Source: Acidobacteriota bacterium (GTDB taxonomy: Bacteria; Acidobacteriota; UBA890; WLXD01). Taken from it: a stretch of DNA of 64,000 nucleotides. This document shows positions 1-64,000 of this stretch, piece by piece (the stretch's first letter is position 1; every line of letters begins with the position of its first letter). Below the pieces are notes generated by a model. The model was not told the DNA's origin, ran no database searches, and saw only the letters and a program-made list of their open reading frames with translations. Position numbers and translations under genes: made by a program. The DNA is taken from contig CBDBHB010000008.1 in NCBI GenBank assembly GCA_965205505.1, positions 448,001-512,000 on the forward strand. The letters run 5' to 3'.

Positions 1-428
1 GGTACAAAATGCAATCCACGCGGCATATCCAGGCCGGCTCGCTGGAGACGCTTTTGTTTGATCTTCTGCATGGCTGGCCGGTCGATCTCAAACACTTGAA
101 GGCGTGGCATGAGATCGGACCGGCGAAGGGCAAACGAATCCATGCCCGCCCCGATGATCACATACTGGGTGATGCCAGCCACGACTGCGGCCTCTAGCGC
201 CTGTTCGGCGTAACGCGCCCGGATCAGTGTCCCGAGCGCGGCCGGTTGGAGGGCGCGCAGCACGCAGTGCGCCATGAGCCAGCTGGCGGGACGAATGCGC
301 ACAATCCAGCGCATGTATCGACCGCAAAGCAGAATGGCGTACGGGTCGTCGAGGAGCCGTACGCGGTCCCGCTGGTGCAGGGCACGGACTGCGGCCACGA
401 GGTCAGCAGTCGAGGCGCGTGTCTTCAT
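1..428 (-). CDS. Class I SAM-dependent methyltransferase (LCM/leucine carboxyl methyltransferase-like), runs off the window start
   Basis: Manual translation from ATG at 428: MKTRASTADLVAAVRALH...LDDPYA...RARYAEQAL...QYVIIGAGMDSFALR...VFEIDRP. These are the typical LCM-family motifs. Absent from the ORF track because the stop lies outside the window. Confidence 0.8.
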   Translation of the reverse strand, partial: MKTRASTADLVAAVRALHQRDRVRLLDDPYAILLCGRYMRWIVRIRPASWLMAHCVLRALQPAALGTLIRARYAEQALEAAVVAGITQYVIIGAGMDSFALRRSDLMPRLQVFEIDRPAMQKIKQKRLQRAGLDMPRGLHFV

Positions 429-496
429 GTGTGTGATCATATAGAGAAGATTCACGCCGAACGAGAAGGTCACGATGCGCATCGGGGAGGGAAGCC

Positions 497-1456
497 ATGC
501 ACAAACGGTCTTTCAGAGCACTGATCCTACGGACCTGCGTACTGCTGGTCGCGTTTATCGGCGTTAGTGTTGGCCCGGCCTGGGCACAGGCGAGCAGTGG
601 CTTTTATCTGAGCAGCGAGCGGGGCGCTAGCTTTGCCTCGGGGATGGATCTAATCGGAGACAGCGACGACCGGGAAAGCGCGTGCGACGAGTTCCTCAAC
701 CCGTGGTACTTGCTGGGCGGAGAGCGGTGCACGACGGCCGCTCGCGGAGAGGGGGATACCTGGAAGAGCGTGTTTGACAAGGCCAAGGGCATTGCGGCCG
801 GCGGGGCGCTCGGCTATCGTCTGGGGGGGCGGTTTCGGCTCGAGTTGGAGTACTTCTTCTACAACTCGGAGTACGATCAGACATCGCCGGTTGCGAGCGC
901 TGCGGGGGTTAACTTCGCCAAGCTCGGTCAAGAGATCGAACGGGCCGAGGAACGTCTCGGTAACCTGACCTCACACAACCTGTTCGGGAACCTGTATTTC
1001 GATTTCGTCAACAGCAGCCGGCTCACCCCCTATGTCGGGGTTGGTGCCGGAGTCGGGTTTACCGATGTGGACTTCGGGAGCGTTTGGGCGAGGAACCCCG
1101 ACCCGAGCAAGATCATCACGGGCGCAGACTTCCCGTTTGAATCCGAAGCCCAGCTAGCTGTGTTCCGCCGGAACCTGGCTGGCACCGTAAGCAGTGCGCA
1201 AAGCGAACTCAGCGACACGCTGTTCGGCTATCAGGTGCTGCTCGGTGCTGACTATGCCCTCACCGAGCGAGTATCGCTGGGCGTCCGGGGCCGCTGGGTC
1301 AACTACTCGTCCCTCACCGATGCCACTGTTTGGGACCCGTTACGCAGTCACGAGCCTAACGTGCGACGTGATGGAAGCGAGCCAGTGCAAGGCTGGATGA
1401 CGAGCCACGATATCGCCATGTTCGACCTCAGCATGAGCCTAAAGTACGCCTTCTAA
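497..1456 (+). CDS. Outer-membrane beta-barrel protein (opacity / Msp2-P44 / OmpA-TM-like)
   Basis: Signal peptide ending AWA-Q; motifs GYRLGGRFRLELEY, LFGNLYFDF, LTPYVGVGAGVG and FGYQVLLGADY; C-terminal YAF barrel signature. Confidence 0.8.
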   Translation: MHKRSFRALILRTCVLLVAFIGVSVGPAWAQASSGFYLSSERGASFASGMDLIGDSDDRESACDEFLNPWYLLGGERCTTAARGEGDTWKSVFDKAKGIAAGGALGYRLGGRFRLELEYFFYNSEYDQTSPVASAAGVNFAKLGQEIERAEERLGNLTSHNLFGNLYFDFVNSSRLTPYVGVGAGVGFTDVDFGSVWARNPDPSKIITGADFPFESEAQLAVFRRNLAGTVSSAQSELSDTLFGYQVLLGADYALTERVSLGVRGRWVNYSSLTDATVWDPLRSHEPNVRRDGSEPVQGWMTSHDIAMFDLSMSLKYAF

Positions 1457-1680
1457 TAACTGCCTGATCGGTCATGGACAGCACACGCAGCAATGCGGCG
1501 CGCCCCAATCGCACTTGCGAATTTCTCCTTGTAAGTTCCATTTCAGTACTCCCGGTGGTCCTAGTAGTTGGCGGATTCCCTTGCCGGACGGGCCAGCTGG
1601 TTTTGTGCCGCATGGCGGAGGTGACTACTCTCAACTTTAGCCCCTCGCCCCAAATCGCCCCCCAAGAAGGATTAAGGACG

Positions 1681-1854
1681 ATGGTCTCCCCGCTGATGTT
1701 CGCGTTCTTCTTGTTCTTGGTCATTGCGTTTCTGTTCGCGGTGTCTCGGAGCGCCCGCAACAGCACCATGACTACCGCAGCCGACCTGCGGGACGAGGAC
1801 CGATCCTCGGACGTCACCGCAGAGGAAGCGTTCTATCAGGACGAACAGAGCTAG
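1681..1854 (+). CDS. Small single-TM hypothetical protein
   Basis: AAGGA RBS before ATG 1681; one hydrophobic stretch followed by an acidic tail. Confidence 0.4.
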   Translation: MVSPLMFAFFLFLVIAFLFAVSRSARNSTMTTAADLRDEDRSSDVTAEEAFYQDEQS

Positions 1855-1977
1855 TAGGACTTGCCCTCTGACGTGATCGTGCCATCAGAGGCAAGCGGCG
1901 ACGGGGGTTCGAGTGGGTTTATCGACCTCTCCCACTCACGGTGGTGCCGAGAACGGGTGCGAGGGCACTGCGCTCTC

Positions 1978-2228
1978 ATGTTGCTCACACTGGCGGGCCT
2001 GGCGATCTCGGCAGCCTTCCCGGCGCCCGGTGGTAGGATCGTCGCCTCAGGAGCCGGACGGCGCGCACGCACCCGATAGCGCCGCTCCCAGCATGGACGT
2101 CGTCCGCGCCGTCGAGCCGCCCGTGAAGGACGGCATCTTGGACGAATCCAGCTGGGCGCTGGCCGATGTCGCCACCAACTTTCCTGCAACGCGAGCCGCA
2201 AGAAGGTCAGCCGGCAACCGAGCGTACC
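1978..2228 (+). pseudogene. 5' remnant of a CBM9-like/DUF5916-type protein, frameshifted and cut by an IS end
   Basis: VRAVEPPVKDGILDESSWALADVATNF continues in another frame as LQREPQEGQPATERT and stops exactly at the IS end at 2229. Confidence 0.55.
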
Positions 2229-2278
2229 TGACCTGACCCCACGGTTAGTACCACGTCTAATCTCAGTAACTCGGTGCT
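2229..2278 (-). mobile_element. Isolated 50-bp right end of the IS3 element found intact at 31235-32494
   Basis: 49/50 match to the reverse complement of 32445-32494 (tgacctgaccccacggttagtacc...). Confidence 0.9.
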
Positions 2279-2304
2279 TGACCCCACCCCGAAATCAGTA
2301 CCAG

Positions 2305-3135
2305 TCAGAGGTTTAGGATTCGGTGTTCCGAAGCCTCCGGTTGCCAGCCCCTGGCGAACTCCGTAGGAGTTCGATCGTTCAGTGAGCTGTGTGGTCTGTG
2401 GGTATTGTAATCAAGCCTCCAAGCCTCCAGTTTTCGGCGCGCGTCATCGATCGAGAAGAACAGGTTGGCGTTGAGGCATTCGTCGCGAAGCCGTCCGTTG
2501 AAACTCTCGATGAACGCATTCTCCACGGGCTTTCCCGGCCGAATGAACTCCAACTGCACGCCTCTTCGGTACGCCCAGGAGTCCATCGCCTGGGAGTAGA
2601 ATTCTGAGCCATTGTCGACGGTGATGACCCGTGGCAACGGCCCGGCAAACGACAGCCGCTCGAGTGCTCCAGCCACCGCCTTGCCGGTCATCGACACGCC
2701 CGGCTCAAGTAACGGACATTCACGGCTAAACTGATCGACCACCGTCAGCACCCGAAACGGCCGGCCACTCTCGAGCCGATCGGTCACGAAGTCCATGCTC
2801 CAGCGCTCGTTGGGCCGCTCTGCGGGCGGCAGCACAAGCCGTATGTGACTCGCCCGCTTGCGCCGTCGCTTTTTGGTCCGTACCTCCAGCCCCTCCTCTC
2901 GATAGATCCGATACACGCGCTTCTGGTTCACTACCCATCCCTCGCGGCGTAGCAACACGCACAACCTCCGATACCCGAACCGCGGACGCGCCGCGGCGAG
3001 CTCGCCAAGACGACGCCGCAGCACGGGGTCGTCCGTCCTTGTGCTCTGATACCGATGGCTGGTGCGCGACAACTCGATCAGCCGACACGCTCGACGCTCA
3101 CTGACACGGAACCCGTCCTGCAGGTACCGCACCAC
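2305..3135 (-). CDS. IS3 transposase OrfB (DDE/rve), expressed by -1 frameshift
   Basis: [39 protein letters not shown]. Confidence 0.93.
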
Positions 3136-3155
3136 CTCGCGCTTGCGCGCCGGCT

Positions 3156-3422
3156 TTACACCTTTTTTGACAGCACCTCCTGGAGCATGTGCTTGTCCAA
3201 GCTCAGATCTGCCACCAGCTGCTTCAACTTCCGGTTCTCATGGCGGAGTTGTCGTAGCTCCCGAAGTTCGGCCACGCCCATCCCGGCGAACTTGCGGCGC
3301 CACGTGTACAACGTCTGCTCGCTGACGCCCAGCTTGCGACACACCTCCTTGATCGGCGTGCCCGCCTCAGCCTGCCGCAGCGCGTAGGCGATCTGCTCGT
3401 CCGTGTACCTCTTCCGCTTCAT
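3156..3422 (-). CDS. IS3 transposase OrfA (HTH)
   Basis: [21 protein letters not shown]...[15 protein letters not shown]; A6G slippery site at its 3' end. Confidence 0.92.
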
Positions 3423-3496
3423 CTGTCCTCCTGCTTGGAGGACGACGGTACACCGATTTCCTAAACATCAACCTGGCACCGTTTTCGGGGTTTGGG

Positions 3497-6400
3497 TCAC
3501 AGGCATGTTGCATCCGGTGCGGGGACGCCATATTGGTCCAAGAGCACCGACCAGCCGCGCTCGCCTTCCGCGCCTGTCGATGCTGCCACCGGCACGACTT
3601 GTCCGCGCGCCACATCGATCAGCAATTGCTGTACCTGGTGGCTGGCACGGTCGATCAACTCGTGATCCGGCTGGTTGAAATAGGACAGTAGGCAACGGTA
3701 ACAACCCCGCACACAAGCCTCTTGTTCACGTTCCTCTAGAAGGTCGGGGTCGCCTGCATCAACGGCCTCTTCGACGTTGTCGAAATGCATCAGTTCGAGC
3801 GCTTGTTTCGCGACCCGGTTCAGTGCATCCGGATCCTCAATCAGACGGCTCAGCACGCCAGCGCCACCCTCAGCCGCCTCGTAGGCCAGGACAGCGCGCC
3901 GGTCATCCCTGCCGGGTAGCGGCTCGCCCAGGATTTCGCCTTCCTCCAGCTGGAACACCACCGTGATGCCCCGCATCAAGGCATGCTGGAGCGTGGCGAT
4001 TGTCTTTGGGTCAAAGCGATCGGGATCTTCGAACCGAAGCAGGAGGGCGTTCTTGCGATCCCGGACGATCGGGACGATCCGCACCGGCCGCACCGCATCC
4101 GGTGGGATCTCCACTTCCGGGTCTTCGTCCTCGCTCTTGGCCCAGTATCCGGTACGGGGATCGATCATGAATCCGAGTACCGTCTTGTCGCGGCGCCGCT
4201 TCAGCCCCTTGTTGATCCGACTGATCTGCGCGCTGTTGGCGTATTGCAGCCTGATCAGGGGCGCGTCCGCGACCTGGAACTCAGCCTCGATGACCTCGAC
4301 ACGGCCGTGCTTTCGCGGCCAGGCAAAAACCGTCTGAATCTCGAAGCCCTGACGAATGCGTTCCTCGTTATTGGCTGTTATCCGCTCGGCCGGCGCCGCC
4401 TCCACATTATTGATCCTGAGTGTGCGTTTGACCGGCAGCGCGTCAGCCATCGCCTCGTTGCAAGCGTGACAGCGTTCGACCTCGCCGTCGTGCGCTGCCC
4501 CGCAGTTCGGGCAGATGGTGATCTCCCGCGTCGCTAGTTCCTGACCGTCGTCGGTCCGGGTCTCGGGAGGTAGCTTCGCCTTGACGACCCGGAACGCACG
4601 CCCTTCGTGATAAATGAGGCTGCGAGGACCGAACTCGGAGATGGCGAGAAACCGGGCGCGCTGCAGGAAAGAACCGGACGTACCCTCACCGGGAACGAAG
4701 GCGTATAGGGGCAGCCGCGGGAAATTGTAGCCGGGTAGAAAACCTTCCGTCGCCAGGTAACGGTACGAGTAAAAGTCCGATCCGTTGGTTGCACGGCCTT
4801 GTTCAAGAAGGGCGATCTGATCCGTGGCCCGCATCTGCGCGGCCTTGATCTTGCGCCGATCGGCTCCCGACAGCCCCGGTACTTGTGACTGGCTGTTGGC
4901 CTCGATCAGTTGTGTGCGGGCGGAGTGATAGAGTTCACGCCATCGGTCGAAGGCCCTGTCGAATTCCTCCGGCGACTGGGTGGCAACCTCCCTCACATAC
5001 TCGTCCGGATCCGCCATCCAGCCAGGTTTGCGACCGTCCAGCGACGCAAGAATTTGCTCCAGGACACGGCGCAGTGGTCCGCATGCCTTGTCGACCAGAC
5101 CGGGAGCCTGGATAACCTCGAGGATCTCGTCTTTCAGGGGGTATCCGTTCTTCTGTAGGTCGAGGATCTCGGGAATGTCGGCAGACAGGGGTAACTGCGC
5201 CGAGGCAAGCCAGATCGCCTGCAGATGAGAAGCGACCAGGTTCTTGTTGGTGATCTCGAGTGCCGGCGGGCGTACCACACCGGCCACCATGTCGATGCGC
5301 CGATCGAAGAAATACTGATCATGCGGCGACTGGGCCGCACAGTACGTGAAGATGACCGCGGCCTGCCCTGACCGCCCCGCACGTCCAGCTCGTTGCGCGT
5401 AGTTCGCAGGCGTCGGCGGCACATTGCGAAGATAAATCGCATTCAGCGCCGAGATGTCGACCCCTAGCTCCATCGTGGGCGTGCAGAACAGGGCCGGCAA
5501 TAGGTGTGCCGACTCGCCGCCGGCCTTGATTTCCGTCTCGCACTCGGCAATCCGCGCTTGATCGTCGGCTTCGAAGCGGAAGCGCCATTCCCGCCATTCC
5601 CGCTGCCTCTGGGTCACCTGGGCCGTATGCTCGCGGCTCTCTATCCCGAACAACGAACTGGTCCTCACCCCGTCCAGATCGGCCGCAATCCGCGTATACA
5701 GGTCGTGAAAGTAACGGTTCCCTACAGCGGCTTGCTCTCGAGCGGCCGGTCCTGGAATGAGTCGGACAGCCGAGGGCGATAGACACCACCCTGGAAAATC
5801 GCCCTCACTCGAAGCCAGCGTCACAAGCCCTTCATCGGCCAGAATGGCAAGGAGTTCGGAGACAAAGACGAGGTAGTCGCCCCTCCCGAGCTTCGTGCCG
5901 ATGACGCTCTCGCGGTTAAGCAGGCGCGCTATGCGTGACTGCGGGCCCGCGCGAAGGACCAGCTGTTCTTCACGCAGACTCGTGACTCTCTTGCCGGGGG
6001 CCTTCAGAAACAGGGTTGTACGCCCTCGCGGTCTTTCCTTGCTGTCGATCGCCCACGGAACCTGCAGGAGCGACCGTGATCTCTGTGCAACGGTGTCCAG
6101 AACGGCAAGATCGAGTGCCTCGGTACCGACGGCCAAGCCTTCGAGCATGGCCCCTAGCAGGATCCGGAGGACCTTTCTGCGAGCATCATGATCCAGGGAT
6201 CCGAGCTCAGGCAGAATGGCTGGGAACCTGTTTCCGTCCGCGGCCACGTCGCCGAGTCCCACGAAATCCACTTCGATCAACTTCAACCTCGACAGGCTCG
6301 GATTCGTGAAACGCCAACCCCGACGCAAATCGGTCCAGACCCGGTGCGCGAGCACCTTGGCCAACGACCGCTCTGCATCGCTGCGAACCACCGCCCCGGC

Positions 6401-8497
6401 CTCGGGGTTCAGCATCCAGTGCATCCGCAGCGCTGCGTTCGAGCCGACAAAACCCAAGGCCCGTTGAACACGGAAGCCGAACTCCTCTTCCCGCAGGCCT
6501 TCCTCGCCAGCGTCGACAACGGCGCGCAGCATTGCTCCGCGCAGCAGGCTCACGAACACAAAATCGTTGAAATGCCCCGCTTGAAGTGCAGCGTCCTGGC
6601 GATTGTCCGTGAAGCCAAGGAGTTTGCGCTTCTCCTGTGCAACGGCATGGGCAGGCTCGTTCAGCCATTCAAGAGCGCTCGATACGAGAAGCGTCGTCGC
6701 TGAGCTCCGACCTTCAGCGGTCAGGCCCGCAAGCTTGCTGCGCTCGCGCATGGCCGCTTGTGGCTCATCGAGACAGCAGGTGCAGAAGGCGAATTTGCCC
6801 GGAATGAACCAGAATGGCTCACCGTCTTCGGCAGCACGGCCGCTGCCCGCGACCGTCACCATCTTCGGCACACGGCTCTTGCGGTACGACCGGAGCTTGG
6901 GCTGGCCGTTGCTTTCTTGTGTCCAGCCTTCCGGAAACTTCTCGAGCTCCCCATCGAAGCGGTAGTCCGGATCACCAACTCCGGATGGCGTTAGGTACCC
7001 GGCGACGTCGGTTTCGTCGTCGCTGCCGATCGGGGTGTCGTCGATATTGCGCGGCACGAACAACGGGCGATCCTCGTGCTGCCTTCTCGTCACCACGTAG
7101 TACTCCTGACCGCAACGGCGGCAGAAGCGAATCGGATACAGCCGGGTCCCCGGAGAGTCGGGATCCTCGAGTTGTCCCTCCAGCAGAACGGTTCGCGGCT
7201 TCAACCGCAATGTTGCGAAAATGTCGCCCGCTCCTGCGATGAAGCGGTGCAGCTTGAAGGCCAGGAACGATTGGTCGCCGGTACCGCCTCGGTCCTTGTC
7301 AGGAAGGCTGACGCGGGTCAGGAAGCTCTCCAACACGGCACCACAGCGCTCTGGGTCGATACCGCTCGCCTGCGCCAGCGATTCGGTGGCCTCGCCAAAG
7401 GGCATCGGCCGTCGGCGCTTCAGGATCTGCGCGTCTTCCAGACCGAGCTCGAGCTCCGCCCAGACCGCAAGCGGGTGGGTGAACAGCTCGTCATCGGTCA
7501 GCCGCTCGGGAACGTCCCCCTCGAGCACGCCCGCAAGCTTCGGGGCAACATCCGCGAGTGCGAGGCGATCGTCCGTGGCCCGGCGCAGGGACTCATCGAT
7601 CACCGCATCCGGGCCGATCGGGACTCCGAACAGACGTGAAGCCACTTCCGAGACCGCCAAGGCCCTGCTGCCATCGCTTCCTTCGCTGGCCATCGTCGCT
7701 GAGGTCCCGATACAGATCGGAGCCTTGTCGGGCGTGCAGCGGTCACGCATACGCCGAACCAGAATGGCGACATCAGCACCTTGGCGGCCACGATATGTAT
7801 GCAGTTCGTCCAGGACGATGAACTCAAGGCCGTTGGCGTTCGCGATGACTTGAGAATCGACGGGAGCCTGCCGGGTCAGCAACAGCTCGGCCATCATGAA
7901 GTTGGTCAGCAGAACATCCGGCGGATGATCCGCGATCCACTGCCTTTCCTCCTGACCCTCCTGCCCGGTGTATCGCCGTACCACCGGCTTGAGGTTGTCC
8001 GGAAGGCCTGACTGATCAACGAATTTCTCGATTTCCTTCACCTGGCTGTTAGCCAAGGCGTTCATCGGATACACGATGATCGCGCGTGTCCTCGGCGCAT
8101 GCCCGGCCTTCCGCGCCCGGATGATCGCGTCCACGATCGGCACAAAGAAGCAAAGGGACTTCCCCGATCCAGTCCCCGTCGTCACAACGTAACTGTGTCC
8201 GGCGCACGCTTTGGCGATCGCCTGTCCCTGATGCTTGTGAAGCGTGATCGGCCTCGACCCAAACCGGAAGATCTGGGCCGTCTCCGGGCAAATGTCGCCG
8301 GAATCGACGAGATCGTCGGTCGTTGGTCCCGCTTCGTAATGAGGGTTCAGGGAAAGGAGGACATCCGGCCAGAAACGGCCCTCCTCATACTCGCGTGCAA
8401 TCGCCTCACGCAGGTCGGCTGCCCGAATCGTGCTGAAAGACCGCGAGAATGAAGCGTAGCTATTGACGATGTGGTGATCGAATTCGAAGGCTTTCAT
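3497..8497 (-). CDS. Large SF2 DEAD/DEAH helicase with C-terminal DUF1998 (MrfA-type Zn) domain; extreme C-terminus cut by IS3
   Basis: TTGTGSGKS, YPMNALANSQ, LDELHTY, GTSAT, TMELGVDI, QRAGRAGR, several CxxC pairs and CVRGCYRCLLSYFNQ. The stop codon is supplied by the IS terminus. Confidence 0.9.
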   Translation of the reverse strand: MKAFEFDHHIVNSYASFSRSFSTIRAADLREAIAREYEEGRFWPDVLLSLNPHYEAGPTTDDLVDSGDICPETAQIFRFGSRPITLHKHQGQAIAKACAGHSYVVTTGTGSGKSLCFFVPIVDAIIRARKAGHAPRTRAIIVYPMNALANSQVKEIEKFVDQSGLPDNLKPVVRRYTGQEGQEERQWIADHPPDVLLTNFMMAELLLTRQAPVDSQVIANANGLEFIVLDELHTYRGRQGADVAILVRRMRDRCTPDKAPICIGTSATMASEGSDGSRALAVSEVASRLFGVPIGPDAVIDESLRRATDDRLALADVAPKLAGVLEGDVPERLTDDELFTHPLAVWAELELGLEDAQILKRRRPMPFGEATESLAQASGIDPERCGAVLESFLTRVSLPDKDRGGTGDQSFLAFKLHRFIAGAGDIFATLRLKPRTVLLEGQLEDPDSPGTRLYPIRFCRRCGQEYYVVTRRQHEDRPLFVPRNIDDTPIGSDDETDVAGYLTPSGVGDPDYRFDGELEKFPEGWTQESNGQPKLRSYRKSRVPKMVTVAGSGRAAEDGEPFWFIPGKFAFCTCCLDEPQAAMRERSKLAGLTAEGRSSATTLLVSSALEWLNEPAHAVAQEKRKLLGFTDNRQDAALQAGHFNDFVFVSLLRGAMLRAVVDAGEEGLREEEFGFRVQRALGFVGSNAALRMHWMLNPEAGAVVRSDAERSLAKVLAHRVWTDLRRGWRFTNPSLSRLKLIEVDFVGLGDVAADGNRFPAILPELGSLDHDARRKVLRILLGAMLEGLAVGTEALDLAVLDTVAQRSRSLLQVPWAIDSKERPRGRTTLFLKAPGKRVTSLREEQLVLRAGPQSRIARLLNRESVIGTKLGRGDYLVFVSELLAILADEGLVTLASSEGDFPGWCLSPSAVRLIPGPAAREQAAVGNRYFHDLYTRIAADLDGVRTSSLFGIESREHTAQVTQRQREWREWRFRFEADDQARIAECETEIKAGGESAHLLPALFCTPTMELGVDISALNAIYLRNVPPTPANYAQRAGRAGRSGQAAVIFTYCAAQSPHDQYFFDRRIDMVAGVVRPPALEITNKNLVASHLQAIWLASAQLPLSADIPEILDLQKNGYPLKDEILEVIQAPGLVDKACGPLRRVLEQILASLDGRKPGWMADPDEYVREVATQSPEEFDRAFDRWRELYHSARTQLIEANSQSQVPGLSGADRRKIKAAQMRATDQIALLEQGRATNGSDFYSYRYLATEGFLPGYNFPRLPLYAFVPGEGTSGSFLQRARFLAISEFGPRSLIYHEGRAFRVVKAKLPPETRTDDGQELATREITICPNCGAAHDGEVERCHACNEAMADALPVKRTLRINNVEAAPAERITANNEERIRQGFEIQTVFAWPRKHGRVEVIEAEFQVADAPLIRLQYANSAQISRINKGLKRRRDKTVLGFMIDPRTGYWAKSEDEDPEVEIPPDAVRPVRIVPIVRDRKNALLLRFEDPDRFDPKTIATLQHALMRGITVVFQLEEGEILGEPLPGRDDRRAVLAYEAAEGGAGVLSRLIEDPDALNRVAKQALELMHFDNVEEAVDAGDPDLLEEREQEACVRGCYRCLLSYFNQPDHELIDRASHQVQQLLIDVARGQVVPVAASTGAEGERGWSVLLDQYGVPAPDATCL

Positions 8498-8800
8498 GCA
8501 TCGTCCTGCAAATTGCGTCCTTCAATAGCGAGTAGGACGGTCATGAATCCTCAACGTTTTCGGCCGCCACACCTGACGCCGATACCAGTGTCAGACGCCG
8601 GCGCAGCACCCAACATTACCGGTTCCATCCCGCCGGCATGACCCACGGACATACGGAGCGCCTGACGCGATCGCAGCAGCCTCTTCAGGGGCGCAGCTAG
8701 AGCTTGTGCCGTTAGTGGACTCCGGTCGTTCGGTACCTTGTGGATTTCCCGGCCACTGGTTCGCCGAGACTGCCCGGTATCTCACGCGTCCCTTCGTCTT

Positions 8801-9061
8801 CTATCTCCTGGACCTGCCTGCATCTACGAGCTTCTCCAGCCCGTACACGATCGTCTGGTGGGCGAACTCCTGACCCTGTTTGCTGAGGCTACGCTGGATT
8901 TCGGCCACCGTCATCGACTCGCTGCTGCTGCTTAACAACTCCAGCGCAAGCTCGTAGCTCCGTCCCCGTTTCGGTTGCTGACGCGTCTTGCGTGTCTTCT
9001 TCTTGGCCGGCGACATCGCCTTGGCCGCCGTGCCCGGGTGCTGCAGCGTCGCCTGTTTCAT
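8801..9061 (-). CDS. Small basic winged-HTH-like protein, possibly the 3' remnant of a longer gene
   Basis: ELALELLSSSSESMTVAEIQRSL...HQTIVYGLEKLVDAG resembles a wHTH; K/R-rich N-terminus. Confidence 0.45.
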   Translation of the reverse strand: MKQATLQHPGTAAKAMSPAKKKTRKTRQQPKRGRSYELALELLSSSSESMTVAEIQRSLSKQGQEFAHQTIVYGLEKLVDAGRSRR

Positions 9062-9241
9062 GGATCCCACGGCGGCTTCCAGTGAACGCAGCTAACCTGG
9101 AATCAGGCCCCCCGAGAGCCACCACGATTCTCTTCCCCTTCCGGGGAACCTCGAACTATTTCTCGGATACTTCGGTTTTCATGGCCACGCTTCCGAGTTT
9201 GGCCAAGGAGGAGGTCAGTCAAGTCGTGGAGCTCGCGTGAC

Positions 9242-11462
9242 GTGTTGAGAAGGGTCTTCGAAGAGGGTAGGAAGTGGATGCGCCGCCTATTGTGCCGCCT
9301 GCTCTTCCGAGGGACCTCTCACAGTGAGGGCAATGAGGGCGGGACAGAGCCCGACGAGCCCCCAGTACCGTCGACGAAGCTCGACAGTCCATCGGCGACA
9401 TCGCATACAGCACCGCCGGAAAGCCCACACGGAAGGCGAGCTGCGCCTTCTCGTCCCCACGCGGCGATGGCGGATCCACTGACGGCAAGGGCGATACCGA
9501 CGGGCGTGATCCCGAAGACCGATGGCGGGATCTCGGCTCCCTCGAAGGGGCGGAAGAAAGTCGAGGAGCCAGAGCCTCGACCTCCCCGACGTATTCCAGG
9601 AAGACGAGACGGACCGACGCAGACTAGAACCGCAACTAAGAACGGGAGCGGAGGAAATCGTGTAGGACGTCCAACGTCCAAGCCCCGTCCGGAGCTGATC
9701 TGCCGCAGACCTTCGGGTTCAGTGCAATGGGAAGTACTGCTCTCCGCAGATGAAGAATCCCGAATTGCACTAGTGAAGCAGAACGGCGAGCCGCTCAGCC
9801 TGGGGGACGGGGGGGTGGTCTCTCACGTCGTTCGACGGTCGCCTGTCCATCGACTTCGAGCAAGGCCCATCGATCCACGTCTCGCTGTTCGACAAGAGCC
9901 CACTGATCTTCAAGCTGAACAAAGCTTGGACCGGGGATGGCCGAAACATCACCCACCTGACGAAGGGCCACTTCATCGTGATCGCGCCGGTGGAGTGGGT
10001 CCGTTCGGGCCATGTGCCCGTTGAACCGGATTGCTGCTCTGACTCGGCGTTCATGGCGCACTATTTCTTCCAGGGCGGCAGTGAGTCCACGGAAGAGCCC
10101 GGCGGCTTTTCGGGGCATGAGATCGACTCAAGCGCACCCGGATTCAAGTTGAGCGGAAAGCGCGTCTTCGACGATTCCGAGGAGGGTGACCTGTTCGTGG
10201 GAACTCCTCCGCAACTGAGTGATACGGACCGAGTGGTTTGGGCGCGGGTCGGAGAGGAAAGAGCACACGGCTGGAAGGGCCATAACTTCAAACCGTCCGA
10301 GCGCACCCTTGCCGAAGTCATGAATGCTCGGCAGGGTCGCTTCTTCGTTCGCGTTTACGATGAGCAAGGGGCAATGCTGGATGGTGCCCAGTTCCGATAC
10401 CTGCGCGGTCTCCGAGAGATTCGGGTGAACGGAGAGCCTTACGCCGAAGACACGCTGCTCGTGCCGAGCGCGACAGGCCATCCGCCGACAAGGGTGCGGT
10501 TCATCGGCGCCGATGGCTTACCTTTGCACGCCGCCTTGCCGCCAGGCGCAATGCCTATGGAGGACGGGACGGGTACTCTGATCGCCGAGCCGCACCCCGA
10601 CGCGGACGAGATTTCGTGTGCGCTGGAAGCCGATGGCGGCCGCGTGGAAATCGCTTTGCATTTGCCGCGCATCTGGTGGCGGATGGAGCGAGAAGGCGCC
10701 GAATGGGATGGCGAGTGGTGCAGCACACCGTTCAAGATGACGCGCCATGATTTCCGTGACCACGCCGACTCGAACGCGATACTGCGGTTGCGATCACCGA
10801 AGCGAATCAGGTCGGTTGTCGTGGGCTTCGGTGACGAGCCGTGCCTCAAGTACACGAGGAGGGACGATGAGTTCGTATTGCCTCTAGCCCACTTCGTCGA
10901 TCATGTCCAGGTCGACCATCGCCTGACCGAGGATGCCCTGTTCAACGTCCGATTTGATCAGGCCAACGACCGACGCGATCAGAGGCTGCTGACCTTGATC
11001 CGGATTCCCGCCGACCCGCCACCGGCAATTGTGTCGCTCACCTGTGAACCCGGGGCCCTCGCCGCCGGAGAGAAGTCGCTACTGTCTTGGGTGACCCGCA
11101 ATACTGACGATGTCCACGTCGTGATCGATCCCGACATCGGTGCGGTTGCGCCTACCGGAAGCCGTGAGATCGCACCCTTGGAGACAACGACCTACACGCT
11201 GCGGCTCACCGCGCCCGGGATGGAAGGCGTCACAAGGCGCGTCACCGTGCGAGTGTCACGCATGCAGCCAAGAAAGGTCCTCGCCAAGGTTCTGCGAGGG
11301 GGCGGCGGCTGGCGACGCGGCAGGGGCTTTAGCTGCGGAGAGTTGCGCACAGTCGACTTGACCGCGACTGAGGCGGCGCGGAGGTCGATCAGCATCGACA
11401 GACGTCGACGCAGCGTGCATCCGGCCAACATCAAGACCCTTCGGAAAGTGGCCCATGGCTGA
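9242..11462 (+). CDS. Helicase-partner protein (about 730 aa) split by a +1 frameshift in a G7 tract; C-terminal Ig/PKD-like domain plus eL13-like motif
   Basis: ORFs 9242-10024 and 9978-11462 join if one G is removed from 9809-9815 (...SLGDGG|WSLTSFDGRLSIDF...). The stop overlaps the helicase ATG (ATGGCTGA, 11455-11462). Confidence 0.7.
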
Positions 11463-14400
11463 CGTGCACGACATGGGCTCGTGGCCCGAAAGAATTCGCC
11501 AACGCTACGAGAGCTATCTGAAGACCTCGTTCTTCTTCAAGGATCCCGGCCTTCGCGCCTCGTTCCAGACCGCTCTGCAAGAGGAAGAAAGTCTGCTGAA
11601 GGGCAACTATCCGGAACCGGCTCGGCGCTTCCGCACGGGATTGAACGCGCGGGCGCTGGCGCGGGGGTGCTTTCCCGAGACCGCCACCGACCTGCTTCCA
11701 GCGCTGATCGACGCTCCGCTGTATGTGCACCAGGAACGAGCCGTCCGAGCCGTCCATCAGAAGCAGCGCAACATCGTGGTCGCCAGCAGCACCGCGAGCG
11801 GCAAGACCGAGAGTTTCCTGTACCCGATCCTGTTCGAGCTGTATCGCCAGCATCTAGCTGGCCAACTGCGCCAGCCTGGAGTCCGGGCCATGATCCTGTA
11901 CCCGATGAACGCGCTCGCCAACGACCAACGCGACCGTCTGGGCAACATCGGCCGGGATCTACACGAGGCGGGGTCGGGCTTCCGGCCCACTTTCGGGCAG
12001 TACATCGGCCAGACACCCCAGAACAGCCGAGACCGGTGGCGCAATACCGATTGGTGGGCCGAGAACCGCCTTCCGGGCGAAATGATCTTCCGCGACGAGA
12101 TGCGCGAGGCTCCGCCCCACATTCTGCTCACCAACTACTCGATGTTGGAGTACCTGCTCATCCGCCCTGACGACAGCCCACTGTTTGACAATGGCCGGGG
12201 CGAGCGCTGGCAGTTCATCGTGCTCGACGAAGCGCACCAGTACCGGGGTGCCAAGGGCATGGAGATGGGCATGCTGATCCGGCGTCTTAAGCAGCGGCTA
12301 CGCGACGGGGGTCGGCGGGATCCATTTCGCTGCATCGCCACGAGCGCGACTCTCTCCTCAGGCAAGAGCGAAGCCGACAGACACGCGGTCGTCGAGTTCG
12401 CCAACGAGCTCTTCGGGGAGTCCTTTTCGGCGCCCAGCATCGTCTTCAGCGAGTCGCAAGAAGCGGCGGCCGACGGGCCTCCGCGCCGATACCACGCCTT
12501 TCTGCGCGCTCTCGAGGGGGCGTTTCTAGTGCACAGAGACGGCACGGACGCTGTGGTGCTGAACCGTAAGGGCCAAGCCGGGGATGGCACCGCCGCAGAG
12601 CCGTTGGAAATCGCCTTGTGCAAGGAGTGCGGCCAGCACTATTACGTCGGTCGAAATCAGGGTGGCATGCTCCAGGAGGCCATTCGCGATCCCAGCCACT
12701 CGGACTTCGGCGTGGACTACTACCTGCCAACTGAGGATGGGGACCAACTTCTGTGTCGGCGTTGCGGTGCGCTGTCGGGCTCGACGCCGGCATGCGAATG
12801 CGGAGCGACGGTTCGCGTTAGACGGTGTGAGAACCACAAGGACCACGCCGATCAAATGAAGCGGTGCGAGGCGTGCCAGTATCGGCGCGGCGGCATCGGC
12901 GACCCGGTGCAGGAGATCGTGCACGGCTCCGACGGACCGAACGCTGTTATCGCAACCGCCCTGCACCAACTGCTCCCGGAGGGCCGGCGCAAGGTGCTGG
13001 CATTCGCTGACAGCCGCCAGGAGGCGGCGTTCTTCGCCTGGTATGCGGAGAATTCGTACGAGAAACTGCGCGACCGAAACCTCATATTGCGGGCGATCAA
13101 GGCGGGGCCGGTCGACTGTGGGGGGCTGTCCATCAGCGATCTCCAGAGCCGTTTGCTCGTCCAGTGGGAACGCGCCGGCCTGTTCAAGGCATCCGACACC
13201 GGCGAGAGCAGGAACCGGAAGGTGCTGACCGCCATTCTGCGGGAGGCGGTGACGGACGAAAGGAGGTTGTCCTTGAGCGGCGTCGGCCTCGTGAAGTGGT
13301 TCGTTGCCAGACCGGATTCGTTGCGTTTGCCGCAATCCATGCGACACTCGCCCTGGAGTTTCCAGGAGGAAGAGGCGCGCCGCCTGATCGGCTACCTGCT
13401 GGACGAGTTGCGCCCGCGCCGAGCCATGAATCTGCCGCCACGACCGTCGCTTGCATGGTCCGACGTATCGCTTTGGCCACAGCAGGCGTACTGCAAGGGA
13501 CCGCCGGGTAGGCGGCGGAGCGTTCTGCAATGGGGCGGTCCTCAGTCCGCAGTCGTCAGCCATTTCCTGCACCGGTTGCTCGCGGACTCCGGCTTGTCAG
13601 CGGAACAGAAGCGGTTGGAATCAACCGGGCTCATGGACGAGGTGTGGGAAGCGTTGCGGCATGATCGGGACCATCCAGTTCTCTCCCGCGGAACAGCGAA
13701 CGGAACGTTTCGGATCAATCCGGCTTGGCTGCGCATCAAGCCCGCCGGTCCCGGAGCAGTCTGGGAATGCGGCACATGCGCAACCTTGAGTAACTGCAAC
13801 ATCCGCGGTGTCTGTCCCCGCAATGGTTGCCCCGGCGACCTGACGCCCGCCAACCAAGAGCGTCTCCAGGAGAATCACTATCGGATTCTCTACGACGCCT
13901 TGGACCTTCCCCCGGCGCTGAGCGCGGAAGAGCATACCGCCCAGATTGACAGCGACGAGGCGCGCCGACGGCAGGACCGGTTCAAGAAGGGCAAGATCCA
14001 CCTGCTCAGCTCGTCGACGACGTTCGAGGTCGGCGTCGATCTCGGCGATCTCGATGCGGGGTTTCTGCGCAACGTGCCGCCGGAACCCTTCAACTACACG
14101 CAACGCGTGGGGCGGGCGGGGCGAGCGGCCACGCCAGGCCTGGCTCTGACGTACTGCCGCCGAAATCCCCATGACCTGTATCACTACGAAGATCCGGAAC
14201 ATCGGCTAATCCGTGGCGCGGTGCACCCGCCGCGCCTGCGGTTGACGAACCAGAAGATCGTCTTGCGGCACATGGTGGCCACTGCCCTGTCCGCCTTCTT
14301 CAGATCCGGCAGCAACGCCATGCGATTCAACCGTGTACAGGACTTGGTTGGGGACTGGCATAGCCCACGCGCAACGCTGGACCTGAGGGCGTTCTGCGAG

Positions 14401-14730
14401 AACAACAGCACATTGGCAGCGTCACTGCGCGAGATCGTTCCCGATCTCCTGCACAAGAGCACCGGACTCGCAGCGGACGCATGGACCGAGCAGGTTGCGG
14501 GGTCCGACAGTCGGCTTGCTGCCGTGGAGATTGAAGTGTGCTCGGACTATGTCGACATGGAGCGTAACCGGCAGGATCTGTTCGACCGACGCAAGGGCAC
14601 GGACAGAGTGGAAGACCGCATGAAGACCATTGCCCGCGAGCAGACGCTTAATTTCTTGTCCCGCAAGGCGGTCATCCCGAAGTACGGGTTCCCCGTGGAT
14701 GTCGTCGAACTCGATACTCGTCCCCGGGAC
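11455..14730 (+). pseudogene. DruE-like SF2 DEAH helicase with multiple Zn fingers, 3'-truncated (no DUF1998 tail)
   Basis: STASGKTESF, YPMNALANDQ, LDEAHQY, ATSAT, TFEVGVDLG, QRVGRAGR, IPKYGFPVDVVEL. After about 14730 the ORF reads through the antisense of the DnaB fragment to 14994. Confidence 0.85.
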
Positions 14731-15168
14731 GTCGTAAACCAGCCGATTGGCGTCGCCGAAGAAGTCGTTGGCCGTGAGCACCTGGGCGGCCGCGTTCAGC
14801 GCCTCGTTGTCGAGCAACACCGCGCCCAGGATCGAGCGCTCCACCTCGACGTTGTGCGGCAGCGCGCGCTCCTCGTGCCGTGTCCGGACTTGACGCAGCC
14901 GCCCCACTACGCGACCTCGCCTCGGTCGCCGACACGGGCGACGGTACCGTTTGAGTCCGTTGGGCTGTCGAATGTCCAGACCCCGGCCCCCTAGGGCCTC
15001 CAGAACCGCCTCCTGCGTGCATCCGGCGTGACAGTGCACCAGCACCTGCCCGTCGCGCTCTGTCGCGCTCAGGCTCGGGTTGCGGTCCTCGTGCGCCGGG
15101 CAGGGGTCCATGCCAGGTCCATTGGATCGACCCTCGAGCGGGCGGACGATCTGCTCCAGGCTGGCCAC
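14730..15168 (-). pseudogene. 5' fragment of a phage/satellite primase-helicase (Zn finger + DnaB N-terminal domain)
   Basis: CPAHEDRNPSLS...VHCHAGC (primase Zn finger), then LPHNVEVERSILGAVLLDN...DFFGDANRLVY (DnaB-N). Similarity ends at the helicase junction. Confidence 0.8.
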
Positions 15169-15169
15169 G

Positions 15170-15394
15170 TCACGTTGACTGCTGGGGAGGGGCAGGTTGA
15201 TCGCCCCCCGGCAGGGCGGTCGGACGGCTCGCTAACCACGCCTCGATGTCCGCCATCCGCCAGGCTACGGCACGGCGGCCGATGCGCACCGGACGGGGAA
15301 ACTCCCCCGCATCCATCGCAGCGTAGATCGCTGACCTGGAAAGTAGCGTGATCCGCTCGACTTCAGGACGCTTGATGAGGACTTGCTGCTCCAT
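15170..15394 (-). CDS. alpA: AlpA-family regulator/excisionase
   Basis: LIKRPEVERITLLSRSAIYAAMDAGEFPRPVRIGRRAVAWRMADIEAWL. Confidence 0.92.
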   Translation of the reverse strand: MEQQVLIKRPEVERITLLSRSAIYAAMDAGEFPRPVRIGRRAVAWRMADIEAWLASRPTALPGGDQPAPPQQST

Positions 15395-15508
15395 GAGGAA
15401 CCTCCTTGGTTTTGGTGGTTCCTCCCACTGTGCAGGGGTACCTCTGGCCTGTCATGAGGTGCGAGTTTCCGAAAACTCGCCCCCACGGCCCGGGGGTGGC
15501 GCAGCCGA

Positions 15509-16168
15509 CTACCGTTTACCCTGCCATATGTCGCGCATGGTGTCGTACGTGCTCACACTGTGATTTCTCTCCTTGAGCACCCCGAGCACGATGTCGCAGG
15601 CGGACGGACGCTCCATCGCGTCGGTAGCCTCATTGCGCTCCGCATGCATGCCACACTCTGTCAGGACGTGGATCGCCCATCGGAGCACGTTATTTCGCTC
15701 GGCCATCTTGGGGGCCGGCCCCTGGCTGCCTTTGCCGCCTTTCGGAGGCGCACGCCGGCCATGCATCACGTCGCCCACCCAACGGTGCAGGGCTTGCCCG
15801 AGTGGACGTTTGCCTTCGGTGCGCGCGAACGTCCACGCCAGTGCGTCCCAATGTACGGGGTTAGTACGTGATCCTTCGGTAGTGGATTCGATATCCTCGC
15901 GCGGGGTGTTGTCTTCGCCCCGAAGAAACAACGCAGCGTACATCCATACGTTGTAGTTGTGGGCGATCTCTGGGTTTCTCCACGACGGGTCCAGGTCGAG
16001 CCACAAGCCCACGAGAGCGCGCGCATCGTCGTTGGAAATGCGCTCTTTCTGCTCAATGAATCGTGTCCGGTGCTTATGGTGCAGCTTGGCGAACTCATCG
16101 TTCCGGGATTTGTCCAGGACGGCACGCACAGGCAACACTGGTTGCCTCGCGCGCTCTTTTTCACCCAT
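15509..16168 (-). CDS. Hypothetical protein between integrase and alpA
   Basis: Protein-like ORF from MGEKERARQ, in a position typical of satellite/IME backbones. Confidence 0.6.
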   Translation of the reverse strand: MGEKERARQPVLPVRAVLDKSRNDEFAKLHHKHRTRFIEQKERISNDDARALVGLWLDLDPSWRNPEIAHNYNVWMYAALFLRGEDNTPREDIESTTEGSRTNPVHWDALAWTFARTEGKRPLGQALHRWVGDVMHGRRAPPKGGKGSQGPAPKMAERNNVLRWAIHVLTECGMHAERNEATDAMERPSACDIVLGVLKERNHSVSTYDTMRDIWQGKR

Positions 16169-16472
16169 GAGGCAGCACCGGCACGATGGTCTGGATCGGG
16201 GCGGGCAACCTGGAGTGCGGCCCGGGCCCACTGATCGATGGGGACAGCAGCATCAGGCCCAGGATGACGGCCGGAATCAGCGTCAGTGCACGGCCCGAAA
16301 GGTTGATCCTGGGCGAGCGGAGATCGCCCATCCGCACGTTGCCGAGCTCACCTCTGTCCATATCATCTCTCCGTAGGCACGGGGGCGGTGGGGTAGACAC
16401 GTCTTCAGGGTAGCGTGCGTGGCCGTGTGCCAACCCACTTCAGCAGGCAGGGAACCGACCCGGTACTGCTCC

Positions 16473-17510
16473 CTAGACAGGGCGCAGCATCGGCACCACC
16501 TTGCCGCCCTCAGCACTCAGGTAAGCGGCCCAGTCTTCCATCAGCTTCCGGCGCCGCTCCAGCAGGTCCGAGCGCGCATAGGCCGCCTCGGTCGGGTCGC
16601 GCACCGCATGCGCCAGCGCCGCCTCCATGACCGCCCGCGGTGCGTTGGTGCACTCCGCCGCCCAGTCCCGGAACGATGAGCGAAACCCGTGCGGTACCGC
16701 TTCAATACCCAGCTGCCGCAGCACCCGGGAAAGCGTTGCGTCCGCCAGCGGCCTGCCGGCCCGTGCGCCGGGAAACACCAGCCCCTCGCCATCCCTGAGC
16801 CCCCGCGCCTGGCGCAGGATCTCCATTGCCCGGCCCGATAGCGGTACCCGGCGCCGCTTGCGGTGCCGTGGCAGCGCCTGGGTGATCGCCTCACCAGCCG
16901 GGTTGTCGCCACGGTACCCCTGCGCCATGGCCCACTTCATCACCGCACCGATGCGCGCCCGCACCCGCCGTGCGGTCTCGGCCTTGTCATGCCAGATCGG
17001 ACCCAGTACCTCCAACACCTCGGCCGTCGTCACCTCCGACACCGGCATCTCACCGATGCGCCCGTACGCATAGGTGCGCAACTCCGTTTTCCATTGCGCC
17101 GCATACTTGGCGTTGCGCCACCCGGGGCGGTGCATCTCATACACCTTGGCCGCTGCTTGCGCGAACGTCGGCATGCCCTCGGCCCGGCGCTTGTCTGTCA
17201 GCGGGTCACCGCCGGCACGGGCCAGCTTGCGGTTGGCAAATGCCACCTCGCGCGCCTCCGACAGCGACACCAAGGGGTAGCCTCCGAGACCCAGTTCCCG
17301 GCGACGGCCCTGGATCACGATCCGCTGTACCCAGCTGCGCGCTCCGCTCGGGATCACGTTCAGGTACAGGCCGTGTCCATCGCAGTACCGGCCCGGCTTC
17401 ATTACCGTGCGTACGAACGCCGCCGACAGGGCCCGCTCCGGGTGCTTGCCGCTCTTGCGCCGAGGGCTGGGTTTCGGTGCAGTTGCCTGCGCATCGGACA
17501 TATTATGCAT
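16473..17510 (-). pseudogene. P4-type tyrosine integrase with an in-frame internal deletion
   Basis: Arm-binding domain (PGRYCDGHGLYL...LGLGGYPLVSLSEAR), core-binding domain, HGFRSSFRDW, LAH and AAY are present. The box-I Arg segment (TxxRxxE) and the MK segment are missing between QALPRH and RVPLS. Confidence 0.85.
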
Positions 17511-17614
17511 CCCCCTCTCATTCCGCCATTAAAGGCGGGAATGTAGCGGATTGTCCGGGAACACGCAAGATGGACGAATACTCGTAACTGTCTGACTCTA
17601 CTGATGCTTAGGGA

Positions 17615-18067
17615 CTAATAGGTCAACTCAGGAATGCACCGGATCTGAACGATGGCAGAGATGCCGAGGGCCAGCGACACGATCGCCGTGAGCGAGAACC
17701 CGGGGCTCTGGCGCAGTCGCCGGAGCGCGTATCGCAGATCGCGCGCCAGCACGTAGACAATCGCTTCGCCGGTACGGCCCGAGCGTTCGTCCATGGCGCG
17801 CGACCGGCGGGCGGAGCGCTTGGCGCGGCGGATCAGGTCGGCGGCAATATCGTCGCTGCCGAAGTCCTCCAGCAGATCGTCGACGCTGCGCCCGGACGCC
17901 AGCCCGTCGTCGAAGTGGGCGATCAGCTCGCGCGCCACGTCGACACGCTCGACAGGACGGAGGCCCGGTGACGAAACGGCATTGCGCACGCGTTCGCGCA
18001 GCAGCTCTGGCAACCCGGATGACTCCAGTAGGCGCGCTACATCGCCCAGTTTTTGTTGCATGATCAT
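17615..18067 (-). pseudogene. 5' remnant of an ADOP-type ABC permease, truncated at the element boundary
   Basis: DVARELIAHFDDG...RDLRYALRRLRQSPGFSLTAIVSLALGI, then an abrupt loss of similarity at about 17660. Confidence 0.85.
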
Positions 18068-18090
18068 CGCTCCCCTTCGATGCTGCGCCG

Positions 18091-18435
18091 TCAGCGCTTG
18101 CCTGCCGTATCGACGAGACCGAGCCCTTCCATGGCCTGCACGAGCTGCTGCCACTGCGCCCGATGTGCCTCGAGGTGTTTCCGCCCGGCAGCCGTCAGCC
18201 GGTAGTACTTGCGACGGCGTCCCGACGTGGCGGTCTTCCAGCGGCCCACGATGAGTTTCTTGGCCTCGAGGTTGTAGAGCAGCGGATACAGCGTCGACTG
18301 GCCCATGGCTAGCACTCCATCGGTGCGCGCCTCGAGTGCCTCGACGAGCTCGTATCCGTAGCGTTCCCGCTGCTCGAGCAACGACAGCACCGCCACCGGA
18401 CCGGCGCCACGCATGAGCTCACGTCCTATTCGCAT
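18091..18435 (-). CDS. PadR-family transcriptional regulator
   Basis: VLSLLEQRERYGYELVEALE...STLYPLLYNLEAKKLI...RRRKYYRLTAAG. Confidence 0.92.
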   Translation of the reverse strand: MRIGRELMRGAGPVAVLSLLEQRERYGYELVEALEARTDGVLAMGQSTLYPLLYNLEAKKLIVGRWKTATSGRRRKYYRLTAAGRKHLEAHRAQWQQLVQAMEGLGLVDTAGKR

Positions 18436-18560
18436 GTCTTTCTCCGACTCGGAAGACGGGCCCACGCCGCCCCTGACTCTGACAGACATACTGTGTTACG
18501 CGAGGTATACGTGAAAAGTTTCAGCGTGCGGCGCGCCAAGCTCGCGCCCAATCGAAACCG

Positions 18561-19559
18561 CTAGCGACCGATCGCAAGCACGATCTTTCCGAAGTGGCGG
18601 CTCTGCTCCATGGTCTCGTGCGCCTCGCCGACCTTCTCCAGCGGAAACACCTCGTGGATCAACGGTTCGATGGTGCGATCGGCCAATCGCGGCACCACGG
18701 CTTGGGTGAGCTCGGCGACGATCCGGGCCTTCTCCTGCACCGGGCGCGAACGTAGCACCGACCCGATGATGCGCTGACGCTTGACCATCATGCGCACCAG
18801 GTTGAGCTCGGCTTTGATACCGCCCATCACGCCGATGATGATGAGGCTGCCACCCAGGGCCAAGGCTTTCATGTTGGCCGCCAGGTATTTCGCGCCGATG
18901 TGATCGAGGATCAGGTCGGCGCCCTTACCGTCGGTGTATTCACTCACCTCGGTGGCAAAGTCGTGCTCCGTATAATCGATGACCCGATGCGCTCCGAGCG
19001 CTTCGACGCGCTCGAGCTTCCCCGGCGAGGCGGTCACGATGATCTTGGCGTTCGGTGTGAGCATGCGGCAAAGCTGAATCGCGGCCGTGTTGACGCCGCC
19101 ACCACCACCGTGCAGCAGCGCGGTGCGACCGACTTCGAAGCCGCCGATCAGGAAGATATTGAGAAACGCGGTGATGTACGTCTCGCAGACACAGGCTGCC
19201 TCCTCGAAGCTCATGGTCTCGGGGATGGCGATCAGGTGATCGGCATACGCGGTGGCGTGCTCGGCGTAACCGCCGCCGCCAACCAGGCACATCACCCGGT
19301 CGCCGAGCTTCCAGCCGTCGACCTCGGCACCGACCTCCGGACCGAGCTCCGCGATCGTCCCCGCCACCTCGAGCCCGAGGATCTCCGACTCGCCCGGCGG
19401 CGGCGGATAGTTGCCCTGGCGCTGGGTGATATCGGCGCGGTTGACCGAGCTTGCCATCACCCTGATCAGCACCTGCCCGGGACCGGGAACGGGCCGCTCG
19501 ACCTCACCGACGCGAAGCACATCGGCACCACCGAATCCGTCGAGGAGCACGGCCTTCAT
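18561..19559 (-). CDS. NAD(P)H-quinone oxidoreductase (PIG3/MDR family)
   Basis: VNRADITQRQGNYPPPPGESEILGLEVAG; HGGGGGV; HFGKIVL. Confidence 0.9.
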   Translation of the reverse strand: MKAVLLDGFGGADVLRVGEVERPVPGPGQVLIRVMASSVNRADITQRQGNYPPPPGESEILGLEVAGTIAELGPEVGAEVDGWKLGDRVMCLVGGGGYAEHATAYADHLIAIPETMSFEEAACVCETYITAFLNIFLIGGFEVGRTALLHGGGGGVNTAAIQLCRMLTPNAKIIVTASPGKLERVEALGAHRVIDYTEHDFATEVSEYTDGKGADLILDHIGAKYLAANMKALALGGSLIIIGVMGGIKAELNLVRMMVKRQRIIGSVLRSRPVQEKARIVAELTQAVVPRLADRTIEPLIHEVFPLEKVGEAHETMEQSRHFGKIVLAIGR

Positions 19560-19647
19560 GGCGCCTGGTCTGCGCCCGGTGCGTTGACGACCCTCTGCGG
19601 CGTCATTCGACGGGTCACTGTGCGCACTCTGCGGGTCGGTGTTCGTG

Positions 19648-20712
19648 TCACTGTGCCGTGCGGTTGGCTTCCAGACGCTGGTCGACGAGCTCGACGATCT
19701 CGTCGACCGTGTCCGACTGCAGACTTTGCTGCTGCGCGATCTGACGAACCAGGCAGTCCACCCGTTCGATGTTCTTGGCGCCGGCGAACAGCGCCCGCGC
19801 CGCCGAAGACGGCTTGCGCAGCCCCTCCGCCGCCTTGGCGTATTTCTCGAACGGAACCATGTCGGCATCGGCCGCGCCCAGCCTGACGCACAGCTGTCGG
19901 GTCCAATCGTAGGTCTGGCGCGACAGCTCGAGGTCGGCGTGCACCGCCTCGCGAATCGGGATCATGTCGTCGCTCCGGATACACCGGTAGTTGCCGGCCA
20001 TCAACATCGACCATTTCGCCAGCGGCACGAATAGGGAATCGTGCACCCTGAGCTTCACCGGCAGCTCGATGGCACCATCGCCTGGGTCGTGGCGGGTGGC
20101 AATGATGTCGGCCTCGATGTTGCGCAACATCGCGGTGTGCTCGTGGGCCTCGAATCGAGTGCTCTTGAAATTGGTCGGCAGACCCACCTGGAGAACGTTC
20201 TTCGGTTCCTCCGGTGGGCGAAACGCCTGCGGGTCGGGGCTGGCGAGCGTCACCAGCCCGGGGTCGAAACCCTCCCAGACACTGGCGTCGGTGTAGCACT
20301 GGATGAGCGGAGCAGTCTCGAGCCCGGGAATCCGCTCCAGGTACGGCAGCGGCGGCATGTTCATGATCGCCAGGCTCGGCACCTTGGCCGCGGCGACGCG
20401 CCCCATCAGCTCGCGAACGCCCGGTGCTCCGTACTGCGCCTCCTGCATGGCAAGCACGACCAGGTCGAACAACCCGGGGTCGGCTTCGTCCGGTGTACAT
20501 GCCCAAAGCTCACCGCCGCATCCCTGCGAGGTGATCTCCACCGGGGTCTCTCGACCCCGGATCGGCAGCCGGACCGTGGTTCCACTGTCGTTGATGAGCT
20601 CGGCGGTCGGCTTGGTACACACCAGTGTCACCGAGTGCCCGGCGAGCAACGCCTTGGTGCCCAGCAACGAGCCGTAGGAAGCGCCCAGAATCAATACGTT
20701 GTATTTCGCCAC
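19648..20712 (-). CDS. Ketopantoate-reductase-like conserved protein
   Basis: N-terminal Rossmann-like VLILGASYGSLLG; directly downstream of frc and co-oriented. Confidence 0.7.
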   Translation of the reverse strand: MAKYNVLILGASYGSLLGTKALLAGHSVTLVCTKPTAELINDSGTTVRLPIRGRETPVEITSQGCGGELWACTPDEADPGLFDLVVLAMQEAQYGAPGVRELMGRVAAAKVPSLAIMNMPPLPYLERIPGLETAPLIQCYTDASVWEGFDPGLVTLASPDPQAFRPPEEPKNVLQVGLPTNFKSTRFEAHEHTAMLRNIEADIIATRHDPGDGAIELPVKLRVHDSLFVPLAKWSMLMAGNYRCIRSDDMIPIREAVHADLELSRQTYDWTRQLCVRLGAADADMVPFEKYAKAAEGLRKPSSAARALFAGAKNIERVDCLVRQIAQQQSLQSDTVDEIVELVDQRLEANRTAQ

Positions 20713-20718
20713 AGCTTG

Positions 20719-21966
20719 CTAGATTGCCCCCTGCTCGCGCGCCGCCTCGATTTCGTTGTCATCGAGTCCGACGACGGTCTTGAGAATGTCTTCGGTGTGC
20801 TCGCCCAGCAGCGGCGCGCGTTCGACCTCTGTGGGCGAATCCGACAGCTTTATCGGGTTGCCCACGGTTAGATACGGGCCGCGTTCCGGGTGGTCGACCT
20901 CGACAACGGTTCCCGTCTGCCGCAGGGAAGGCTCGTCGGCCAGCTCCTTCATGGACAGCACCGGGCCACATGGCACGTTCAGCGGGTTGAGCGTGTTCAT
21001 GACCTCCATCTTGTCCTTGGTCATCGTCCATTTCTCGATTTCCGCGAACATCTCGTCGAGCTTGGGCAGGCGCGCGGCCGGAGTGTTCCACTCCGGATCG
21101 TCGAGCCACTCCTCCCGGCCGATCGCCTTGGCAAGCGCCGGGAACGCCGCCGCCTGGGTGATCAGATAGGTATACGCGTCGGGATCAGTCTCCCAGCCCT
21201 TGCATTTGAGAATCCAGCCTGGCTGGCCTCCACCCGAGGCATTACCGGCACGCGGTACGGCGTCGCCGAAGGTGCCGGCCGGATACTGCGGATACTCCGT
21301 TAGCGGCCCATGCGCCAGGCGCTGTTGATCGCGCAGCTTGACGCGACACAGATTCAGCACGGCATCCTGCATGGCACACGAGACCCGCTGCCCCCTGCCG
21401 CTCTTCTCCCGATGCAACAGCGCCGCCAGGATGCCTGCCACCAGGTGCATGCCGGTGCCGGAGTCGCCGATCTGGGCACCGGTTACCGTCGGCACGCGAT
21501 CGATCTCTCCGCTCGTCGACGCCGAGCCACCGGTGCACTGGGCGACGTTCTCGTAGACTTTGCATTCCTCGAACGGACCAGGGCCGAATCCCTTCACCGA
21601 GGCGTAGATCATGCGCGGATTGAGCTCCTGGAGCTTCTCCCACGGGAAGCCCATGCGATCGATTGCACCGGGTGCGAAGTTCTCCACCAGCACGTCGCAT
21701 TCCTCGATCAGCCTGGCGAAGATCTTGTTGCCCGCTTCGGTCTTGGGATTCAACGTGATGCTGCGCTTGTTGGCGTTGAGCATGGTGAAGTACAGGCTGT
21801 CCACGTCGGGAATATCGCGCAGCTGTCCGCGCGTCGCGTCACCGGAGCCCGGCCGCTCCACCTTGATGACGTCGGCGCCGAACCACGCCAGGATCTGGGT
21901 GCACGTCGGTCCTGACTGCACATGGGTCATATCGAGGATACGAACACCATCCAGAGCTCTTCCCAC
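20719..21966 (-). CDS. frc: Formyl-CoA:oxalate CoA-transferase (family III)
   Basis: [67 protein letters not shown]. Confidence 0.93.
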
Positions 21967-22267
21967 GGGTGCCTCTTTTCGTCGGGTTCTGGGGTCGCCT
22001 GTCGTGCGTCGAGTGCTGCGAGCGCAGCGTGCCGCTCGGCCGCGGCCACGTCAAGCACCGACCTGAGCTAGGTCACGTCGTCCGTCCGGAGCACGTAATC
22101 GACGCGAGGGTCCCGTTCCTTGACAAGTACCTGGGGCCGGTGAAGTAGCGGAGCTATCGCGGCCCCGGGCCGCGCCGCCAGCCCAGGTTGCATCCTCGGC
22201 GGCCCACAGCCGTCGTGAATACAAACGGCTTCCCGTACATTTGACATCGTGACCGCGCAGTCCGATC

Positions 22268-24519
22268 ATGCCGGGCTCAATGTCGGGAAGCCGAAGAGAC
22301 AGTTGGAGGGGGGACTCGAGCCGGCAGCGCTGGCTTGCCGGGACCTGCGCGCTTACAGCGGCGCTGGGGCTTCTGGTCGCGCTGAATCCCGCATCCCCGG
22401 TAACGGCCCAGGGGTTACCCGTTGTACGCATCGGCTTGGTGCTCGACGCGCCGACCGACATCGAGGGCATTGCCGATCTCATGCGCGGCGAGATCATCGC
22501 GCTGAACCGTCGTGACTTCGACATACGCTTCCCGGAGGACAAGACCCTCGACGGTAACTGGACGGCTTCGGGGGCGGTGGCGGCGCTCGATCGGCTGTTG
22601 GCCGACCCCGAGGTCGACATCGTGCTCACCATGGGAGTGCTGGCCGCCAGCGAGCTGGCTCGCCGGGAGGACTTCCCCAAGCCGGTCATTGCGCCGTTCG
22701 TGATCGATCAGGAGCTGCAGGGTTTCCACCCGCAGGTGGGACGCCGACCGGACGGCCGCACGATCCGGGTGAGCGGTATCGATAACCTCAACTACCTGAT
22801 TCCGCCGTGGAACACCGACCGTGACCTGTTCGAGCTGCGTCGTATCACGGGCGTTCGATCGCGTCGCGCTGCTCATCGATGAGCGCTTGGTCGCCGGTCT
22901 GCCAGCGCTACAGGAACACGTGCGGCTAGCGGCTGAGGCCCGCAGCTACGATCTGCAGGTGGTTCCGGTGACCGACGACATCCCGGCCACGGTGGCCGCC
23001 ATTCCGGATGACGTCCAGGCGGTCATGGTCGGCTTCATGGGGTACCTGTCGGACGAACAGTTCGCCGCGCTGTCGGGCGGCCTGATCTCGCGTCGGCTGC
23101 CGAGCTACGCGGTCTTCGGGCGCCCCGACGTGGAGCGCGGGTTGATGCTCGGCGTAGCGCCCGGGTCGGACTTCCAGCGCATCGGGCGACGTGTGGCGAT
23201 CAACATCCAGCGAATCTTGCTGGGCGAGAACGCCAGCGAGCTATCGATCGACCTGGCACAAAACAACGACGTGACGTTCAACATGGCCACGGCGCGGGCG
23301 ATCGGCTATTCGCCCACGTTCGAGCTGCTCACCGAGGCTACCGTGCTGTTCGAGGAGCGCCTCGATCTGGCACGCGAGATCACGCTGGCGCAGGCGGTGC
23401 AAGAGGCGCTCGAGCACCAACGCGAGCAGCTGCGGCTCGATGTGATCGCCGAGGCCGCCATAGCTTTTCTCGACGTACTCCGCGCCGGAACGGGCGAGGG
23501 CGTGCGCAAGCAGAACCTGTCGCTCACCCGCACCAACCTCGACCTGTCGCGGGTTCGCCAGAGCATCGGCACTGCCAACCCGGCCGAGGTGTTCCGCTGG
23601 GAAAGCCAGGTGGCCACCGAGCGCAGCCAGGTGATCAGCGCCAGCGCCCTGCGCAACCAGGCCGAGATCGCCCTCAACCGCATTCTCAACCGGCCGCTCG
23701 AGGAGAGCTTCCGCGCCGTAGACCAGGGCATCGGCTACCAACCCGTTGGAAAGCGACGAGTCGGCGGCGCTGCGAACGCAGCTCGACCCCTATCTCAACG
23801 ACCAGACCAGCTTCAGCATCTTCCGTGACTTCATGGCCCTGGAGGCCCTGCGCGACTCCCCAGAGCTAGCCCAGCTCGACGCCTTCATCGCCGCCCAACA
23901 GCGCGTGCTGCGCGGTGCCCGCCGGGCTTTCTGGGCGCCGACGGTTGGCCTGTCGGGGCAGCTGTCACAGGTGCTCGGCCGGGGCGGCGCCGGTGATCCG
24001 GCGTCGAGCGGTGTCGAGTTACCCTTCACTTTCCCGGTGCCGGGAAACAACAGCTGGAGCCTCGGTATTTCCGCGAGCCTGCCGCTGGTGACCGGCGGAT
24101 TTCGTATCAGCGAACGGCAGCGCGCCTTGTACGAGCTCGATCGACTCAATCTCGAGCGCCGTGCCACCTCAGAGCGCATCGAGCAACGTGTTCGGTCGGC
24201 CATGCACGCTACCCGCGCTTCGTTCGCCGCCCTCGAGCTAACCCAGCAAGCGGCCCTCGCCGCGGGACGTAATTTCGATCTCGTACAAGACGGCTACTCA
24301 CAGGGTGTGGCCGACATTATCGACCTGCTCGACGCACAGAACGCCGCTCTGGTGGCTGACCTGGGCGCGGCCACCGCCGTCTACGACTACCTGATCGACT
24401 TGGTGAGCGTCGAGCGCGCGGTGGCTAAGTTCAACCTGTTCTCGAGCCATCAAGAGGCGCGTGACTTCCTACGACGCTTGAACGATTTCTACGACCAGAG
24501 CACGGAGTCCCAACGATGA
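22268..24519 (+). pseudogene. TolC-family outer-membrane factor with N-terminal substrate-binding-like domain; two frameshifts and a probable internal deletion
   Basis: Three consecutive ORFs (22268-22882, 22821-23828, 23746-24519) join at about 22850 and about 23745. OEP repeats (AEIALNRILNRP; DLLDAQNAAL) are present; the first OEP repeat looks shortened near 23415. Confidence 0.8.
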
Positions 24520-25616
24520 GCCGAACGCTCCTGACGGTGATCACAACGCTATGCGTGGCCGGCTGCGCCGCCGAGGAGCCGCCGGCCGAGGCGGTATTGC
24601 GACCGGTACGCTCGCAAGCGGTCGAGCCGGCCGGGACAGCACGCGAGCGCATCTTCTCGGGCGTGGCCGTCGCGAGCATCGAATCGCAGCTCAGCTTTCG
24701 GGTAGGCGGCACCGTGACACGCGTCGCCGTCGAGGTGGGCGACCGTGTACGGGCCGGTCAGATAATCGCCGAGCTCGACCCCACCGACCTGCAGCTGGAG
24801 CTGGAGAGCTCGCAGGCGGCACTCGATCAGGCGCAGGCGAGCCGGCGCAACGCCGACGCGAACTTCGACCGCGCCCGTGAGCTATACGAAAACAACAACG
24901 CCTCGCAGAACGAGTACGACGCCGCACGCGCGCAGGCCGAATCGGCGACGGCCGGCGTAGATTCGGCGCAGAAACAGCTGCAGCTGGCAAGGCTGCGGCT
25001 CGGCTACGCGACGTTGCGCGCGTCGATTGCCGGGGCGATCGCCGCGGTCGACGTCGACGCGAACGAGAACGTCAGTGCCGGCTCGGTAGTGGCAATGCTG
25101 ACCTCCGGATCGCAGCCGGAGGTACGCGTCGCCATTCCGGAGAACCTAATCAGTCGCGTCGAGCGCGGCAGCCGTGTGGACGTGGAGTTCGACGCGCTCC
25201 CCGGGCGCCGCCTCACCGCCACGGTGACCGAGGTCGGAGTAGCTGCCTTGGGCACGGCGACCACCTTCCCGGTAACTGCGCGCCTCGACGTCGACGTACC
25301 GGAGGTGCGCTCGGGGATGGCTGCCGAGGTGCGCTTCCGCTTTGGTGAGGACGGCAGCGCAGACACCCTCCTGGTGCCGCTGGTGGCGGTCGGCGAGGAC
25401 CGTCAGGGTCGCTTCGTGTTCGTGCTGGAGGCCAGCGGCGAGGGACGCGGCTTGGTGCGGCGGCGCCAGGTAACCCTCGGCGAGATTCGTGGCACCGGCG
25501 TGGAGGTCTTGTCGGGTCTGCGCGCCGGCGAGCGCATCGTCACCGCCGGCCTGCGGCGGCTCACCGACGGCCAAGAAGTGCGGCTCGCCGACACCCGACT
25601 CGGAGAGGCAGGGTAG
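24516..25616 (+). CDS. RND efflux periplasmic adaptor (MFP)
   Basis: Lipoprotein-like signal, LSFRVGGTV, GDRVRAGQIIAELD, RSGMAAEV, GLRAGERIVTAG. Confidence 0.92.
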   Translation: MSRTLLTVITTLCVAGCAAEEPPAEAVLRPVRSQAVEPAGTARERIFSGVAVASIESQLSFRVGGTVTRVAVEVGDRVRAGQIIAELDPTDLQLELESSQAALDQAQASRRNADANFDRARELYENNNASQNEYDAARAQAESATAGVDSAQKQLQLARLRLGYATLRASIAGAIAAVDVDANENVSAGSVVAMLTSGSQPEVRVAIPENLISRVERGSRVDVEFDALPGRRLTATVTEVGVAALGTATTFPVTARLDVDVPEVRSGMAAEVRFRFGEDGSADTLLVPLVAVGEDRQGRFVFVLEASGEGRGLVRRRQVTLGEIRGTGVEVLSGLRAGERIVTAGLRRLTDGQEVRLADTRLGEAG

Positions 25617-25622
25617 ATCACC

Positions 25623-28600
25623 GTGGGACTCACCGCCTGGGCCATCGACAAGTCGCGCGTCACGCTCGTTACAGCGCTGGTGGTTGCCGGCGCTGGCTAC
25701 CAGTCCTACGTGAACATGCCGCGTGCCGAGGACCCCGGCTTCGTTATCCGCGTCGCGCTGGTGATCACACGCTTTCCTGGCGCCAGCCCGGAGCGGGTTG
25801 AGCAGCTGATCACCGACAAGCTCGAGAAAGCGGTGCAGGAGATGCCCGAGCTCGACTACATCACGAGCAACTCCAAGACCGGCGTATCGGAGCTCATGGT
25901 CAATTTCAAGGAGAGCTACCGTGATATGCGGCCGATCTTCGACTCGCTGCGGCGCAAGATCGACTCGGCGCGCGGTGATCTACCCGACGGTGTCATCGGG
26001 CCGTTCGTCAACGACGAGTTCGGCGACGTATTCGGAACCATCGTCACGATCACCGGAAGCGACTTCGAGTATGCCGAGCTCAAGCTGATCGCCGACGAGG
26101 TGCGCGACGGGCTGCTGCTCGTCACCGATGTTGCGAAGGTGGAGATTTACGGCGCCCAGGACGAGCGCGTGTTCGTGGAGTACAACAACGCCCGCCTGTC
26201 GGAGATAGGCCTGTCGCCGGAACAGCTGCGCAATATTCTGGCGGCGCGCAACATCGTCTCACCGGGCGGCAACATCGACACCGGCGATGAGATCCTCGTG
26301 CTCGAGCCGTCGGGCAACTTCGAGACGATCGACGAGCTGGGTCAGACAGTGATCAACCTCCCGGGCAGTCGCGACCTGCTGCTGCTGCGCGACGTGGCGG
26401 AGATCTACCGTGGCTACGTCGACCCGCCGGAGAGCAAGGTGCGCGCATCGGGTGTGCAGGGTTTGGCGCTGGCGATCTCGATGCGTGAGGGCGGCAACAT
26501 CCTGCTGCTCGGCGAGGGCGTGCGCGCCAAGATCGACGAGCTGACGGCGTTCTACCCGATCGGCGTCGACTTCGACTACGTGCAGTTTCAGGCCGCCGAG
26601 GTGCAGACCCTGGTCGACGATTTCATCGGCAACCTGCTGCAGGCAGTGGGCATCGTCGCTGCGATAATGCTGCTGTTCCTGGGCGTGCGCACCGGGCTGG
26701 TGGTGGCCAGCCTGATTCCGGCCGCCATCCTGGCGTCGCTCACGCTGATGGGATTCTTCGCCATCGGCCTGGATCAGATGTCGATCGCTGCGCTGATCAT
26801 CTCGCTCGGTCTGCTGGTCGACAACGCCATCGTCATGTCGGAGTCGATCATGGTGGCGATGGCCGAGGGTAAGCCTCGGGTGCGGGCAGCGGTGGATTCG
26901 GCCAACGAGCTGCGCATTCCGCTGCTTACCTCGTCGCTCACCACGGCGGCAGCCTTCCTGCCGATCTACCTGGCGGAGAACGCCACCGGCGAGTACACCG
27001 CGCCACTGTTCAAGGTGGTTTCGCTCACGCTGCTGTCGTCGTGGCTCATCTCGATGACCTTGATTCCGCTGCTGTGCGTGCTCTTCCTGAAGGTCAAGCC
27101 GGCCGTCAAGGCGGCATCGCCGGATGGTTCCGGAGGGATATTCGACACGGCGTTCTATCGCTTCTACCGCCGCGCGCTGGTGCGCTCGATCCGCTGGCGC
27201 TGGGCGTCACTGGCCGCTGTGGCGGCCGTCTTCGTCGCCACGATGAGCCTCTTCGGGCTGATCCCCAACATCTTCTTCCCGCCGGGGTCACGAGCCACGC
27301 TGACCGTCGAGCTGGAGCTTCCCGCCGGCACGCCGATCGCCCGCACCGAGCAAATGGCGGAGCGCTTCGATGCGTTCATCGCCGAGGAGCTGGTCGTCGG
27401 TGCCGACCGTCCCGAAGGGGTGACCACCTGGGCGTCGTTCATCGGACGGGGAGCGCCGCGCTACGTGCTGCCGTATGGGCCCGAACAGCCGAACCCGTCG
27501 TACGCCTACTTGCTGGTCAACACGACGTCCCGACGACTGGTAGACGAGATCATGCCGCGTGTGGAGCGCTTCGGTGCCGATCACTTCCCCGACCTCAAGA
27601 TCACGGCGCGACCGATCCCGCTCGGGCCGCCGGCCTGGCCGCCGGTTGCGGTGCGGATCTCGGGCCGCAACAGCGAGGTGCTGTTCGACATCGTCGAGCA
27701 AGTCAAGGCGCGGTTGCACGAGATTCCCGGCACGAAGCTGATCGACGATGACTGGGGCGCACGCTCCAAGAAGCTCGTCGTGCAGGTCGACCAGCCGCGG
27801 GCGTTGCGCGCCGGGGTGTCGAGTCAGGACATCGCCGTCTCACTGCAGTCATTTCTGAGCGGCATCGTGACCACGGAATACCGCGAGGGCGACAAGATCA
27901 TTCCGGTCACGCTGCGCTCCGTGGCCGCGCAGCGCAACAACCTCGACCGGCTCGAGAGCCTCAATGTGTACTCGCAGAGCAGTGGGCTGTCGGTGCCGCT
28001 CAAGCAGGTCGCCGATGTGCGACTCGAATGGCAGCCGAGTACCATCCGACGGCGATCGCGGCTGCGCACCGTGACGGTGGAGGCCGGGACCGAGCCCGGC
28101 GTTACGGCCGCCGACATCAACGCGCAGCTGCAGCCCTGGCTCGACGAGCTGCAGGCCGATTGGGGGCCTGGTTACTCCTTCGAGCTCGGTGGCGAGCAGG
28201 AAAACTCCGGCGACGCCAACGCCGCCATCGGCGCCAAGCTGCCCATCGCGGCGATGATCATCGTGCTGTTGCTGGTCGGGCAGTTCAACTCGGTGCGCAA
28301 ACCCCTGATCGTGCTCATCACGATCCCCCTGGGCCTCATCGGCGTCGTGCTCGGCCTGCTTGCCACGCAGCTGTACTTCGGCTTCATGACCCTGCTCGGC
28401 ATCATCTCGCTGTCGGAAATCGTCATCAACAACGCCATCGTGCTGATCGACCGTATCAACATCGAGATCGAGACCAATGGCCTGCAGCCCGCAGCGGCGA
28501 TCATCGAGTCGGCACAGCGGCGCTTGCGACCGATCGTCATGACAACGTGCACCACCGTCGGCGGACTGCTGCCGCTGTACCTCGGCGGCGGCCCGATGTG

Positions 28601-28721
28601 GGAGCCGCTGGCGGTGGCCATCATGGGCGGGCTGATCTTCGCCACGCTCTTGACGCTGGGTGTGGTACCGATCCTCTACGCGGTGTTCTTCCGCGTGAGC
28701 CTCGCCGACTACACGGGATAA
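25623..28721 (+). CDS. RND efflux permease (AcrB/AcrD/AcrF family)
   Basis: 1032 aa; FPGASPERVEQ, GLLVDNAIV, RRLRPIVMT, WEPLAVAIMGGL. Confidence 0.95.
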   Translation: MGLTAWAIDKSRVTLVTALVVAGAGYQSYVNMPRAEDPGFVIRVALVITRFPGASPERVEQLITDKLEKAVQEMPELDYITSNSKTGVSELMVNFKESYRDMRPIFDSLRRKIDSARGDLPDGVIGPFVNDEFGDVFGTIVTITGSDFEYAELKLIADEVRDGLLLVTDVAKVEIYGAQDERVFVEYNNARLSEIGLSPEQLRNILAARNIVSPGGNIDTGDEILVLEPSGNFETIDELGQTVINLPGSRDLLLLRDVAEIYRGYVDPPESKVRASGVQGLALAISMREGGNILLLGEGVRAKIDELTAFYPIGVDFDYVQFQAAEVQTLVDDFIGNLLQAVGIVAAIMLLFLGVRTGLVVASLIPAAILASLTLMGFFAIGLDQMSIAALIISLGLLVDNAIVMSESIMVAMAEGKPRVRAAVDSANELRIPLLTSSLTTAAAFLPIYLAENATGEYTAPLFKVVSLTLLSSWLISMTLIPLLCVLFLKVKPAVKAASPDGSGGIFDTAFYRFYRRALVRSIRWRWASLAAVAAVFVATMSLFGLIPNIFFPPGSRATLTVELELPAGTPIARTEQMAERFDAFIAEELVVGADRPEGVTTWASFIGRGAPRYVLPYGPEQPNPSYAYLLVNTTSRRLVDEIMPRVERFGADHFPDLKITARPIPLGPPAWPPVAVRISGRNSEVLFDIVEQVKARLHEIPGTKLIDDDWGARSKKLVVQVDQPRALRAGVSSQDIAVSLQSFLSGIVTTEYREGDKIIPVTLRSVAAQRNNLDRLESLNVYSQSSGLSVPLKQVADVRLEWQPSTIRRRSRLRTVTVEAGTEPGVTAADINAQLQPWLDELQADWGPGYSFELGGEQENSGDANAAIGAKLPIAAMIIVLLLVGQFNSVRKPLIVLITIPLGLIGVVLGLLATQLYFGFMTLLGIISLSEIVINNAIVLIDRINIEIETNGLQPAAAIIESAQRRLRPIVMTTCTTVGGLLPLYLGGGPMWEPLAVAIMGGLIFATLLTLGVVPILYAVFFRVSLADYTG

Positions 28722-28801
28722 CGCTCGGCGGAATCCCCAGGCACGGGGTCGTCAGAGAGACGTAGGGGGCCGCCCAACACTTGTTGTGCCGAGCATCAAA
28801 G

Positions 28802-28839
28802 ACTACAGTGTGTTGATTGATCAATAACCACACTGTAGT
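28802..28839. promoter_or_regulatory. Inverted repeat upstream of padR (candidate operator)
   Basis: actacagtgtg-ttgattgatcaataac-cacactgtagt, ending 17 bp before the GTG start. Confidence 0.5.
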
Positions 28840-28856
28840 TGTCGTGGAGAATCCCC

Positions 28857-29213
28857 GTGCCCAGCCATCTTGGTGAGTTCGAGCAGTTGATTCTTTTTGC
28901 CCTGCTGCGACTGGGCGAGAGCGCCTACGGTGTATCGGTGCGACAGGAGATCGAGGAGCGTGCCGGGCGACCGGTAAGCTCCGGAGCCGTATACACGGCG
29001 CTGGGTCGCCTGGAGGCGAGGAGCTTCGTCACCTCGAGACTCGGCGAGACGGCGCCGCAACGCGGCGGGCGGCGGCGCAAGTACTACAGGCTCGAGCCGG
29101 CCGGAGCAGCGGCGCTGCAACGCGCCTTCGTCAACGTGCGTGACATGTCACGCGGGCTGACTGGCCGCCTGGCAATGCTGGCGGCCACCTCCGATTCGAC
29201 CGCGGAGGACTAG
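28857..29213 (+). CDS. PadR-family regulator (acidobacterial type)
   Basis: LGEFEQLILFALLRLGESAYGVSVRQEIE...GAVYTALGRLE...GGRRRKYY. Confidence 0.93.
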   Translation: MPSHLGEFEQLILFALLRLGESAYGVSVRQEIEERAGRPVSSGAVYTALGRLEARSFVTSRLGETAPQRGGRRRKYYRLEPAGAAALQRAFVNVRDMSRGLTGRLAMLAATSDSTAED

Positions 29214-31300
29214 TGTCCCGTAACCGAGGTTCGTTGCGTCGCACGAGACCAGCGTCGCGGCTGGTACGACTGTTGTTCCGACTCCTGGTGCGTGCTGACG
29301 CCAGAGAGTTCATCCTCGGCGATATCGAGGAGGAGTTCCACACACTGCACCTACCGCGCCTGGGCTACCGGGCAGCGCGACGCCGCTACTGGCGCAACGC
29401 ACTGGGCTCGCTGCGCGAGGCGCACAGCCCCTACTCTCTGCCGCCCCAAAATCCCCGACGCGGAGACCTGATGGACAGCGCTACTCTGAACCTACGTTTC
29501 ACGGTGCGCTCCTGGTTCAAGCAACCAGCGGTGACGCTCACCGCGCTGCTGGCGCTGGCACTCGGGATCGGCGCCAACGCGGCGATCTTCAGCGTCGTCT
29601 ACGGGGTGTTGCTGAACCCTTTGGGCTATCCGCGGCCCAGCGAGCTGATGACCGTCTGGCTCGACAACAATCTGCAGGGTTGGCACCAGGATGTGACCTC
29701 CTGGGACAACTTCGCCGACTGGCGCGACATGAATACTACGTTCGTCGACATGGCGGCCGTTCTGCCGACCTCCGATAGCCTCACGGGCACGGGGGATCCG
29801 GAGCGGCTGAGCTCACAAGCGGTCTCGCCGACGTTCTTCGACATCCTCGCTGTGGAGCCTCGACTCGGGCGCGGCTTCGACGCCACCGACTGGGACACCG
29901 ACGAGCGCGTCGTGGTGCTCAGCGACGGTTCCTGGCGGCGGCGCTTCGCCGCCGATCCCGCGGTGCTAGGGACCTCGATCGTGCTCAATGGCATCCCCCA
30001 CACGATCGTCGGCGTGATGCCTCCAGCCTTTCAGTACATGGCCGAGAACACCGAGCACTGGCGGCTTTTGGGGCGTGACATTCAGGAAAGCGGTCGCGGC
30101 CAGCTGTTTCTGCAGGTCGTCGGGCGGCTTAAGGCCGGAGTGACTCCTGCCCAGGCCCAAGCCGACGTCGACCGAGTGGGCGCCCGGCTGGAGCAGGAGT
30201 ACCCGGAAACGAACGCCGGCTACGGTTCGAACTGCACCTACCAGTGCTCGCCGCAACGCTGGCGGCGTCTGCCGTCACCGGGTTGGTCTTCGGATTGGCG
30301 CCGGCGCTACACGCCGCTGGCACCGATCTCGGTCGGGCGCTCGGCGAGCGTGGCGGCGGCGAGGGCGGCCGCTCGGTGGGACGAGTGCGAACTGGTCTGG
30401 CGGTCGCGGAGATTGCCGTGGCACTGATATTGGTGACCGGGGCCGGGCTGCTGCTGCGCAGCTATTCGGCCCTGGTTGACAACGGCCCCGGGTTCGACGC
30501 CGAGGGAGCACTCACCTTCCGCGTCTCCTTGACCGGCCCCAACTATGAGTCGGGCGACGACGCCCGCGGCTACTTCGAGGAGGCGCTACGGCGGTTGGGA
30601 TCGCTACCTGGAGTGGACTCGGTGGCCGGCGTCAGCAGCCTGCCGCTCGGGGTCAACTACAGCTCGGGCACCTTCACCGTCGAGGGCCGCCCGCCGCAGG
30701 AGCGCTCGCAGCTGCGCGAGGTGAAGATGAACGTCGTTACCCCGGGCTACTTCCGCACCATGGGCATTCCGCTAGTGGCCGGCCGCATCTTCGATCACAA
30801 CGACACGCGCGATGCGGAGTTCGTCGTGGTGATCAACGATGCCCTCGCGCAGGCCCACTTCCCCGGAGAGGATCCGATCGGGCAGGGCTTCCTGTACGGC
30901 ATCCCGGAGTCCTATCGCTCCGACAATGATCTGGATCCCGAGCTGCCTTGGGGACGCATCATCGGCGTGGTGCGCGGCAACCGCCACCGCGGTCTGGATC
31001 AGCCGATCGAGCCGGAGGTGTTCTCGGTGTTCGATCAGGGGCCGCGGGGGGCGCTGTCGTTGGTGTTGAGGACCGAAGGCGACCCGCTGGCATTGGCTCC
31101 TGCAGCACGAAGCGAGATCTGGGCCATCGATGCCAACCAGCCGATCGCCGCCCTCGGCCCCCTCGACGAGCATGTGCAGGGCACCACTCGAGCCCGACGA
31201 TTCAACCTGATGCTGCTCGGCCTGTTCGCCGCGGTGACCTGACCCCCCAAAACGGATCCAGAGGTAATCTCACGATCTGGGTCGAAAAGGGGAGGTCAGA

Positions 31301-31579
31301 ATGCCGACGAAGAGGCACAGCGCCGAGCAGATCGTACGCAAGCTCCGGGAGGCTGAAGTGGAGCTGGCGCAAGGCGGGACGGTCAAGGATGCCTGCCGCA
31401 AGCTAGCGATCACCGAGCACACCTACTATCGGTGGCGGCGGGAGTACGGGGGGCTGAAGGTCAACCAGGCCAGAAGGCTCAAGCAGCTGGAGAAAGAAAA
31501 CGCCCGGCTCAAGAAACTGGTGGCGGAGAAAGAGCTCGACCTGTCGATCCTGAAGGAAGTCGCGGAGGGAAACTTCTGA
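31301..31579 (+). CDS. IS3 OrfA
   Basis: [19 protein letters not shown]...[11 protein letters not shown]...[10 protein letters not shown]; GGGAAAC slippery site. Confidence 0.93.
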
Positions 31580-32460
31580 GCCCAGCTCGACGGCGCGAGG
31601 CGGTGGCGCATGTACGGGGGCGGCTGGGCGTCTCCGAGAGGCGGGCGTGCCGGGTACTGAAACAACCACGCACGACACACAGGTACATGCCAAGAGAACC
31701 GGGCGATGAGCAGATGTTGACGGAGCGGATCGTGGATCTAGCCCGACAATACGGGCGCTACGGGTATCGGCGAGTGACGGCGTTGTTGCGTATGGAGGGC
31801 TGGTGGGTGAACCACAAACGAGTGCAGCGTATCTGGAGGCGTGAGGGGCTGAAAGTACCGACAAAGCAGCCCAAACGAGCCCGGCTGTGGCTCAGCGATG
31901 GCTCGTGCATCCGGCTGCGACCACAGCGCAAAGATCACGTCTGGGCGTATGACTTCGTTCATCACCGGACGCACGAGGGTCGGGCTATGAGGCTGCTGAC
32001 GATCGTCGATGAGTACACACGAGAAAGCCTGGCGATCGACGTGGCACGGAAGCTCAACTGTGAGGACGTGCTCGAGCGGCTCGGGTGGTTGTTCGTGCAC
32101 CGGGGCATACCTGAGCACATCCGGTCCGATAACGGACCGGAGTTCACCGCCGAGGCGGTTCGCGACTGGCTCGGTAGGCTCGGTGTGGGCACGCTGTTCA
32201 TCGAGCCGGGCTCGCCGTGGGAGAACGGCTACGTGGAGAGCTTCAACGGCAAGCTCCGAGACGAGCTGCTCAACGGCGAGATCTTCTACACGCTCAAGGA
32301 GGCAAAGGTTCTGATCGAGAGATGGAGGCAGCAGTACAACCGCATGCGACCGCACAGCTCGTTGGGCTACCGACCACCGGCCCCGGAGGCGCTGTTGTTG
32401 AAGCCGGCTACGCTCCGCTTCGCCGGCCTCAACAACCCCTTGTCAGCACCGAGTTACTGA
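31576..32460 (+). CDS. IS3 OrfB (DDE), -1 frameshift fusion
   Basis: [40 protein letters not shown]. Confidence 0.93.
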
Positions 32461-32886
32461 GATAAGACGTGGTACTAACCGTGGGGTCAGGTCAGCGGTG
32501 GCCCTGATCCTCGCGGTCACCGGCCTGTACGGTGTGATCTCGTATTGGGTCACTCAGCAGACGCGGCAAATCGGCGTACGGATGGCCCTCGGCGCCCGCG
32601 GCGCGGACGTGATGCGCATGATTTTGGCGCGCACCGGGTTGATGATCGCCGCTGGCATCGCCCTGGGAGTGCTCGGCGCGCTCGGGCTGACGAGACTCAT
32701 GTCGAGCCTGCTGTACGGCGTCGGCAGCAGCGATCCGGTGACCTTCGCTGCGGTGGCCTCGCTGTTGCTCGTGGTGGCGTTCATCGCCAGCGCTATCCCG
32801 GCCCGCCGTGCCACTCGCATCGACCCCATCGAGGCATTGCGCGACGACTGAGGTTCGGGCGACCTGGCGCATCGGGGGCAGACGGT

Positions 32887-32934
32887 TCAGCCGCGCGCCT
32901 GGAGCAGCTCGCGGATCTCTGTGAGCAGTGTTTC
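32887..32934 (-). pseudogene. Possible 3' remnant of an MscL channel gene
   Basis: Reverse strand reads ETLLTEIRELLQARG*, similar to the MscL C-terminal LLxEIRDLL helix; very short. Confidence 0.35.
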
Positions 32935-33065
32935 TTAGGCAGGCTGGGGGTTCAGGTTCGGAAAACCTCTGTCAATTAGCTTCCTACATGGGGTGCCGGC
33001 TACCACATCGGGTACCAGCCACGCGGGCGCCGGCGGCGCCCATTCCGAACCGGCCAGGAGCCACC

Positions 33066-35366
33066 ATGCACGCATGCCTGCGCGGCTCGATTCTGCTGAT
33101 CGCGACCTGTCTGGCGGCGTCGGGATGCACCAATGCCAAGTGTCCGATCGTGAAGACACGCCGTCACTGGGGCCGACGATGGACGCTCCTATTGCTACTG
33201 GGGCTCGTACCCGGATGCAACCACTACGGTACGCCGCTTCGCTACACCCTGGATCCACAGGTGCGCGTGGCGGCAACCGGGCATTTCCGCGCCGGAGTAG
33301 CAAAGACGGACATCACGCCACCGCCGGGCTATTCGACGCTGGGCTACGGACCTTCCGGACGGCATTCGCGCGGATTCTGGACACGGCTCTGGGCGCGCGC
33401 CACGTACCTCGACGATGGCAACGGCAACGCCGTCGCACTTGTGGCGTGCGATCTGGACTTCGTCGGCGGCGGCCTGATCGACCGCGCGGTCGAGCTGCTG
33501 CAGGACTTCGCGCAGCGGACGGGCAACGATCCGCCACCGCTCGGGCGACATCAGATCGTCGTGGCGGGGACCCATACGCATCATGGCCCGGGTAACCTGG
33601 CGACCGCGGTGACCTACAACTTCGGGGGTGGCCGCGGATCCGGGTTCGATCGCGATTTGTTCAATTACGTGGCGCACCAGATTGCGCGCGCCATCCGCGA
33701 GGCGCAGAAGGCGGCAGAGCCTGCGAGCCTGCGCTACTGGTCGCGCATGGTGCCGGGAATCGCGCGCAACCGAATGTACGTTGCCTTCATGCTCAACCCC
33801 GAGGCGAACGAGATAAAGCGCGCTGCGCGCCGTGCTGGGCTGTTTCCGATGACCACCGTGGGCGGGACGTACGACCCTCAGGCCTACCTGGCGGTACGAC
33901 CGCGCATCTCGGTGCTCGATATTCGCTCTGAGGTCGAGGGGCGGCGCGGTCGTGTGATCGGCCGCACGGTCGTATTCCCCACACATCCCACCGTGCTCGA
34001 CTATCCCACCGAGGTGTACTCATCCGACTTCTTTGGCGTCGCCGCCTACATGGCCGAGACCGCCATCAAACGGAGTAACCAGGGCCACCGGCCCATGGTA
34101 TCGATCTTCAACGGCGCCGAGGGCGACGTGCACGCGGCGTTCGAGGTTCGCGATCGCCGCGAGGTGCTCATGTTCGCCCGCCGCCTGGCCCGCGAGATCA
34201 TAGAACCGATCGATCCGGTGGAACAAATTGACACACAGATCCGATGGCGGGCAGAGCTAGTACCTATCGCCAACGCCTGCCTCGACACGCGTTCCTCGGG
34301 GCGCGATGAGGGCGACGCTTTCGAGCGTTGTACGGCGGACCGTCCCCTTAACGGCGTCGCAGCAGTCGGTGGAGGTATCGACGGTCGCACCTTCCTGCAC
34401 GACGCGGGATGGAAGGATGGTGTGGTTGGCGACCGCAGGAACCGCGAAATCTTTCACGACCAGGGCATCAAGCAACCCGCCCTCGACCTCTATATGGAGT
34501 TACCGCTCTCGCTCACTGGGCTCATCCAGAAACCGCGTGACGTAGCGGAGCGGGCGATCGTCGGCATCTACCAGATCGGGCCCATCGCCTTGGCCACGCT
34601 TCCGGGTGAGTTCACTACCACCATGGGGTGGCGCATTGAGCGCAACCTCGAGGAGCGCCTGGAGCCCGAGGGCATCGAGGACGTCGTCATCCTCGGTCTT
34701 GCGCACGAGTACGTCTCCTACGTGACCACGCCGGAGGAATACGAAGCGCAAACCTACGAGGGAGCCTCCACGCTGTACGGACCGGTCACGGGGCCGCTCG
34801 TGATGGAGCATCTGAACAATGTGGCGAAGAAGGGCCTCCAGCCAGCACCGCCCCAGGGAGCCCCGACCCGACCAGCGCTGACTAGCGAGCATCTGCCGGG
34901 CGGCAACGCCAGCTTCACGCTCGCAGACGCGGGCGAGCCCCCGACGAGGCCAGATGCCGGGCTCGGGCATCTTGTCCAGGACCTACGCACCCGAGAGCCG
35001 GCGCGCGACTACCCGACCGCCTGCTGGAGCGAGCAGCTGGTGCGCAACCTGAAGGACATGCGCAAGCAACTCAGCGCTGGCGACCTGGAAGGGCAGCTGG
35101 ATAGCGTCAACCCACTCGTGCGGGTCAGATACCGTTACCACGCTGGCCCTTGGAAGCTCGACGGCGACAATCGCGGCATCCGTGTGGTTACGGTGGCCTC
35201 GGAGCGTTTCGCGGAGAAAGAAGCCGTCTGGTGCGCGATCTGGATGCCGCCGCCGCGCCTCCACTGGCAACGACTCGAGGTCGAGTTCGACGTCACCGGC
35301 ATCGCGCGCGACGCGCCGACGCGAACGCTGACCGGCCGCCGCGACGTGCTGATGACACCCGAGTAG
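33066..35366 (+). CDS. Neutral/alkaline non-lysosomal ceramidase-family protein
   Basis: AGVAKTDITPPPG, RLWARA, GTHTHHGPG, NGAEGDV, PGEFTTTMG, YVTTPEEYEAQTYEGASTLYG. Confidence 0.88.
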   Translation: MHACLRGSILLIATCLAASGCTNAKCPIVKTRRHWGRRWTLLLLLGLVPGCNHYGTPLRYTLDPQVRVAATGHFRAGVAKTDITPPPGYSTLGYGPSGRHSRGFWTRLWARATYLDDGNGNAVALVACDLDFVGGGLIDRAVELLQDFAQRTGNDPPPLGRHQIVVAGTHTHHGPGNLATAVTYNFGGGRGSGFDRDLFNYVAHQIARAIREAQKAAEPASLRYWSRMVPGIARNRMYVAFMLNPEANEIKRAARRAGLFPMTTVGGTYDPQAYLAVRPRISVLDIRSEVEGRRGRVIGRTVVFPTHPTVLDYPTEVYSSDFFGVAAYMAETAIKRSNQGHRPMVSIFNGAEGDVHAAFEVRDRREVLMFARRLAREIIEPIDPVEQIDTQIRWRAELVPIANACLDTRSSGRDEGDAFERCTADRPLNGVAAVGGGIDGRTFLHDAGWKDGVVGDRRNREIFHDQGIKQPALDLYMELPLSLTGLIQKPRDVAERAIVGIYQIGPIALATLPGEFTTTMGWRIERNLEERLEPEGIEDVVILGLAHEYVSYVTTPEEYEAQTYEGASTLYGPVTGPLVMEHLNNVAKKGLQPAPPQGAPTRPALTSEHLPGGNASFTLADAGEPPTRPDAGLGHLVQDLRTREPARDYPTACWSEQLVRNLKDMRKQLSAGDLEGQLDSVNPLVRVRYRYHAGPWKLDGDNRGIRVVTVASERFAEKEAVWCAIWMPPPRLHWQRLEVEFDVTGIARDAPTRTLTGRRDVLMTPE

Positions 35367-35484
35367 CTGTAGCCAACCGCAGGCGCGAGAACCTCGGAAG
35401 TGCCTCTGCCCTCAGAGACCACAGGCAGGAACTGCTACGATCGCGAAACTTCAAATCCTCGCGCCTCGAAAAGGGTCCGCCTCG

Positions 35485-36507
35485 ATGCCCGAAAGCAACC
35501 GTGAAGTCCACCTTACCGCCCGCCCCGCGGGTCTTCCCAAGCCCTCCGACTTCGCGTTGGTCGACACGCCGATCCCCGAGCCAGGCGACGGCGAGCTCTT
35601 GGTGCGCAACATTTACATGTCGGTCGACCCCTACATGCGTGGCCGGATGCGCGACATCGAGTCGTATATTCCGCCTTTTCAAATCGGCGAAGTGCTGAGC
35701 GGCGGCGCGGTCGGACAGGTGGTGGAGTCGAACCACCCCGACTACCGGACGGGCGACCTCGTGACCGGCGTGGAAGGTTGGCGCCAGTACTACACGACCG
35801 ACGGCACCGGCCAGCGCAAGATCGATCCCGCCGCCGCTCCGCTGTCGACCTATCTAGGGGTGCTCGGCATGCCCGGGATCACCGCCTACGTCGGCCTTCT
35901 CGATATCGGCAAGCCGAAAGAGGGCGAGACTCTGTTCGTCTCAGCGGCCGCCGGAGCCGTCGGCAGCCTGGTGGGGCAGCTCGGCAAGATCAAGGGTTGC
36001 CGGGTGGTCGGCAGCGCTGGCTCCCAAGAAAAGGTCGAGTTATTGACGGGCCAGCTGGGCTTCGACGCCGCCTTCAGCTACAAGGGCGCCGACCTGCACG
36101 AGGAGCTGGCCGAGAGCTGCCCGGACGGCATCGATGTCTACTTCGAAAACGTCGGTGGACCGATGCTCGAGGCGGTACTCGCGCATATGAACCCCTTCGG
36201 ACGCATCCCCGTGTGCGGCATGATCGCCCACTACAACGACGAAGAGGCGACGCCCGGGCCGAGAAATCTATTCTCGGTGATCTCCAAGCGGCTCTTGATG
36301 CAGGGCTTCATCTGCACCGACCGCCTCGACCGGCTCGGCGACTTCACCCGCGAGGTCGGCGGCTGGTTACGCGAGGGCAAAGTCAAGTACCGCGAGACCA
36401 TCGTCGAGGGCATCGATCACGCCGTCGAGGCGTTCATCGGCATGCTGCGGGGGGAGAACATCGGCAAGATGCTGCTGCAGGTGGGAGACGATCCCACCAA
36501 AGCGTGA
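35485..36507 (+). CDS. NADP-dependent oxidoreductase (CurA/PTGR1-like)
   Basis: SVDPYMRGRM, LGMPGITAYVGL, SAAAGAVGS, DVYFENVGG, GENIGK. Confidence 0.93.
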   Translation: MPESNREVHLTARPAGLPKPSDFALVDTPIPEPGDGELLVRNIYMSVDPYMRGRMRDIESYIPPFQIGEVLSGGAVGQVVESNHPDYRTGDLVTGVEGWRQYYTTDGTGQRKIDPAAAPLSTYLGVLGMPGITAYVGLLDIGKPKEGETLFVSAAAGAVGSLVGQLGKIKGCRVVGSAGSQEKVELLTGQLGFDAAFSYKGADLHEELAESCPDGIDVYFENVGGPMLEAVLAHMNPFGRIPVCGMIAHYNDEEATPGPRNLFSVISKRLLMQGFICTDRLDRLGDFTREVGGWLREGKVKYRETIVEGIDHAVEAFIGMLRGENIGKMLLQVGDDPTKA

Positions 36508-36592
36508 CCACCCCGGATCTGGCGGCTGGCGGAACAGGGTGAATGGTAGGATCGCCCGACGTCAGCTTGGCTGGTAGGGAGGAGGCAGCTCA

Positions 36593-37074
36593 GTGAGAGC
36601 GACGAGGTTCTTCGGCACCATCCTCGCCCTCTCATGCGCCGCGTGCTCGGCAGGAGAGCCTGAGCGAGCGGATCCACCGGCCCCGAACGCGACAGATCGG
36701 ATCGCGGTGACCGGAGCGCTGATCATCGACGGGCTCGGCGGCGAGCCCATCCCGGACGGCGTCGTGCTGATCGAAGGCGAGCGCATCGCGGCGGTCGGTC
36801 CAGCGGATGCGGTGGTTATCCCGGATGACGCGCTGACCATCGACGCCGACGCATGTCCGTGCTCACACCATCCCAGCCACCCACCAGGTGCACGTGCATG
36901 TCGGCCACGGCCGACCTGCTGATCGTTCGCGGAAACCCAGCGCAGAACGTTTCCGACACGCGCAGCATCGTTGCAGTCATGCAACGCGGGAGACTCCTCG
37001 ATCGAGCCGCGCTCGTGTTCGACGCGTCGGCTGACCCCGGGTTCCGTACGGCTGGATCGGTGGCCGCGGAGTAG
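36593..37074 (+). pseudogene. Amidohydrolase remnant (N- and C-termini only, with an inverted internal fragment)
   Basis: LIIDGLGGEPIPDGVVLIEGERIAAVG at the N-terminus and ADLLIVRGNP at the C-terminus; the ADMHVHL motif lies on the opposite strand between them. Confidence 0.8.
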
Positions 37075-37078
37075 GGCG

Positions 37079-37723
37079 ATGACTCCACCGTCGGCTCCCC
37101 CTCCCACAGTGTGGTTAGATCACTTCGTGGTGGCGATCGACGACCTCGAGGCCGGGATCAACGCCTTCGAGTCGATGGCCGGGGTGCGCCCTGCCTACGG
37201 TGGCGAGCACCCTGCCCTTGGCACGCACAACGCGCTCGTGTCGCTCGGTCGGGATCAGTATCTCGAAATTCTCGCGCCGCGACCGGGCGCGAAGCTGGAT
37301 CCCAGGTTCCGCGCCGCCGGCGAGCACACCAGCCTGACCCCGATTCTCTGGGCGCTCGCTACCGACGACATCGAGACTCTTCACAGCGTGGCGACCTCGG
37401 CGGGCTTCGCCGCCGACGAGCCGACGTCCGGATCGCGCCTGACGGAGAACGGCGACACGCTACGCTGGACGATATTCATGGTGCGCACCGAAGGTGTGGC
37501 GAACGCGCCGTTCTTCATCCAATGGGATCCGGACGCCGGGCATCCGGCGGCGAGCTCGCCGGCCGGGTGTCGTCTGCGCTCATTCGCCATTGACTCGCCG
37601 GACCACGAGAGCCTCGAGCGGCTACTTGCTTCGGTGGGGTTCGCGGTGCCGGTAGGATCCAGCCCCGCCCGTACCCTGATCTCGCTCGAGACCCCGAGGG
37701 GCTCCATGAGCCTGGGTGAATAA
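37079..37723 (+). CDS. VOC/glyoxalase-like protein (Glyoxalase_3)
   Basis: LDHFVVAIDDLE...GGEHPALGTHNALVSLG..YLEILAP...PFFIQW. Confidence 0.88.
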   Translation: MTPPSAPPPTVWLDHFVVAIDDLEAGINAFESMAGVRPAYGGEHPALGTHNALVSLGRDQYLEILAPRPGAKLDPRFRAAGEHTSLTPILWALATDDIETLHSVATSAGFAADEPTSGSRLTENGDTLRWTIFMVRTEGVANAPFFIQWDPDAGHPAASSPAGCRLRSFAIDSPDHESLERLLASVGFAVPVGSSPARTLISLETPRGSMSLGE

Positions 37724-37923
37724 GCGCTGTCGATTGAGCGCCCTGCCCGAAACCCTCGGCCACCTCTTCGAGGCTGCGCTCGAGCGCGACCCATCGGCGA
37801 TCGCGCTCATTCAGGACGACCGGCGCCTGAGCTATGGCAAGCTCGACAGCCGGTGCACCCGACGTGCACGACGCCTGCGTCGTGCCGATGCCGCATGCGG
37901 TGAAGGGAAGCGTGCCGGTAGCG
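37716..37923 (+). pseudogene. Acyl-CoA synthetase (AMP-binding) remnant
   Basis: ETLGHLFEAALERDPSAIALIQDDRRLSYGKLD is fused directly to C-terminal-domain sequence HPDVHDACVVPMPHAVKGSVPVA. Confidence 0.65.
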
Positions 37924-38931
37924 TCAAGGAACGAGAACGACCTTGCCGAAGACCTCGCGATCCTCGAGCAGGCGCTCCGCCTCGCGCGCTTCAGACAGCG
38001 GCAACACCTTGTCGATGGCCGGCGTCAGTGTCCCCTCGGAGACGTAGCGCAGCAGCTCTTCGAGATCTTCACGGGTCCAGCCGTCGGACCCGATGATGTG
38101 CTGCTCGAAGGTCCAGATATAGCGGATGTCGGTTTTGGGGTCGAACCCCGCCGTGGCTCCACAGGTGAGCAACCGACCCCCCTTGGTCAGGCATTTCAGC
38201 GATTCGGCCCAGGTAGCTCCGCCGGTGAAGTTGACCACCACGTCGACGCCGCCGCCACCGCGCACCCGGGGCTTGCCACAGATGCGATAGATCTCGTTGC
38301 GGAAATCGCTCGCCCGGTAGTTGATGAGGTGATCGGCGCCGAGCTCACGAAGGCGCTCTAGCTTGTCGTCGGAACTGGCGCAGGCGATCACTTCACAGCC
38401 GGCGCGCTTCGCCAGAAGGACGCACCCGGTTCCGACGCCACCGCTCGCGCCTAGCACCAGAACCTTCTCGCCGGCCTTGATCGCACCGCGCGTCACCATC
38501 ATCCGGTTGGCCGTACCGTAGGCGAGCGGCAGACTGGCGGCGGTCTCGAAGCTGACGTTGTCCGGTATGCGAATCAGCTGGGCTGCATTTACGGCAAGCA
38601 GCTCGGCGCGGCCGCCGGGAGAGGTTTCGCCGATCATTCCTGGCCGATCGCTTTGCCAGTCGACCGGATCAACAACGACGCGATCCCCGACCTTCCAGGC
38701 ATCCACCGCGCCGCCGACTTCGCAAATCTCGCCGGCCACATCGGAACCGGTGATGAGCGGCATGTTGATGGTGATTCCGGGCATGCCACGGCGCGTGAAG
38801 ATGTCGTGGAAATTCACCGCCGTAGCCTTCACAGACAGCAGCACCTCGTGCACACCAGCGGCCGGATCAGGAACCTCCCGATAGACGATCTGGTCGCGAT
38901 CACCGTGACCTTCGAGGATCGCTGCCTTCAT
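37924..38931 (-). CDS. MDR-family zinc-binding dehydrogenase / quinone oxidoreductase
   Basis: VNFHDIFTRRGMPG, LGASGGVG, GRLLTCGATAG, VFGKVVL. Confidence 0.9.
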   Translation of the reverse strand: MKAAILEGHGDRDQIVYREVPDPAAGVHEVLLSVKATAVNFHDIFTRRGMPGITINMPLITGSDVAGEICEVGGAVDAWKVGDRVVVDPVDWQSDRPGMIGETSPGGRAELLAVNAAQLIRIPDNVSFETAASLPLAYGTANRMMVTRGAIKAGEKVLVLGASGGVGTGCVLLAKRAGCEVIACASSDDKLERLRELGADHLINYRASDFRNEIYRICGKPRVRGGGGVDVVVNFTGGATWAESLKCLTKGGRLLTCGATAGFDPKTDIRYIWTFEQHIIGSDGWTREDLEELLRYVSEGTLTPAIDKVLPLSEAREAERLLEDREVFGKVVLVP

Positions 38932-39001
38932 ATCCTGCCGTCGTCGGCTGCAATGTCGGGTGATGCTGCGATCGTCGGGGCGGCTCGGCAGCTCTCGAAG
39001 T

Positions 39002-39391
39002 TCATGTTCCGGAGCCCAGGAACGTGCCTCGACCGATAGCCACCAGGTCGCAATTGGCGGCGCGAACTTCCATGTCGGCGCGGCAGATCCGGCGGCCGAC
39101 CTTCACCACCCGACCGATCGCGACGAGATCGCCCCGCAGGGCCGGCTTCAAGTAATCGATTCGTAGATCGACGGTCGCGCCGCTCCCCTTGCCGGCGGCC
39201 ATCACCACCGCGAACGCGCCAACGATGTCGGCCAAGGCGGAGATTATCCCCCCGTGGTACCAGTCCGAGTCGTCCATCCTCAGGAAGTCCTCTCGGAAGG
39301 GAAGTCTTATCTCGACCAGACCCTCTTCCGCGCGCACCATCTCCGCGCCCAGGAAGCGGGCGTACGGTGACTGGTCGAGGCTGATCTGCAT
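39002..39391 (-). CDS. PaaI-family thioesterase
   Basis: HGGIISALAD, ATVDLRIDYLKPA, VKVGRR. Confidence 0.88.
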   Translation of the reverse strand: MQISLDQSPYARFLGAEMVRAEEGLVEIRLPFREDFLRMDDSDWYHGGIISALADIVGAFAVVMAAGKGSGATVDLRIDYLKPALRGDLVAIGRVVKVGRRICRADMEVRAANCDLVAIGRGTFLGSGT

Positions 39392-39597
39392 GGCTGCATC
39401 GTCGGGAGTGAGCAGACGATCGCTCGGAACGCGGGGAGCGAAGTTACCACGCCGACCGTACGGAGCAGGGCGGGCCTGTATCCGCTGCGGCAGTTGGCCA
39501 AGACCCGGCACGTGGCTGCAGCTCAAGGTCCGCAATATGTTACAAACATGTATGATACAACTATGTAGTATAAAGAATCCCACACACCGGGAGGCAC

Positions 39598-39930
39598 ATG
39601 GTGAGGCCGCTCACCGCACACGGCTTTCAGATTCTGCTGGCGCTATCCGACGAGGATCGGCACGGCAGCGGCATCGTACGGCGGGTGCTGGAGCTCACCG
39701 ACGGCGCCGTGCGCCTATGGCCGGTAACCTTGTATCGAACCCTCGATGAGCTGCGCCACGCCGAACTGGTAGAGGAGCTCAGCGGCAGCGGCCACCCGCA
39801 GGGCGAGAGCCGGCGCCGACGCTTCTATCGCCTCACCGACGCGGGTGCCGACCGGCTGGCGGCGGAGGCGGATCGGCTCGACCAGCTTGCCTCGGTAGCA
39901 CGGCGTAATCTCGGACACCGCGGCGCATGA
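39598..39930 (+). CDS. PadR-family regulator
   Basis: FQILLALSDEDRHGSGI...PVTLYRTLDEL...RRRFYRLTDAG. Confidence 0.9.
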   Translation: MVRPLTAHGFQILLALSDEDRHGSGIVRRVLELTDGAVRLWPVTLYRTLDELRHAELVEELSGSGHPQGESRRRRFYRLTDAGADRLAAEADRLDQLASVARRNLGHRGA

Positions 39931-42613
39931 GCAAGCCCTGGCCGTATCGCGCTCTGCTGCGCATGCTACCGCCCAACTTTCGGGCTCGGCATCGTGCCGC
40001 CATCGACGAGGCGCTGGCCGCGGCGTGGAACGAGTCGGGTGCCGCCTCCCCGGCCTGGCGGGTCTGGCTACGCGCCAGCCTCGACCTGCTGACGGGCCTG
40101 CCGCCCGCTTGGATCAGCACCGTGCAACGTGGGTTCCCCACGCGCCGGACGGACCGACACGTCGACGAGGCAACGTCAATGGATGGATGGTTGCAGGACA
40201 TTCGCTACGGCGCCCGTGGGTTGATGCGGGCCCCCGCTCTGACTCTCCTTTGTACCGCGGCGATCGGTCTCGGCATGGGCGCCAACACGGCCGTGTTCAC
40301 GCTGGTCAACGAGATCCTGCTGCGGCCGCTTCCGGTGCGCGAGCCCGCGCAACTGGTCGACGTGCACCTCGACCAGCCCGGTGCCAACAGCTTCCTCGGT
40401 TTCTCGTTTCCGGAGTATGAAGACTACCGCTCCCGCCGGAAATCGCTCGAGGGATTGGTGGCGCACAGTGGCATCGGGTTGCGCCTTGGCGACCAAGTCG
40501 GCGGCGACCGCATCCGTGGTCAGCTGAACTCTGCCGATTACTTCGAGGTGCTCGGCGTCACTCCGGCCCGGGGCCGCGCGTTCACCGCGCGAGAGGCAGA
40601 GACCGAGGGCGGCGGCAACGTGGCGGTGGTCAGCCACGGGTTTTGGCAGCGGCGCTTCGGCGGCTCTGATGACCTGATCGGCAGCGATATCGAGTTCAAC
40701 GGTATCGACTTTACCGTTGTGGGAATCCTGCCGGCCGGGTTCACCGGGCGGTTCATTGGCTTCCCGTCGGAGGTGTGGCTACCGCTGGCGATGATGGATC
40801 GGCTACGACCGGGCACCGAATTGCGCTCGCGCGGCGAGCAGGCGCTGGAGATGTTCGGGCGTCTGCGCGCCGAGGATTCGATCGCCGCCGCCAGCGATGA
40901 GCTCAACGCCATCGCGGCGCAGCTAGAGCGCGAACATCCCGACATGAACCGTAACCGACGCGTTGCGTTGTCGGCCTTCAGCGGCCTCGACCAGAGTCTG
41001 GTGAGCCCGGTGATGGGCTTCCTGGGCATCCTCTTGGTGTTGTCGGCGCTGGTGTTACTGGCGGCGTGTCTCAATGTCGGCAACCTGCTGCTGGCACGCG
41101 GCCACGCACGGCGCGCCGAGATCGCTACGCGAGTGGCGGTGGGAGCCACGCCGGCACGGGTGGTGCGGCAGATCCTCACCGAAACCTTACTGCTGTTCGC
41201 GCTCGGTGCTGGCGCGGCTGTGCTGGCGCGGCTGTGCTGGTAGCGTTGCAGGTAAACGGCCTGTTGGGCGCCTTCATCGAATCGCTTCCCGTAGGGCTCG
41301 GCTTCAGCCTGACGCTCGACGTTCGGGTACTGGCGATCATCGCGGCCGTGGCGCTAGTCACCGCGTTGGCAACGGGGCTCAGCCCGGCTGTGAAAGCGAT
41401 CCGCGGTGGGCAGGCGGCAGTGCTGCGCGCCTCGCGTAGCGGTGACTCGACCCGACTCCGCCAATTGTTCGTGGTGGGGCAGGTCGCGGTGTCGGTTGTG
41501 CTGCTGATCACCGCCGGCCTGTTCCTGCGTGCTTTTGAGCGCGGGCAACAGCTCGATCCCGGGTTCTCCACGAACGGTCTGAGCATGGCCAGCGTGGGGC
41601 TGCCCCCAGAGGGTTATTCGGATGGCGAGGCGCGGGTGTTCTTTCAGGCGCTCGCCGCCGGCCTGGCCGCCGAGCCCGATATCGCTGCGGTGGGACTCAC
41701 CGCCAACGCACCGCTGGGGGTGGCGCGCAGCCCGATGGCAATGACCATCCCCGGGCAGGATCCACCGCAGGGGCAGGACGCCTTCTTCATCGATACACAC
41801 GTGGTGAGCGCCAACTACTTCGCCGCGGTAGGCATCGCCGTACAGGAGGGTAGCGCGCTGCGCGCCGTCGACGACGCTACCGGGGCTCCGGTGGCGGTCG
41901 TAAACGCTCGGATGGCGGAGCGGTTCTGGCCGCGCGGTGCAGTGGGTCAGCGGCTGATGATCGGCGGCGGGGAGATCGAGATCATCGGGGTGGTCGGAGA
42001 CACGCGCTACGTGATCCAGAGTGACACCATTGATCCGCTGGTGTACCTGCCGTTCGCGCAGCGCCCCAGCGGGCGCATGAGCCTGGTGCTCCGCAGCGAA
42101 ACGGCACCGACCACCCTGCAGCGCCTGGTGGCTGAACATCTGGCGCGTGCCGACGCCACGCTGCAGGTCCCCACGGTGGAAAGACTGTCGGAGTTGATCG
42201 AGATCTTCCTGCTACCGCAACGGCTGGCCAGCCGGGTGGCCGGAGCGCTCGGCGCGCTGGGCTTCCTGCTCGCAGTTGCGGGCATCTACGGCATCGTCTC
42301 CTACACCCTCGGTCAACGGCGCCGCGAGCTCGGCATCCGCATGGCGCTCGGCGGGCATCCGGCCGACGTCAGGTCACTGATGCTGAAGTTCGGCCTACGG
42401 ATCGTCGTCGCCGGCAGCGCCGCTGGCCTGGCGGTGTCGGCCCTGCTGGGCCCGTTGCTACGCGACTTCCTGGTCGGTGTGGCGCCCACCGACCCACTGA
42501 CGATGCTCACCGTGGTCGCCTCGCTCGGTGCCTCCGCGTTGCTGGCGGCCTATGTGCCGGCGCGCCGCGCGGCAGCGATCGACCCGGCAACGACGCTCCG
42601 CTACGACGCCTGA
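39927..42613 (+). pseudogene. ADOP-type duplicated ABC permease, frameshifted by a 14-bp tandem duplication
   Basis: ORFs 39927-41243 and 41066-42613; gtgctggcgcggct occurs twice at 41206-41233, and removing one copy restores a single frame. Confidence 0.88.
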
Positions 42614-42738
42614 TCGCGCGCCGAACGCCTGCGCTGCTCTTCGCTGCGTCGCTTCGCGTATCACCGTAGACAAACCCAGGACATGGTGGTGTAATGCTGC
42701 GCCTTGTCGGACTTCTACCACCCTGCCTTCGCATCGCC

Positions 42739-42975
42739 ATGGTCCAGAACGAGCTCGCCAACCCAGCGCGCACCGCGCTCGCCGGCCAAGGGGCGAGCAA
42801 CGACAAGATCGTCACCGTTGAGGGCCTGGGGCGAGGCGGCAAGCTGACACGGTTGCAACAAGCGTTCGTCGATCACACTGGATCTGCATGCGGGTTCTGC
42901 ACTCCCGGCATGATCATCACGGCCACGGCGCTGCTGGAGAGTAATCGACGTCCGGCCCGCCGGGACATCTACCGC
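42739..42975 (+). pseudogene. (2Fe-2S)-binding subunit remnant (CoxS/XdhC-like)
   Basis: IVTVEGL...LQQAFVDHTGSACGFCTPGMIITATALL; the N-terminal cluster cysteines and the final CRC are absent. Confidence 0.75.
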
Positions 42976-43060
42976 ATCGAAGCGGCATGTGCGCTAGTTT
43001 GTTCCGGATGTCCGCAGGCTCCACACGGCCGATTCGCCGCGTCTCGCTCATACGAAACAG

Positions 43061-45688
43061 GTGAAACCTCGCATGCTGAGAACCCTTGCACTCATCGCAG
43101 CCCTGCAAATCGCCGCTCCCCCCCCCCAAGAACTGGTTGTCGGTGCGCGCTACGATCCGAGCATTCCGACGCTCGAGGAAGTGGTCGGTCACGACTTTCG
43201 GGAGGAGATCACCCCACCCGACGAGATCGTTCTCTATATGGAGACGCTCGCCGCGGTGGCGCCGCAGCGCACGCGTCTGATTCAGTACGCGGAGAGCTGG
43301 GAGGGCCGCCCGCTGGTCGTCATGGTGATCGGCTCGGCGGAACGCATAGCGCGGCTCGACGAGGTCAAGGCCGACCTGCGACGACTCGCCTACCCCGAAG
43401 GTCTCTCGGAGGCCGAGGCAGCCGAGCTCATCGGTCGGCTGCCTGTCGTGACGGCCCTCATGCACGGGGTGCATGGAAACGAGATCAGCTCCAACGGCGC
43501 CGCCATGGCCGAGGCATACCACCTGCTCGCGGCGCAGGGAGACGCCACCGTCGACCTGATTCTCGCGGAGTCGCTGGTACTCATCGATCCGGCCGAGAAC
43601 CCGGACGGGCGTGCCCGATTCGTACAACAAAACACCATGGGACAGGCTCGCTGGCCCGACCCGGCGCCCTTCTCCGCCGAGCACGACGAACCCTGGCCGG
43701 GCGGACGCGTGAACCACTACCTGTTCGACCTCAACCGCGACCTGTTTATCCAGAGCCAGTCGGAGACGCGCGGCAAGGTGAAGTTGTTCCTCGACTTCTG
43801 GCCGCAGATCGTCGTCGACCTGCACGAGATGGGGGGCGACGCGACCTACTTCTTCCCGCCCACGGCGCCGCCATCCAACCCGTGGTACGGCGAGCGTCAG
43901 ATCGCCCTGATGGACGTGTTCGGACGTGCCAACGCGACGGCGTTCGATCGGCGTGGCTTCGCCTATTTCAACCGCGACGTCTACGACCTCTTTTACCCCG
44001 GTTATGTCGACATGTGGCCGATGGGCCACGGGGCACTCGGCATGACCTACGAGCAGGCCTCGGCTCGGGCGCTCGTGCTGAAGCGCTCCGACGGCGATCT
44101 GCTGACCTACGGCGACGGCGTGCTGCACCATTTCACCGCGGCGATCACCAGCGCCGAGACTGCGGCCCGCAACCGTGAGGGAATCCTGCGCGATTACCTG
44201 GAATTTCGACGCGAGGGCATCGAGCTCGGCCAGCGGGGGCCGGCAGAGCTCGTGCTGCACTCCTCGCACGACCCCGGGATGGCGGAGCGACTGGCGCGCA
44301 TGCTGGCTCGAAACGGGATCGAGGTACGGGAAGCTACCGGTGCTGTCACGGTCGGAGACCGCACGCTGCCAGCCGTCGGCACCTACATCGTACCCATGGC
44401 GCAGCCGGCGCATCGCTTCGCGCACAACCTGCTGGACGAGCACGTGCCGATGGACGAGGACTTCGTCCGCCGACAGCTAGAGCTGCGCGATGAGCGCAAG
44501 CGCGACGAGATCTACGACCTGACAGCATGGAGCCAGCCGCTGCTATGGGACGTCGAGGTGCTCGAGGCGGAGACGGCGACCGGCGCCGCCGGCAGCGCCA
44601 TGACGCCCGAGCCGCCCGCGATCGGAGCCGACACAACGCTTCCACCGGCCCAGGTCGGCTACCTGATTCCGTGGGGCACCAATGGTGCAGCGACGGTCGC
44701 CGAGGCGCTTCGCGAGGGTATCCGCGTACGCTCGGGCGGCGGTGAGTTCACCCTCGGAGACCGACAGTACGCCGTCGGAACAGCGATCGTCCGCACGGTG
44801 GAGAACGGGCCGGATCTGAGGGAGCGGCTGGGTCGAATCGCCGCGACCCACCGGGCCGAGGTCGTTGCCATCGACGACTCCTATGTACGCGACGGCATGT
44901 CGCTCGGAAGCCGGCGCGTCTCGGCGCTGCGGGATCCGCGCGTCATGCTGGTCTACGACGCGCCAGGAAGATCCTACTCGGTTGGCTGGGCTCGGTACGT
45001 GCTCGAGCGCCGCTACGGTGTGCGCACCACCGCGGTGCGCGCTTCGAGCCTCGGGCGGGCGGCGCTCAGCGACTTCGACGTCATCGTCTTTCCCAGCGGA
45101 GACTATGAAGGCTCCGTCGATTCCGGGATGCTCGACGCGATCCACCGATGGATGCGAGAAGGCGGAACCATCATCACGCTGGCCGAGTCGACGCGCTGGG
45201 CATCGCGCTCGGGTCTGCTGGCAACCACGGCGGAGCGGCGCGGCGGCCGCGCCGAGGACGATGACCCCGACGCAGGCGATACACCCGAGCAACCGATCGA
45301 GTACCTGGAAGAGATCGTGCCCGAGGACGAGTCGCCAGAATCCGTCCCGGGCGCCATCCTGCGCGTGGTGCTCGACACCGATCACTGGCTGGCAGCCGGC
45401 ACGGATGGTGAGATCGGCGTGCTCGTCGAGGGAACCCGTGTGTTTCGTCCCGTCAAACTGGACGACGGAACCAACGTCGGTCGCTACGGTGAGCTCGACA
45501 ACCTGCTGCTGAGCGGCATCGTCTGGGACGAGGGCCGCCCGCAGCTCGCCAGCAAGGCGTTCCTGATCCACCAGCCAGTCGGGCGAGGCCAAATCGTCGC
45601 CTTCGCGGAGGATCCGAACTACCGGGCATACACCGAGGCAACCCAGCTCCTGTTTATCAACGCGGTGCTACTGGGGCCGGGACGGTAG
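43061..45688 (+). CDS. M14-family zinc carboxypeptidase
   Basis: Signal peptide; GVHGNE, NPDGR, DLNRD, VDLHEMG; C-terminal GATase-like region. Confidence 0.9.
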   Translation: MKPRMLRTLALIAALQIAAPPPQELVVGARYDPSIPTLEEVVGHDFREEITPPDEIVLYMETLAAVAPQRTRLIQYAESWEGRPLVVMVIGSAERIARLDEVKADLRRLAYPEGLSEAEAAELIGRLPVVTALMHGVHGNEISSNGAAMAEAYHLLAAQGDATVDLILAESLVLIDPAENPDGRARFVQQNTMGQARWPDPAPFSAEHDEPWPGGRVNHYLFDLNRDLFIQSQSETRGKVKLFLDFWPQIVVDLHEMGGDATYFFPPTAPPSNPWYGERQIALMDVFGRANATAFDRRGFAYFNRDVYDLFYPGYVDMWPMGHGALGMTYEQASARALVLKRSDGDLLTYGDGVLHHFTAAITSAETAARNREGILRDYLEFRREGIELGQRGPAELVLHSSHDPGMAERLARMLARNGIEVREATGAVTVGDRTLPAVGTYIVPMAQPAHRFAHNLLDEHVPMDEDFVRRQLELRDERKRDEIYDLTAWSQPLLWDVEVLEAETATGAAGSAMTPEPPAIGADTTLPPAQVGYLIPWGTNGAATVAEALREGIRVRSGGGEFTLGDRQYAVGTAIVRTVENGPDLRERLGRIAATHRAEVVAIDDSYVRDGMSLGSRRVSALRDPRVMLVYDAPGRSYSVGWARYVLERRYGVRTTAVRASSLGRAALSDFDVIVFPSGDYEGSVDSGMLDAIHRWMREGGTIITLAESTRWASRSGLLATTAERRGGRAEDDDPDAGDTPEQPIEYLEEIVPEDESPESVPGAILRVVLDTDHWLAAGTDGEIGVLVEGTRVFRPVKLDDGTNVGRYGELDNLLLSGIVWDEGRPQLASKAFLIHQPVGRGQIVAFAEDPNYRAYTEATQLLFINAVLLGPGR

Positions 45689-45762
45689 AGTCAGTAGGTG
45701 TACACGACCTGCGCCTCGCCGCGCTCGCCAATTACCGCTCGGTAGTGAGCGACCATCCGCTC

Positions 45763-45892
45763 GGTACTGTCAAGTTAAGTCGAAATCGGCAAGAAACGCG
45801 TGACCCGTAGGACAGGAACCCCTGGTATTCGGGCCTTTGCGGTCTGGGTGAGGCGCCTAAGCGGGCAAGAATCGGCTTAACTTGACAGTACC
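45763..45892. mobile_element. 130-bp MITE-like element with IS6-like terminal inverted repeats
   Basis: ggtactgtcaagttaag...cttaacttgacagtacc (17-bp perfect TIR); no ORF and no target duplication. Confidence 0.8.
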
Positions 45893-46885
45893 CTGGTAGG
45901 TGCCCTCATAGCGCAGCGGCAGCCTGCCGGCGCGTTCGAGACGGGCCAGCAGGCCGTAGACGTGGTCCTCGTAGCCGAAATTGCCGCCCTCGTAGACCAT
46001 CGTAACGCCTTTCTCCAGCAGCGTCTGCAGAAACGCCACCACGCTGGCCTCGTGCACGTCGGTATCGACGTCGAACTGCGAAGCTAGGTGCTGCCAGCCC
46101 GCACCCTCCTTGACCCAACCGGTGGGAACACCGTTGGCGTCGCGAGCGTACATGGCGACCCCGGGTCGCGGATCGGGCGTGCTGGCGTCGATCCCGAGCA
46201 CCTCCAGCGCCTTCGAGTTCAGCCAGTTGCTGTGCCAGGAGCGGCTGGCGATCCACACCGGCCGGTCTGCAACGATGCGGTCGAGGTCCCGTCGGTGCGG
46301 CCCCCTGGACCCGTCGACGAACAGCTCGTTGGGCCAGCAGCAAAGTCGGATCCAGCCCTCCCCTGGATTGCTCTCGACGTGGTTGCGCAGCGATTCGAGG
46401 AACTCCTCGCGGCTGGAGCCGCTGACGGACCCGTCGTAGTCCTCGAGGTCCATGTAACCCGGATGCGTGTGACCGTCGATGAGGCCCGGGATTACCAGAC
46501 GACCCGCCAGATCGACCGTGCGCGTCGCGTTCGACACGAAGGCCGCAGCGCCGGCGTCGTCCCCAACGTAGGTGAGCTCGCCGTCCTCGATCGCGACCGC
46601 AGTAGCCGACGGGTTGCCGTCGTCCATCGTCACGATGTCGCCGCCGGTGAGCACCCAGTCGGCGCCAGCGGCGGATCCACCGCTCCCGTCGTCCCCGGCG
46701 TCGCAGCTCACCGTCAGCGCGATCGTTCCCACCAGAGCCAACAAGAGGCTACCCGAGAGGATCGCGCCGCGCGCTCGCGTCCATAGAGTCATCGGCCTAA
46801 GTAGTCGGACTGCTGCGAGATGCCGGTCACCGGGCGGTTCGCCACGACGCTCGAGGTTAGCGGCTTTATCGCTCTTCCTACTCAT
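45857..46885 (-). pseudogene. Amidohydrolase-3 (YtcJ-like) protein, 3'-truncated by the MITE
   Basis: DLAGRLVIPGLIDGHTH, HSNWLNSKAL, PTGWVKE; similarity stops at 45893. Confidence 0.82.
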
Positions 46886-47062
46886 CGGATCCGGCTCCGG
46901 TACCTGTACCTGTACCTGTACCTCGTCGCTCGCTCCATGCGGCTGCGATCCTATCGTACCGCAGGGGGGGGACCCGTCCGGCCCTGCCACGCACCCGACT
47001 CTCCCACGGCGGCTGGCACTGTCGCGACCCCGCCGATCACCTCGACCAGCAAGGGGAATTGG

Positions 47063-47654
47063 CTATTCAGGTATGTCCGGAATCGTCCGATCCAGGCCCC
47101 GAGGGATGTTCTTGTCCGCATCGTAGAACGGCAGCGAGACGATCTCCCCGAAGTGGGACGCGCCCTCGAGATCCTGCACCTCGACCCGCTTACCGAGCCA
47201 CTCACCGGGCTCGTCGAAGAGGGCGAAGCCGACGCCGTGCTGCAGAAACGGAGACCAGGCACCGGCGGTTACGCGGCCGACCTGGCGGCCATCGACCATC
47301 ACCTGCCCGTAGGGCGCAGCATCCGTAGACTTGATGCCATACAGCAGCAAGCGTTGGTCGGCGACCTCGAGTGCCTGCTTGCCGATGAAATCAACCTTGT
47401 CGAGGTGGACGAACTTACCAAGCCCGGCCTGGAAAGGATTATCTGCCCGGGTCATGTCGTTGCCGTTGCTGAGGATGCCGGCCTCGATGCGGCGGCTCTC
47501 CAGGAAGTCCACCGCGGTGCCGACCATCTCGAAGTTCTTCCCGGCCGCCAGGATGTGATTCCACAGCGCCGGCCCGTCGACGTCGCTCATCGTCGTGTAC
47601 ACCTCCCAGCCCAGCTCACCTGTCCAGCCGGTACGCGACAACACTGTCTCTCAT
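47063..47654 (-). pseudogene. Aminomethyltransferase (GcvT/DmdA-like), C-terminal half only
   Basis: SRTGWTGELGWEVY, RRIEAG, DFIGKQAL, SLPFYD; the N-terminal domain is missing after ATG 47654. Confidence 0.8.
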
Positions 47655-47666
47655 GCCACCACCGCC

Positions 47667-47840
47667 TCACACGCCCGCCTCGTTCCTTACCGCCTCGAAC
47701 TGCTCGATTGCAAAGGTCAGGTCGTCCTTGGTGTGCGCCGCGGAGACCTGGACGCGGATGCGCGCCTGCTCCTGAGGCACGACCGGGAAGCTGAAGGCGA
47801 TCACGCAGACGCCCTTCTCCAGCAGGTCCTCCGCAAGCAT
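47667..47840 (-). pseudogene. 3' fragment of glycine C-acetyltransferase (Kbl/BioF family)
   Basis: Manual translation: [48 protein letters not shown]. Confidence 0.75.
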
Positions 47841-47883
47841 GACCTGCGTCTTGCGCCGCAGCAGCGTCTGTGCCCAGTGGCTC

Positions 47884-48696
47884 TCAGTAGGGCCGATCGG
47901 CGAGGAGCTTCTGGAGTACGTCTCTGCGCAGGCCCATTCTGGTCGCGAAGCGACCCCCCGGATGAGGCAGAAACCAAACGTGCATCATCTGCGGCCCGCG
48001 GTACGAAGGCGTACCGATAGCGCACGTTCCATCGGCGAGGGCTGGAACGTGTGTGGCCCTGCCATTGTTGAAGCATCGCACCCTTGACCAGGTATGGAAG
48101 TGCCAGAGGGTTAGCGGGCCACCTATCTGCGGCCCTTCGTCCTCCGGGCTGTTCACGATGAACATGAAGGCGAGCAGTTTCTTGCCTAGCGCTTCGCCGG
48201 AGTACATCAGAAACTCGGGGCGCTGCGGATCAAGGACACGCTCATCGTTGATGAAGTCGGTGTTTAGGTAGTGCGAGCGATCCCCAGGCATGGGCTGGTA
48301 GCCGTCCGCTAGGGCCTGCTCCAAGTCCAGCCAGCCGTGTGCTTTGGCACTGGCAACACTCGTTGCCAGCAGCTCATCGGCAGCCCCTTGCTGCTCAGCA
48401 GTCGGCTCTGAGTTCGGGAACCGGTTGAGCTCGTATATCAGCATGCCTGTAGCCGGCGGCTTCATGTCCACCTCGGATTCCGGACCACAGCCAAGCCTCT
48501 TTCCATCGCTCTGCCACATGCAGACCTCGCGTTCGACGCTGAGGCCGGTCGGTGGGGTGTCAGCTTGATCGGCGGCATTTGCCGAGGCGGCGATCAAAGC
48601 AGCAACGGCGGCAGCGCTCGCCAACCGCAAGACAGCGCTTAATCGCCTTCGGGGCCTTTGCGTTGTTGGAGCGAACTTGACTGCGTCTTGAACCAT
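47884..48696 (-). CDS. Secreted hypothetical protein
   Basis: Signal-like [14 protein letters not shown]; conserved-looking motifs [25 protein letters not shown] and MMHVW. Confidence 0.7.
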
Positions 48697-48731
48697 GTCT
48701 TGGGTCCACCGTTCAGATCTGATGCCTATTA

Positions 48732-49009
48732 CTAGTGGCCTGTAACAGATGATCGTTGCATATCGTGGTGGCGAAATAGGTCCGGATGCCAGGCGCGACG
48801 ACGAGACGATGTTTGCCCATCGTGGAGGAGGAGCAACGCCGCAGACGGGCCGATTTCGCCGCCATCCTCCGGACAGATGGGCAGTTGCGGGCGATATCGG
48901 CGTTGCGCCTCGTCGACGATGCCCACTGCATCGCCTTCCTCCCCGCTCCTTGATCTCACCCGCAAATCCCATCTGCGATATGCAACGATCATCTGTTACA
49001 GGCCACTAG
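48732..49009. repeat. Structured element A (278 bp; CTAG + perfect 30-bp TIR)
   Basis: ctag-tggcctgtaacagatgatcgttgcatatcg at the left end, with its exact reverse complement at 48976-49009. Confidence 0.92.
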
Positions 49010-49063
49010 TCGTATTCATGGCTCTTGCCGAGCTCATTTGTTCCTAGCCGCGACTTCCGAGAT

Positions 49064-49160
49064 CGACCTGACCCCGTGGTTAGTACCCACTCTTATCTCA
49101 CCAACTCGGTGCTGACAAGATGAGACGAGAAGGCCAGCCACTTCGTGGGGTCGGTTCTGA
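49064..49160 (-). mobile_element. Diverged remnant of the IS3 (31235-32494) right end
   Basis: gacctgaccccgtggttagtacccactcttatctcaccaactcggtgctgacaag closely resembles the reverse complement of 32439-32493. Confidence 0.75.
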
Positions 49161-49164
49161 ACCC

Positions 49165-49285
49165 CACCCTCATCGGTCGTGAACTCTATGTTGCGTTCGG
49201 GCTCGACGGGCATGCTCGCTCCGTCCAGGAAGTCGCGACGGTTGATCTCCCGGCTCATGCCCAGCTCGCGGTCGCTCTTCTTCAA
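49165..49285 (-). pseudogene. Chimeric gene scrap: SpdH-like Tat leader fused to another gene fragment
   Basis: MKKSDRELGMSREINRRDFLDGAS (same leader as 56338 and 58410) followed by PERNIEFTTDEG. Confidence 0.65.
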
Positions 49286-49306
49286 ACGTCTCCTGGGGAA
49301 GAGCCC

Positions 49307-49585
49307 CTAGTGCTCCTGATCATAAGTACGGTGACGTTTGCAGGAGCGAGATGCGGGCGAGATCAAGGAAGGGTGAGGAAGGCGATGCCTTAGCCATCCT
49401 CGACGAACCCTGACGCCGAGATCGCCCGCATAACGCTCCTGCCCTCCGGGTGGCCGCGGGACCGGCCACCTTGGGCGTCGCGGCGCCTCGACGATACACC
49501 CAGCATCGCCCTCGTCGCCGCTCCTACAATTCGTCCCGGTCGCGCGCGCCACAAACGTCACCGTACTTATGATCAGGAGCACTAG
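49307..49585. repeat. Structured element B (279 bp; CTAG + perfect 30-bp TIR)
   Basis: ctag-tgctcctgatcataagtacggtgacgtttg at the left end, with its exact reverse complement at 49552-49585. Confidence 0.92.
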
Positions 49586-51057
49586 TCTTGATTGCGGATC
49601 GAGTACAGGCGGCTCTGAGTCCGCAGGAGCAAGCGATCACCGACGATGGCGGGCGAGGCGAGCGTCCACTCGTTCAGGTCGTTGATATGGGACAGCCGGT
49701 ACTCCCGGCCGGCCTCGATCACGAAGGTGTCGCCTTCCTCGCCCATCGCGAAGATCTTGCCGTTGTATGCCCACGGCGTTGTGGTAAACGCTCCGGCGCC
49801 CCGTGCGACGCGGGAGCGATACAATCGCTCGCCGGTCGCGACATCGTAACGGGCGAAGATGCCTTTCTCGGTGAGCACGTACAAAGCGCCGTCGTAGATG
49901 ATCGGCGTCGGCAGATACGTGCCGCCGGCGACAGGGTTGTACCAGACGACATACTCGTTCTTGTCCGCCGGCGCTTTCGGGGTGATGTCTCCCAACGCGC
50001 CCGGACGGATCGAAGCGATGGCCCTGTTTTGCTGTCCGGAGGACCCGGAGGTCACGAAGAGGTGGCCGCCCCAGACGAACGGACTCTGGATGGTCGTGGT
50101 CGCCATGCCGTGCATCCACCACAGCTCCTCGCCCTCCAGGCTATAGCTGATGACTGCGCGGGGTCCGACCGTCACGATCTCGGTGCGCAGCTCGTGCTCC
50201 CAAACGAAGGGCGTCGACCAGCCGGTCCTTCGCCCTTCGCCCAAGTCGCGCAGCGTGCGCCACAGCTCCTTGCCGGTCCGTTTGTCGAACGCGGCGATGA
50301 AGCCCTGCTCTTCGTTGTCGTTCAATACGATCACGCGGTCACCATGAAGCGCGGGAGATGCGCCGGTGCCGAAATCCCGGACCTTCTGAAACAGCTTCAA
50401 CGGCGTCGCCCACACCGGGTTCCCGTCCAAGTCGAAGGCGAAGAGCCCAAGGTGTCCTAAGTAGACGTAGACGCGCTCACCGTCCGTCACTGGTGTCTCG
50501 GACGCGAAGCTGTTCTTTCGGTGGCGCCCGCCCGGCGGGTTGCCGTGGTAGACCTGACGCTCCCAGAGGCGCGCGCCGCTCGCGAGATCGAAGCAGTAGA
50601 GCATCAGGTCGATTACGACCTCGTGTGGCATCTCGCGATCGCGCTCATAGAGCCGGTCGTTGGCCTCCTCGCTCGACAAACCCTCGGCGCGCAGCTCCGC
50701 GAGGTACTCATTACTGAAATCGGTCCCCAACGAGGGCTGCTTCATCGGCCGATCGCTGACGGCTGAAGTCAGGAAGACCTTGCCGTCCCAGACGATTGGC
50801 GAAGACCATCCGACGCCGGGTACCTCGATCACCCACTCGACGTTTTCGTTCGTCGACCACCGCTCCGGCAGCCTCGGGTTGTCGGCGATGGGGAGGGAAT
50901 CGGGCCCCAGGAAGCGAGGCCAGTTGTGCGTGGGCTTGTCCTCGTCAACGGCCTGGAGAGGACGTGCCCCGGTCGGAGCGGGAGGTTCCTGTCGGACTTC
51001 GGCAGCAACGCAGCCCACCGCGACCAGCAAAGCTACAATCGCCCGGCTAGCGCTCAT
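49582..51057 (-). CDS. PQQ-repeat beta-propeller protein (BamB-like)
   Basis: NWPRFLGP, GWSSPIVW, ASETPVTDGERVY, GWSTPFVW, LASPAIVGDRLLLRT. Confidence 0.88.
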   Translation of the reverse strand: MSASRAIVALLVAVGCVAAEVRQEPPAPTGARPLQAVDEDKPTHNWPRFLGPDSLPIADNPRLPERWSTNENVEWVIEVPGVGWSSPIVWDGKVFLTSAVSDRPMKQPSLGTDFSNEYLAELRAEGLSSEEANDRLYERDREMPHEVVIDLMLYCFDLASGARLWERQVYHGNPPGGRHRKNSFASETPVTDGERVYVYLGHLGLFAFDLDGNPVWATPLKLFQKVRDFGTGASPALHGDRVIVLNDNEEQGFIAAFDKRTGKELWRTLRDLGEGRRTGWSTPFVWEHELRTEIVTVGPRAVISYSLEGEELWWMHGMATTTIQSPFVWGGHLFVTSGSSGQQNRAIASIRPGALGDITPKAPADKNEYVVWYNPVAGGTYLPTPIIYDGALYVLTEKGIFARYDVATGERLYRSRVARGAGAFTTTPWAYNGKIFAMGEEGDTFVIEAGREYRLSHINDLNEWTLASPAIVGDRLLLRTQSRLYSIRNQD

Positions 51058-51318
51058 CGATCAGTCCTCCACGAATTCGGCGGCAATCCGATTGCTATTC
51101 ATGGGCCGCTGGTTTGCTCGAACCTGCCCGGGATCCACTGATTGTGCACGATCAGCCGCGGATAGCTGAGCCGGCGTGCCGATGGCCGCGCGGGTGCTAC
51201 GGGACGGATCAAAGAACGCGATGGGCGCACTCGATGCAATCGAGGATACGCCACCGGTTGTGGCGCACCGGCGCGTGCGAGAATGCCGCCGGCAACGTTC
51301 CCCACGCAGGAGGACACC

Positions 51319-52875
51319 TTGAACGGATACAGAGGTGCGATCGTGCCGATCGCCGCGGTGCTGCTGCTTATCGGAGCCGCGCAGCAGGGCCAACCCGGAG
51401 TCGATCAGGAGATGGTTGCGCGCATCCGCGAGGAGGGATTCCACCGCTCGCAACTCGCCGACACCCTCTCCTACATGACCGACGTGCTCGGCGCGCGCCT
51501 GACGCTGTCCGACGACATGAAGCGGGCACAGCGCTGGGCGATCGGTGAGATGGAGCGGATCGGGTTGCGCAACACAGTCATCGAGCCTTTCATGGACTAC
51601 GGCGTGAGCTGGGACAACGAGTACGTGTCGCTGCACATGATCGAGCCCGACTACCAGCCAATGGTGGGCTACCCGCTGACGCACACACCTGGCACGGAGG
51701 GTCGGCTCCGGCTGCAGGTCGTCCTCGCCGACGTGCGGATGCGGGGCGATCTCGAGCCGTTGCGCGGCCGACTCGGTGGCAAGGCCGTGCTTTCGACCCC
51801 GCCGGCGGTGATCGACCTGGCACGGCTGAACGCGGGCGTTCCGCGGCGGACCACCGAAGAGCTGCGGGAGATCGCCGGGGCCGCCGCCATCCCGCCGCGG
51901 CCGAGGCCTCGCACTCCGCGAAACCCGGACCTGCTGACCGACGACGAGCGGATGGCGTTCTACAAGGCCGAGGGCGCAACGCTGATGCTCGAGTCGCGCA
52001 GCGGCTGGCCGGGCGCGGTCCGTGGCTTTGCCCGGCCCGGCACCAAGGTCGACATGTGGGGACGCGACGAGAGCCTCGAGTCGCTGCCGATCGTCGCGGT
52101 AACACCCGAGCACTACAACCGTATGGTCCGTATCCGGCAGCGCGGCATCGATGTGGCGATCGAGGTGGAGATCCGCAATCGGATCGGCGCAGCGCGCCAG
52201 CAGGCGAGCAACGTGCTCGGCGATATCCCCGGCTCCGATCTCGCCGACGAGCTGGTGATGCTCGGCGCTCACTTCGACACCTGGCATGCGAGCCCCAACG
52301 CCGCCGACAACACGTCGGGCGTGGCGGTGATGCTGGAGGCCGCCCGGATTCTCACGGCGCTCGGCGTGCAGCCGCGCCGCACCATTCGCGTTGCGCTGTG
52401 GGCGGGAGAGGAGCAGGGTCTCTTCGGCTCACGCGAGTACGTCAAGCAGCACTTCGGCGACCCGGCCGACGCGAGCGTTGGGCGGACGCCGGCCTACGAG
52501 AAGTTCTCGGTGTACTTCAACCAGGACTACGGGCCGGGGCAGTACCGCGGCATCTACCTGCAGGGCAACGAACATGTGCGGCAGACCTTCGCGGCCTGGA
52601 TGGAGCCATTCCGCGACCTCGGCATGACCACGATCGCGTCGACCGGGGTGGGTAGCACCGACCACGTGTCGTTCGACAACGCCGGCCTGCCAGGCTTCCA
52701 GTTCCTGCAGGACCGCGCGGGCGGCACCGGCGGGCACACCAACCTCGATTTCTTCGACACGCTGCCGATCGACGACCTGATGAAGAACGCGGTGATCGTC
52801 GCAGCGTTCGTCTACCACGCGGCGATGAGCGACGAGCGCGTTCCGCGCAAGGACATCCCTAACAGGCCGTGGTGA
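51319..52875 (+). CDS. M28-family metallopeptidase
   Basis: LGAHFDTW, AADNTSG, WAGEEQGLFGS, FNQDYG, STDHVSF, HTNLD. Confidence 0.9.
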   Translation: MNGYRGAIVPIAAVLLLIGAAQQGQPGVDQEMVARIREEGFHRSQLADTLSYMTDVLGARLTLSDDMKRAQRWAIGEMERIGLRNTVIEPFMDYGVSWDNEYVSLHMIEPDYQPMVGYPLTHTPGTEGRLRLQVVLADVRMRGDLEPLRGRLGGKAVLSTPPAVIDLARLNAGVPRRTTEELREIAGAAAIPPRPRPRTPRNPDLLTDDERMAFYKAEGATLMLESRSGWPGAVRGFARPGTKVDMWGRDESLESLPIVAVTPEHYNRMVRIRQRGIDVAIEVEIRNRIGAARQQASNVLGDIPGSDLADELVMLGAHFDTWHASPNAADNTSGVAVMLEAARILTALGVQPRRTIRVALWAGEEQGLFGSREYVKQHFGDPADASVGRTPAYEKFSVYFNQDYGPGQYRGIYLQGNEHVRQTFAAWMEPFRDLGMTTIASTGVGSTDHVSFDNAGLPGFQFLQDRAGGTGGHTNLDFFDTLPIDDLMKNAVIVAAFVYHAAMSDERVPRKDIPNRPW

Positions 52876-52896
52876 AAGTGTGGTGGGCCTGGTTAC
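52859..52896. repeat. Solo end of a C-type structured element
   Basis: ctaacaggccgtggtgaaagtgtggtgggcctggttac matches the reverse complement of the right end of 55931-56209 with 2 mismatches. Confidence 0.8.
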
Positions 52897-53009
52897 CCAT
52901 AGCATCGTCAGCCGGCCCTCGCGAGCCACGCCACGTACTCCGCGTGATCGAGCACTGGTCTGCGGCCCTCCCTCGATACCACGAGCTGTTCGATCAACGC
53001 ACCGGCGGT

Positions 53010-54207
53010 TCAGCGACTGCCGAGAGCGTACAGATGCCCATCCGCGCTGCCCACATACAGCACGCCGTCGCGCAACACCGGTGAGGACAGGAACGCGCCG
53101 AGGTCGAGGAACATCTCCACCGCCGCGGCGGCTTTGTCTACCGTGTACCCACCGCCGAAGAGCTTCTCGGCATCCCAGCCGCCGTCCGGCAGCAGGATGC
53201 CGTGGGTGTCCTGCATGCTGGCGTCCGTACGAAACTGCCATCTGACGTCCCCGCTGACCGCATCGATAGCGAACAAGAGGCCGCCACAGGTTCCGATGTA
53301 GAAGGTCTCACCGACGATCGCCGGTGACGCGTAGATGCAGGTAGCCAGAGAAACGCCGAACAGCTCCTCGCCGGTCGTCGCGTCGATCGCGCGCAACATA
53401 TTGGTGTCTGAGGTGCCAACGTAGACGCGGTTACCGTAGATGGCGACAGAGCCCAGAACCCATGACCCGCTGGTGTCGAACTTCCACAGGGCGTCTCCGG
53501 TACGGGCGTCGACAACGTGCATGCCGCCGTCGCGGCCGCCAACGTAGACTCGGCCGTTGGCGATGACCGGCGAGGACTGCAGGCCGTGCTGGTTGTAATA
53601 GGTGGGGTCGACGCCGGCCTGGAAGTGCCAGCGCTCCTCGCCCGTGATGGCGTCCACCGCGTAGAGACGACTCTCCATATTGCCGACGTAGACGGTGCCC
53701 TCGGCAATCGCCGGAGTGGAGTGCATCGTGTCGGCCGTCTCGAACGCCCATCGCTCGGCACCGCTATGCGCATCGAGCGCATAAAGTACCCCCTCGCCGG
53801 TGCCGAAGTAGATGACACCGTCGGCGACCACCGGCGACGACAAGAAGAAATCCCACGAGTCGGTGTGCACCTCTCCTTGCGGGGTCATGCCATCGAGATT
53901 CGCGGCGCGCCAGCGGCGCTCGCCGCTGGGCTCGAACCTCCAGACGAGTGCGCCCGAGTCAGCATTCAAGGCGTAGAAGACACCGTCGTAGCTACCGAAG
54001 AAGACGAGCCCGTCGGCAACCGCGGGCGAGGAGCGCACCTGCCCGCCAGTTTCGAAGCGCCACGCCTCACGACCCGTTTCGATGTCGACCGCGTAAAGGG
54101 CGCCGTCGTCGCTGCCGAAATAGACCCTGTCACCGATCACCGCCGGCGAGGAAAGCACCCGCCCGCCGGTGGCAAAACTCCAGACAATGGAGGGCTCCTG
54201 CTCGACG
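53010..54207 (-). pseudogene. PQQ-repeat beta-propeller protein, 5' end deleted
   Basis: Repeated SSPAV...VYFGS.DG.LYA.D..TG...W.F units; the frame continues to about 54207 and collides with a YciI fragment. Confidence 0.8.
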
Positions 54208-54208
54208 C

Positions 54209-54442
54209 ATGGAGGCCTGGGGAAAATGGTTCGAGTCGATCGCCGACAAGCAGCTCGACCAGGGCGGTTTCAGCAGTGGGCGTGAGATCTCAAAAAGCGG
54301 AACCGAAGATCTGCCGTGGGGCATGGAGACCATCACCGGCTTCAATATCATCGAAGCCGAAGATCTCGACGCGGCGGAAAGAATCGCACAAGAAAACCCA
54401 TACATCGCAAGCATCAGGGTCTATGAAATTAGGTCGATGTAG
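54209..54442 (+). pseudogene. YciI/DGPF-like protein, 3' fragment
   Basis: [11 protein letters not shown]...ITGFNIIEAEDLDAAERIAQENP...IRVYE. Confidence 0.65.
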
Positions 54443-54558
54443 GCCGATGGCCCGACCCGGCGCGCGTCATCGTCACCGGCCTGCGGGCTCCTCAGGAGGG
54501 GGCTCCGCAGGCGCCGATCGGTCGAGTTCGACGGCAGAAGCGTAAGCGCGATCTTACG

Positions 54559-55335
54559 TTACTTGAGTGTCACCCAGATCAGATCGATCGTCGTGTCGCC
54601 GGTGTTCCCTGATTCGTGCTGCGCGCTCAGGGGAACCGCGTTCGACCACCCGACGGAGCCGGTCTTCGAGAACGGTGACGGATCGCGCTGCACGCCGCCG
54701 CGGCGTCCCGACCAGATGCCTCCCTTGATGTGGATGTAGACCTGGTTGCCGGGATGCGAGTGGATGCCCTCCCACTCACCGGGGCGGAGGTTGAACCGTT
54801 GTACGACGACACGCTCGTTCTCGAGGAGCACGTCACCGTCGGGATCTGCCAGGTTCGGGTAGGTCAACACAAACTGCGTGTCGGCAGCGGCAACCGGCCC
54901 ATCTTTCTTCAGCGTCACCCAGATCAGATCGATCGGGGCATCGCCGGTGTTGCCGGATTCGTGCCCCTCGCTGAGCGCGATCGGCTCCATCCAGCCCACC
55001 GAACCGTCCTCACGGGCGGCACCGGAGGTAGCCTCGCCTCCTCCTCTACGGCCTGACCATTGCCCGCCCTTGACATGCACGAAAACCTGGTTGCCGGGAT
55101 GCGAGTGGATCCCCTCCCACTCGCCCGGACCCACGACGAACCGTTGCACCACGACAAGCTCGTTCTCGAGCAGCACCTCGCCGCCAGGATTCGCGAGGTT
55201 CGGGTAGGTCAGCAGAAACTGCTCGTCGCTGGCGGCAGCAGGCGCCGGCTCGGGCCGCGTCACAGCTTGCTGACTACCGCCACAGGCGGCAGTGAGGAGG
55301 ATCAAGACAACGTTCAATATCAGGCTACGTCGCAC
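54559..55335 (-). CDS. Lipoprotein with two tandem near-identical cupin domains
   Basis: LTAAC lipobox; the unit VLLENE.VVVQRF...PGEWEGIHSHPGNQV...HESGNTGD..IDLIWVTLK occurs twice. Confidence 0.85.
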   Translation of the reverse strand: MRRSLILNVVLILLTAACGGSQQAVTRPEPAPAAASDEQFLLTYPNLANPGGEVLLENELVVVQRFVVGPGEWEGIHSHPGNQVFVHVKGGQWSGRRGGGEATSGAAREDGSVGWMEPIALSEGHESGNTGDAPIDLIWVTLKKDGPVAAADTQFVLTYPNLADPDGDVLLENERVVVQRFNLRPGEWEGIHSHPGNQVYIHIKGGIWSGRRGGVQRDPSPFSKTGSVGWSNAVPLSAQHESGNTGDTTIDLIWVTLK

Positions 55336-55423
55336 GGTTTTCTCCAGCGCACGATGAGGGGAGCGGGCTGGGGGCAATCGCAGGCGGCCCGCTCGCAGCT
55401 CGGTGTCGACCGCATGGACCGCT

Positions 55424-55843
55424 CTACATCCAGCCGAGCTCCTTCATCGCCCACGGGGCATTCCATATCTTGATCATGCGCTCCACTTCATCGCTCTCGT
55501 TCATGGTTATTACATAGACATAGTGCGTGTTCGTTTCTTTGTTGGTCGGAGGGACCGGACCACCGTCGCCAGTATGCGTGGCGTGGTACGTGGCGAAGAA
55601 AACCGCGCTTCTCGTCGCCTCGTCATAAGAAGAGGTGTGTAGGTCGTAGGTCGCGCCGGGAACTGTCACGTTGGCAAAGCCAGCCATCCACTCGCAGTAA
55701 GCCTCGACCGTGTGTATGTCGACCAGAGGTTCACTCTGCGCGGCGAACGTCGCACCGTCAGCGACATACTCCTTACAAGACTCCCATCCCGTTGCTGCGT
55801 CACAAGCCTTGAAGAATTTCCTGGCGTTGTCGAAAGCGCTCAT
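55424..55843 (-). CDS. SnoaL/NTF2-like protein
   Basis: FFATYHATHTGDGGPVPPTNK...YVYVI...M.KIWN. Confidence 0.8.
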   Translation of the reverse strand: MSAFDNARKFFKACDAATGWESCKEYVADGATFAAQSEPLVDIHTVEAYCEWMAGFANVTVPGATYDLHTSSYDEATRSAVFFATYHATHTGDGGPVPPTNKETNTHYVYVITMNESDEVERMIKIWNAPWAMKELGWM

Positions 55844-55930
55844 CCTCTCCTCCAATAGATGTTCGTGCTGCTCCGGAAGCGACCGGAATCCGGCGTATGG
55901 TATCCGGTGTGCGGGAGTGAGAGTATGACC

Positions 55931-56209
55931 CTAGCAGGCCGTGGTGAAAGTGTGGTGGGTCTGGCAACAGGGTCTTGCGAAGTGCAGGCAAGGAGAGAGG
56001 AGGAGGCGATGGTTACACCATCGTTGACGAGGAACGACGCAGCATACGCGCGCAACCCCCTGTCGCCCGAAGGGTTACGGCGAGTTGGGGCCATTTGCGG
56101 CGTTGGCCTTCCTCGACGATGGCTTGGGCATCGCCTGTGTCAGGCTGCCTTGCATCTGGCCCCAACTGGCCGTAACCAGACCCACCACACTTTCACCACG
56201 GCCTGCTAG
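55931..56209. repeat. Structured element C (279 bp; CTAG + perfect 30-bp TIR)
   Basis: ctag-caggccgtggtgaaagtgtggtgggtctgg at the left end, with its exact reverse complement at 56176-56209. Confidence 0.92.
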
Positions 56210-56337
56210 GTCTAGGGAGTCGCGATCACAGCCACTCGGGCGAGCCACTAGCCGACAGTCCTGACCGGTCCGCTCATGAGTAGCGGATCAACGCGATGCA
56301 GGCGTCAACCCGAGTGCGCGAAGACTGGAATGGGCGC

Positions 56338-58353
56338 ATGAAGAAGTCCGACCGCGACCTGGGGATGGACCGGGGGATCACCCGGCGCGACTTCCTGAAC
56401 GGCACCAGCGCAGCGATCGGCGGCGCGGGCGCGATCGGTGCGGCGGTGCTCCCGGGTGCCAAGGCCGCCGCGGCGGAGCCGCCCAGTACCTCTTCCGCCC
56501 GAACACCGTCGGCGCAGGCCTCGCCCGAGTCCGGGGTTTACTACCCGCCAAAGCTGACCGGGATGCGCGGCAGCCACGAGGGGTCTTTCGAGGTCGCGCA
56601 CGAGATGCGTTACGGGAAGACCTGGGACGAGGCGGAGGACACCGGCGAGAGCTACGATCTGATTGTCGTGGGGGGAGGGTTGAGCGGGCTGGCCGCCGCG
56701 TGGTTTTTCAAGAAAGGGCTCCCTGAATCGAAAGTGCTCGTGCTCGACAACCACGACGACTTCGGCGGCCATGCCAAGCGCAACGAATTCATGGTGAACG
56801 GCCGCCAGGTGATCGGCTTCGGCGGCACGATGTCGATCCACGGCGCCAACAGCTACACGTACGAGGCCAAGGCGCTGCTGGAGGAGATCGGCATCGACAA
56901 ACAGCGTTACCTGGCGACCACCGAGTCAGACCGCGGCCTCTACCGGAGGATGGGCCTGCGTCCGGCCGTGTTCTTCGACCGCGAGACATTCGGCGAGGAT
57001 CGGCTAGTGGTCGGGAGGCCGCGGCGGAGCTCCGATCCAGCCCGACCCGGCTCGCTCACCTGGGAGGAGTTCCTCGCCAAGACGCCGCTGTCCGACAACG
57101 TCAAGAAAGACATGCTCCGACTCTACGAGGGCAAGCGCGACTACCTCCCTGGCTTGTCGCTCGAAGAGAAGAAACAGCGGTTACGTAAGATCAGCTATCA
57201 GGACTATCTGCTCGAGGTCGTGAAGGCGGATCCGGGGGTGATCCCCTACTTCATGCGGCGGGGCGACGCCAATGGCTCGGCCGGGATCGACTCCTGTAGT
57301 GCCTGGGGCGCCCTCCGCACCGGGTGGTTCCCGGGCTTCGATGGGCTCGGGGTGGAACGACCGCCGCAGAGCTGGCTCGGCCCCGGCGACGACTTCGGCA
57401 ACAGCATCCACTTCCCCGACGGCAACGCCGCGGTTGCCCGGCTGATCGTCAGATGGCTGATCCCTAAGGCTCTCCCGGGCACGACGATGGAAGACTCGGT
57501 GGCGACGCCCGTCAACTATGCCGCCATCGACGAGGACGGAAGCCCGGTTCGCATCCGGCTCAACAGCACGGTGGTCAACGCCCGCCACGTCGGCGAGCGC
57601 CGCACCGCCAGCGAAGTCGAGGTGACCTACGTGCGCCACGGGAAGGCGCACCGTGCGCGCGGCGCAACCTGCGTAATGGCCTGCTACAACGCCATGATTC
57701 CCTATCTCTGTCCCGACTTTCCGGAGGAGCAGAAGGAAGCCCTGCACATGGCCGTGCGCAGGCCGCTTGTCTACACCAGCGTCGTGTTGCAGAACTGGAA
57801 GGCCTTCGAGAAGCTCGGCGTGGCGAACATCTACAGCCCAGGCGGATACCACGAGGTAATTGACTTGGACTACGGCCGAAGCCTCGGCGACTACCAGTGC
57901 GCACAGACGCCCGAGGATCCGATGGTGTTGCACCTGCAGCGCTTCCCGATCCACCCTGGGTTGACGGCCCGCGAGCAGTTCCGTGCCGGCCGCGAGGAGT
58001 TGCAGTCGACCTCGTTCGAGACCTTCGAGCGCAATATTCGTGATCAACTGGGCCGTGCCTTGGCGGATGGCGGCTTCGATCCGGCACGCGACATCGAGGC
58101 CATCACGGCGAACCGCTGGCCGCACGGCTACGCTGGCGGCGCCAACGACCTCTACGACCCCGAATGGGGATATGACGAGGTGCCCTGGGTTCGCGGCCGT
58201 CAGCGCTTCGGTCGCATCACGGTGGCCAACTCCGACGCCGGCGCCACCAGCTTGACCCACGCCGCCATCGACCAGGCACACCGGGCGGTGCAGGAGCTGT
58301 TGACCGACGTCATCCGTCCCGAGTTCCAGTACCCGTGGGCCGAGCGAACCTGA
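56338..58353 (+). CDS. Tat-exported FAD oxidoreductase, spermidine dehydrogenase (SpdH)-like, paralog 1
   Basis: TRRDFLNG, YYPPKLTGMRGSH, VGGGLSGL, DNHDDFGGHAKRNEF, HFPDGNA, NRWPHGYA. Confidence 0.85.
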   Translation: MKKSDRDLGMDRGITRRDFLNGTSAAIGGAGAIGAAVLPGAKAAAAEPPSTSSARTPSAQASPESGVYYPPKLTGMRGSHEGSFEVAHEMRYGKTWDEAEDTGESYDLIVVGGGLSGLAAAWFFKKGLPESKVLVLDNHDDFGGHAKRNEFMVNGRQVIGFGGTMSIHGANSYTYEAKALLEEIGIDKQRYLATTESDRGLYRRMGLRPAVFFDRETFGEDRLVVGRPRRSSDPARPGSLTWEEFLAKTPLSDNVKKDMLRLYEGKRDYLPGLSLEEKKQRLRKISYQDYLLEVVKADPGVIPYFMRRGDANGSAGIDSCSAWGALRTGWFPGFDGLGVERPPQSWLGPGDDFGNSIHFPDGNAAVARLIVRWLIPKALPGTTMEDSVATPVNYAAIDEDGSPVRIRLNSTVVNARHVGERRTASEVEVTYVRHGKAHRARGATCVMACYNAMIPYLCPDFPEEQKEALHMAVRRPLVYTSVVLQNWKAFEKLGVANIYSPGGYHEVIDLDYGRSLGDYQCAQTPEDPMVLHLQRFPIHPGLTAREQFRAGREELQSTSFETFERNIRDQLGRALADGGFDPARDIEAITANRWPHGYAGGANDLYDPEWGYDEVPWVRGRQRFGRITVANSDAGATSLTHAAIDQAHRAVQELLTDVIRPEFQYPWAERT

Positions 58354-58409
58354 TCCCGGCATTTGCCGGGCCGCCGCAGTCACGATCAGGCTTCTAGAGG
58401 AGCAAAACG

Positions 58410-60410
58410 ATGAAAAAGACGGGTCGAGAGCTCGGGATGGATCGCGACATCACGCGGCGCGATTTCTTTAACGGCGCCAGTGTAGCGATCGGTGGCACGT
58501 TGTTCTCCGCAGCCACTCCAGCCACTGGAACGCCGGCGGCGGCCGGCGCCGGGCGCCGATCCCAAGCAGCGACGTTGCCACAGAGCTCACCCGACTACTA
58601 CCCGCCGGCATTGACCGGGCTGCGTGGCAGCCACGAGGGTTCCTACGAAGTCGCTCATGAGATGCGGACCGGCAAGACCTGGGACCGAGCCGAGGAGACC
58701 GGCGAGCTCTACGATCTGATCGTCGTCGGTGGCGGGCTCAGCGGGCTGGCGGCAGCGTATTACTTCCGCAAGGCCTTGCCGGAATCCAAGGTCCTGGTTC
58801 TAGACAACCACGACGACTTCGGGGGGCACGCCAAGCGAAACGAGTTCAGGGTCGGCGACCGTCAGGTGATAGGTCATGGCGGCGCGGTCTACATCACCGG
58901 GGCCTACACGCCGGAGGGTAAGGCGTTGCTCGACGACATCGGGCTCAACGCCGAGCGTTTCCGCAAGCTGCCGGACTTCGATCGCGGCCTCTACGGCAGG
59001 ATGGGTCTCCAACGCGGCGTCTTCTTTGACAAGGAGACGTTCGGCGTCGATCGACTCGCCGTCGGTGAGCCGAGTAGCTCGATCAGCTACATCGGCGCTG
59101 CGGCCAGCATGCAGCCCTGGACGGAGTTCCTTGCCAAGACCCCCCTCTCGGAAACGGTACAACAGGATATCGTCCGGCTCCACGAGGACACCCACGACTA
59201 TCTTCCGGGTTTGACCAAGGAACAGAAGATCGAGCGGCTGCGCAAGATCAGCTATCAGGACTATCTTCTGAAGGTCGCGAAAGTGGACCCGGGCGTCATT
59301 CCCTATCTTCTCCGGCGCGGTGACCCGAATGGCGCCGCCGGTATCGATTCCTATAGCGCCTGGGGAGCGCTGCGCTCCGGCTTGTTTCCCGGGCTCGGCG
59401 GTCTCGGGCTCGAGCGGCCCGACAGAAACTGGCTGGGTGAGGAGGAGAACCCGTTGCAGGGCATCCACTTCCCCGACGGGAATGCCGGCGTCGCACGACT
59501 CATCGTCCGCTGGCTGATCCCGAAAGCGCTGCCGGGACACACCATGGAGGACTCGGTGGCGACCCCGGTTCGCTACGCGGCGCTCGATGAATCCGGAAAT
59601 CGGGTCCGCATCCGCCTCAACAGCACCGTCGTAGGCGCGCGGCACGTGGGCGACAAGCGGACAGCAAGCGAAGTGGAGGTCACCTATGTTCGGGACGACA
59701 AGGCCTACCGTGTGCGGGGTGGGACCTGCGTACTCGCTTGCTACAACTCGATGATTCCTTATCTCTGCCCGGAGCTGCCGGACGAGCAGAAAGAGGCACT
59801 GCACATGGCGGTGCGGCGACCTTTCGTCTACAGCAACGTCGTGGTGCGCGACTGGAAGGCTTTTCACAAGCTCGGTGTGTCGGGCGTTCACTGCCCCGGC
59901 AGTTACTACGAATCGATCGACCTGGACTGGGGCGTCAGCCTGGGCGACTACCAGTGCGCCCATACGCCGGACGAGCCGATGTTCCTGCGCCTGATACGTT
60001 CACCCATCGCACCGGGGCTCACCGCCCGGGATCAATTCCGGGCGGGGCGGGAGGAGCTGCAGACCACCACGTTCGAAACATACGAGCGTAATATCAGAGA
60101 GCTGTTGAGCCGAGTGCTGGAGGGCGGAGGCTTCGACCCGGCGCGCGACATCGCTGCCATCACCGTCAACCGCTGGCCGCATGGCTATGCCGGAGGAGCG
60201 AACGATCTCTACGATCCGGAGTGGTCGTACGATCAGGCACCGTGGGTAAAGGGTCGCAAGCGGTTCGGGCGCATCACCGTTGCCAACTCCGACGCGGCAG
60301 CGGTCTGCTTGACACAAGCGGCCTTCGATCAGGCACACCGCGCCGTCGGAGAGCTGGTGACCGACGTCATCCGTCCCGAGTTCCAGTATCCGTGGGCCGA
60401 GCGAACCTGA
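58410..60410 (+). CDS. SpdH-like FAD oxidoreductase, paralog 2
   Basis: Same motif set; identical C-terminus TDVIRPEFQYPWAERT. Confidence 0.85.
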   Translation: MKKTGRELGMDRDITRRDFFNGASVAIGGTLFSAATPATGTPAAAGAGRRSQAATLPQSSPDYYPPALTGLRGSHEGSYEVAHEMRTGKTWDRAEETGELYDLIVVGGGLSGLAAAYYFRKALPESKVLVLDNHDDFGGHAKRNEFRVGDRQVIGHGGAVYITGAYTPEGKALLDDIGLNAERFRKLPDFDRGLYGRMGLQRGVFFDKETFGVDRLAVGEPSSSISYIGAAASMQPWTEFLAKTPLSETVQQDIVRLHEDTHDYLPGLTKEQKIERLRKISYQDYLLKVAKVDPGVIPYLLRRGDPNGAAGIDSYSAWGALRSGLFPGLGGLGLERPDRNWLGEEENPLQGIHFPDGNAGVARLIVRWLIPKALPGHTMEDSVATPVRYAALDESGNRVRIRLNSTVVGARHVGDKRTASEVEVTYVRDDKAYRVRGGTCVLACYNSMIPYLCPELPDEQKEALHMAVRRPFVYSNVVVRDWKAFHKLGVSGVHCPGSYYESIDLDWGVSLGDYQCAHTPDEPMFLRLIRSPIAPGLTARDQFRAGREELQTTTFETYERNIRELLSRVLEGGGFDPARDIAAITVNRWPHGYAGGANDLYDPEWSYDQAPWVKGRKRFGRITVANSDAAAVCLTQAAFDQAHRAVGELVTDVIRPEFQYPWAERT

Positions 60411-60485
60411 TCGCCGCACCCCGAGCCCCATCGATCTCATGAGACAGGGCGCCGTCGGGGCTGGGATTGGGGAGAGACATCGCTT

Positions 60486-60558
60486 CTAGCAGGCCGCCTT
60501 GCATCTGGCCCCAACTCGCCGTAACCAGACCCACCACACTTCCACCACGGCCTGCTAG
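60486..60558. repeat. Internally deleted C-type element (73 bp)
   Basis: ctagcaggccg joined to ccttgcatctggcccc...cacggcctgctag; both CTAG ends retained. Confidence 0.88.
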
Positions 60559-62086
60559 GTCCCCATTTGGCGCAGCAACTCGCTGGCGCACATGTAGCCG
60601 GGGGTTCCGGCTACCGAGCCGCAGGGGTAGGTGCTGGAGCCACAGATGGACACGTTCTCGAACTCCCCGAACTGGTAGAAGCGCCGGTTCGCATCGTCGG
60701 CATATTGTCGATCGAAGTAACTTTGCCCCTCGACGAGCATGGTGTGTTCAATGTTGCCACCTGAAAATCCGAAGGTTTGCTGCAGGTCCCGAGGTGTGAG
60801 CAGCCGAGTCCAGACGCAATCCTCGGGATTGGCGATAAAGCTCAGGATGATCTCCTTTACCTCGGCTTCCACCCCGGCGAGTTGTTCTCCGGTTTGCGCC
60901 AGCGCGAGATTCTTGAAGAACACCGTCAGCCGGTCATAGGCCTCGACGAGGCCGATGTGACGCATGGCTGCGCCTTCGCAATAAACCTGGAAGTAGCCCG
61001 GGGCGAACTCCTCCCCATCTACGACCGCCAGGGTCGCTGCTTCAGAGCCTGCCATCGTGTCCACGGCGAACATGTAGCGGAAAGCCGAGTCGGATTCCGG
61101 ATTCTCACCGCCGTGTTTCCACTGCACAGGATTGCGGAACATGAGGTTGAGTTTGCCGGCAGTGCCAAGCACCCGTTCCTGGGCGGTGTGTTGGATTAGC
61201 GCCGGATCACCGGTCAGGCGCGCGGCGGTTTGAGGATCGGTAGCAAACGCTACGTGGTCCGAGTGGAGCGTCTGCGGGCCGGAGGAATTCCCATAGCGCA
61301 CGATGCCGGTCTTGGTGTCCACTTCGTGCACCGTGCAGGACAACACGAGATCCACCCCCAGTTCCTGGTTGATTCGGCCGAGCTCACGCGTAATCTGCCA
61401 GATGCCGCCCCGCACGTAGCCGTAGTAGCCGCCGAATACCGAGCCGGAGCTCATCATCGGAATAATGAATGCAGAGTGGGGCTCGGACAGGGATACCGGA
61501 CCGCTTTCCGTGACGCTCATGGCAATGTGCAGCTTGGTACGCTCGGCGCTCAGGTAATGATCCAATAGCGTCCTGGCGCTCCCGGTGATCCACAGCGCGG
61601 CCAGGTCTGCCCCCAACTCTGCAACCGTTTTCTCAACGCTGGGCGGCTGACCGGCTCGATAGCCAGCTTGCAGAAAGCGCACCACCCGATCTTTATCGGC
61701 GCGTAGGCCGCCAGATCACCTTGTTCTCCCCACCTGTCGGCGAACTCCCGGGCCGCCTCGGACGCATCACGGTAGATCCGGGTGGGCTGTTCGATGCCAG
61801 GGAAGAACACCAGGTCCGGATGGCTGCCTGCCCTGCCCTGCAAGCGATCCGCCAGACCCGTCTCCCACCAGACAAAGTCCTGCATCAGCCCCAGCGTCGT
61901 AGCGCCGAGAGGGTACTCTTGCCGGATGCCCTGCACCTCGACTGTTTCCGACACACAGGCGCCCCCAACCCGCTCGAGCAGGGTGACCTGGTGCCCAGCG
62001 CGCACCAGGTAGTTGGCCGCGACCAGGCCGTTGATACCAGCACCGATGACAGCGATGTTCTGTGAGGTTTTCGTCACGGAGCACAA
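60555..62086 (-). pseudogene. Phytoene-desaturase-family FAD oxidoreductase, frameshifted near 61700
   Basis: VIGAGINGLVAANYL in ORF 61550-62086; YVRGGIWQIT, LTPRDLQ and CGSSTYPCGSVAGTPG in ORF 60555-61685. Confidence 0.8.
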
Positions 62087-62370
62087 GCTATCATTCCATT
62101 CGGATTCTCAATGTCTCTAGCGGAGAAGGAGAATACCGCGCCGTCAGCCGCCGATTCTCGTTGCACCATTTCGTGCACCCCATTCGCGGCATCCCTGTAG
62201 TACCGTAGTGCACTCTGTGCAACGATCTGCACCGCCACAAGTCTCAGGCGCGTATGTCCGATCGGCCGATGCGGCGTGTTCTCAGGGGTTACCGCAAGCC
62301 TCGGAAACCATAGATACCCGACTCGAAATCTTGTTCCGCGCGGTTGCCGCGTTAGAGAATTGGAGGAGCT

Positions 62371-64000
62371 ATGTCTAGACGTGAGGATCGTGATCTCGGG
62401 ATGCACCGGGACATCAGTCGACGCGACTTCATCAATGGTGTGGGGGTTGCGATCGGCGGGTCGCTCATCGCACCTGGCTGGCTGTCGGCGCGTGAAGGTG
62501 CGCCCTACCCGTCCCTGGGGCAGGACTACTACCCACCGGCCCTGACTGGAATGCGCGGCAGTCACCCCGGTTCCTTCGAGGCCGGCCATGCGCTCCGCGA
62601 CGGCAATAGCTGGACCGATGCCACCGACACGCGCGAGAGCTACGACATGGTGGTGGTCGGAGGGGGGCTGAGCGGGCTCTCGGCGGCCTATTTCTTCCTG
62701 ACCTCGGCGGGCCGCGGCGCACGGGTGCTGGTGCTCGACAACCACGATGACTTCGGCGGTCATGCCAAGCGCAACGAGATGACCTATCGAGGCCGTACGT
62801 TGATGCTCAACGGCGGCACGTCGTACATGGAGTCCGTGGGTCACTACAGCGCCGTCTCCAGGACGCTCCTCGCCGCGCTCGGCATCGACATCGACAGTGC
62901 AGATGCCACCAGCACCGCGGGTGGGAGGTTCTACCGATCGCTGGGCCTCGGTAGCGCCACGTTCTTCGCCGAAGAGGTGTTCGGTGAAGATCGGCTGGTG
63001 ATGGGACGCGGCGGGCAATCCGGTGGATGGGCAGATTGGCTCGCCCAGACCCCGATGTCTCCAGAGGCGCAGAGGGACATCGTGCGGCTCTACGACGACG
63101 GTGCGAACCCGGACTATATGCCCGGACTGTCGGATGCGGACAAGAAGGAGCGCTTGGCCCGAATGAGCTATCGGGACTTCCTCGTCGATCTGGCCAAGGT
63201 TCACCCCGATGTGATCGCCTTCTTCGATGACCGCCCGAAGGGCAGCTTCTGTGTGGGTATCGACGGCCATCCGGCGCTCTATGGATGGGTGCAGGGCTAT
63301 CCCGGCTTCCAAGGAATGAACCTCGAGCCCCTCTCACCCGTGGGCCCCCTCGCACACATCGGCGGCGGCCAACACGGGCGCGAGGACGAGTGGGACGAAG
63401 GACCGAACATCGTGTTTCCCGACGGCAACGCGACGGTCGCCCGGCTGATGGTGCGCGCCATGATTCCCGACGCGCTTCCGGGCACCTCACTGGACGACTC
63501 GATGACGTCACGCCTGAGGTACGACCGCATCGACCGCGAGGGCTCCGACGCCCGGATCCGCCTCAACAGCATGGCCGTATCTGTCCGCCACCTGGGCGAT
63601 CCCGACACCGCTCGCGAGGTCGAGATCACCTATGTGCGCGGCGGCAAGGCCGAGAAGGTACGGGCGGCTCACTGTGTGATGGGGTGCTACAACGGGGTCA
63701 TCCCGCACCTGTGCCCGGAGATGTCCGACGAGCAGAAGGTGGCGCTCATGTATGGCGTCAAGATGCCGCTCGTCTACACCAACGTTCTCATCCGAAATTG
63801 GACGGCCTTCACAAACCTGGGTATCTCACGGGTGACCGCTCCGGGGATGTACCACACCGGGGTGAACCTGGGCCGCTCCATCCAGTTCGGTGACTACCAA
63901 CCCTCCAGATCGGCTGACGACCCGATGATCCTGCACATGTCCAGGATGCCTTGCGCTCCCGGACACCCGAAGAAGGAGCAACATCGCATCGGGCGAGAGG
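62371..64000 (+). CDS. SpdH-like FAD oxidoreductase, paralog 3 (runs off the window end)
   Basis: GGAGGAG RBS; MSRREDRDLGMHRDISRRDFING...YYPPALTGMRGSH...DNHDDFGGHAKRNE...FPDGNA. Confidence 0.85.
   Translation, partial: MSRREDRDLGMHRDISRRDFINGVGVAIGGSLIAPGWLSAREGAPYPSLGQDYYPPALTGMRGSHPGSFEAGHALRDGNSWTDATDTRESYDMVVVGGGLSGLSAAYFFLTSAGRGARVLVLDNHDDFGGHAKRNEMTYRGRTLMLNGGTSYMESVGHYSAVSRTLLAALGIDIDSADATSTAGGRFYRSLGLGSATFFAEEVFGEDRLVMGRGGQSGGWADWLAQTPMSPEAQRDIVRLYDDGANPDYMPGLSDADKKERLARMSYRDFLVDLAKVHPDVIAFFDDRPKGSFCVGIDGHPALYGWVQGYPGFQGMNLEPLSPVGPLAHIGGGQHGREDEWDEGPNIVFPDGNATVARLMVRAMIPDALPGTSLDDSMTSRLRYDRIDREGSDARIRLNSMAVSVRHLGDPDTAREVEITYVRGGKAEKVRAAHCVMGCYNGVIPHLCPEMSDEQKVALMYGVKMPLVYTNVLIRNWTAFTNLGISRVTAPGMYHTGVNLGRSIQFGDYQPSRSADDPMILHMSRMPCAPGHPKKEQHRIGRE

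What the first reader, a model, noticed from the sequence alone, without database searches (positions are those of the whole stretch)
9242..14730. Candidate undescribed defence module: DruE-like helicase coupled to a partner ending in a ribosomal-protein eL13-like domain
Seen: a two-gene unit with an 8-nt stop/start overlap, carried on an integrative element. The partner (about 730 aa once one frameshift is repaired) has a disordered N-terminus, a beta-rich core and an Ig/PKD-like domain (about 11016-11258). It ends in WRRGRGFSCGELRTVDLTATEAARRSISIDRRRRSVHPANIKTL. Established knowledge: this follows the eL13 (L13e) signature RxGRGFSxxEL...A...I.VD.RR.....N...L, a protein of archaeal and eukaryotic ribosomes that bacterial ribosomes lack. 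Giant Zn-finger SF2 helicases of this type are the core of Druantia, where they pair with large partners such as DruH. Inference: a co-opted RNA-binding eL13 module could sense RNA or dock the helicase on ribosomes or phage nucleic acid. This copy is decayed.
Basis: partly seen in the sequence, partly recalled or inferred. Interest (0 to 1): 0.85.

Follow-up and report, generated by a model that had tools for sequence, protein, structure and literature searches.

The report
Druantia-like helicase with ribosomal-protein-tailed partner
This is a broken copy of a widespread, apparently undescribed two-gene bacterial module, probably an anti-phage defence, that pairs a large helicase with a protein whose tail is borrowed from an archaeal-type ribosomal protein and, in relatives, from other ribosome or RNA-polymerase parts.

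Summary
Window 9278-11462 encodes a ~728-aa partner broken by one extra G in a G7 run (9811-9817). It overlaps by 8 nt a DruE/YprA-like helicase (11455-14731) that stops at residue ~1092 of ~1400, where a multi-copy mobile element begins. The partner's last ~50 residues are homologous to ribosomal protein eL13: NCBIfam archaeal L13e E=6.7e-13, PDB profile E=1.5e-9, and an AF2 model whose best fold match is Pyrobaculum eL13 (TM 0.73, 41% identity). The pair is a conserved cassette: 47 of 50 genomic loci from many phyla, all MAGs, have the helicase directly downstream and share no third gene. The partner is not DruH: no PADLOC DruH3 model hits it and hhalign gives 0.2%. It is a chain of Ig-like beta-sandwiches.

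New here: the terminal module is swappable. About 85% of 318 members carry the eL13 tail. Others carry bS6, uS5, uS17, NusB, a NusA repeat, N-terminal sigma-70 or PIN.

Best reading: a new Druantia-like variant whose partner senses or docks through an RNA- or expression-machinery-binding module. Defence and mechanism are inferred, not shown.

The parts
9278..9817 (+). Partner gene, 5' part (frame 2). It has a short N-terminal helix, a long disordered Pro/Ser/acidic region, a basic PRRIPGRR stretch and the start of the first beta domain (RPELICRR...).
   Evidence: tblastn of intact homolog P0006 gives residues 1-165 at 9278-9814, 59% identity. AF2 pLDDT is below 50 for residues 9-120 of P0006.
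9811..9817 (+). Run of seven G that carries the frameshift (one G too many).
   Evidence: Sequence. The frame switches from +2 to +3 here. Contigs of runs X1 and X2 (one sample, possibly the source) agree with the window. A relative in run X5 has one base fewer at 9809.
9804..11462 (+). Partner gene, 3' part (frame 3): conserved beta-rich core, last Ig-like domain and eL13-like tail.
   Evidence: tblastn of P0006 gives residues 162-711 at 83% identity. The AF2 all-beta model is and its multi-Ig Foldseek matches.
11016..11258 (+). Last Ig-like beta-sandwich domain (optional in the family).
   Evidence: Strands 569-647 of the P0006 model. Present in 33 of 49 partner ORFs. Profile positions 432-518 also match giant Ig-repeat proteins.
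11310..11459 (+). eL13-like C-terminal tail (WRRGRGFSCGEL...IDRRRRSVHPANIKTLRKV).
   Evidence: Pfam 9.4e-5. NCBIfam 6.7e-13. PDB profile 1.5e-9. AF2 plus Foldseek gives Pyrobaculum eL13 first. G, F, S, E, D, RR and H are invariant in 25 tails.
11455..11462 (+). 8-nt overlap of the helicase start and the partner stop (ATGNNTGA).
   Evidence: ORF coordinates. The same overlap is possible in 31 of 46 pairs.
11455..14731 (+). DruE/YprA-like SF2 helicase, truncated. It holds residues 1-1092 of about 1400 and lacks the OB-CON-MZB end.
   Evidence: PADLOC DruE3 and DruE1. Pfam DEAD and Helicase_C only. Intact homologs also have MZB. tblastn of the L001 helicase ends at 14730.
14081..14731 (+). 651-bp stretch of the helicase that is 100% identical to the start of a second helicase fragment (residues 877-1400) on another contig of the same assembly.
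14732..17679 (.). Multi-copy mobile element that abuts the helicase break. It holds a DnaB-N-like fragment and an integrase-like ORF with arm-binding and central domains only.
   Evidence: A 2948-bp copy at 99.9% identity on contig C9, plus partial copies. Pfam.
3497..8497 (-). Context only: a second, intact DruE-like helicase (1666 aa, with MZB), divergent from the partner gene and not part of the conserved cassette.
   Evidence: In the 50 loci it matches only the cassette's own helicase, weakly.
2228..3500 (-). Context only: an IS (rve-type transposase) that abuts the stop codon of the second helicase.
   Evidence: Pfam. There are 16 further copies of at least 1221 bp at 93.9% identity or more in the assembly.

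Best explanation
The window holds a decayed copy of a mobile two-gene cassette that is a new, undescribed relative of Druantia type III.

Gene 1, the partner, plays the role that DruH plays in Druantia III: the sensor or adaptor. It has a disordered N-terminus, a chain of Ig-like beta-sandwich domains and an exchangeable terminal module. The usual module is a roughly 50-residue piece of archaeal-type ribosomal protein eL13.

Gene 2 is a compact DruE/YprA-like helicase of about 1400 aa: a RecA core, Zn modules and MZB, with no PLD nuclease. It is translationally coupled to gene 1 and acts as the motor or effector on invader nucleic acid.

I take the terminal module to be a nucleic-acid-binding element, most likely for RNA or single-stranded nucleic acid. 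It either senses the trigger or holds the complex at the transcription-translation machinery. That would explain why evolution has repeatedly replaced or supplemented it with other small rRNA- or RNA-binding proteins and RNA-polymerase-associated factors.

Shown: the anatomy, the eL13 homology, the gene linkage, the module swapping and the decay of this copy. Inferred: defence, partner-helicase cooperation, and what the tail binds.
For: Linkage: helicase sequence lies directly downstream on the same strand in 47 of 50 loci. It is one ORF of at least 1387 aa in 42 loci, split in 3, a remnant in 1 and cut by the contig end in 1. No third gene cluster is shared by more than 5 loci. The flanks differ from locus to locus.

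Horizontal spread: helicases are 60-85% identical across MAGs labelled Gemmatimonadota, Rhodothermales, Acidobacteriota, Chloroflexota, Proteobacteria, Spirochaetia and others.

Helicase family: PADLOC gives DruE1 at 1.2e-147 and DruE3 at 1.9e-141. Pfam finds DEAD, Helicase_C and MZB, and no PLD.

Partner fold: a multi-Ig-like chain. Canonical DruH also has Ig-like domains. One preprint reports that it binds ssDNA between its fifth Ig-like subdomain and its C-terminal domain (10.64898/2026.05.12.722862, passage and abstract seen). Another calls it the likely sensor (10.64898/2026.05.12.724681, passages seen).

eL13 tail.

Module swapping (all Pfam unless stated): uS17 E=2.7e-27 (L034); NusB 1.4e-20 plus eL13 (P0015); sigma-70 regions 2, 3 and 4 fused at the N-terminus (L047, L049, L050; one search shows L048 has the same truncated core match and groups it with them); bS6 6.6e-25 (P0275) and 5.7e-7 (P0129); uS5 N- and C-domains (P0190, P0269); PIN plus eL13 (P0150); NusA C-terminal repeat 1.7e-7 by NCBIfam, below its cut-off (P0248).

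Census: of 318 non-identical members, 270 have the eL13 tail. A tree of the core with 305 tips needs 35 label changes.

Neighbours: 4 of 10 sampled neighbours are defence- or MGE-like: type I HsdR, HTH plus ImmA/IrrE, AAA_14/DUF4143 and a weak SIR2 hit.
Against: No experiment exists for any member. Defence rests on the helicase family, patchy spread and variable context.

Six of the 10 sampled neighbours are housekeeping genes: GltB, SDR, ABC ATPase, GNAT, YdjM and one with no hit.

No relative was found in IMG/VR. None above 60% identity was found in 72,556 plasmids, so carriage on known mobile elements is not shown.

Sigma-70, the NusA repeat and omega act mainly through protein contacts, which fits RNA binding less well than docking or bait readings.

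The omega case (L021) looks like an accident. A 311-nt copy of the host's own rpoZ (97.7% nt identity) sits inside the eL13 tail with its own stop codon. The helicase behind it has a frame break in a T run.

About 30 of the 318 members have tails that matched no family.

The census is drawn from best-scoring hits and is not a random sample.

E. coli DruH and DruE did not bind stably in vitro in one preprint (10.64898/2026.05.13.724758, passages seen), so a stable complex cannot be assumed.
Confidence: 0.55

Rival explanations
1. Integrated bait (decoy). The terminal modules are copies of host gene-expression components (ribosomal proteins, Nus factors, sigma-70) displayed so that phage take-over proteins bind or modify them. 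That event switches on the helicase, as in plant NLRs with integrated decoys (a recalled analogy).
For: The swapped-in modules are whole, recognisable host-type proteins: uS17 covers 1-68 of 68 model positions, bS6 1-90 of 90, uS5 has both domains, NusB is near full length, and sigma-70 has regions 2-4. Several of them work through protein contacts rather than nucleic acid. From recall, phages are known to target sigma-70, Nus factors and ribosomal proteins.
Against: The dominant module, eL13 (270 of 318), has no counterpart in bacterial ribosomes (established knowledge), so it cannot mimic a host protein. The modules are not close copies of the host's own proteins: uS17 is 45% identical and sigma 54% identical to the best host copy. 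The one near-identical copy (omega, L021) looks like a disruptive insertion. The cassette moves between phyla, which sits badly with host-specific mimicry.
Confidence: 0.15
2. Docking model. The module inserts the partner into ribosomes, rRNA precursors or RNA polymerase as a surrogate subunit. The helicase is thereby stationed on the expression machinery and acts when that machinery engages foreign DNA or RNA.
For: All identified modules are subunits or accessory factors of the ribosome or of RNA polymerase. Canonical DruE co-purified with host proteins that were released on infection (10.64898/2026.05.13.724758, passages seen).
Against: Bacterial ribosomes have no eL13 site (established knowledge). 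A 600-aa beta-rich body fused to uS17 or uS5 may not fit into a 30S subunit; this was not tested. PIN and HTH_XRE additions do not fit.
Confidence: 0.15
3. Not an immune system. The pair is a repair or RNA/ribosome quality-control module built on a YprA/MrfA-type helicase.
For: The YprA family also has a DNA-repair branch (10.1101/2025.09.15.676423, section 5 read). The r-protein modules could point to ribosome or rRNA metabolism. Six of the 10 sampled neighbours are housekeeping genes.
Against: The helicase scores far better with DruE models than with any other PADLOC model, and NCBIfam repair-type models are only weakly matched. The distribution is patchy, with only 50 loci found by the pattern scan of one genome for each of 185,579 species. 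Copies decay often: 3 split helicases, 1 remnant, and this window. The flanks are variable.
Confidence: 0.1
4. It is ordinary Druantia type III, and the partner is merely a diverged DruH.
For: Same two-gene order, an overlapping stop and start, Ig-like domains in both partners, and a DruE-like helicase.
Against: No PADLOC DruH3 model hits the partner or four homologs. Ten of those models hit a true DruH. hhalign gives 0.2%. The helicase scores 472-492 bits against DruE models, where a true DruE3 scores 2180. The helicase has no PLD domains.
Confidence: 0.05

Closest known systems
Druantia type III (DruH-DruE), subtypes III-A and III-B
   Same: A two-gene operon with the partner first and a large YprA/DruE-like Zn-rich SF2 helicase with an MZB domain second, with overlapping stop and start. 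The partner contains Ig-like domains. The compact helicase without PLD domains resembles what is said of III-B (10.64898/2026.05.13.724758, passages seen).
   Different: The partner has no detectable sequence relation to DruH. It is shorter, about 550-850 aa against 1119-1132 aa. It ends in an eL13-like or other ribosome/RNA-polymerase-derived module. The helicase is about equally distant from the DruE1 and DruE3 models.
YprA/MrfA-like helicase defence systems (DISARM, Dpd, ARMADA, BRIGADE, TALON)
   Same: The helicase has the family's DEAD/DEAH core, Helicase_C and C-terminal MZB/DUF1998 domains.
   Different: None of the companion genes named for those systems (BrxHII-like helicase, PglX-like methylase, 7-deazaguanine genes, NERD nuclease, TPR-CSD, TBP; 10.1101/2025.09.15.676423, section 5 read) is conserved beside it.
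Ribosomal protein eL13 (L13e) of archaea and eukaryotes
   Same: The conserved core motif (W/R-x-G-K/R-G-F-S-x-x-E-L ... I-D-x-R-R-R/K ... N) and its strand-helix-helix-helix fold. It is 41% identical to Pyrobaculum eL13 over 66 columns.
   Different: Only about 47-50 positions of the 83-position archaeal model or the 180-position Pfam model are present. Scores lie below both curated cut-offs. It is the C-terminal tail of a bacterial multidomain protein, not a free ribosomal protein.
Translation or transcription domains co-opted in other conflict systems (SmpB-like domains in CoCoNuTs; TATA-binding protein in TOTE/TALON)
   Same: A domain from the core expression machinery is reused inside a predicted immune system (PMC11090510, abstract and passages seen; 10.1101/2025.09.15.676423, section 5 read).
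   Different: Here one position in one protein family has taken up many different such domains in turn.
Plant NLR immune receptors with integrated decoy domains (recalled, from no call)
   Same: A conserved immune scaffold carries variable, host-protein-derived extra domains at its end.
   Different: No evidence here that the modules are baits, and the commonest module has no host counterpart.

Membership tests
Druantia type III | A DruE-family helicase (YprA-like SF2 core with Zn modules and MZB/DUF1998) | tested here: met
   PADLOC's best models are DruE1 and DruE3. Pfam finds DEAD, Helicase_C and MZB in intact homologs. Scores are about a quarter of those of a true DruE3. The window copy lacks the MZB end.
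Druantia type III | A DruH homolog encoded directly upstream | tested here: not met
   No PADLOC hit for the window partner at E<=0.01 or for four intact homologs at E<=10. Ten DruH3 models hit E. coli-type DruH. hhalign of A1 against DruH gives probability 0.2%.
Druantia type III-A | C-terminal PLD nuclease domains on DruE | tested here: not met
   Two intact homolog helicases of 1400 and 1404 aa show only DEAD, Helicase_C and MZB (one also a weak, sub-cut-off SNF2-rel_dom hit) and end about 20 residues after MZB.
Druantia (any type) | Demonstrated protection against phages | not testable with these tools
   No member has been tested, and all 50 loci come from MAGs.
Ribosomal protein eL13 / L13e (PF01294, NF008914) | A significant match to the conserved core of the family profile | tested here: met
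   NF008914 E=6.7e-13. PF01294 E=9.4e-5 for the window and 3.7e-6 for P0150. The PDB profile search listed only eL13 chains among the 60 shown. 29 of the 120 listed homologs carry a precomputed PF01294 hit, by my count.
Ribosomal protein eL13 / L13e (PF01294, NF008914) | A score at or above the curated family cut-off, with full-length coverage | tested here: not met
   22.8 bits against a cut-off of 24.9, and 48.1 against 96. Only model positions 62-97 of 180 and 28-74 of 83 are covered.
Ribosomal protein eL13 / L13e | The fold of the conserved core | tested here: met
   AF2 pLDDT 84.8. Foldseek's first match is 9e6q_AH with TMq 0.73, and all 50 listed matches are chains of ribosome entries.
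Ribosomal protein eL13 / L13e | Being a component of the large ribosomal subunit | not testable with these tools
   Bacterial ribosomes lack eL13 (established knowledge). Here it is a tail on a protein of roughly 730 aa.
YprA/MrfA-like helicases | A C-terminal MZB (DUF1998) four-Cys Zn domain | tested here: met
   PF09369 at 5.2e-13 and 6e-12 in the L001 and L003 helicases. The domain is absent from the window fragment. A fragment holding residues 877-1400 lies on another contig.

The most novel reading that the evidence does not exclude
The partner is a bacterial immune sensor with integrated baits. One position on a conserved Ig-like scaffold has repeatedly captured whole ribosomal proteins (bS6, uS5, uS17), Nus factors and sigma-70, and displays them to phage proteins that hijack host gene expression. 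Binding or modification of the bait releases a DruE-like helicase. This would be a prokaryotic counterpart of plant NLR integrated decoys. The eL13 tail would be the ancestral, nucleic-acid-binding default.
Probability: 0.15. Interest if true: 0.95.

Novelty: new variant of a known kind. Interest (0 to 1): 0.75.

Why it matters
Druantia is a widespread anti-phage system whose mechanism is only now being worked out, and its partner proteins are the least understood part. This family gives a natural experiment: one helicase and one scaffold, with many interchangeable terminal modules of known binding specificity (eL13, bS6, uS5, uS17, NusB, sigma-70). Swapping or deleting these modules could show directly what a Druantia-like sensor reads. 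The family is also a clear case of an archaeal-type ribosomal protein fragment living on inside bacteria in a non-ribosomal role. More broadly, core expression-machinery proteins appear to be recruited repeatedly into a probable immune system. The family is sizeable (1378 representatives at E<=1e-30 among 50%-identity clusters, some of them Ig-repeat look-alikes). It was seen here only in uncultured lineages, which may be why no search found it described.

Tried and rejected
Canonical DruH was rejected after I fetched a real Zorya II / Druantia III-A / ARMADA II island from an E. coli plasmid (L061) and compared it.

The omega (Rpb6) fusion in L021 (Pfam 6.5e-8) was first read as an adaptive module. 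I downgraded it because it is a recent, ORF-sized copy of the host's rpoZ inserted into the eL13 tail, whose second half remains downstream and out of frame use. The helicase 5' end also has a T-run frame break.

The second helicase, P0004, was considered as a third component and rejected. It is absent from all 50 loci except as a weak cross-match.

Could the G7 frameshift be an assembly error? Contigs of runs X1 and X2 agree with the window. They come from one sample that may be the source, so this is not independent and the question stays open.

Could the helicase break be a mis-join across the 651-bp repeat? This cannot be excluded from contigs alone. Either way, one truncated copy exists.

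Unexplained variant tails led nowhere. Pfam found nothing for P0040, P0145, P0153, P0180, P0197, P0206, P0211, P0215, P0236 and P0264, or for L031, L032, L040, L041 and L042. NCBIfam found nothing for 8 of 10. phmmer against PDB sequences found nothing for 4 of 5, and only chance-level Fab hits for the fifth. The ESM Atlas gave no usable hit for two tails.

IMG/VR scan: 26 pattern matches, none confirmed. Plasmids: 796 records matched, all below 60% identity, and none of the cassette's own clade. Rfam on window 1-20000 gave no match. The promoter scan of 8400-9400 found none, and two overlapping terminator-like sites are within chance. Expression: no RNA holder listed.

Literature: six searches and word look-ups in six papers found no mention of an L13e or ribosomal-protein module beside a DruE/YprA helicase.

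Complex prediction was not used. The helicase is too long for the size limit, and there was no basis for choosing the contacting domains. The look-up of encoding contigs was not called because it is closed.

Full report
WHAT IS IN THE WINDOW. Three plus-strand ORFs cover the finding: 9242-10024, 9978-11462 and 11455-14994. tblastn with an intact homolog (P0006, 711 aa) shows that the first two are one gene. Residues 1-165 align in frame 2 from ATG 9278, and residues 162-711 align in frame 3 at 83% identity. The switch falls in a run of seven G at 9811-9817. Read through, the protein is about 728 aa.

The third ORF is a helicase only up to 14730/14731. A 1400-aa homolog aligns with its residues 1-1092 at 85% identity and then stops. 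The rest of the ORF is antisense to a DnaB-N-like fragment. The helicase start overlaps the partner stop by 8 nt.

HOW THIS COPY IS BROKEN. From 14732 to 17679 lies an element that recurs at 99.9% identity on another contig, and in parts elsewhere. It carries an integrase-like ORF that has only the arm-binding and central domains. Helicase residues 877-1400 survive on contig C9 of the same assembly. That fragment shares 651 bp at 100% identity with window 14081-14731.

Short contigs of two runs from one sample, possibly the source, agree with the window across the G run. A relative in another study has one base fewer there. So 'decayed' is right for the assembly as it stands. I could not rule out homopolymer error, or mis-threading across the 651-bp repeat.

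THE eL13 TAIL IS REAL. Pfam Ribosomal_L13e gives E=9.4e-5, 2 bits under its cut-off. The archaeal NCBIfam model gives E=6.7e-13 over positions 28-74 of 83. A profile of 32 family members searched against all PDB sequences gave 76 matches at E<=10. The 60 shown are all eL13, led by 9e6q_AH at E=1.5e-9.

An AF2 model of the window's own last 69 residues, made with 24 homologous tails, has pLDDT 84.8: two short strands and three helices. Its 50 listed Foldseek matches are all chains of archaeal or eukaryotic ribosome entries. The first is Pyrobaculum calidifontis eL13, with TMq 0.73, rmsd 2.6 A and 41% identity. In 25 aligned tails, G, F, S, E, D, RR and H are invariant. The tail is therefore a conserved, archaeal-type eL13 core fragment and not a chance motif.

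THE PAIR IS A CONSERVED, MOBILE CASSETTE. The word-based search found 249 relatives at E<=0.001, none with a name. By my count, 29 of the 120 listed have a precomputed PF01294 hit. A core-only profile (A2) against 1.84 billion representatives found 1378 at E<=1e-30. Three of the best 150 are giant Ig-repeat proteins that match only the last domain.

A scan of one genome per species returned 50 loci, all from MAGs of many phyla. Helicase sequence of the window's type (60-85% identity) lies directly downstream in 47 of them. It is one ORF of at least 1387 aa in 42, split in 3 (L004, L014, L044), a remnant in L005 and cut by the contig end in L006. L024 and L037 end before it could appear. L012 has other genes there. 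No other gene cluster is shared by more than 5 loci, and the ATGNNTGA overlap is possible in 31 of 46 pairs.

Ten sampled neighbours are mixed. The defence- or MGE-like ones are type I HsdR, HTH plus ImmA/IrrE, AAA_14/DUF4143 and a weak SIR2 hit. The others are glutamate synthase, SDR, an ABC ATPase, GNAT, YdjM and one without a hit. Nothing was found in IMG/VR, and no close relative in plasmids.

WHAT THE TWO PROTEINS ARE. Intact helicases have DEAD, Helicase_C and MZB, and no PLD. PADLOC puts them nearest DruE1 (1.2e-147) and DruE3 (1.9e-141), at about a quarter of the score of a true DruE3.

The partner has no PADLOC, Pfam or NCBIfam family apart from its tail. Its AF2 model has mean pLDDT 77.2. 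Residues 9-120 are disordered and the rest is mostly at 80-94. It is an all-beta chain whose best PDB matches are multi-Ig proteins such as titin, CD109 and contactin.

A true DruH, taken from an E. coli plasmid island (L061), is hit by ten PADLOC DruH3 models. It shows no profile similarity to the family (hhalign 0.2%). Canonical DruH also contains Ig-like domains. Recent preprints report that it binds ssDNA with its C-terminal domain and that it is the likely sensor. The resemblance is therefore one of architecture and role, not of demonstrable homology.

THE NEW POINT: THE TERMINAL MODULE IS EXCHANGEABLE. Among the 49 partner ORFs of the loci, 41 hit a tail HMM. The others, and further database members, end differently:

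- uS17, full length, E=2.7e-27 (L034)
- RNA polymerase omega (L021)
- NusB inserted before a retained eL13 tail (P0015, P0125)
- bS6 (P0275 at 6.6e-25; P0129 at 5.7e-7, with a diverged group linked to it by BLAST)
- uS5 with both domains (P0190, P0269)
- a NusA C-terminal repeat (P0248, 1.7e-7, below cut-off)

At the N-terminus some members carry sigma-70 regions 2-4 (L047-L050, P0156), a PIN domain (P0150 group) or an XRE-type HTH (P0148). A further group has an insert of about 65 aa of unknown kind inside the tail (P0011, P0025, L001, L002).

On a FastTree of the core with 305 tips, midpoint-rooted, the labels change 35 times by Fitch parsimony. Up to 12 of these changes involve 'fragment' or 'unclassified' labels. 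This sample comes from best-scoring hits and is not random.

CHECKS ON THE MODULES. The uS17 module is 45% identical to the same genome's own S17. The sigma module is 54% identical to the best host sigma. These are old or imported paralogs, and in both cases the helicase behind them is intact.

The omega module is different. It is a 311-nt copy of the host rpoZ at 97.7% nt identity, with about 10 nt of flank on each side, inserted into the eL13 tail. It keeps its own stop, and the second half of the tail and the ATGCCTGA overlap remain downstream. The helicase has a frame break in a T run. I count it as a probable accident. It does mark the tail as a site where foreign coding pieces land.

HOW IT MOST LIKELY WORKS. 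Shown: a translationally coupled pair of an Ig-like scaffold protein and a DruE-like helicase, spread horizontally, with a conserved but replaceable terminal module drawn from the ribosome or RNA polymerase.

Inferred: it is an anti-phage or anti-MGE system of the Druantia kind. The partner is the sensor or adaptor and the helicase is the motor. The tail supplies a nucleic-acid contact (RNA or single strands) or a hold on the expression machinery.

[quoted passage not shown] It fits sigma-70 and the NusA repeat less well. The bait reading fits those two better, but it fails for eL13, which bacteria do not have. I put the composite best explanation at 0.55, bait at 0.15, docking at 0.15, a non-immune role at 0.10 and plain Druantia III at 0.05.

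NOVELTY. No search of the held literature, and no word look-up in the Druantia and YprA papers, found this partner or an L13e module beside such a helicase. Supplements were closed.

Noticed in passing
window 3497-8497 (-): A second, intact DruE-like helicase (1666 aa; DEAD, Helicase_C, MZB; best PADLOC hit DruE1 at 9.7e-76). It is divergent from the partner gene, has no DruH-like gene upstream, and has an IS directly at its stop codon. It is only about 37% identical to the cassette's helicase and does not belong to the cassette.
   Followed up: partly
window 2228-3500: An IS with an rve-type transposase. There are 16 further copies of at least 1221 bp at 93.9% identity or more across contigs C4, C5, C8 and C9 of the assembly, so the genome is IS-rich.
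   Followed up: partly
window 14732-17679: A multi-copy element of about 2.9 kb, with one 99.9% copy and several partial ones. It encodes a DnaB-N-like fragment and an integrase-like protein with no detected catalytic domain. Sub-parts 16140-16851 and 16852-17660 recur separately.
   Followed up: partly
G000:C9:1273932-1275506 (locus L059 7933-9506, minus strand): The missing 3' part of the helicase (residues 877-1400, 86% identical to the L001 helicase) lies on another contig. It overlaps the window fragment by 651 identical bases.
   Followed up: partly
L021 11682-11992: An ORF-sized copy of the host's own rpoZ (97.7% nt identity to the native locus) is inserted in frame into the eL13 tail of the partner. 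The displaced second half of the tail still lies downstream.
   Followed up: yes
L047-L050 (partner ORFs of 1349-1452 aa) and P0156: One clade of partners is fused at the N-terminus to a sigma-70-like protein with regions 2, 3 and 4 and then a region 1.2-like stretch. It lacks the last Ig domain and keeps a degenerate eL13 tail.
   Followed up: partly
L005 and L049 (both record OZ243982.1); L004 and L050 (both JAAXHG01 records): Two genomes each carry two cassettes of different type, one with the plain eL13 tail and one with the sigma-70 fusion. In L005 the helicase is only a remnant.
   Followed up: no
L014 13701-14879 and L044 12940-14132: In two loci the helicase is interrupted by inserted ORFs (392 aa on the opposite strand; 120 and 301 aa). 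These are further examples of decay of the cassette.
   Followed up: no
partner N-termini, e.g. window 9278-9640; alignment A1 columns 1-320: Most full-length partners begin with a short conserved amphipathic helix (M-x-x-K/R-I/L...W...R-L). A very variable disordered acidic/Pro-rich region of 100-300 aa follows, then a basic P-R-x-I-x-G-R-R stretch before the first beta domain.
   Followed up: no
L060 (Ralstonia solanacearum megaplasmid CP023017.1) 4541-11856: Another two-gene unit: a 470-aa protein with no PADLOC hit, followed with a 4-nt overlap by a 1968-aa helicase that is 28% identical to the cassette's helicase. It may be a further partner type.
   Followed up: no

Follow-up and report, generated by a model that had tools for sequence, protein, structure and literature searches.

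A family of CTAG-bounded elements of about 279 bp with a conserved double-hairpin core in an Acidobacteriota genome: probable IS630-type MITEs

The stretch of DNA analysed here, called the window throughout, comprises 64,000 nucleotides (positions 448001-512000 of contig CBDBHB010000008.1, C8) of an Acidobacteriota genome of 5.98 Mb that is 96.3% complete (G000). Three elements, A, B and C, lie in it (Table 1), each bounded by CTAG, and re-examination of the sequence bore out the coordinates and the lengths of 278, 279 and 279 bp given in the first-pass annotation. The inverted termini, CTAG included, were 100% complementary over 34 nt in B and 35 nt in C; in element A the arm extended over 44 nt at 91%, with a perfect inner stretch of 34 nt that includes CTAG. 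A perfect inverted run of 34 nt was present in all three elements, and these measurements agree with the CTAG bounds and perfect arms originally described. The right-hand CTAG of element B supplies the TAG stop of a PQQ_2-domain gene (49582-51057, minus strand), and element C is flanked by divergent ORFs at 55424-55855 (minus) and 56296-58353 (plus). When A, B and C were folded, each showed an outer stem and two internal hairpins. The z-scores obtained with RNA parameters were -12.6, -12.8 and -11.3 for A, B and C, respectively, with 0/200 shuffles folding as well, and element C gave a z-score of -11.2 with DNA folding parameters. All six hairpin halves contained the motif GASGA-N-GGCGATG-loop-CATCGTCGASGA-N5-RACGCC, and the central CCYNNGG linker was likewise found with all six, as had been claimed for the shared hairpin motif and linker.

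Table 1. Positions of the elements, their parts and the additional type-C pieces within the window
Feature	Position	Strand	Length	Assignment or basis
Element A	48732-49009	.	278 bp	subfamily A (= G2 in clustering, 19 full copies)
Element A TIRs	48732-48765 and 48976-49009
Element A apical hairpin motifs	about 48800-48840 and about 48899-48941
Element B	49307-49585	.	279 bp	subfamily B (= G1, 24 full copies)
Element B TIRs	49307-49340 and 49552-49585
Element B apical motifs	about 49375-49417 and about 49474-49516
Solo type-C left end	52859-52897	+		TIR match
Element C	55931-56209	.	279 bp	subfamily C (= G0, 46 full copies)
Element C TIRs	55931-55964 and 56176-56209
Element C apical motifs	about 55997-56040 and about 56099-56141
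Internally deleted type-C copy	60487-60558	.	72 bp	CTAG-bounded; nhmmer match 60471-60558, TIR match

The window also holds two pieces of type C that had not been recorded previously. In the internally deleted copy, the initial 11 nt of the left TIR run directly into the distal part of the right half, followed by the right TIR. The solo left end consists of CTAA, a TIR with 2 mismatches and a few inner bases, followed by unrelated DNA, and an M28 peptidase ORF (51283-52875) ends inside it, with its final five codons and its TGA stop.

The host genome contained 66 CTAG-bounded pairs of perfect arms. TIR matches amounted to 509, with 108 intact pairs of 270-285 bp, and the merged nhmmer matches gave 297 loci, 116 of them of at least 275 bp, totalling 54 kb or 0.9% of the genome. 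Full-length copies numbered about 120, and the subfamilies had 46, 24, 19, 11, 6, 4 and 4 full copies with a mean column identity of 95-99% (98.6% in subfamily B). The same TIR recurred across the copies of one subfamily, and among 74 CTAG-bounded copies the 34-nt TIRs were free of mismatches in 33 and had a single one in 14 and two in 12. The arm sequences do differ widely between types, the consensus TIR identity being 0.40-0.47, as stated in the first-pass annotation; its view of a free arm sequence, unlike ordinary MITEs, had to be abandoned, because each arm is a TIR specific to its subfamily (46 full copies for C, 24 for B and 19 for A), with IS630-family ISs bearing similar CTAG-bounded TIRs for A, D and G3. 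Family matches were found in 23 of the 41 genomes searched, the host included; excluding it, they occurred in 9/10 genomes of its own family and 11/15 of the sister family, and the element length was held near 279 bp across an order. A distant blastn comparison of element C with a plasmid collection gave no match. A description of the family was not found in the accessible literature on Acidobacteria MITEs and on IS630, CTAG or stop-codon MITEs, and the supplements to the MITE census PMC11602168 may list these elements.

Next, the sites occupied by the elements were compared with those of relatives. The orthologous position of element A in the sister species G004 was an empty site with a single CTAG, a kind of site that the first annotator had proposed to look for. 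Element B was not present at the orthologous flanks in relatives, and no copy of element C was found beside the orthologous left flank in G002, G003 and G004. Moreover, nested A+C composites of 552 bp were recurrent at 96-99% identity. Contigs of DNA sequencing runs broke at the repeat borders, with A and B in place in three runs, and no joint matching a clean excision of A or B was seen in them. Among 113 full copies, 71 ended in CTAG at both sides, 13 had xTAG...CTAy ends, where the outermost base alone differs, and 0 carried an identical non-CTAG 4-mer at both ends. Relatives displayed the same pattern (e.g., TTAG...CTAC and ATAG...CTAG pairs), and mutations had also hit T or A of the terminal CTAG in about a dozen copies. 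This end variation fits a duplication of TA, a 2-bp rather than a 4-bp duplication as we would read the ends, a CTAG empty site being compatible with both; alternatively, the 13 outermost-base variants could be point mutations. A gene's TAG stop was adjoined by 33 of 72 copies.

Comparison between TIR classes showed a graded identity, with values of 0.44 for the TIR, 0.52 for the lower stems and 0.79-0.83 for the apical motif, so that conservation is higher in the structured core than in the arms, as first proposed. Within subfamilies, variability also seemed greater in TIR columns than in the inner stems, but that count scored gaps at the ends of truncated matches as variants, and it was given no weight. 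In the core, the apical stem is invariant and contains a G.T wobble, the internal loops are rich in purines and the lower stems vary. In a set of 33 diverse copies, 91.7% of the cells were paired, versus 74.0% in shuffles and 34-48% with slid partners; both sides had changed in 41/60 inner-hairpin pairs, and 0/500 shuffles reached the covariation score, in line with the co-varying paired segments noticed at first inspection. The conserved G.T pair was present in 27/33 copies and its mirror in the other hairpin was A.C in 29/33, while the stem cells outside the conserved G.T were about 95% Watson-Crick and about 3% wobble. The unpaired purine-rich loops and the G.T mismatch were kept in 27-33 of the 33 copies, and because these are both kept and most conserved, at least the apical module appears to be under sequence selection. 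The relationships of TIR and core were discordant: G2 and G3 shared 0.87 of the TIR and 0.64 of the inner sequence, and G1 and G3 shared 0.53 and 0.77, respectively. One copy (L106) combined a left end of type B with a right end of type D. Exactly one core hairpin was retained in 25/32 short derivatives, 116 occurrences of the core motif were inside MITE loci and 12 outside, and Acidobacteriota MAGs other than this one carry the same core between TIRs of further types. With respect to the gene upstream, copies showed no preferred orientation (14:17, p 0.72). Judged from these alignments, the core module is kept across TIR classes and re-assorted between them.

The search for a cognate enzyme gave six DDE_3 matches in the genome, where the Pfam assignments were DDE_3 and HTH domains. 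None of the six was within C8:448001-512000, and the earlier statement that the window has no such enzyme stands. Two IS630-family elements of the host genome, IS-1 (1143 bp) and IS-2 (1185 bp), were both CTAG-bounded. The TIRs of IS-2 matched those of MITE type D/G6 at 22-24/30 positions, G3 at 20/30 and A at 18/30, and by eye its left TIR bore only a loose resemblance to type B. The right TIR of an IS630 element from the related genome G007 agreed with type G3 at 27/34 positions, counted by eye; nhmmer found no MITE similarity inside this IS. We also examined the best 80 of at least 598 metagenomic IS630 relatives: a TIR pair was found in 65, with CTAG at both ends in 63/65, and the TIRs of this set matched type D at up to 24/26 positions. 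For type C, by our own count, only about 10/24 positions were common to its TIR and the IS630 consensus. The type C/E terminus begins CTAGCAGG, that of type C being given as CTAGCAGGCCGTGG, and an autonomous element with a CTAGCAGG or CTAGGAG terminus was found neither in the host genome, nor in 26 genomes of the order (host included; queried with the IS-2 protein), nor among the best 80 of at least 598 metagenomic relatives. A CTAGCA or CTAGGA start was present in 0 of the 65 relatives from these best 80 that bear a TIR pair. DDE_3 matches were 0 in five MITE-rich relatives (G002, G003, G005, G011 and G012), which, like the missing partner of type C, counts against the IS630 reading. Beyond the TIR, comparison of IS630 ends with the MITE interior gave one marginal gapped similarity (z 5 among 56 comparisons), which was not counted as evidence. 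Two other candidate parents were discarded. TIR pairs 0.6-6 kb apart were considered, and the three loci with ORFs listed held, by eye, ordinary-looking non-transposase ORFs; a multicopy 1.4-kb element abutting MITE ends turned out to be an IS110-family IS inserted into the terminus.

Collectively, these data make it highly probable that A, B and C are non-autonomous, multicopy MITEs of IS630 type, moved in trans by DDE transposases of the IS630/Tc1-mariner type. Both the movement by IS630 enzymes and, for type C, an unseen partner are what we infer. The transposase would bind the roughly 34-bp TIRs, excise the element and insert it at the TA of a CTAG site with duplication of TA; because the duplicated TA is inside CTAG, CTAG would be rebuilt at both ends, and insertion into the TAG stop of a gene would preserve a TAG stop. 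The arms of A, B and C would differ because each subfamily has its own TIR, and the youth of the copies would account for the perfect match of the two arms in each. From the original alternative of structure-recognised non-autonomous elements or a bidirectional ncRNA, the non-autonomous mobile nature and the greater conservation of the core over the arms are retained, and the REPIN/RAYT link and a catalogued ncRNA are not. Arms matching the TIRs of a resident IS together with a catalogued core, or a lack of covariation, had been named as arguments against that proposal; some arms do resemble IS TIRs, but the core is uncatalogued and its covariation significant.

Other routes of transposition were weighed against the IS630 reading. 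A 4-bp duplication by an IS5-superfamily enzyme would account equally well for the CTAG at either end and for the lone CTAG of the empty site; it would make the elements MITEs that duplicate the whole CTAG, and IS5 itself duplicates a CTAG-like 4-mer. We nevertheless consider this very improbable, since the sole DDE_Tnp_1 element in the genome has unrelated, non-CTAG ends (GGCGTTGGTGCATGGCTC...) without similarity to the MITEs, DDE_Tnp_1_2 and DUF772 had no match in the genome, and no copy had matched non-CTAG 4-mers at its ends, the 13 variants being of the xTAG...CTAy form. The internal hairpins pair imperfectly, and both the mismatch and the bases flanking them are conserved; in this they resemble those read by Y1 transposases, which would suggest a REPIN-like system whose RAYT (Y1 HUH) transposase recognises the hairpins as single-stranded DNA. 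PMC3733652 also puts on record, for some Acidobacteria, Y1 transposases flanked by long TIRs. However, the RAYT family PF01797 had 0 matches in G000, at 96.3% completeness, and was positive in six control genomes, the TIRs of the elements are long and perfect, insertion is at CTAG and duplicates the target, and the core motif is almost never outside TIR-bounded elements (12/128). The REPIN/RAYT analogy drawn in the first-pass annotation thus lacks its Y1 transposase in this genome, and we regard it as scarcely credible. The CGTC-tagged REPs, described in PMC3733652 with 8-9 bp stems, 4-5 nt loops and no TIRs, were likewise rejected as this element.

Two further readings of the conserved core were weighed. 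The element might also, or even mainly, work as a structured RNA module: transcribed in 3' or 5' UTRs, the outer 34-bp stem and the two GA-loop hairpins would stall exonucleases coming from the 3' end, act as terminators for both directions of transcription or serve as a binding site for an RNA-binding protein of the host, and selection for this would preserve the core. Such a module would explain the strong covariation alongside conserved unpaired purine-rich loops. The conserved G.T (27/33) is a legal G.U in RNA, and its mirror is A.C (29/33), therefore the 5' hairpin is well-formed on either strand; G.T exceeds A.C 50 to 31 on that strand, although this excess is marginal and drawn from related sequences. 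The 33/72 copies at a gene's TAG stop abut it and therefore would be co-transcribed, but the copies do not favour either orientation with respect to the gene upstream (14:17), and they are lineage-specific insertions rather than conserved orthologous sites. Type A and B sequence was detected in one metatranscriptome run, as contigs only, from a library that may contain DNA and with the flanks of A uncovered; these are other copies, because 4-5 letters differ, and thus transcription of the loci in the window was not shown by them. Wobble pairs, at about 3% of the stem cells, are rare for an RNA helix. Rfam gave 0 matches at the gathering score over the window and, over 48700-49620, two chance-level miRNA models (E 5.5 and 6.1), so that the structured ncRNA first suggested corresponds to no catalogued one. 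Its kink-turn-like loops likewise found no clear support: in the alignment, read by eye, the tandem GA dinucleotides face each other on both sides of the apical stem, with only a 1-nt spacer on the 5' side, none on the 3' side and no 3-nt bulge separating stem and GA, and the classical geometry is not evident. Taken together, we think an RNA module unlikely. There is also little probability, in our estimation, that the hairpin covariation is a by-product of mutation, with template switching between quasi-palindrome arms during replication keeping the pairing without function. Nearly all stem pairs are Watson-Crick, wobble intermediates are few, and the arms are short and close, the geometry where quasi-palindrome correction is known, yet correction of this kind would remove the unpaired loops and the G.T mismatch as well, and these are kept in 27-33 of 33 copies.

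As for what the core does within IS630-type MITEs, our best guess, carrying somewhat under half of the weight, is that it acts in cis at the DNA level, where extruded or single-strand hairpins may help the mobilisation or the tolerance of the element; the alternative would be a function as RNA. More broadly, and tentatively, the double-hairpin core might be a functional, selected nucleic-acid module whose apical stem is sequence-specific and carries a fixed G.T wobble, with variable stems bearing GA-rich loops, and which has lasted across Acidobacteriota while being re-assorted onto at least eight TIR types. Selection would then act on the hairpin module as its unit, with the TIRs as interchangeable handles for whichever transposase is present. 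A conserved factor, from the host or the transposase side, might recognise the module in cruciform DNA, in a single-strand hairpin or in RNA; we hold this whole reading as possible but doubtful.

Known IS630/Tc1-mariner ISs include IS630 of Shigella and ISY100, and their bacterial MITEs include RUP of pneumococcus and Nezha of cyanobacteria. The present elements resemble the MITEs of this group in the TA-in-CTAG target with a probable TA duplication, in TIRs that start directly after TA, and in being small, non-coding and multicopy; CTAG-bounded autonomous IS630-family elements of 1.14-1.2 kb with TIRs like those of types A, D and G3 occur in the same and related genomes. Unlike IS630 MITEs, here the internal sequence and not the TIR is best conserved across subfamilies, element length varies little around 279 bp throughout an order, the search for a partner of the largest subfamily (C) came up empty, and there is no clear IS similarity beyond the TIR, with one marginal gapped match. 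The Correia elements (CREE) of Neisseria are TA-flanked, with long TIRs, long and short internal-deletion forms and a conserved internal site for the host factor IHF; they have known effects as transcribed structures cut by RNase III, and they are not known to have a transposase of their own identified. The elements described here share with them the TA flanks, the long TIRs, the long and short internal-deletion forms and, for type C, the lack of a known transposase; however, there is no sequence relation, and the conserved interior is a covarying hairpin pair instead of an IHF site. Like REP/BIME and REPIN, they contain two hairpin units in inverted orientation whose unpaired bases are conserved and whose stems vary, and they are abundant and mostly intergenic; unlike these, they occur in a genome with no RAYT match, are bounded by long TIRs, target CTAG with duplication of the target, and have a hairpin tied to the TIRs.

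For annotation, these elements make up about 1% of the genome and are placed at stop codons and synteny breaks, where they rebuild or replace gene ends and interrupt assemblies of short reads; they are best masked and given a name instead of being annotated as RNA genes or regulatory palindromes. Their termini act as landing pads for the IS110-family element and provide a natural target set for its site choice. For the biology of mobile elements, the odd point is the reversed conservation, with a conserved core and variable, re-assorted ends, and a second one is the large subfamily, type C, without a visible transposase. If the core is needed for mobilisation or tolerance, this family would be a clear bacterial case of a MITE with a selected internal structure.

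Re-extraction of the three CTAG-bounded elements A, B and C confirmed the positions and lengths reported in the first-pass annotation, and their inverted termini, including the CTAG, were perfect over 34-35 nt, as claimed. In the predicted fold of each element, an outer stem encloses two internal hairpins, and the proposed common hairpin motif was found in all six halves. Folding with RNA parameters gave z scores of -11.3 to -12.8, a stability reached by none of 200 shuffles; with DNA parameters, element C gave a z score of -11.2. No Rfam family matched the window at gathering score, and a search of 48700-49620 at E up to 10 returned just two miRNA matches, at chance level. The window also holds two fragments of type C, and an M28 peptidase ORF extends five codons into one of them, a solo terminal inverted repeat (TIR), from which its TGA stop comes. 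Between A and B lies a short ORF that matched no Pfam family; its internal ATG begins a twin-arginine-like leader (MSREINRRDFLDG...), synteny with the sister species G004 is lost just past it, and it may be the stub of an exported-protein gene.

Coordinates and sizes of the elements and associated features (window numbering unless a contig is named; G000, source genome)
Feature	Location	Length	Remark
Element A	48732-49009	278 bp	CTAG at both ends
Element B	49307-49585	279 bp	CTAG at both ends
Element C	55931-56209	279 bp	CTAG at both ends
Internally deleted type-C copy	60487-60558	72 bp	
Solo type-C end	52859-52897		
M28 peptidase ORF	51283-52875		
ORF between A and B	49034-49285, minus strand	83 codons	
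A+C composite	G000 C8:899343-899894; C9:2938806-2939357; C8:236954-237505; others	552 bp	
Neighbouring MITEs, example	G000 C9:1253466-1254019		One shared CTAG
IS630 copy with MITE (L033)	G007 C1:169400-170900		One shared CTAG
Hybrid copy (L106)	G000 C9:1431017-1431294		
IS-1		1143 bp	IS630 family, CTAG-bounded
IS-2		1185 bp	IS630 family, CTAG-bounded
IS110-family element, example	G000 C8:237482-238907 (L022:583-2008)	1.42 kb	

Next, the 5.98-Mb source genome (9 contigs) was scanned. There were 66 CTAG-bounded pairs of perfect inverted ends, whose arms sorted into few recurrent sequences, and 509 TIR matches with up to 6 mismatches, and 108 intact pairs of 270-285 bp. A full-element profile detected 297 distinct loci (116 of at least 275 bp), totalling 54 kb or 0.9% of the genome. 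Clustering of 120 full copies gave subfamilies C (46 copies), B (24), A (19), G3 (11), G4 (6), G5 (4) and G6 (4), with mean column identities of 95-99%. This recurrence of arms across few multicopy subfamilies shows that the variable yet perfect arms of A, B and C are ordinary, subfamily-specific TIRs of young copies, and the earlier idea of a free arm sequence did not hold. In some loci, the apical loop of a type-A element was interrupted by a type-C variant, and the copies of this composite were 96-99% identical, indicating that the composite itself was copied.

The elements are mobile. A search of relatives for empty sites, proposed in the first-pass annotation, showed that the flanks of A join at a single CTAG in G004, and neither element nor CTAG was found at this site in the related genome G002. 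For element C, the genomes G002, G003 and G004 showed no counterpart next to the orthologous flank. A gene with a PQQ_2 domain takes its TAG stop from the right CTAG of B; G004 likewise has TAG as that codon, although the tetranucleotide there reads CTAA and no element is present. Among 113 full copies, 71 had CTAG at both ends, 13 had xTAG...CTAy ends, with the outermost base alone differing, none had an identical non-CTAG 4-mer at both ends, and 11 had a junction with another insertion sequence (IS), a 1.42-kb IS110-family element. Older copies in relatives had end pairs such as TTAG...CTAC. These ends fit a TA duplication with CTAG preference, the habit of IS630, whereas the lack of matched non-CTAG 4-mers does not fit a 4-bp CTAG duplication; the xTAG...CTAy ends may alternatively reflect point mutation of the outermost base. 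Of the 72 CTAG-bounded copies, 33 adjoined a gene-like ORF at its TAG stop, versus 585/5428 other CTAG sites. Such an excess would follow from target choice combined with selection against insertions within genes; orientation relative to the upstream gene was random (14:17).

Element ends serve again as insertion targets. In the related genome G007, an IS630 copy and a type-C-like MITE stand head to tail at L033 and three further sites, with one CTAG in common, and neighbouring MITEs in the source genome likewise share a CTAG. The IS110-family element has 28 full copies in this genome, none within the window, and by our own count from the flanks about 20 of them have inserted into the end of a MITE of type A, G3 or G6, with ...AGGCCAC on one side and TAG on the other; the others have sites with only (A)GGCCAC|TAG in common. 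Its Transposase_20 domain scored above the cut-off and DEDD_Tnp_IS110 just below, and the transposase of the tabulated copy reads as two overlapping ORFs. The ends of MITEs serve this element as a set of ready targets.

As transposase candidates, the source genome offered six DDE_3 matches, all within two IS630-family elements, IS-1 and IS-2, whose transposases carry DDE_3 and HTH domains. The suggested likeness to REPINs was abandoned, since the genome search gave no Y1/RAYT gene; DDE_Tnp_1_2 and DUF772 also had no match there, and the sole DDE_Tnp_1 element was rejected as a relative, its ends being unrelated to the MITE ends. The TIRs of IS-2 agreed with G6 at 22-24/30 positions, with G3 at 20/30 and with A at 18/30; by eye, its left TIR resembles B and its right TIR resembles type D, grouped with G6. 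An IS630 element in G007 encodes a protein 64% identical to that of IS-2, and the right-hand TIR of this element agrees with G3 at 27/34 positions, counted by eye. Among the best 80 of at least 598 metagenomic IS630 transposase relatives, a TIR pair was recovered for 65, 63 of them CTAG/CTAG, and type D matched these at up to 24/26 positions. Collectively, these matches make an IS630 partner plausible for arms of the CTAGTG type, namely A, D, G3 and, more loosely, B. None of the 65 pairs started with CTAGCA or CTAGGA, and no partner for type C, the largest subfamily, was found in the source genome, related genomes or these best 80 relatives. DDE_3 had no match in G002, G003, G005, G011 and G012, relatives that contain 16 to 59 element-C matches each.

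Full-length relatives of element C (72-97% identity) were present in 23/41 genomes, source genome included. Leaving it out, 9/10 genomes of its own family had a match, as did 11/15 of the sister family and, with weak matches only, 2/15 drawn from the phylum's other families. When contigs representing one genome per species were scanned for exact matches to a core-motif pattern, at least 113 stretches were recovered. The 80 matches listed were mostly in MAGs titled Acidobacteriota, Terriglobia or Thermoanaerobaculia; six loci belonged to MAGs under other labels, and 0/5 of these checked had a full profile match. One of them (L119, in a MAG titled Chlamydiota) does contain a 283-bp TA-bounded element with CTAGGAG-type ends. 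Among the matches listed, the core was also flanked by other TIRs, e.g., CTAGGAGCCCGTCCGAG, CTAGTGGTCTGATTCACG and CTAAGGGCCTGTGAC, in elements of 277-304 bp.

The core was then analyzed in 33 diverse copies from 13 genomes, with outer arms excluded. Paired cells accounted for 91.7%, versus 74.0% in shuffled alignments and 34-48% with slid partners; 41/60 pairs changed on both sides, and 0/500 shuffles reached the covariation score; covariation was thus strong. The lower stems varied freely, and the apical 7-bp stem GGCGATG/CATCGTC, flanked by conserved GA-rich bases, was almost invariant, with a G.T pair in 27/33 copies and A.C at the mirror position of the other hairpin in 29/33. Between the CTAGCAGG and CTAGTG classes, identity was 0.44 for TIRs, 0.52 for lower stems and 0.79-0.83 for apical motifs, in agreement with the claim that the core is better conserved than the arms. 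The motif was nearly confined to the elements (116 inside, 12 outside), and 25/32 short two-ended derivatives retained exactly one hairpin. TIR and core relationships conflicted: identities were 0.87 (TIR) and 0.64 (inner) for G2-G3, G2 being subfamily A, 0.53 and 0.77 for G1-G3, G1 being B, and 0.55 and 0.85 for G3-G6. Along with the hybrid copy L106, which has a type-B left and a type-D right TIR, this shows that arms and cores have been re-assorted.

Besides the fixed G.T, stem cells were about 95% Watson-Crick and about 3% wobble; these few wobbles and the random orientation lean more to DNA than to RNA as the constrained molecule, in the form of a cruciform or a single-strand hairpin. Leaning the other way, towards a core constrained as RNA, G.T exceeds A.C on the GA strand (50:31), a small excess among related sequences. 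Template-switch correction of quasi-palindromes could maintain pairing without selection, but it would not keep the unpaired loops or the mismatch. From these patterns, the core appears to be under selection at the level of the element lineage, and most likely, though with low confidence, serves the mobilisation or tolerance of the element in cis. No published description of this family was found in the literature searched. The A/B/C-type elements are very probably IS630-type MITEs, an ordinary kind of element, and what sets them apart is a type C for which no partner was found and a conserved hairpin core that has been re-assorted among arms.
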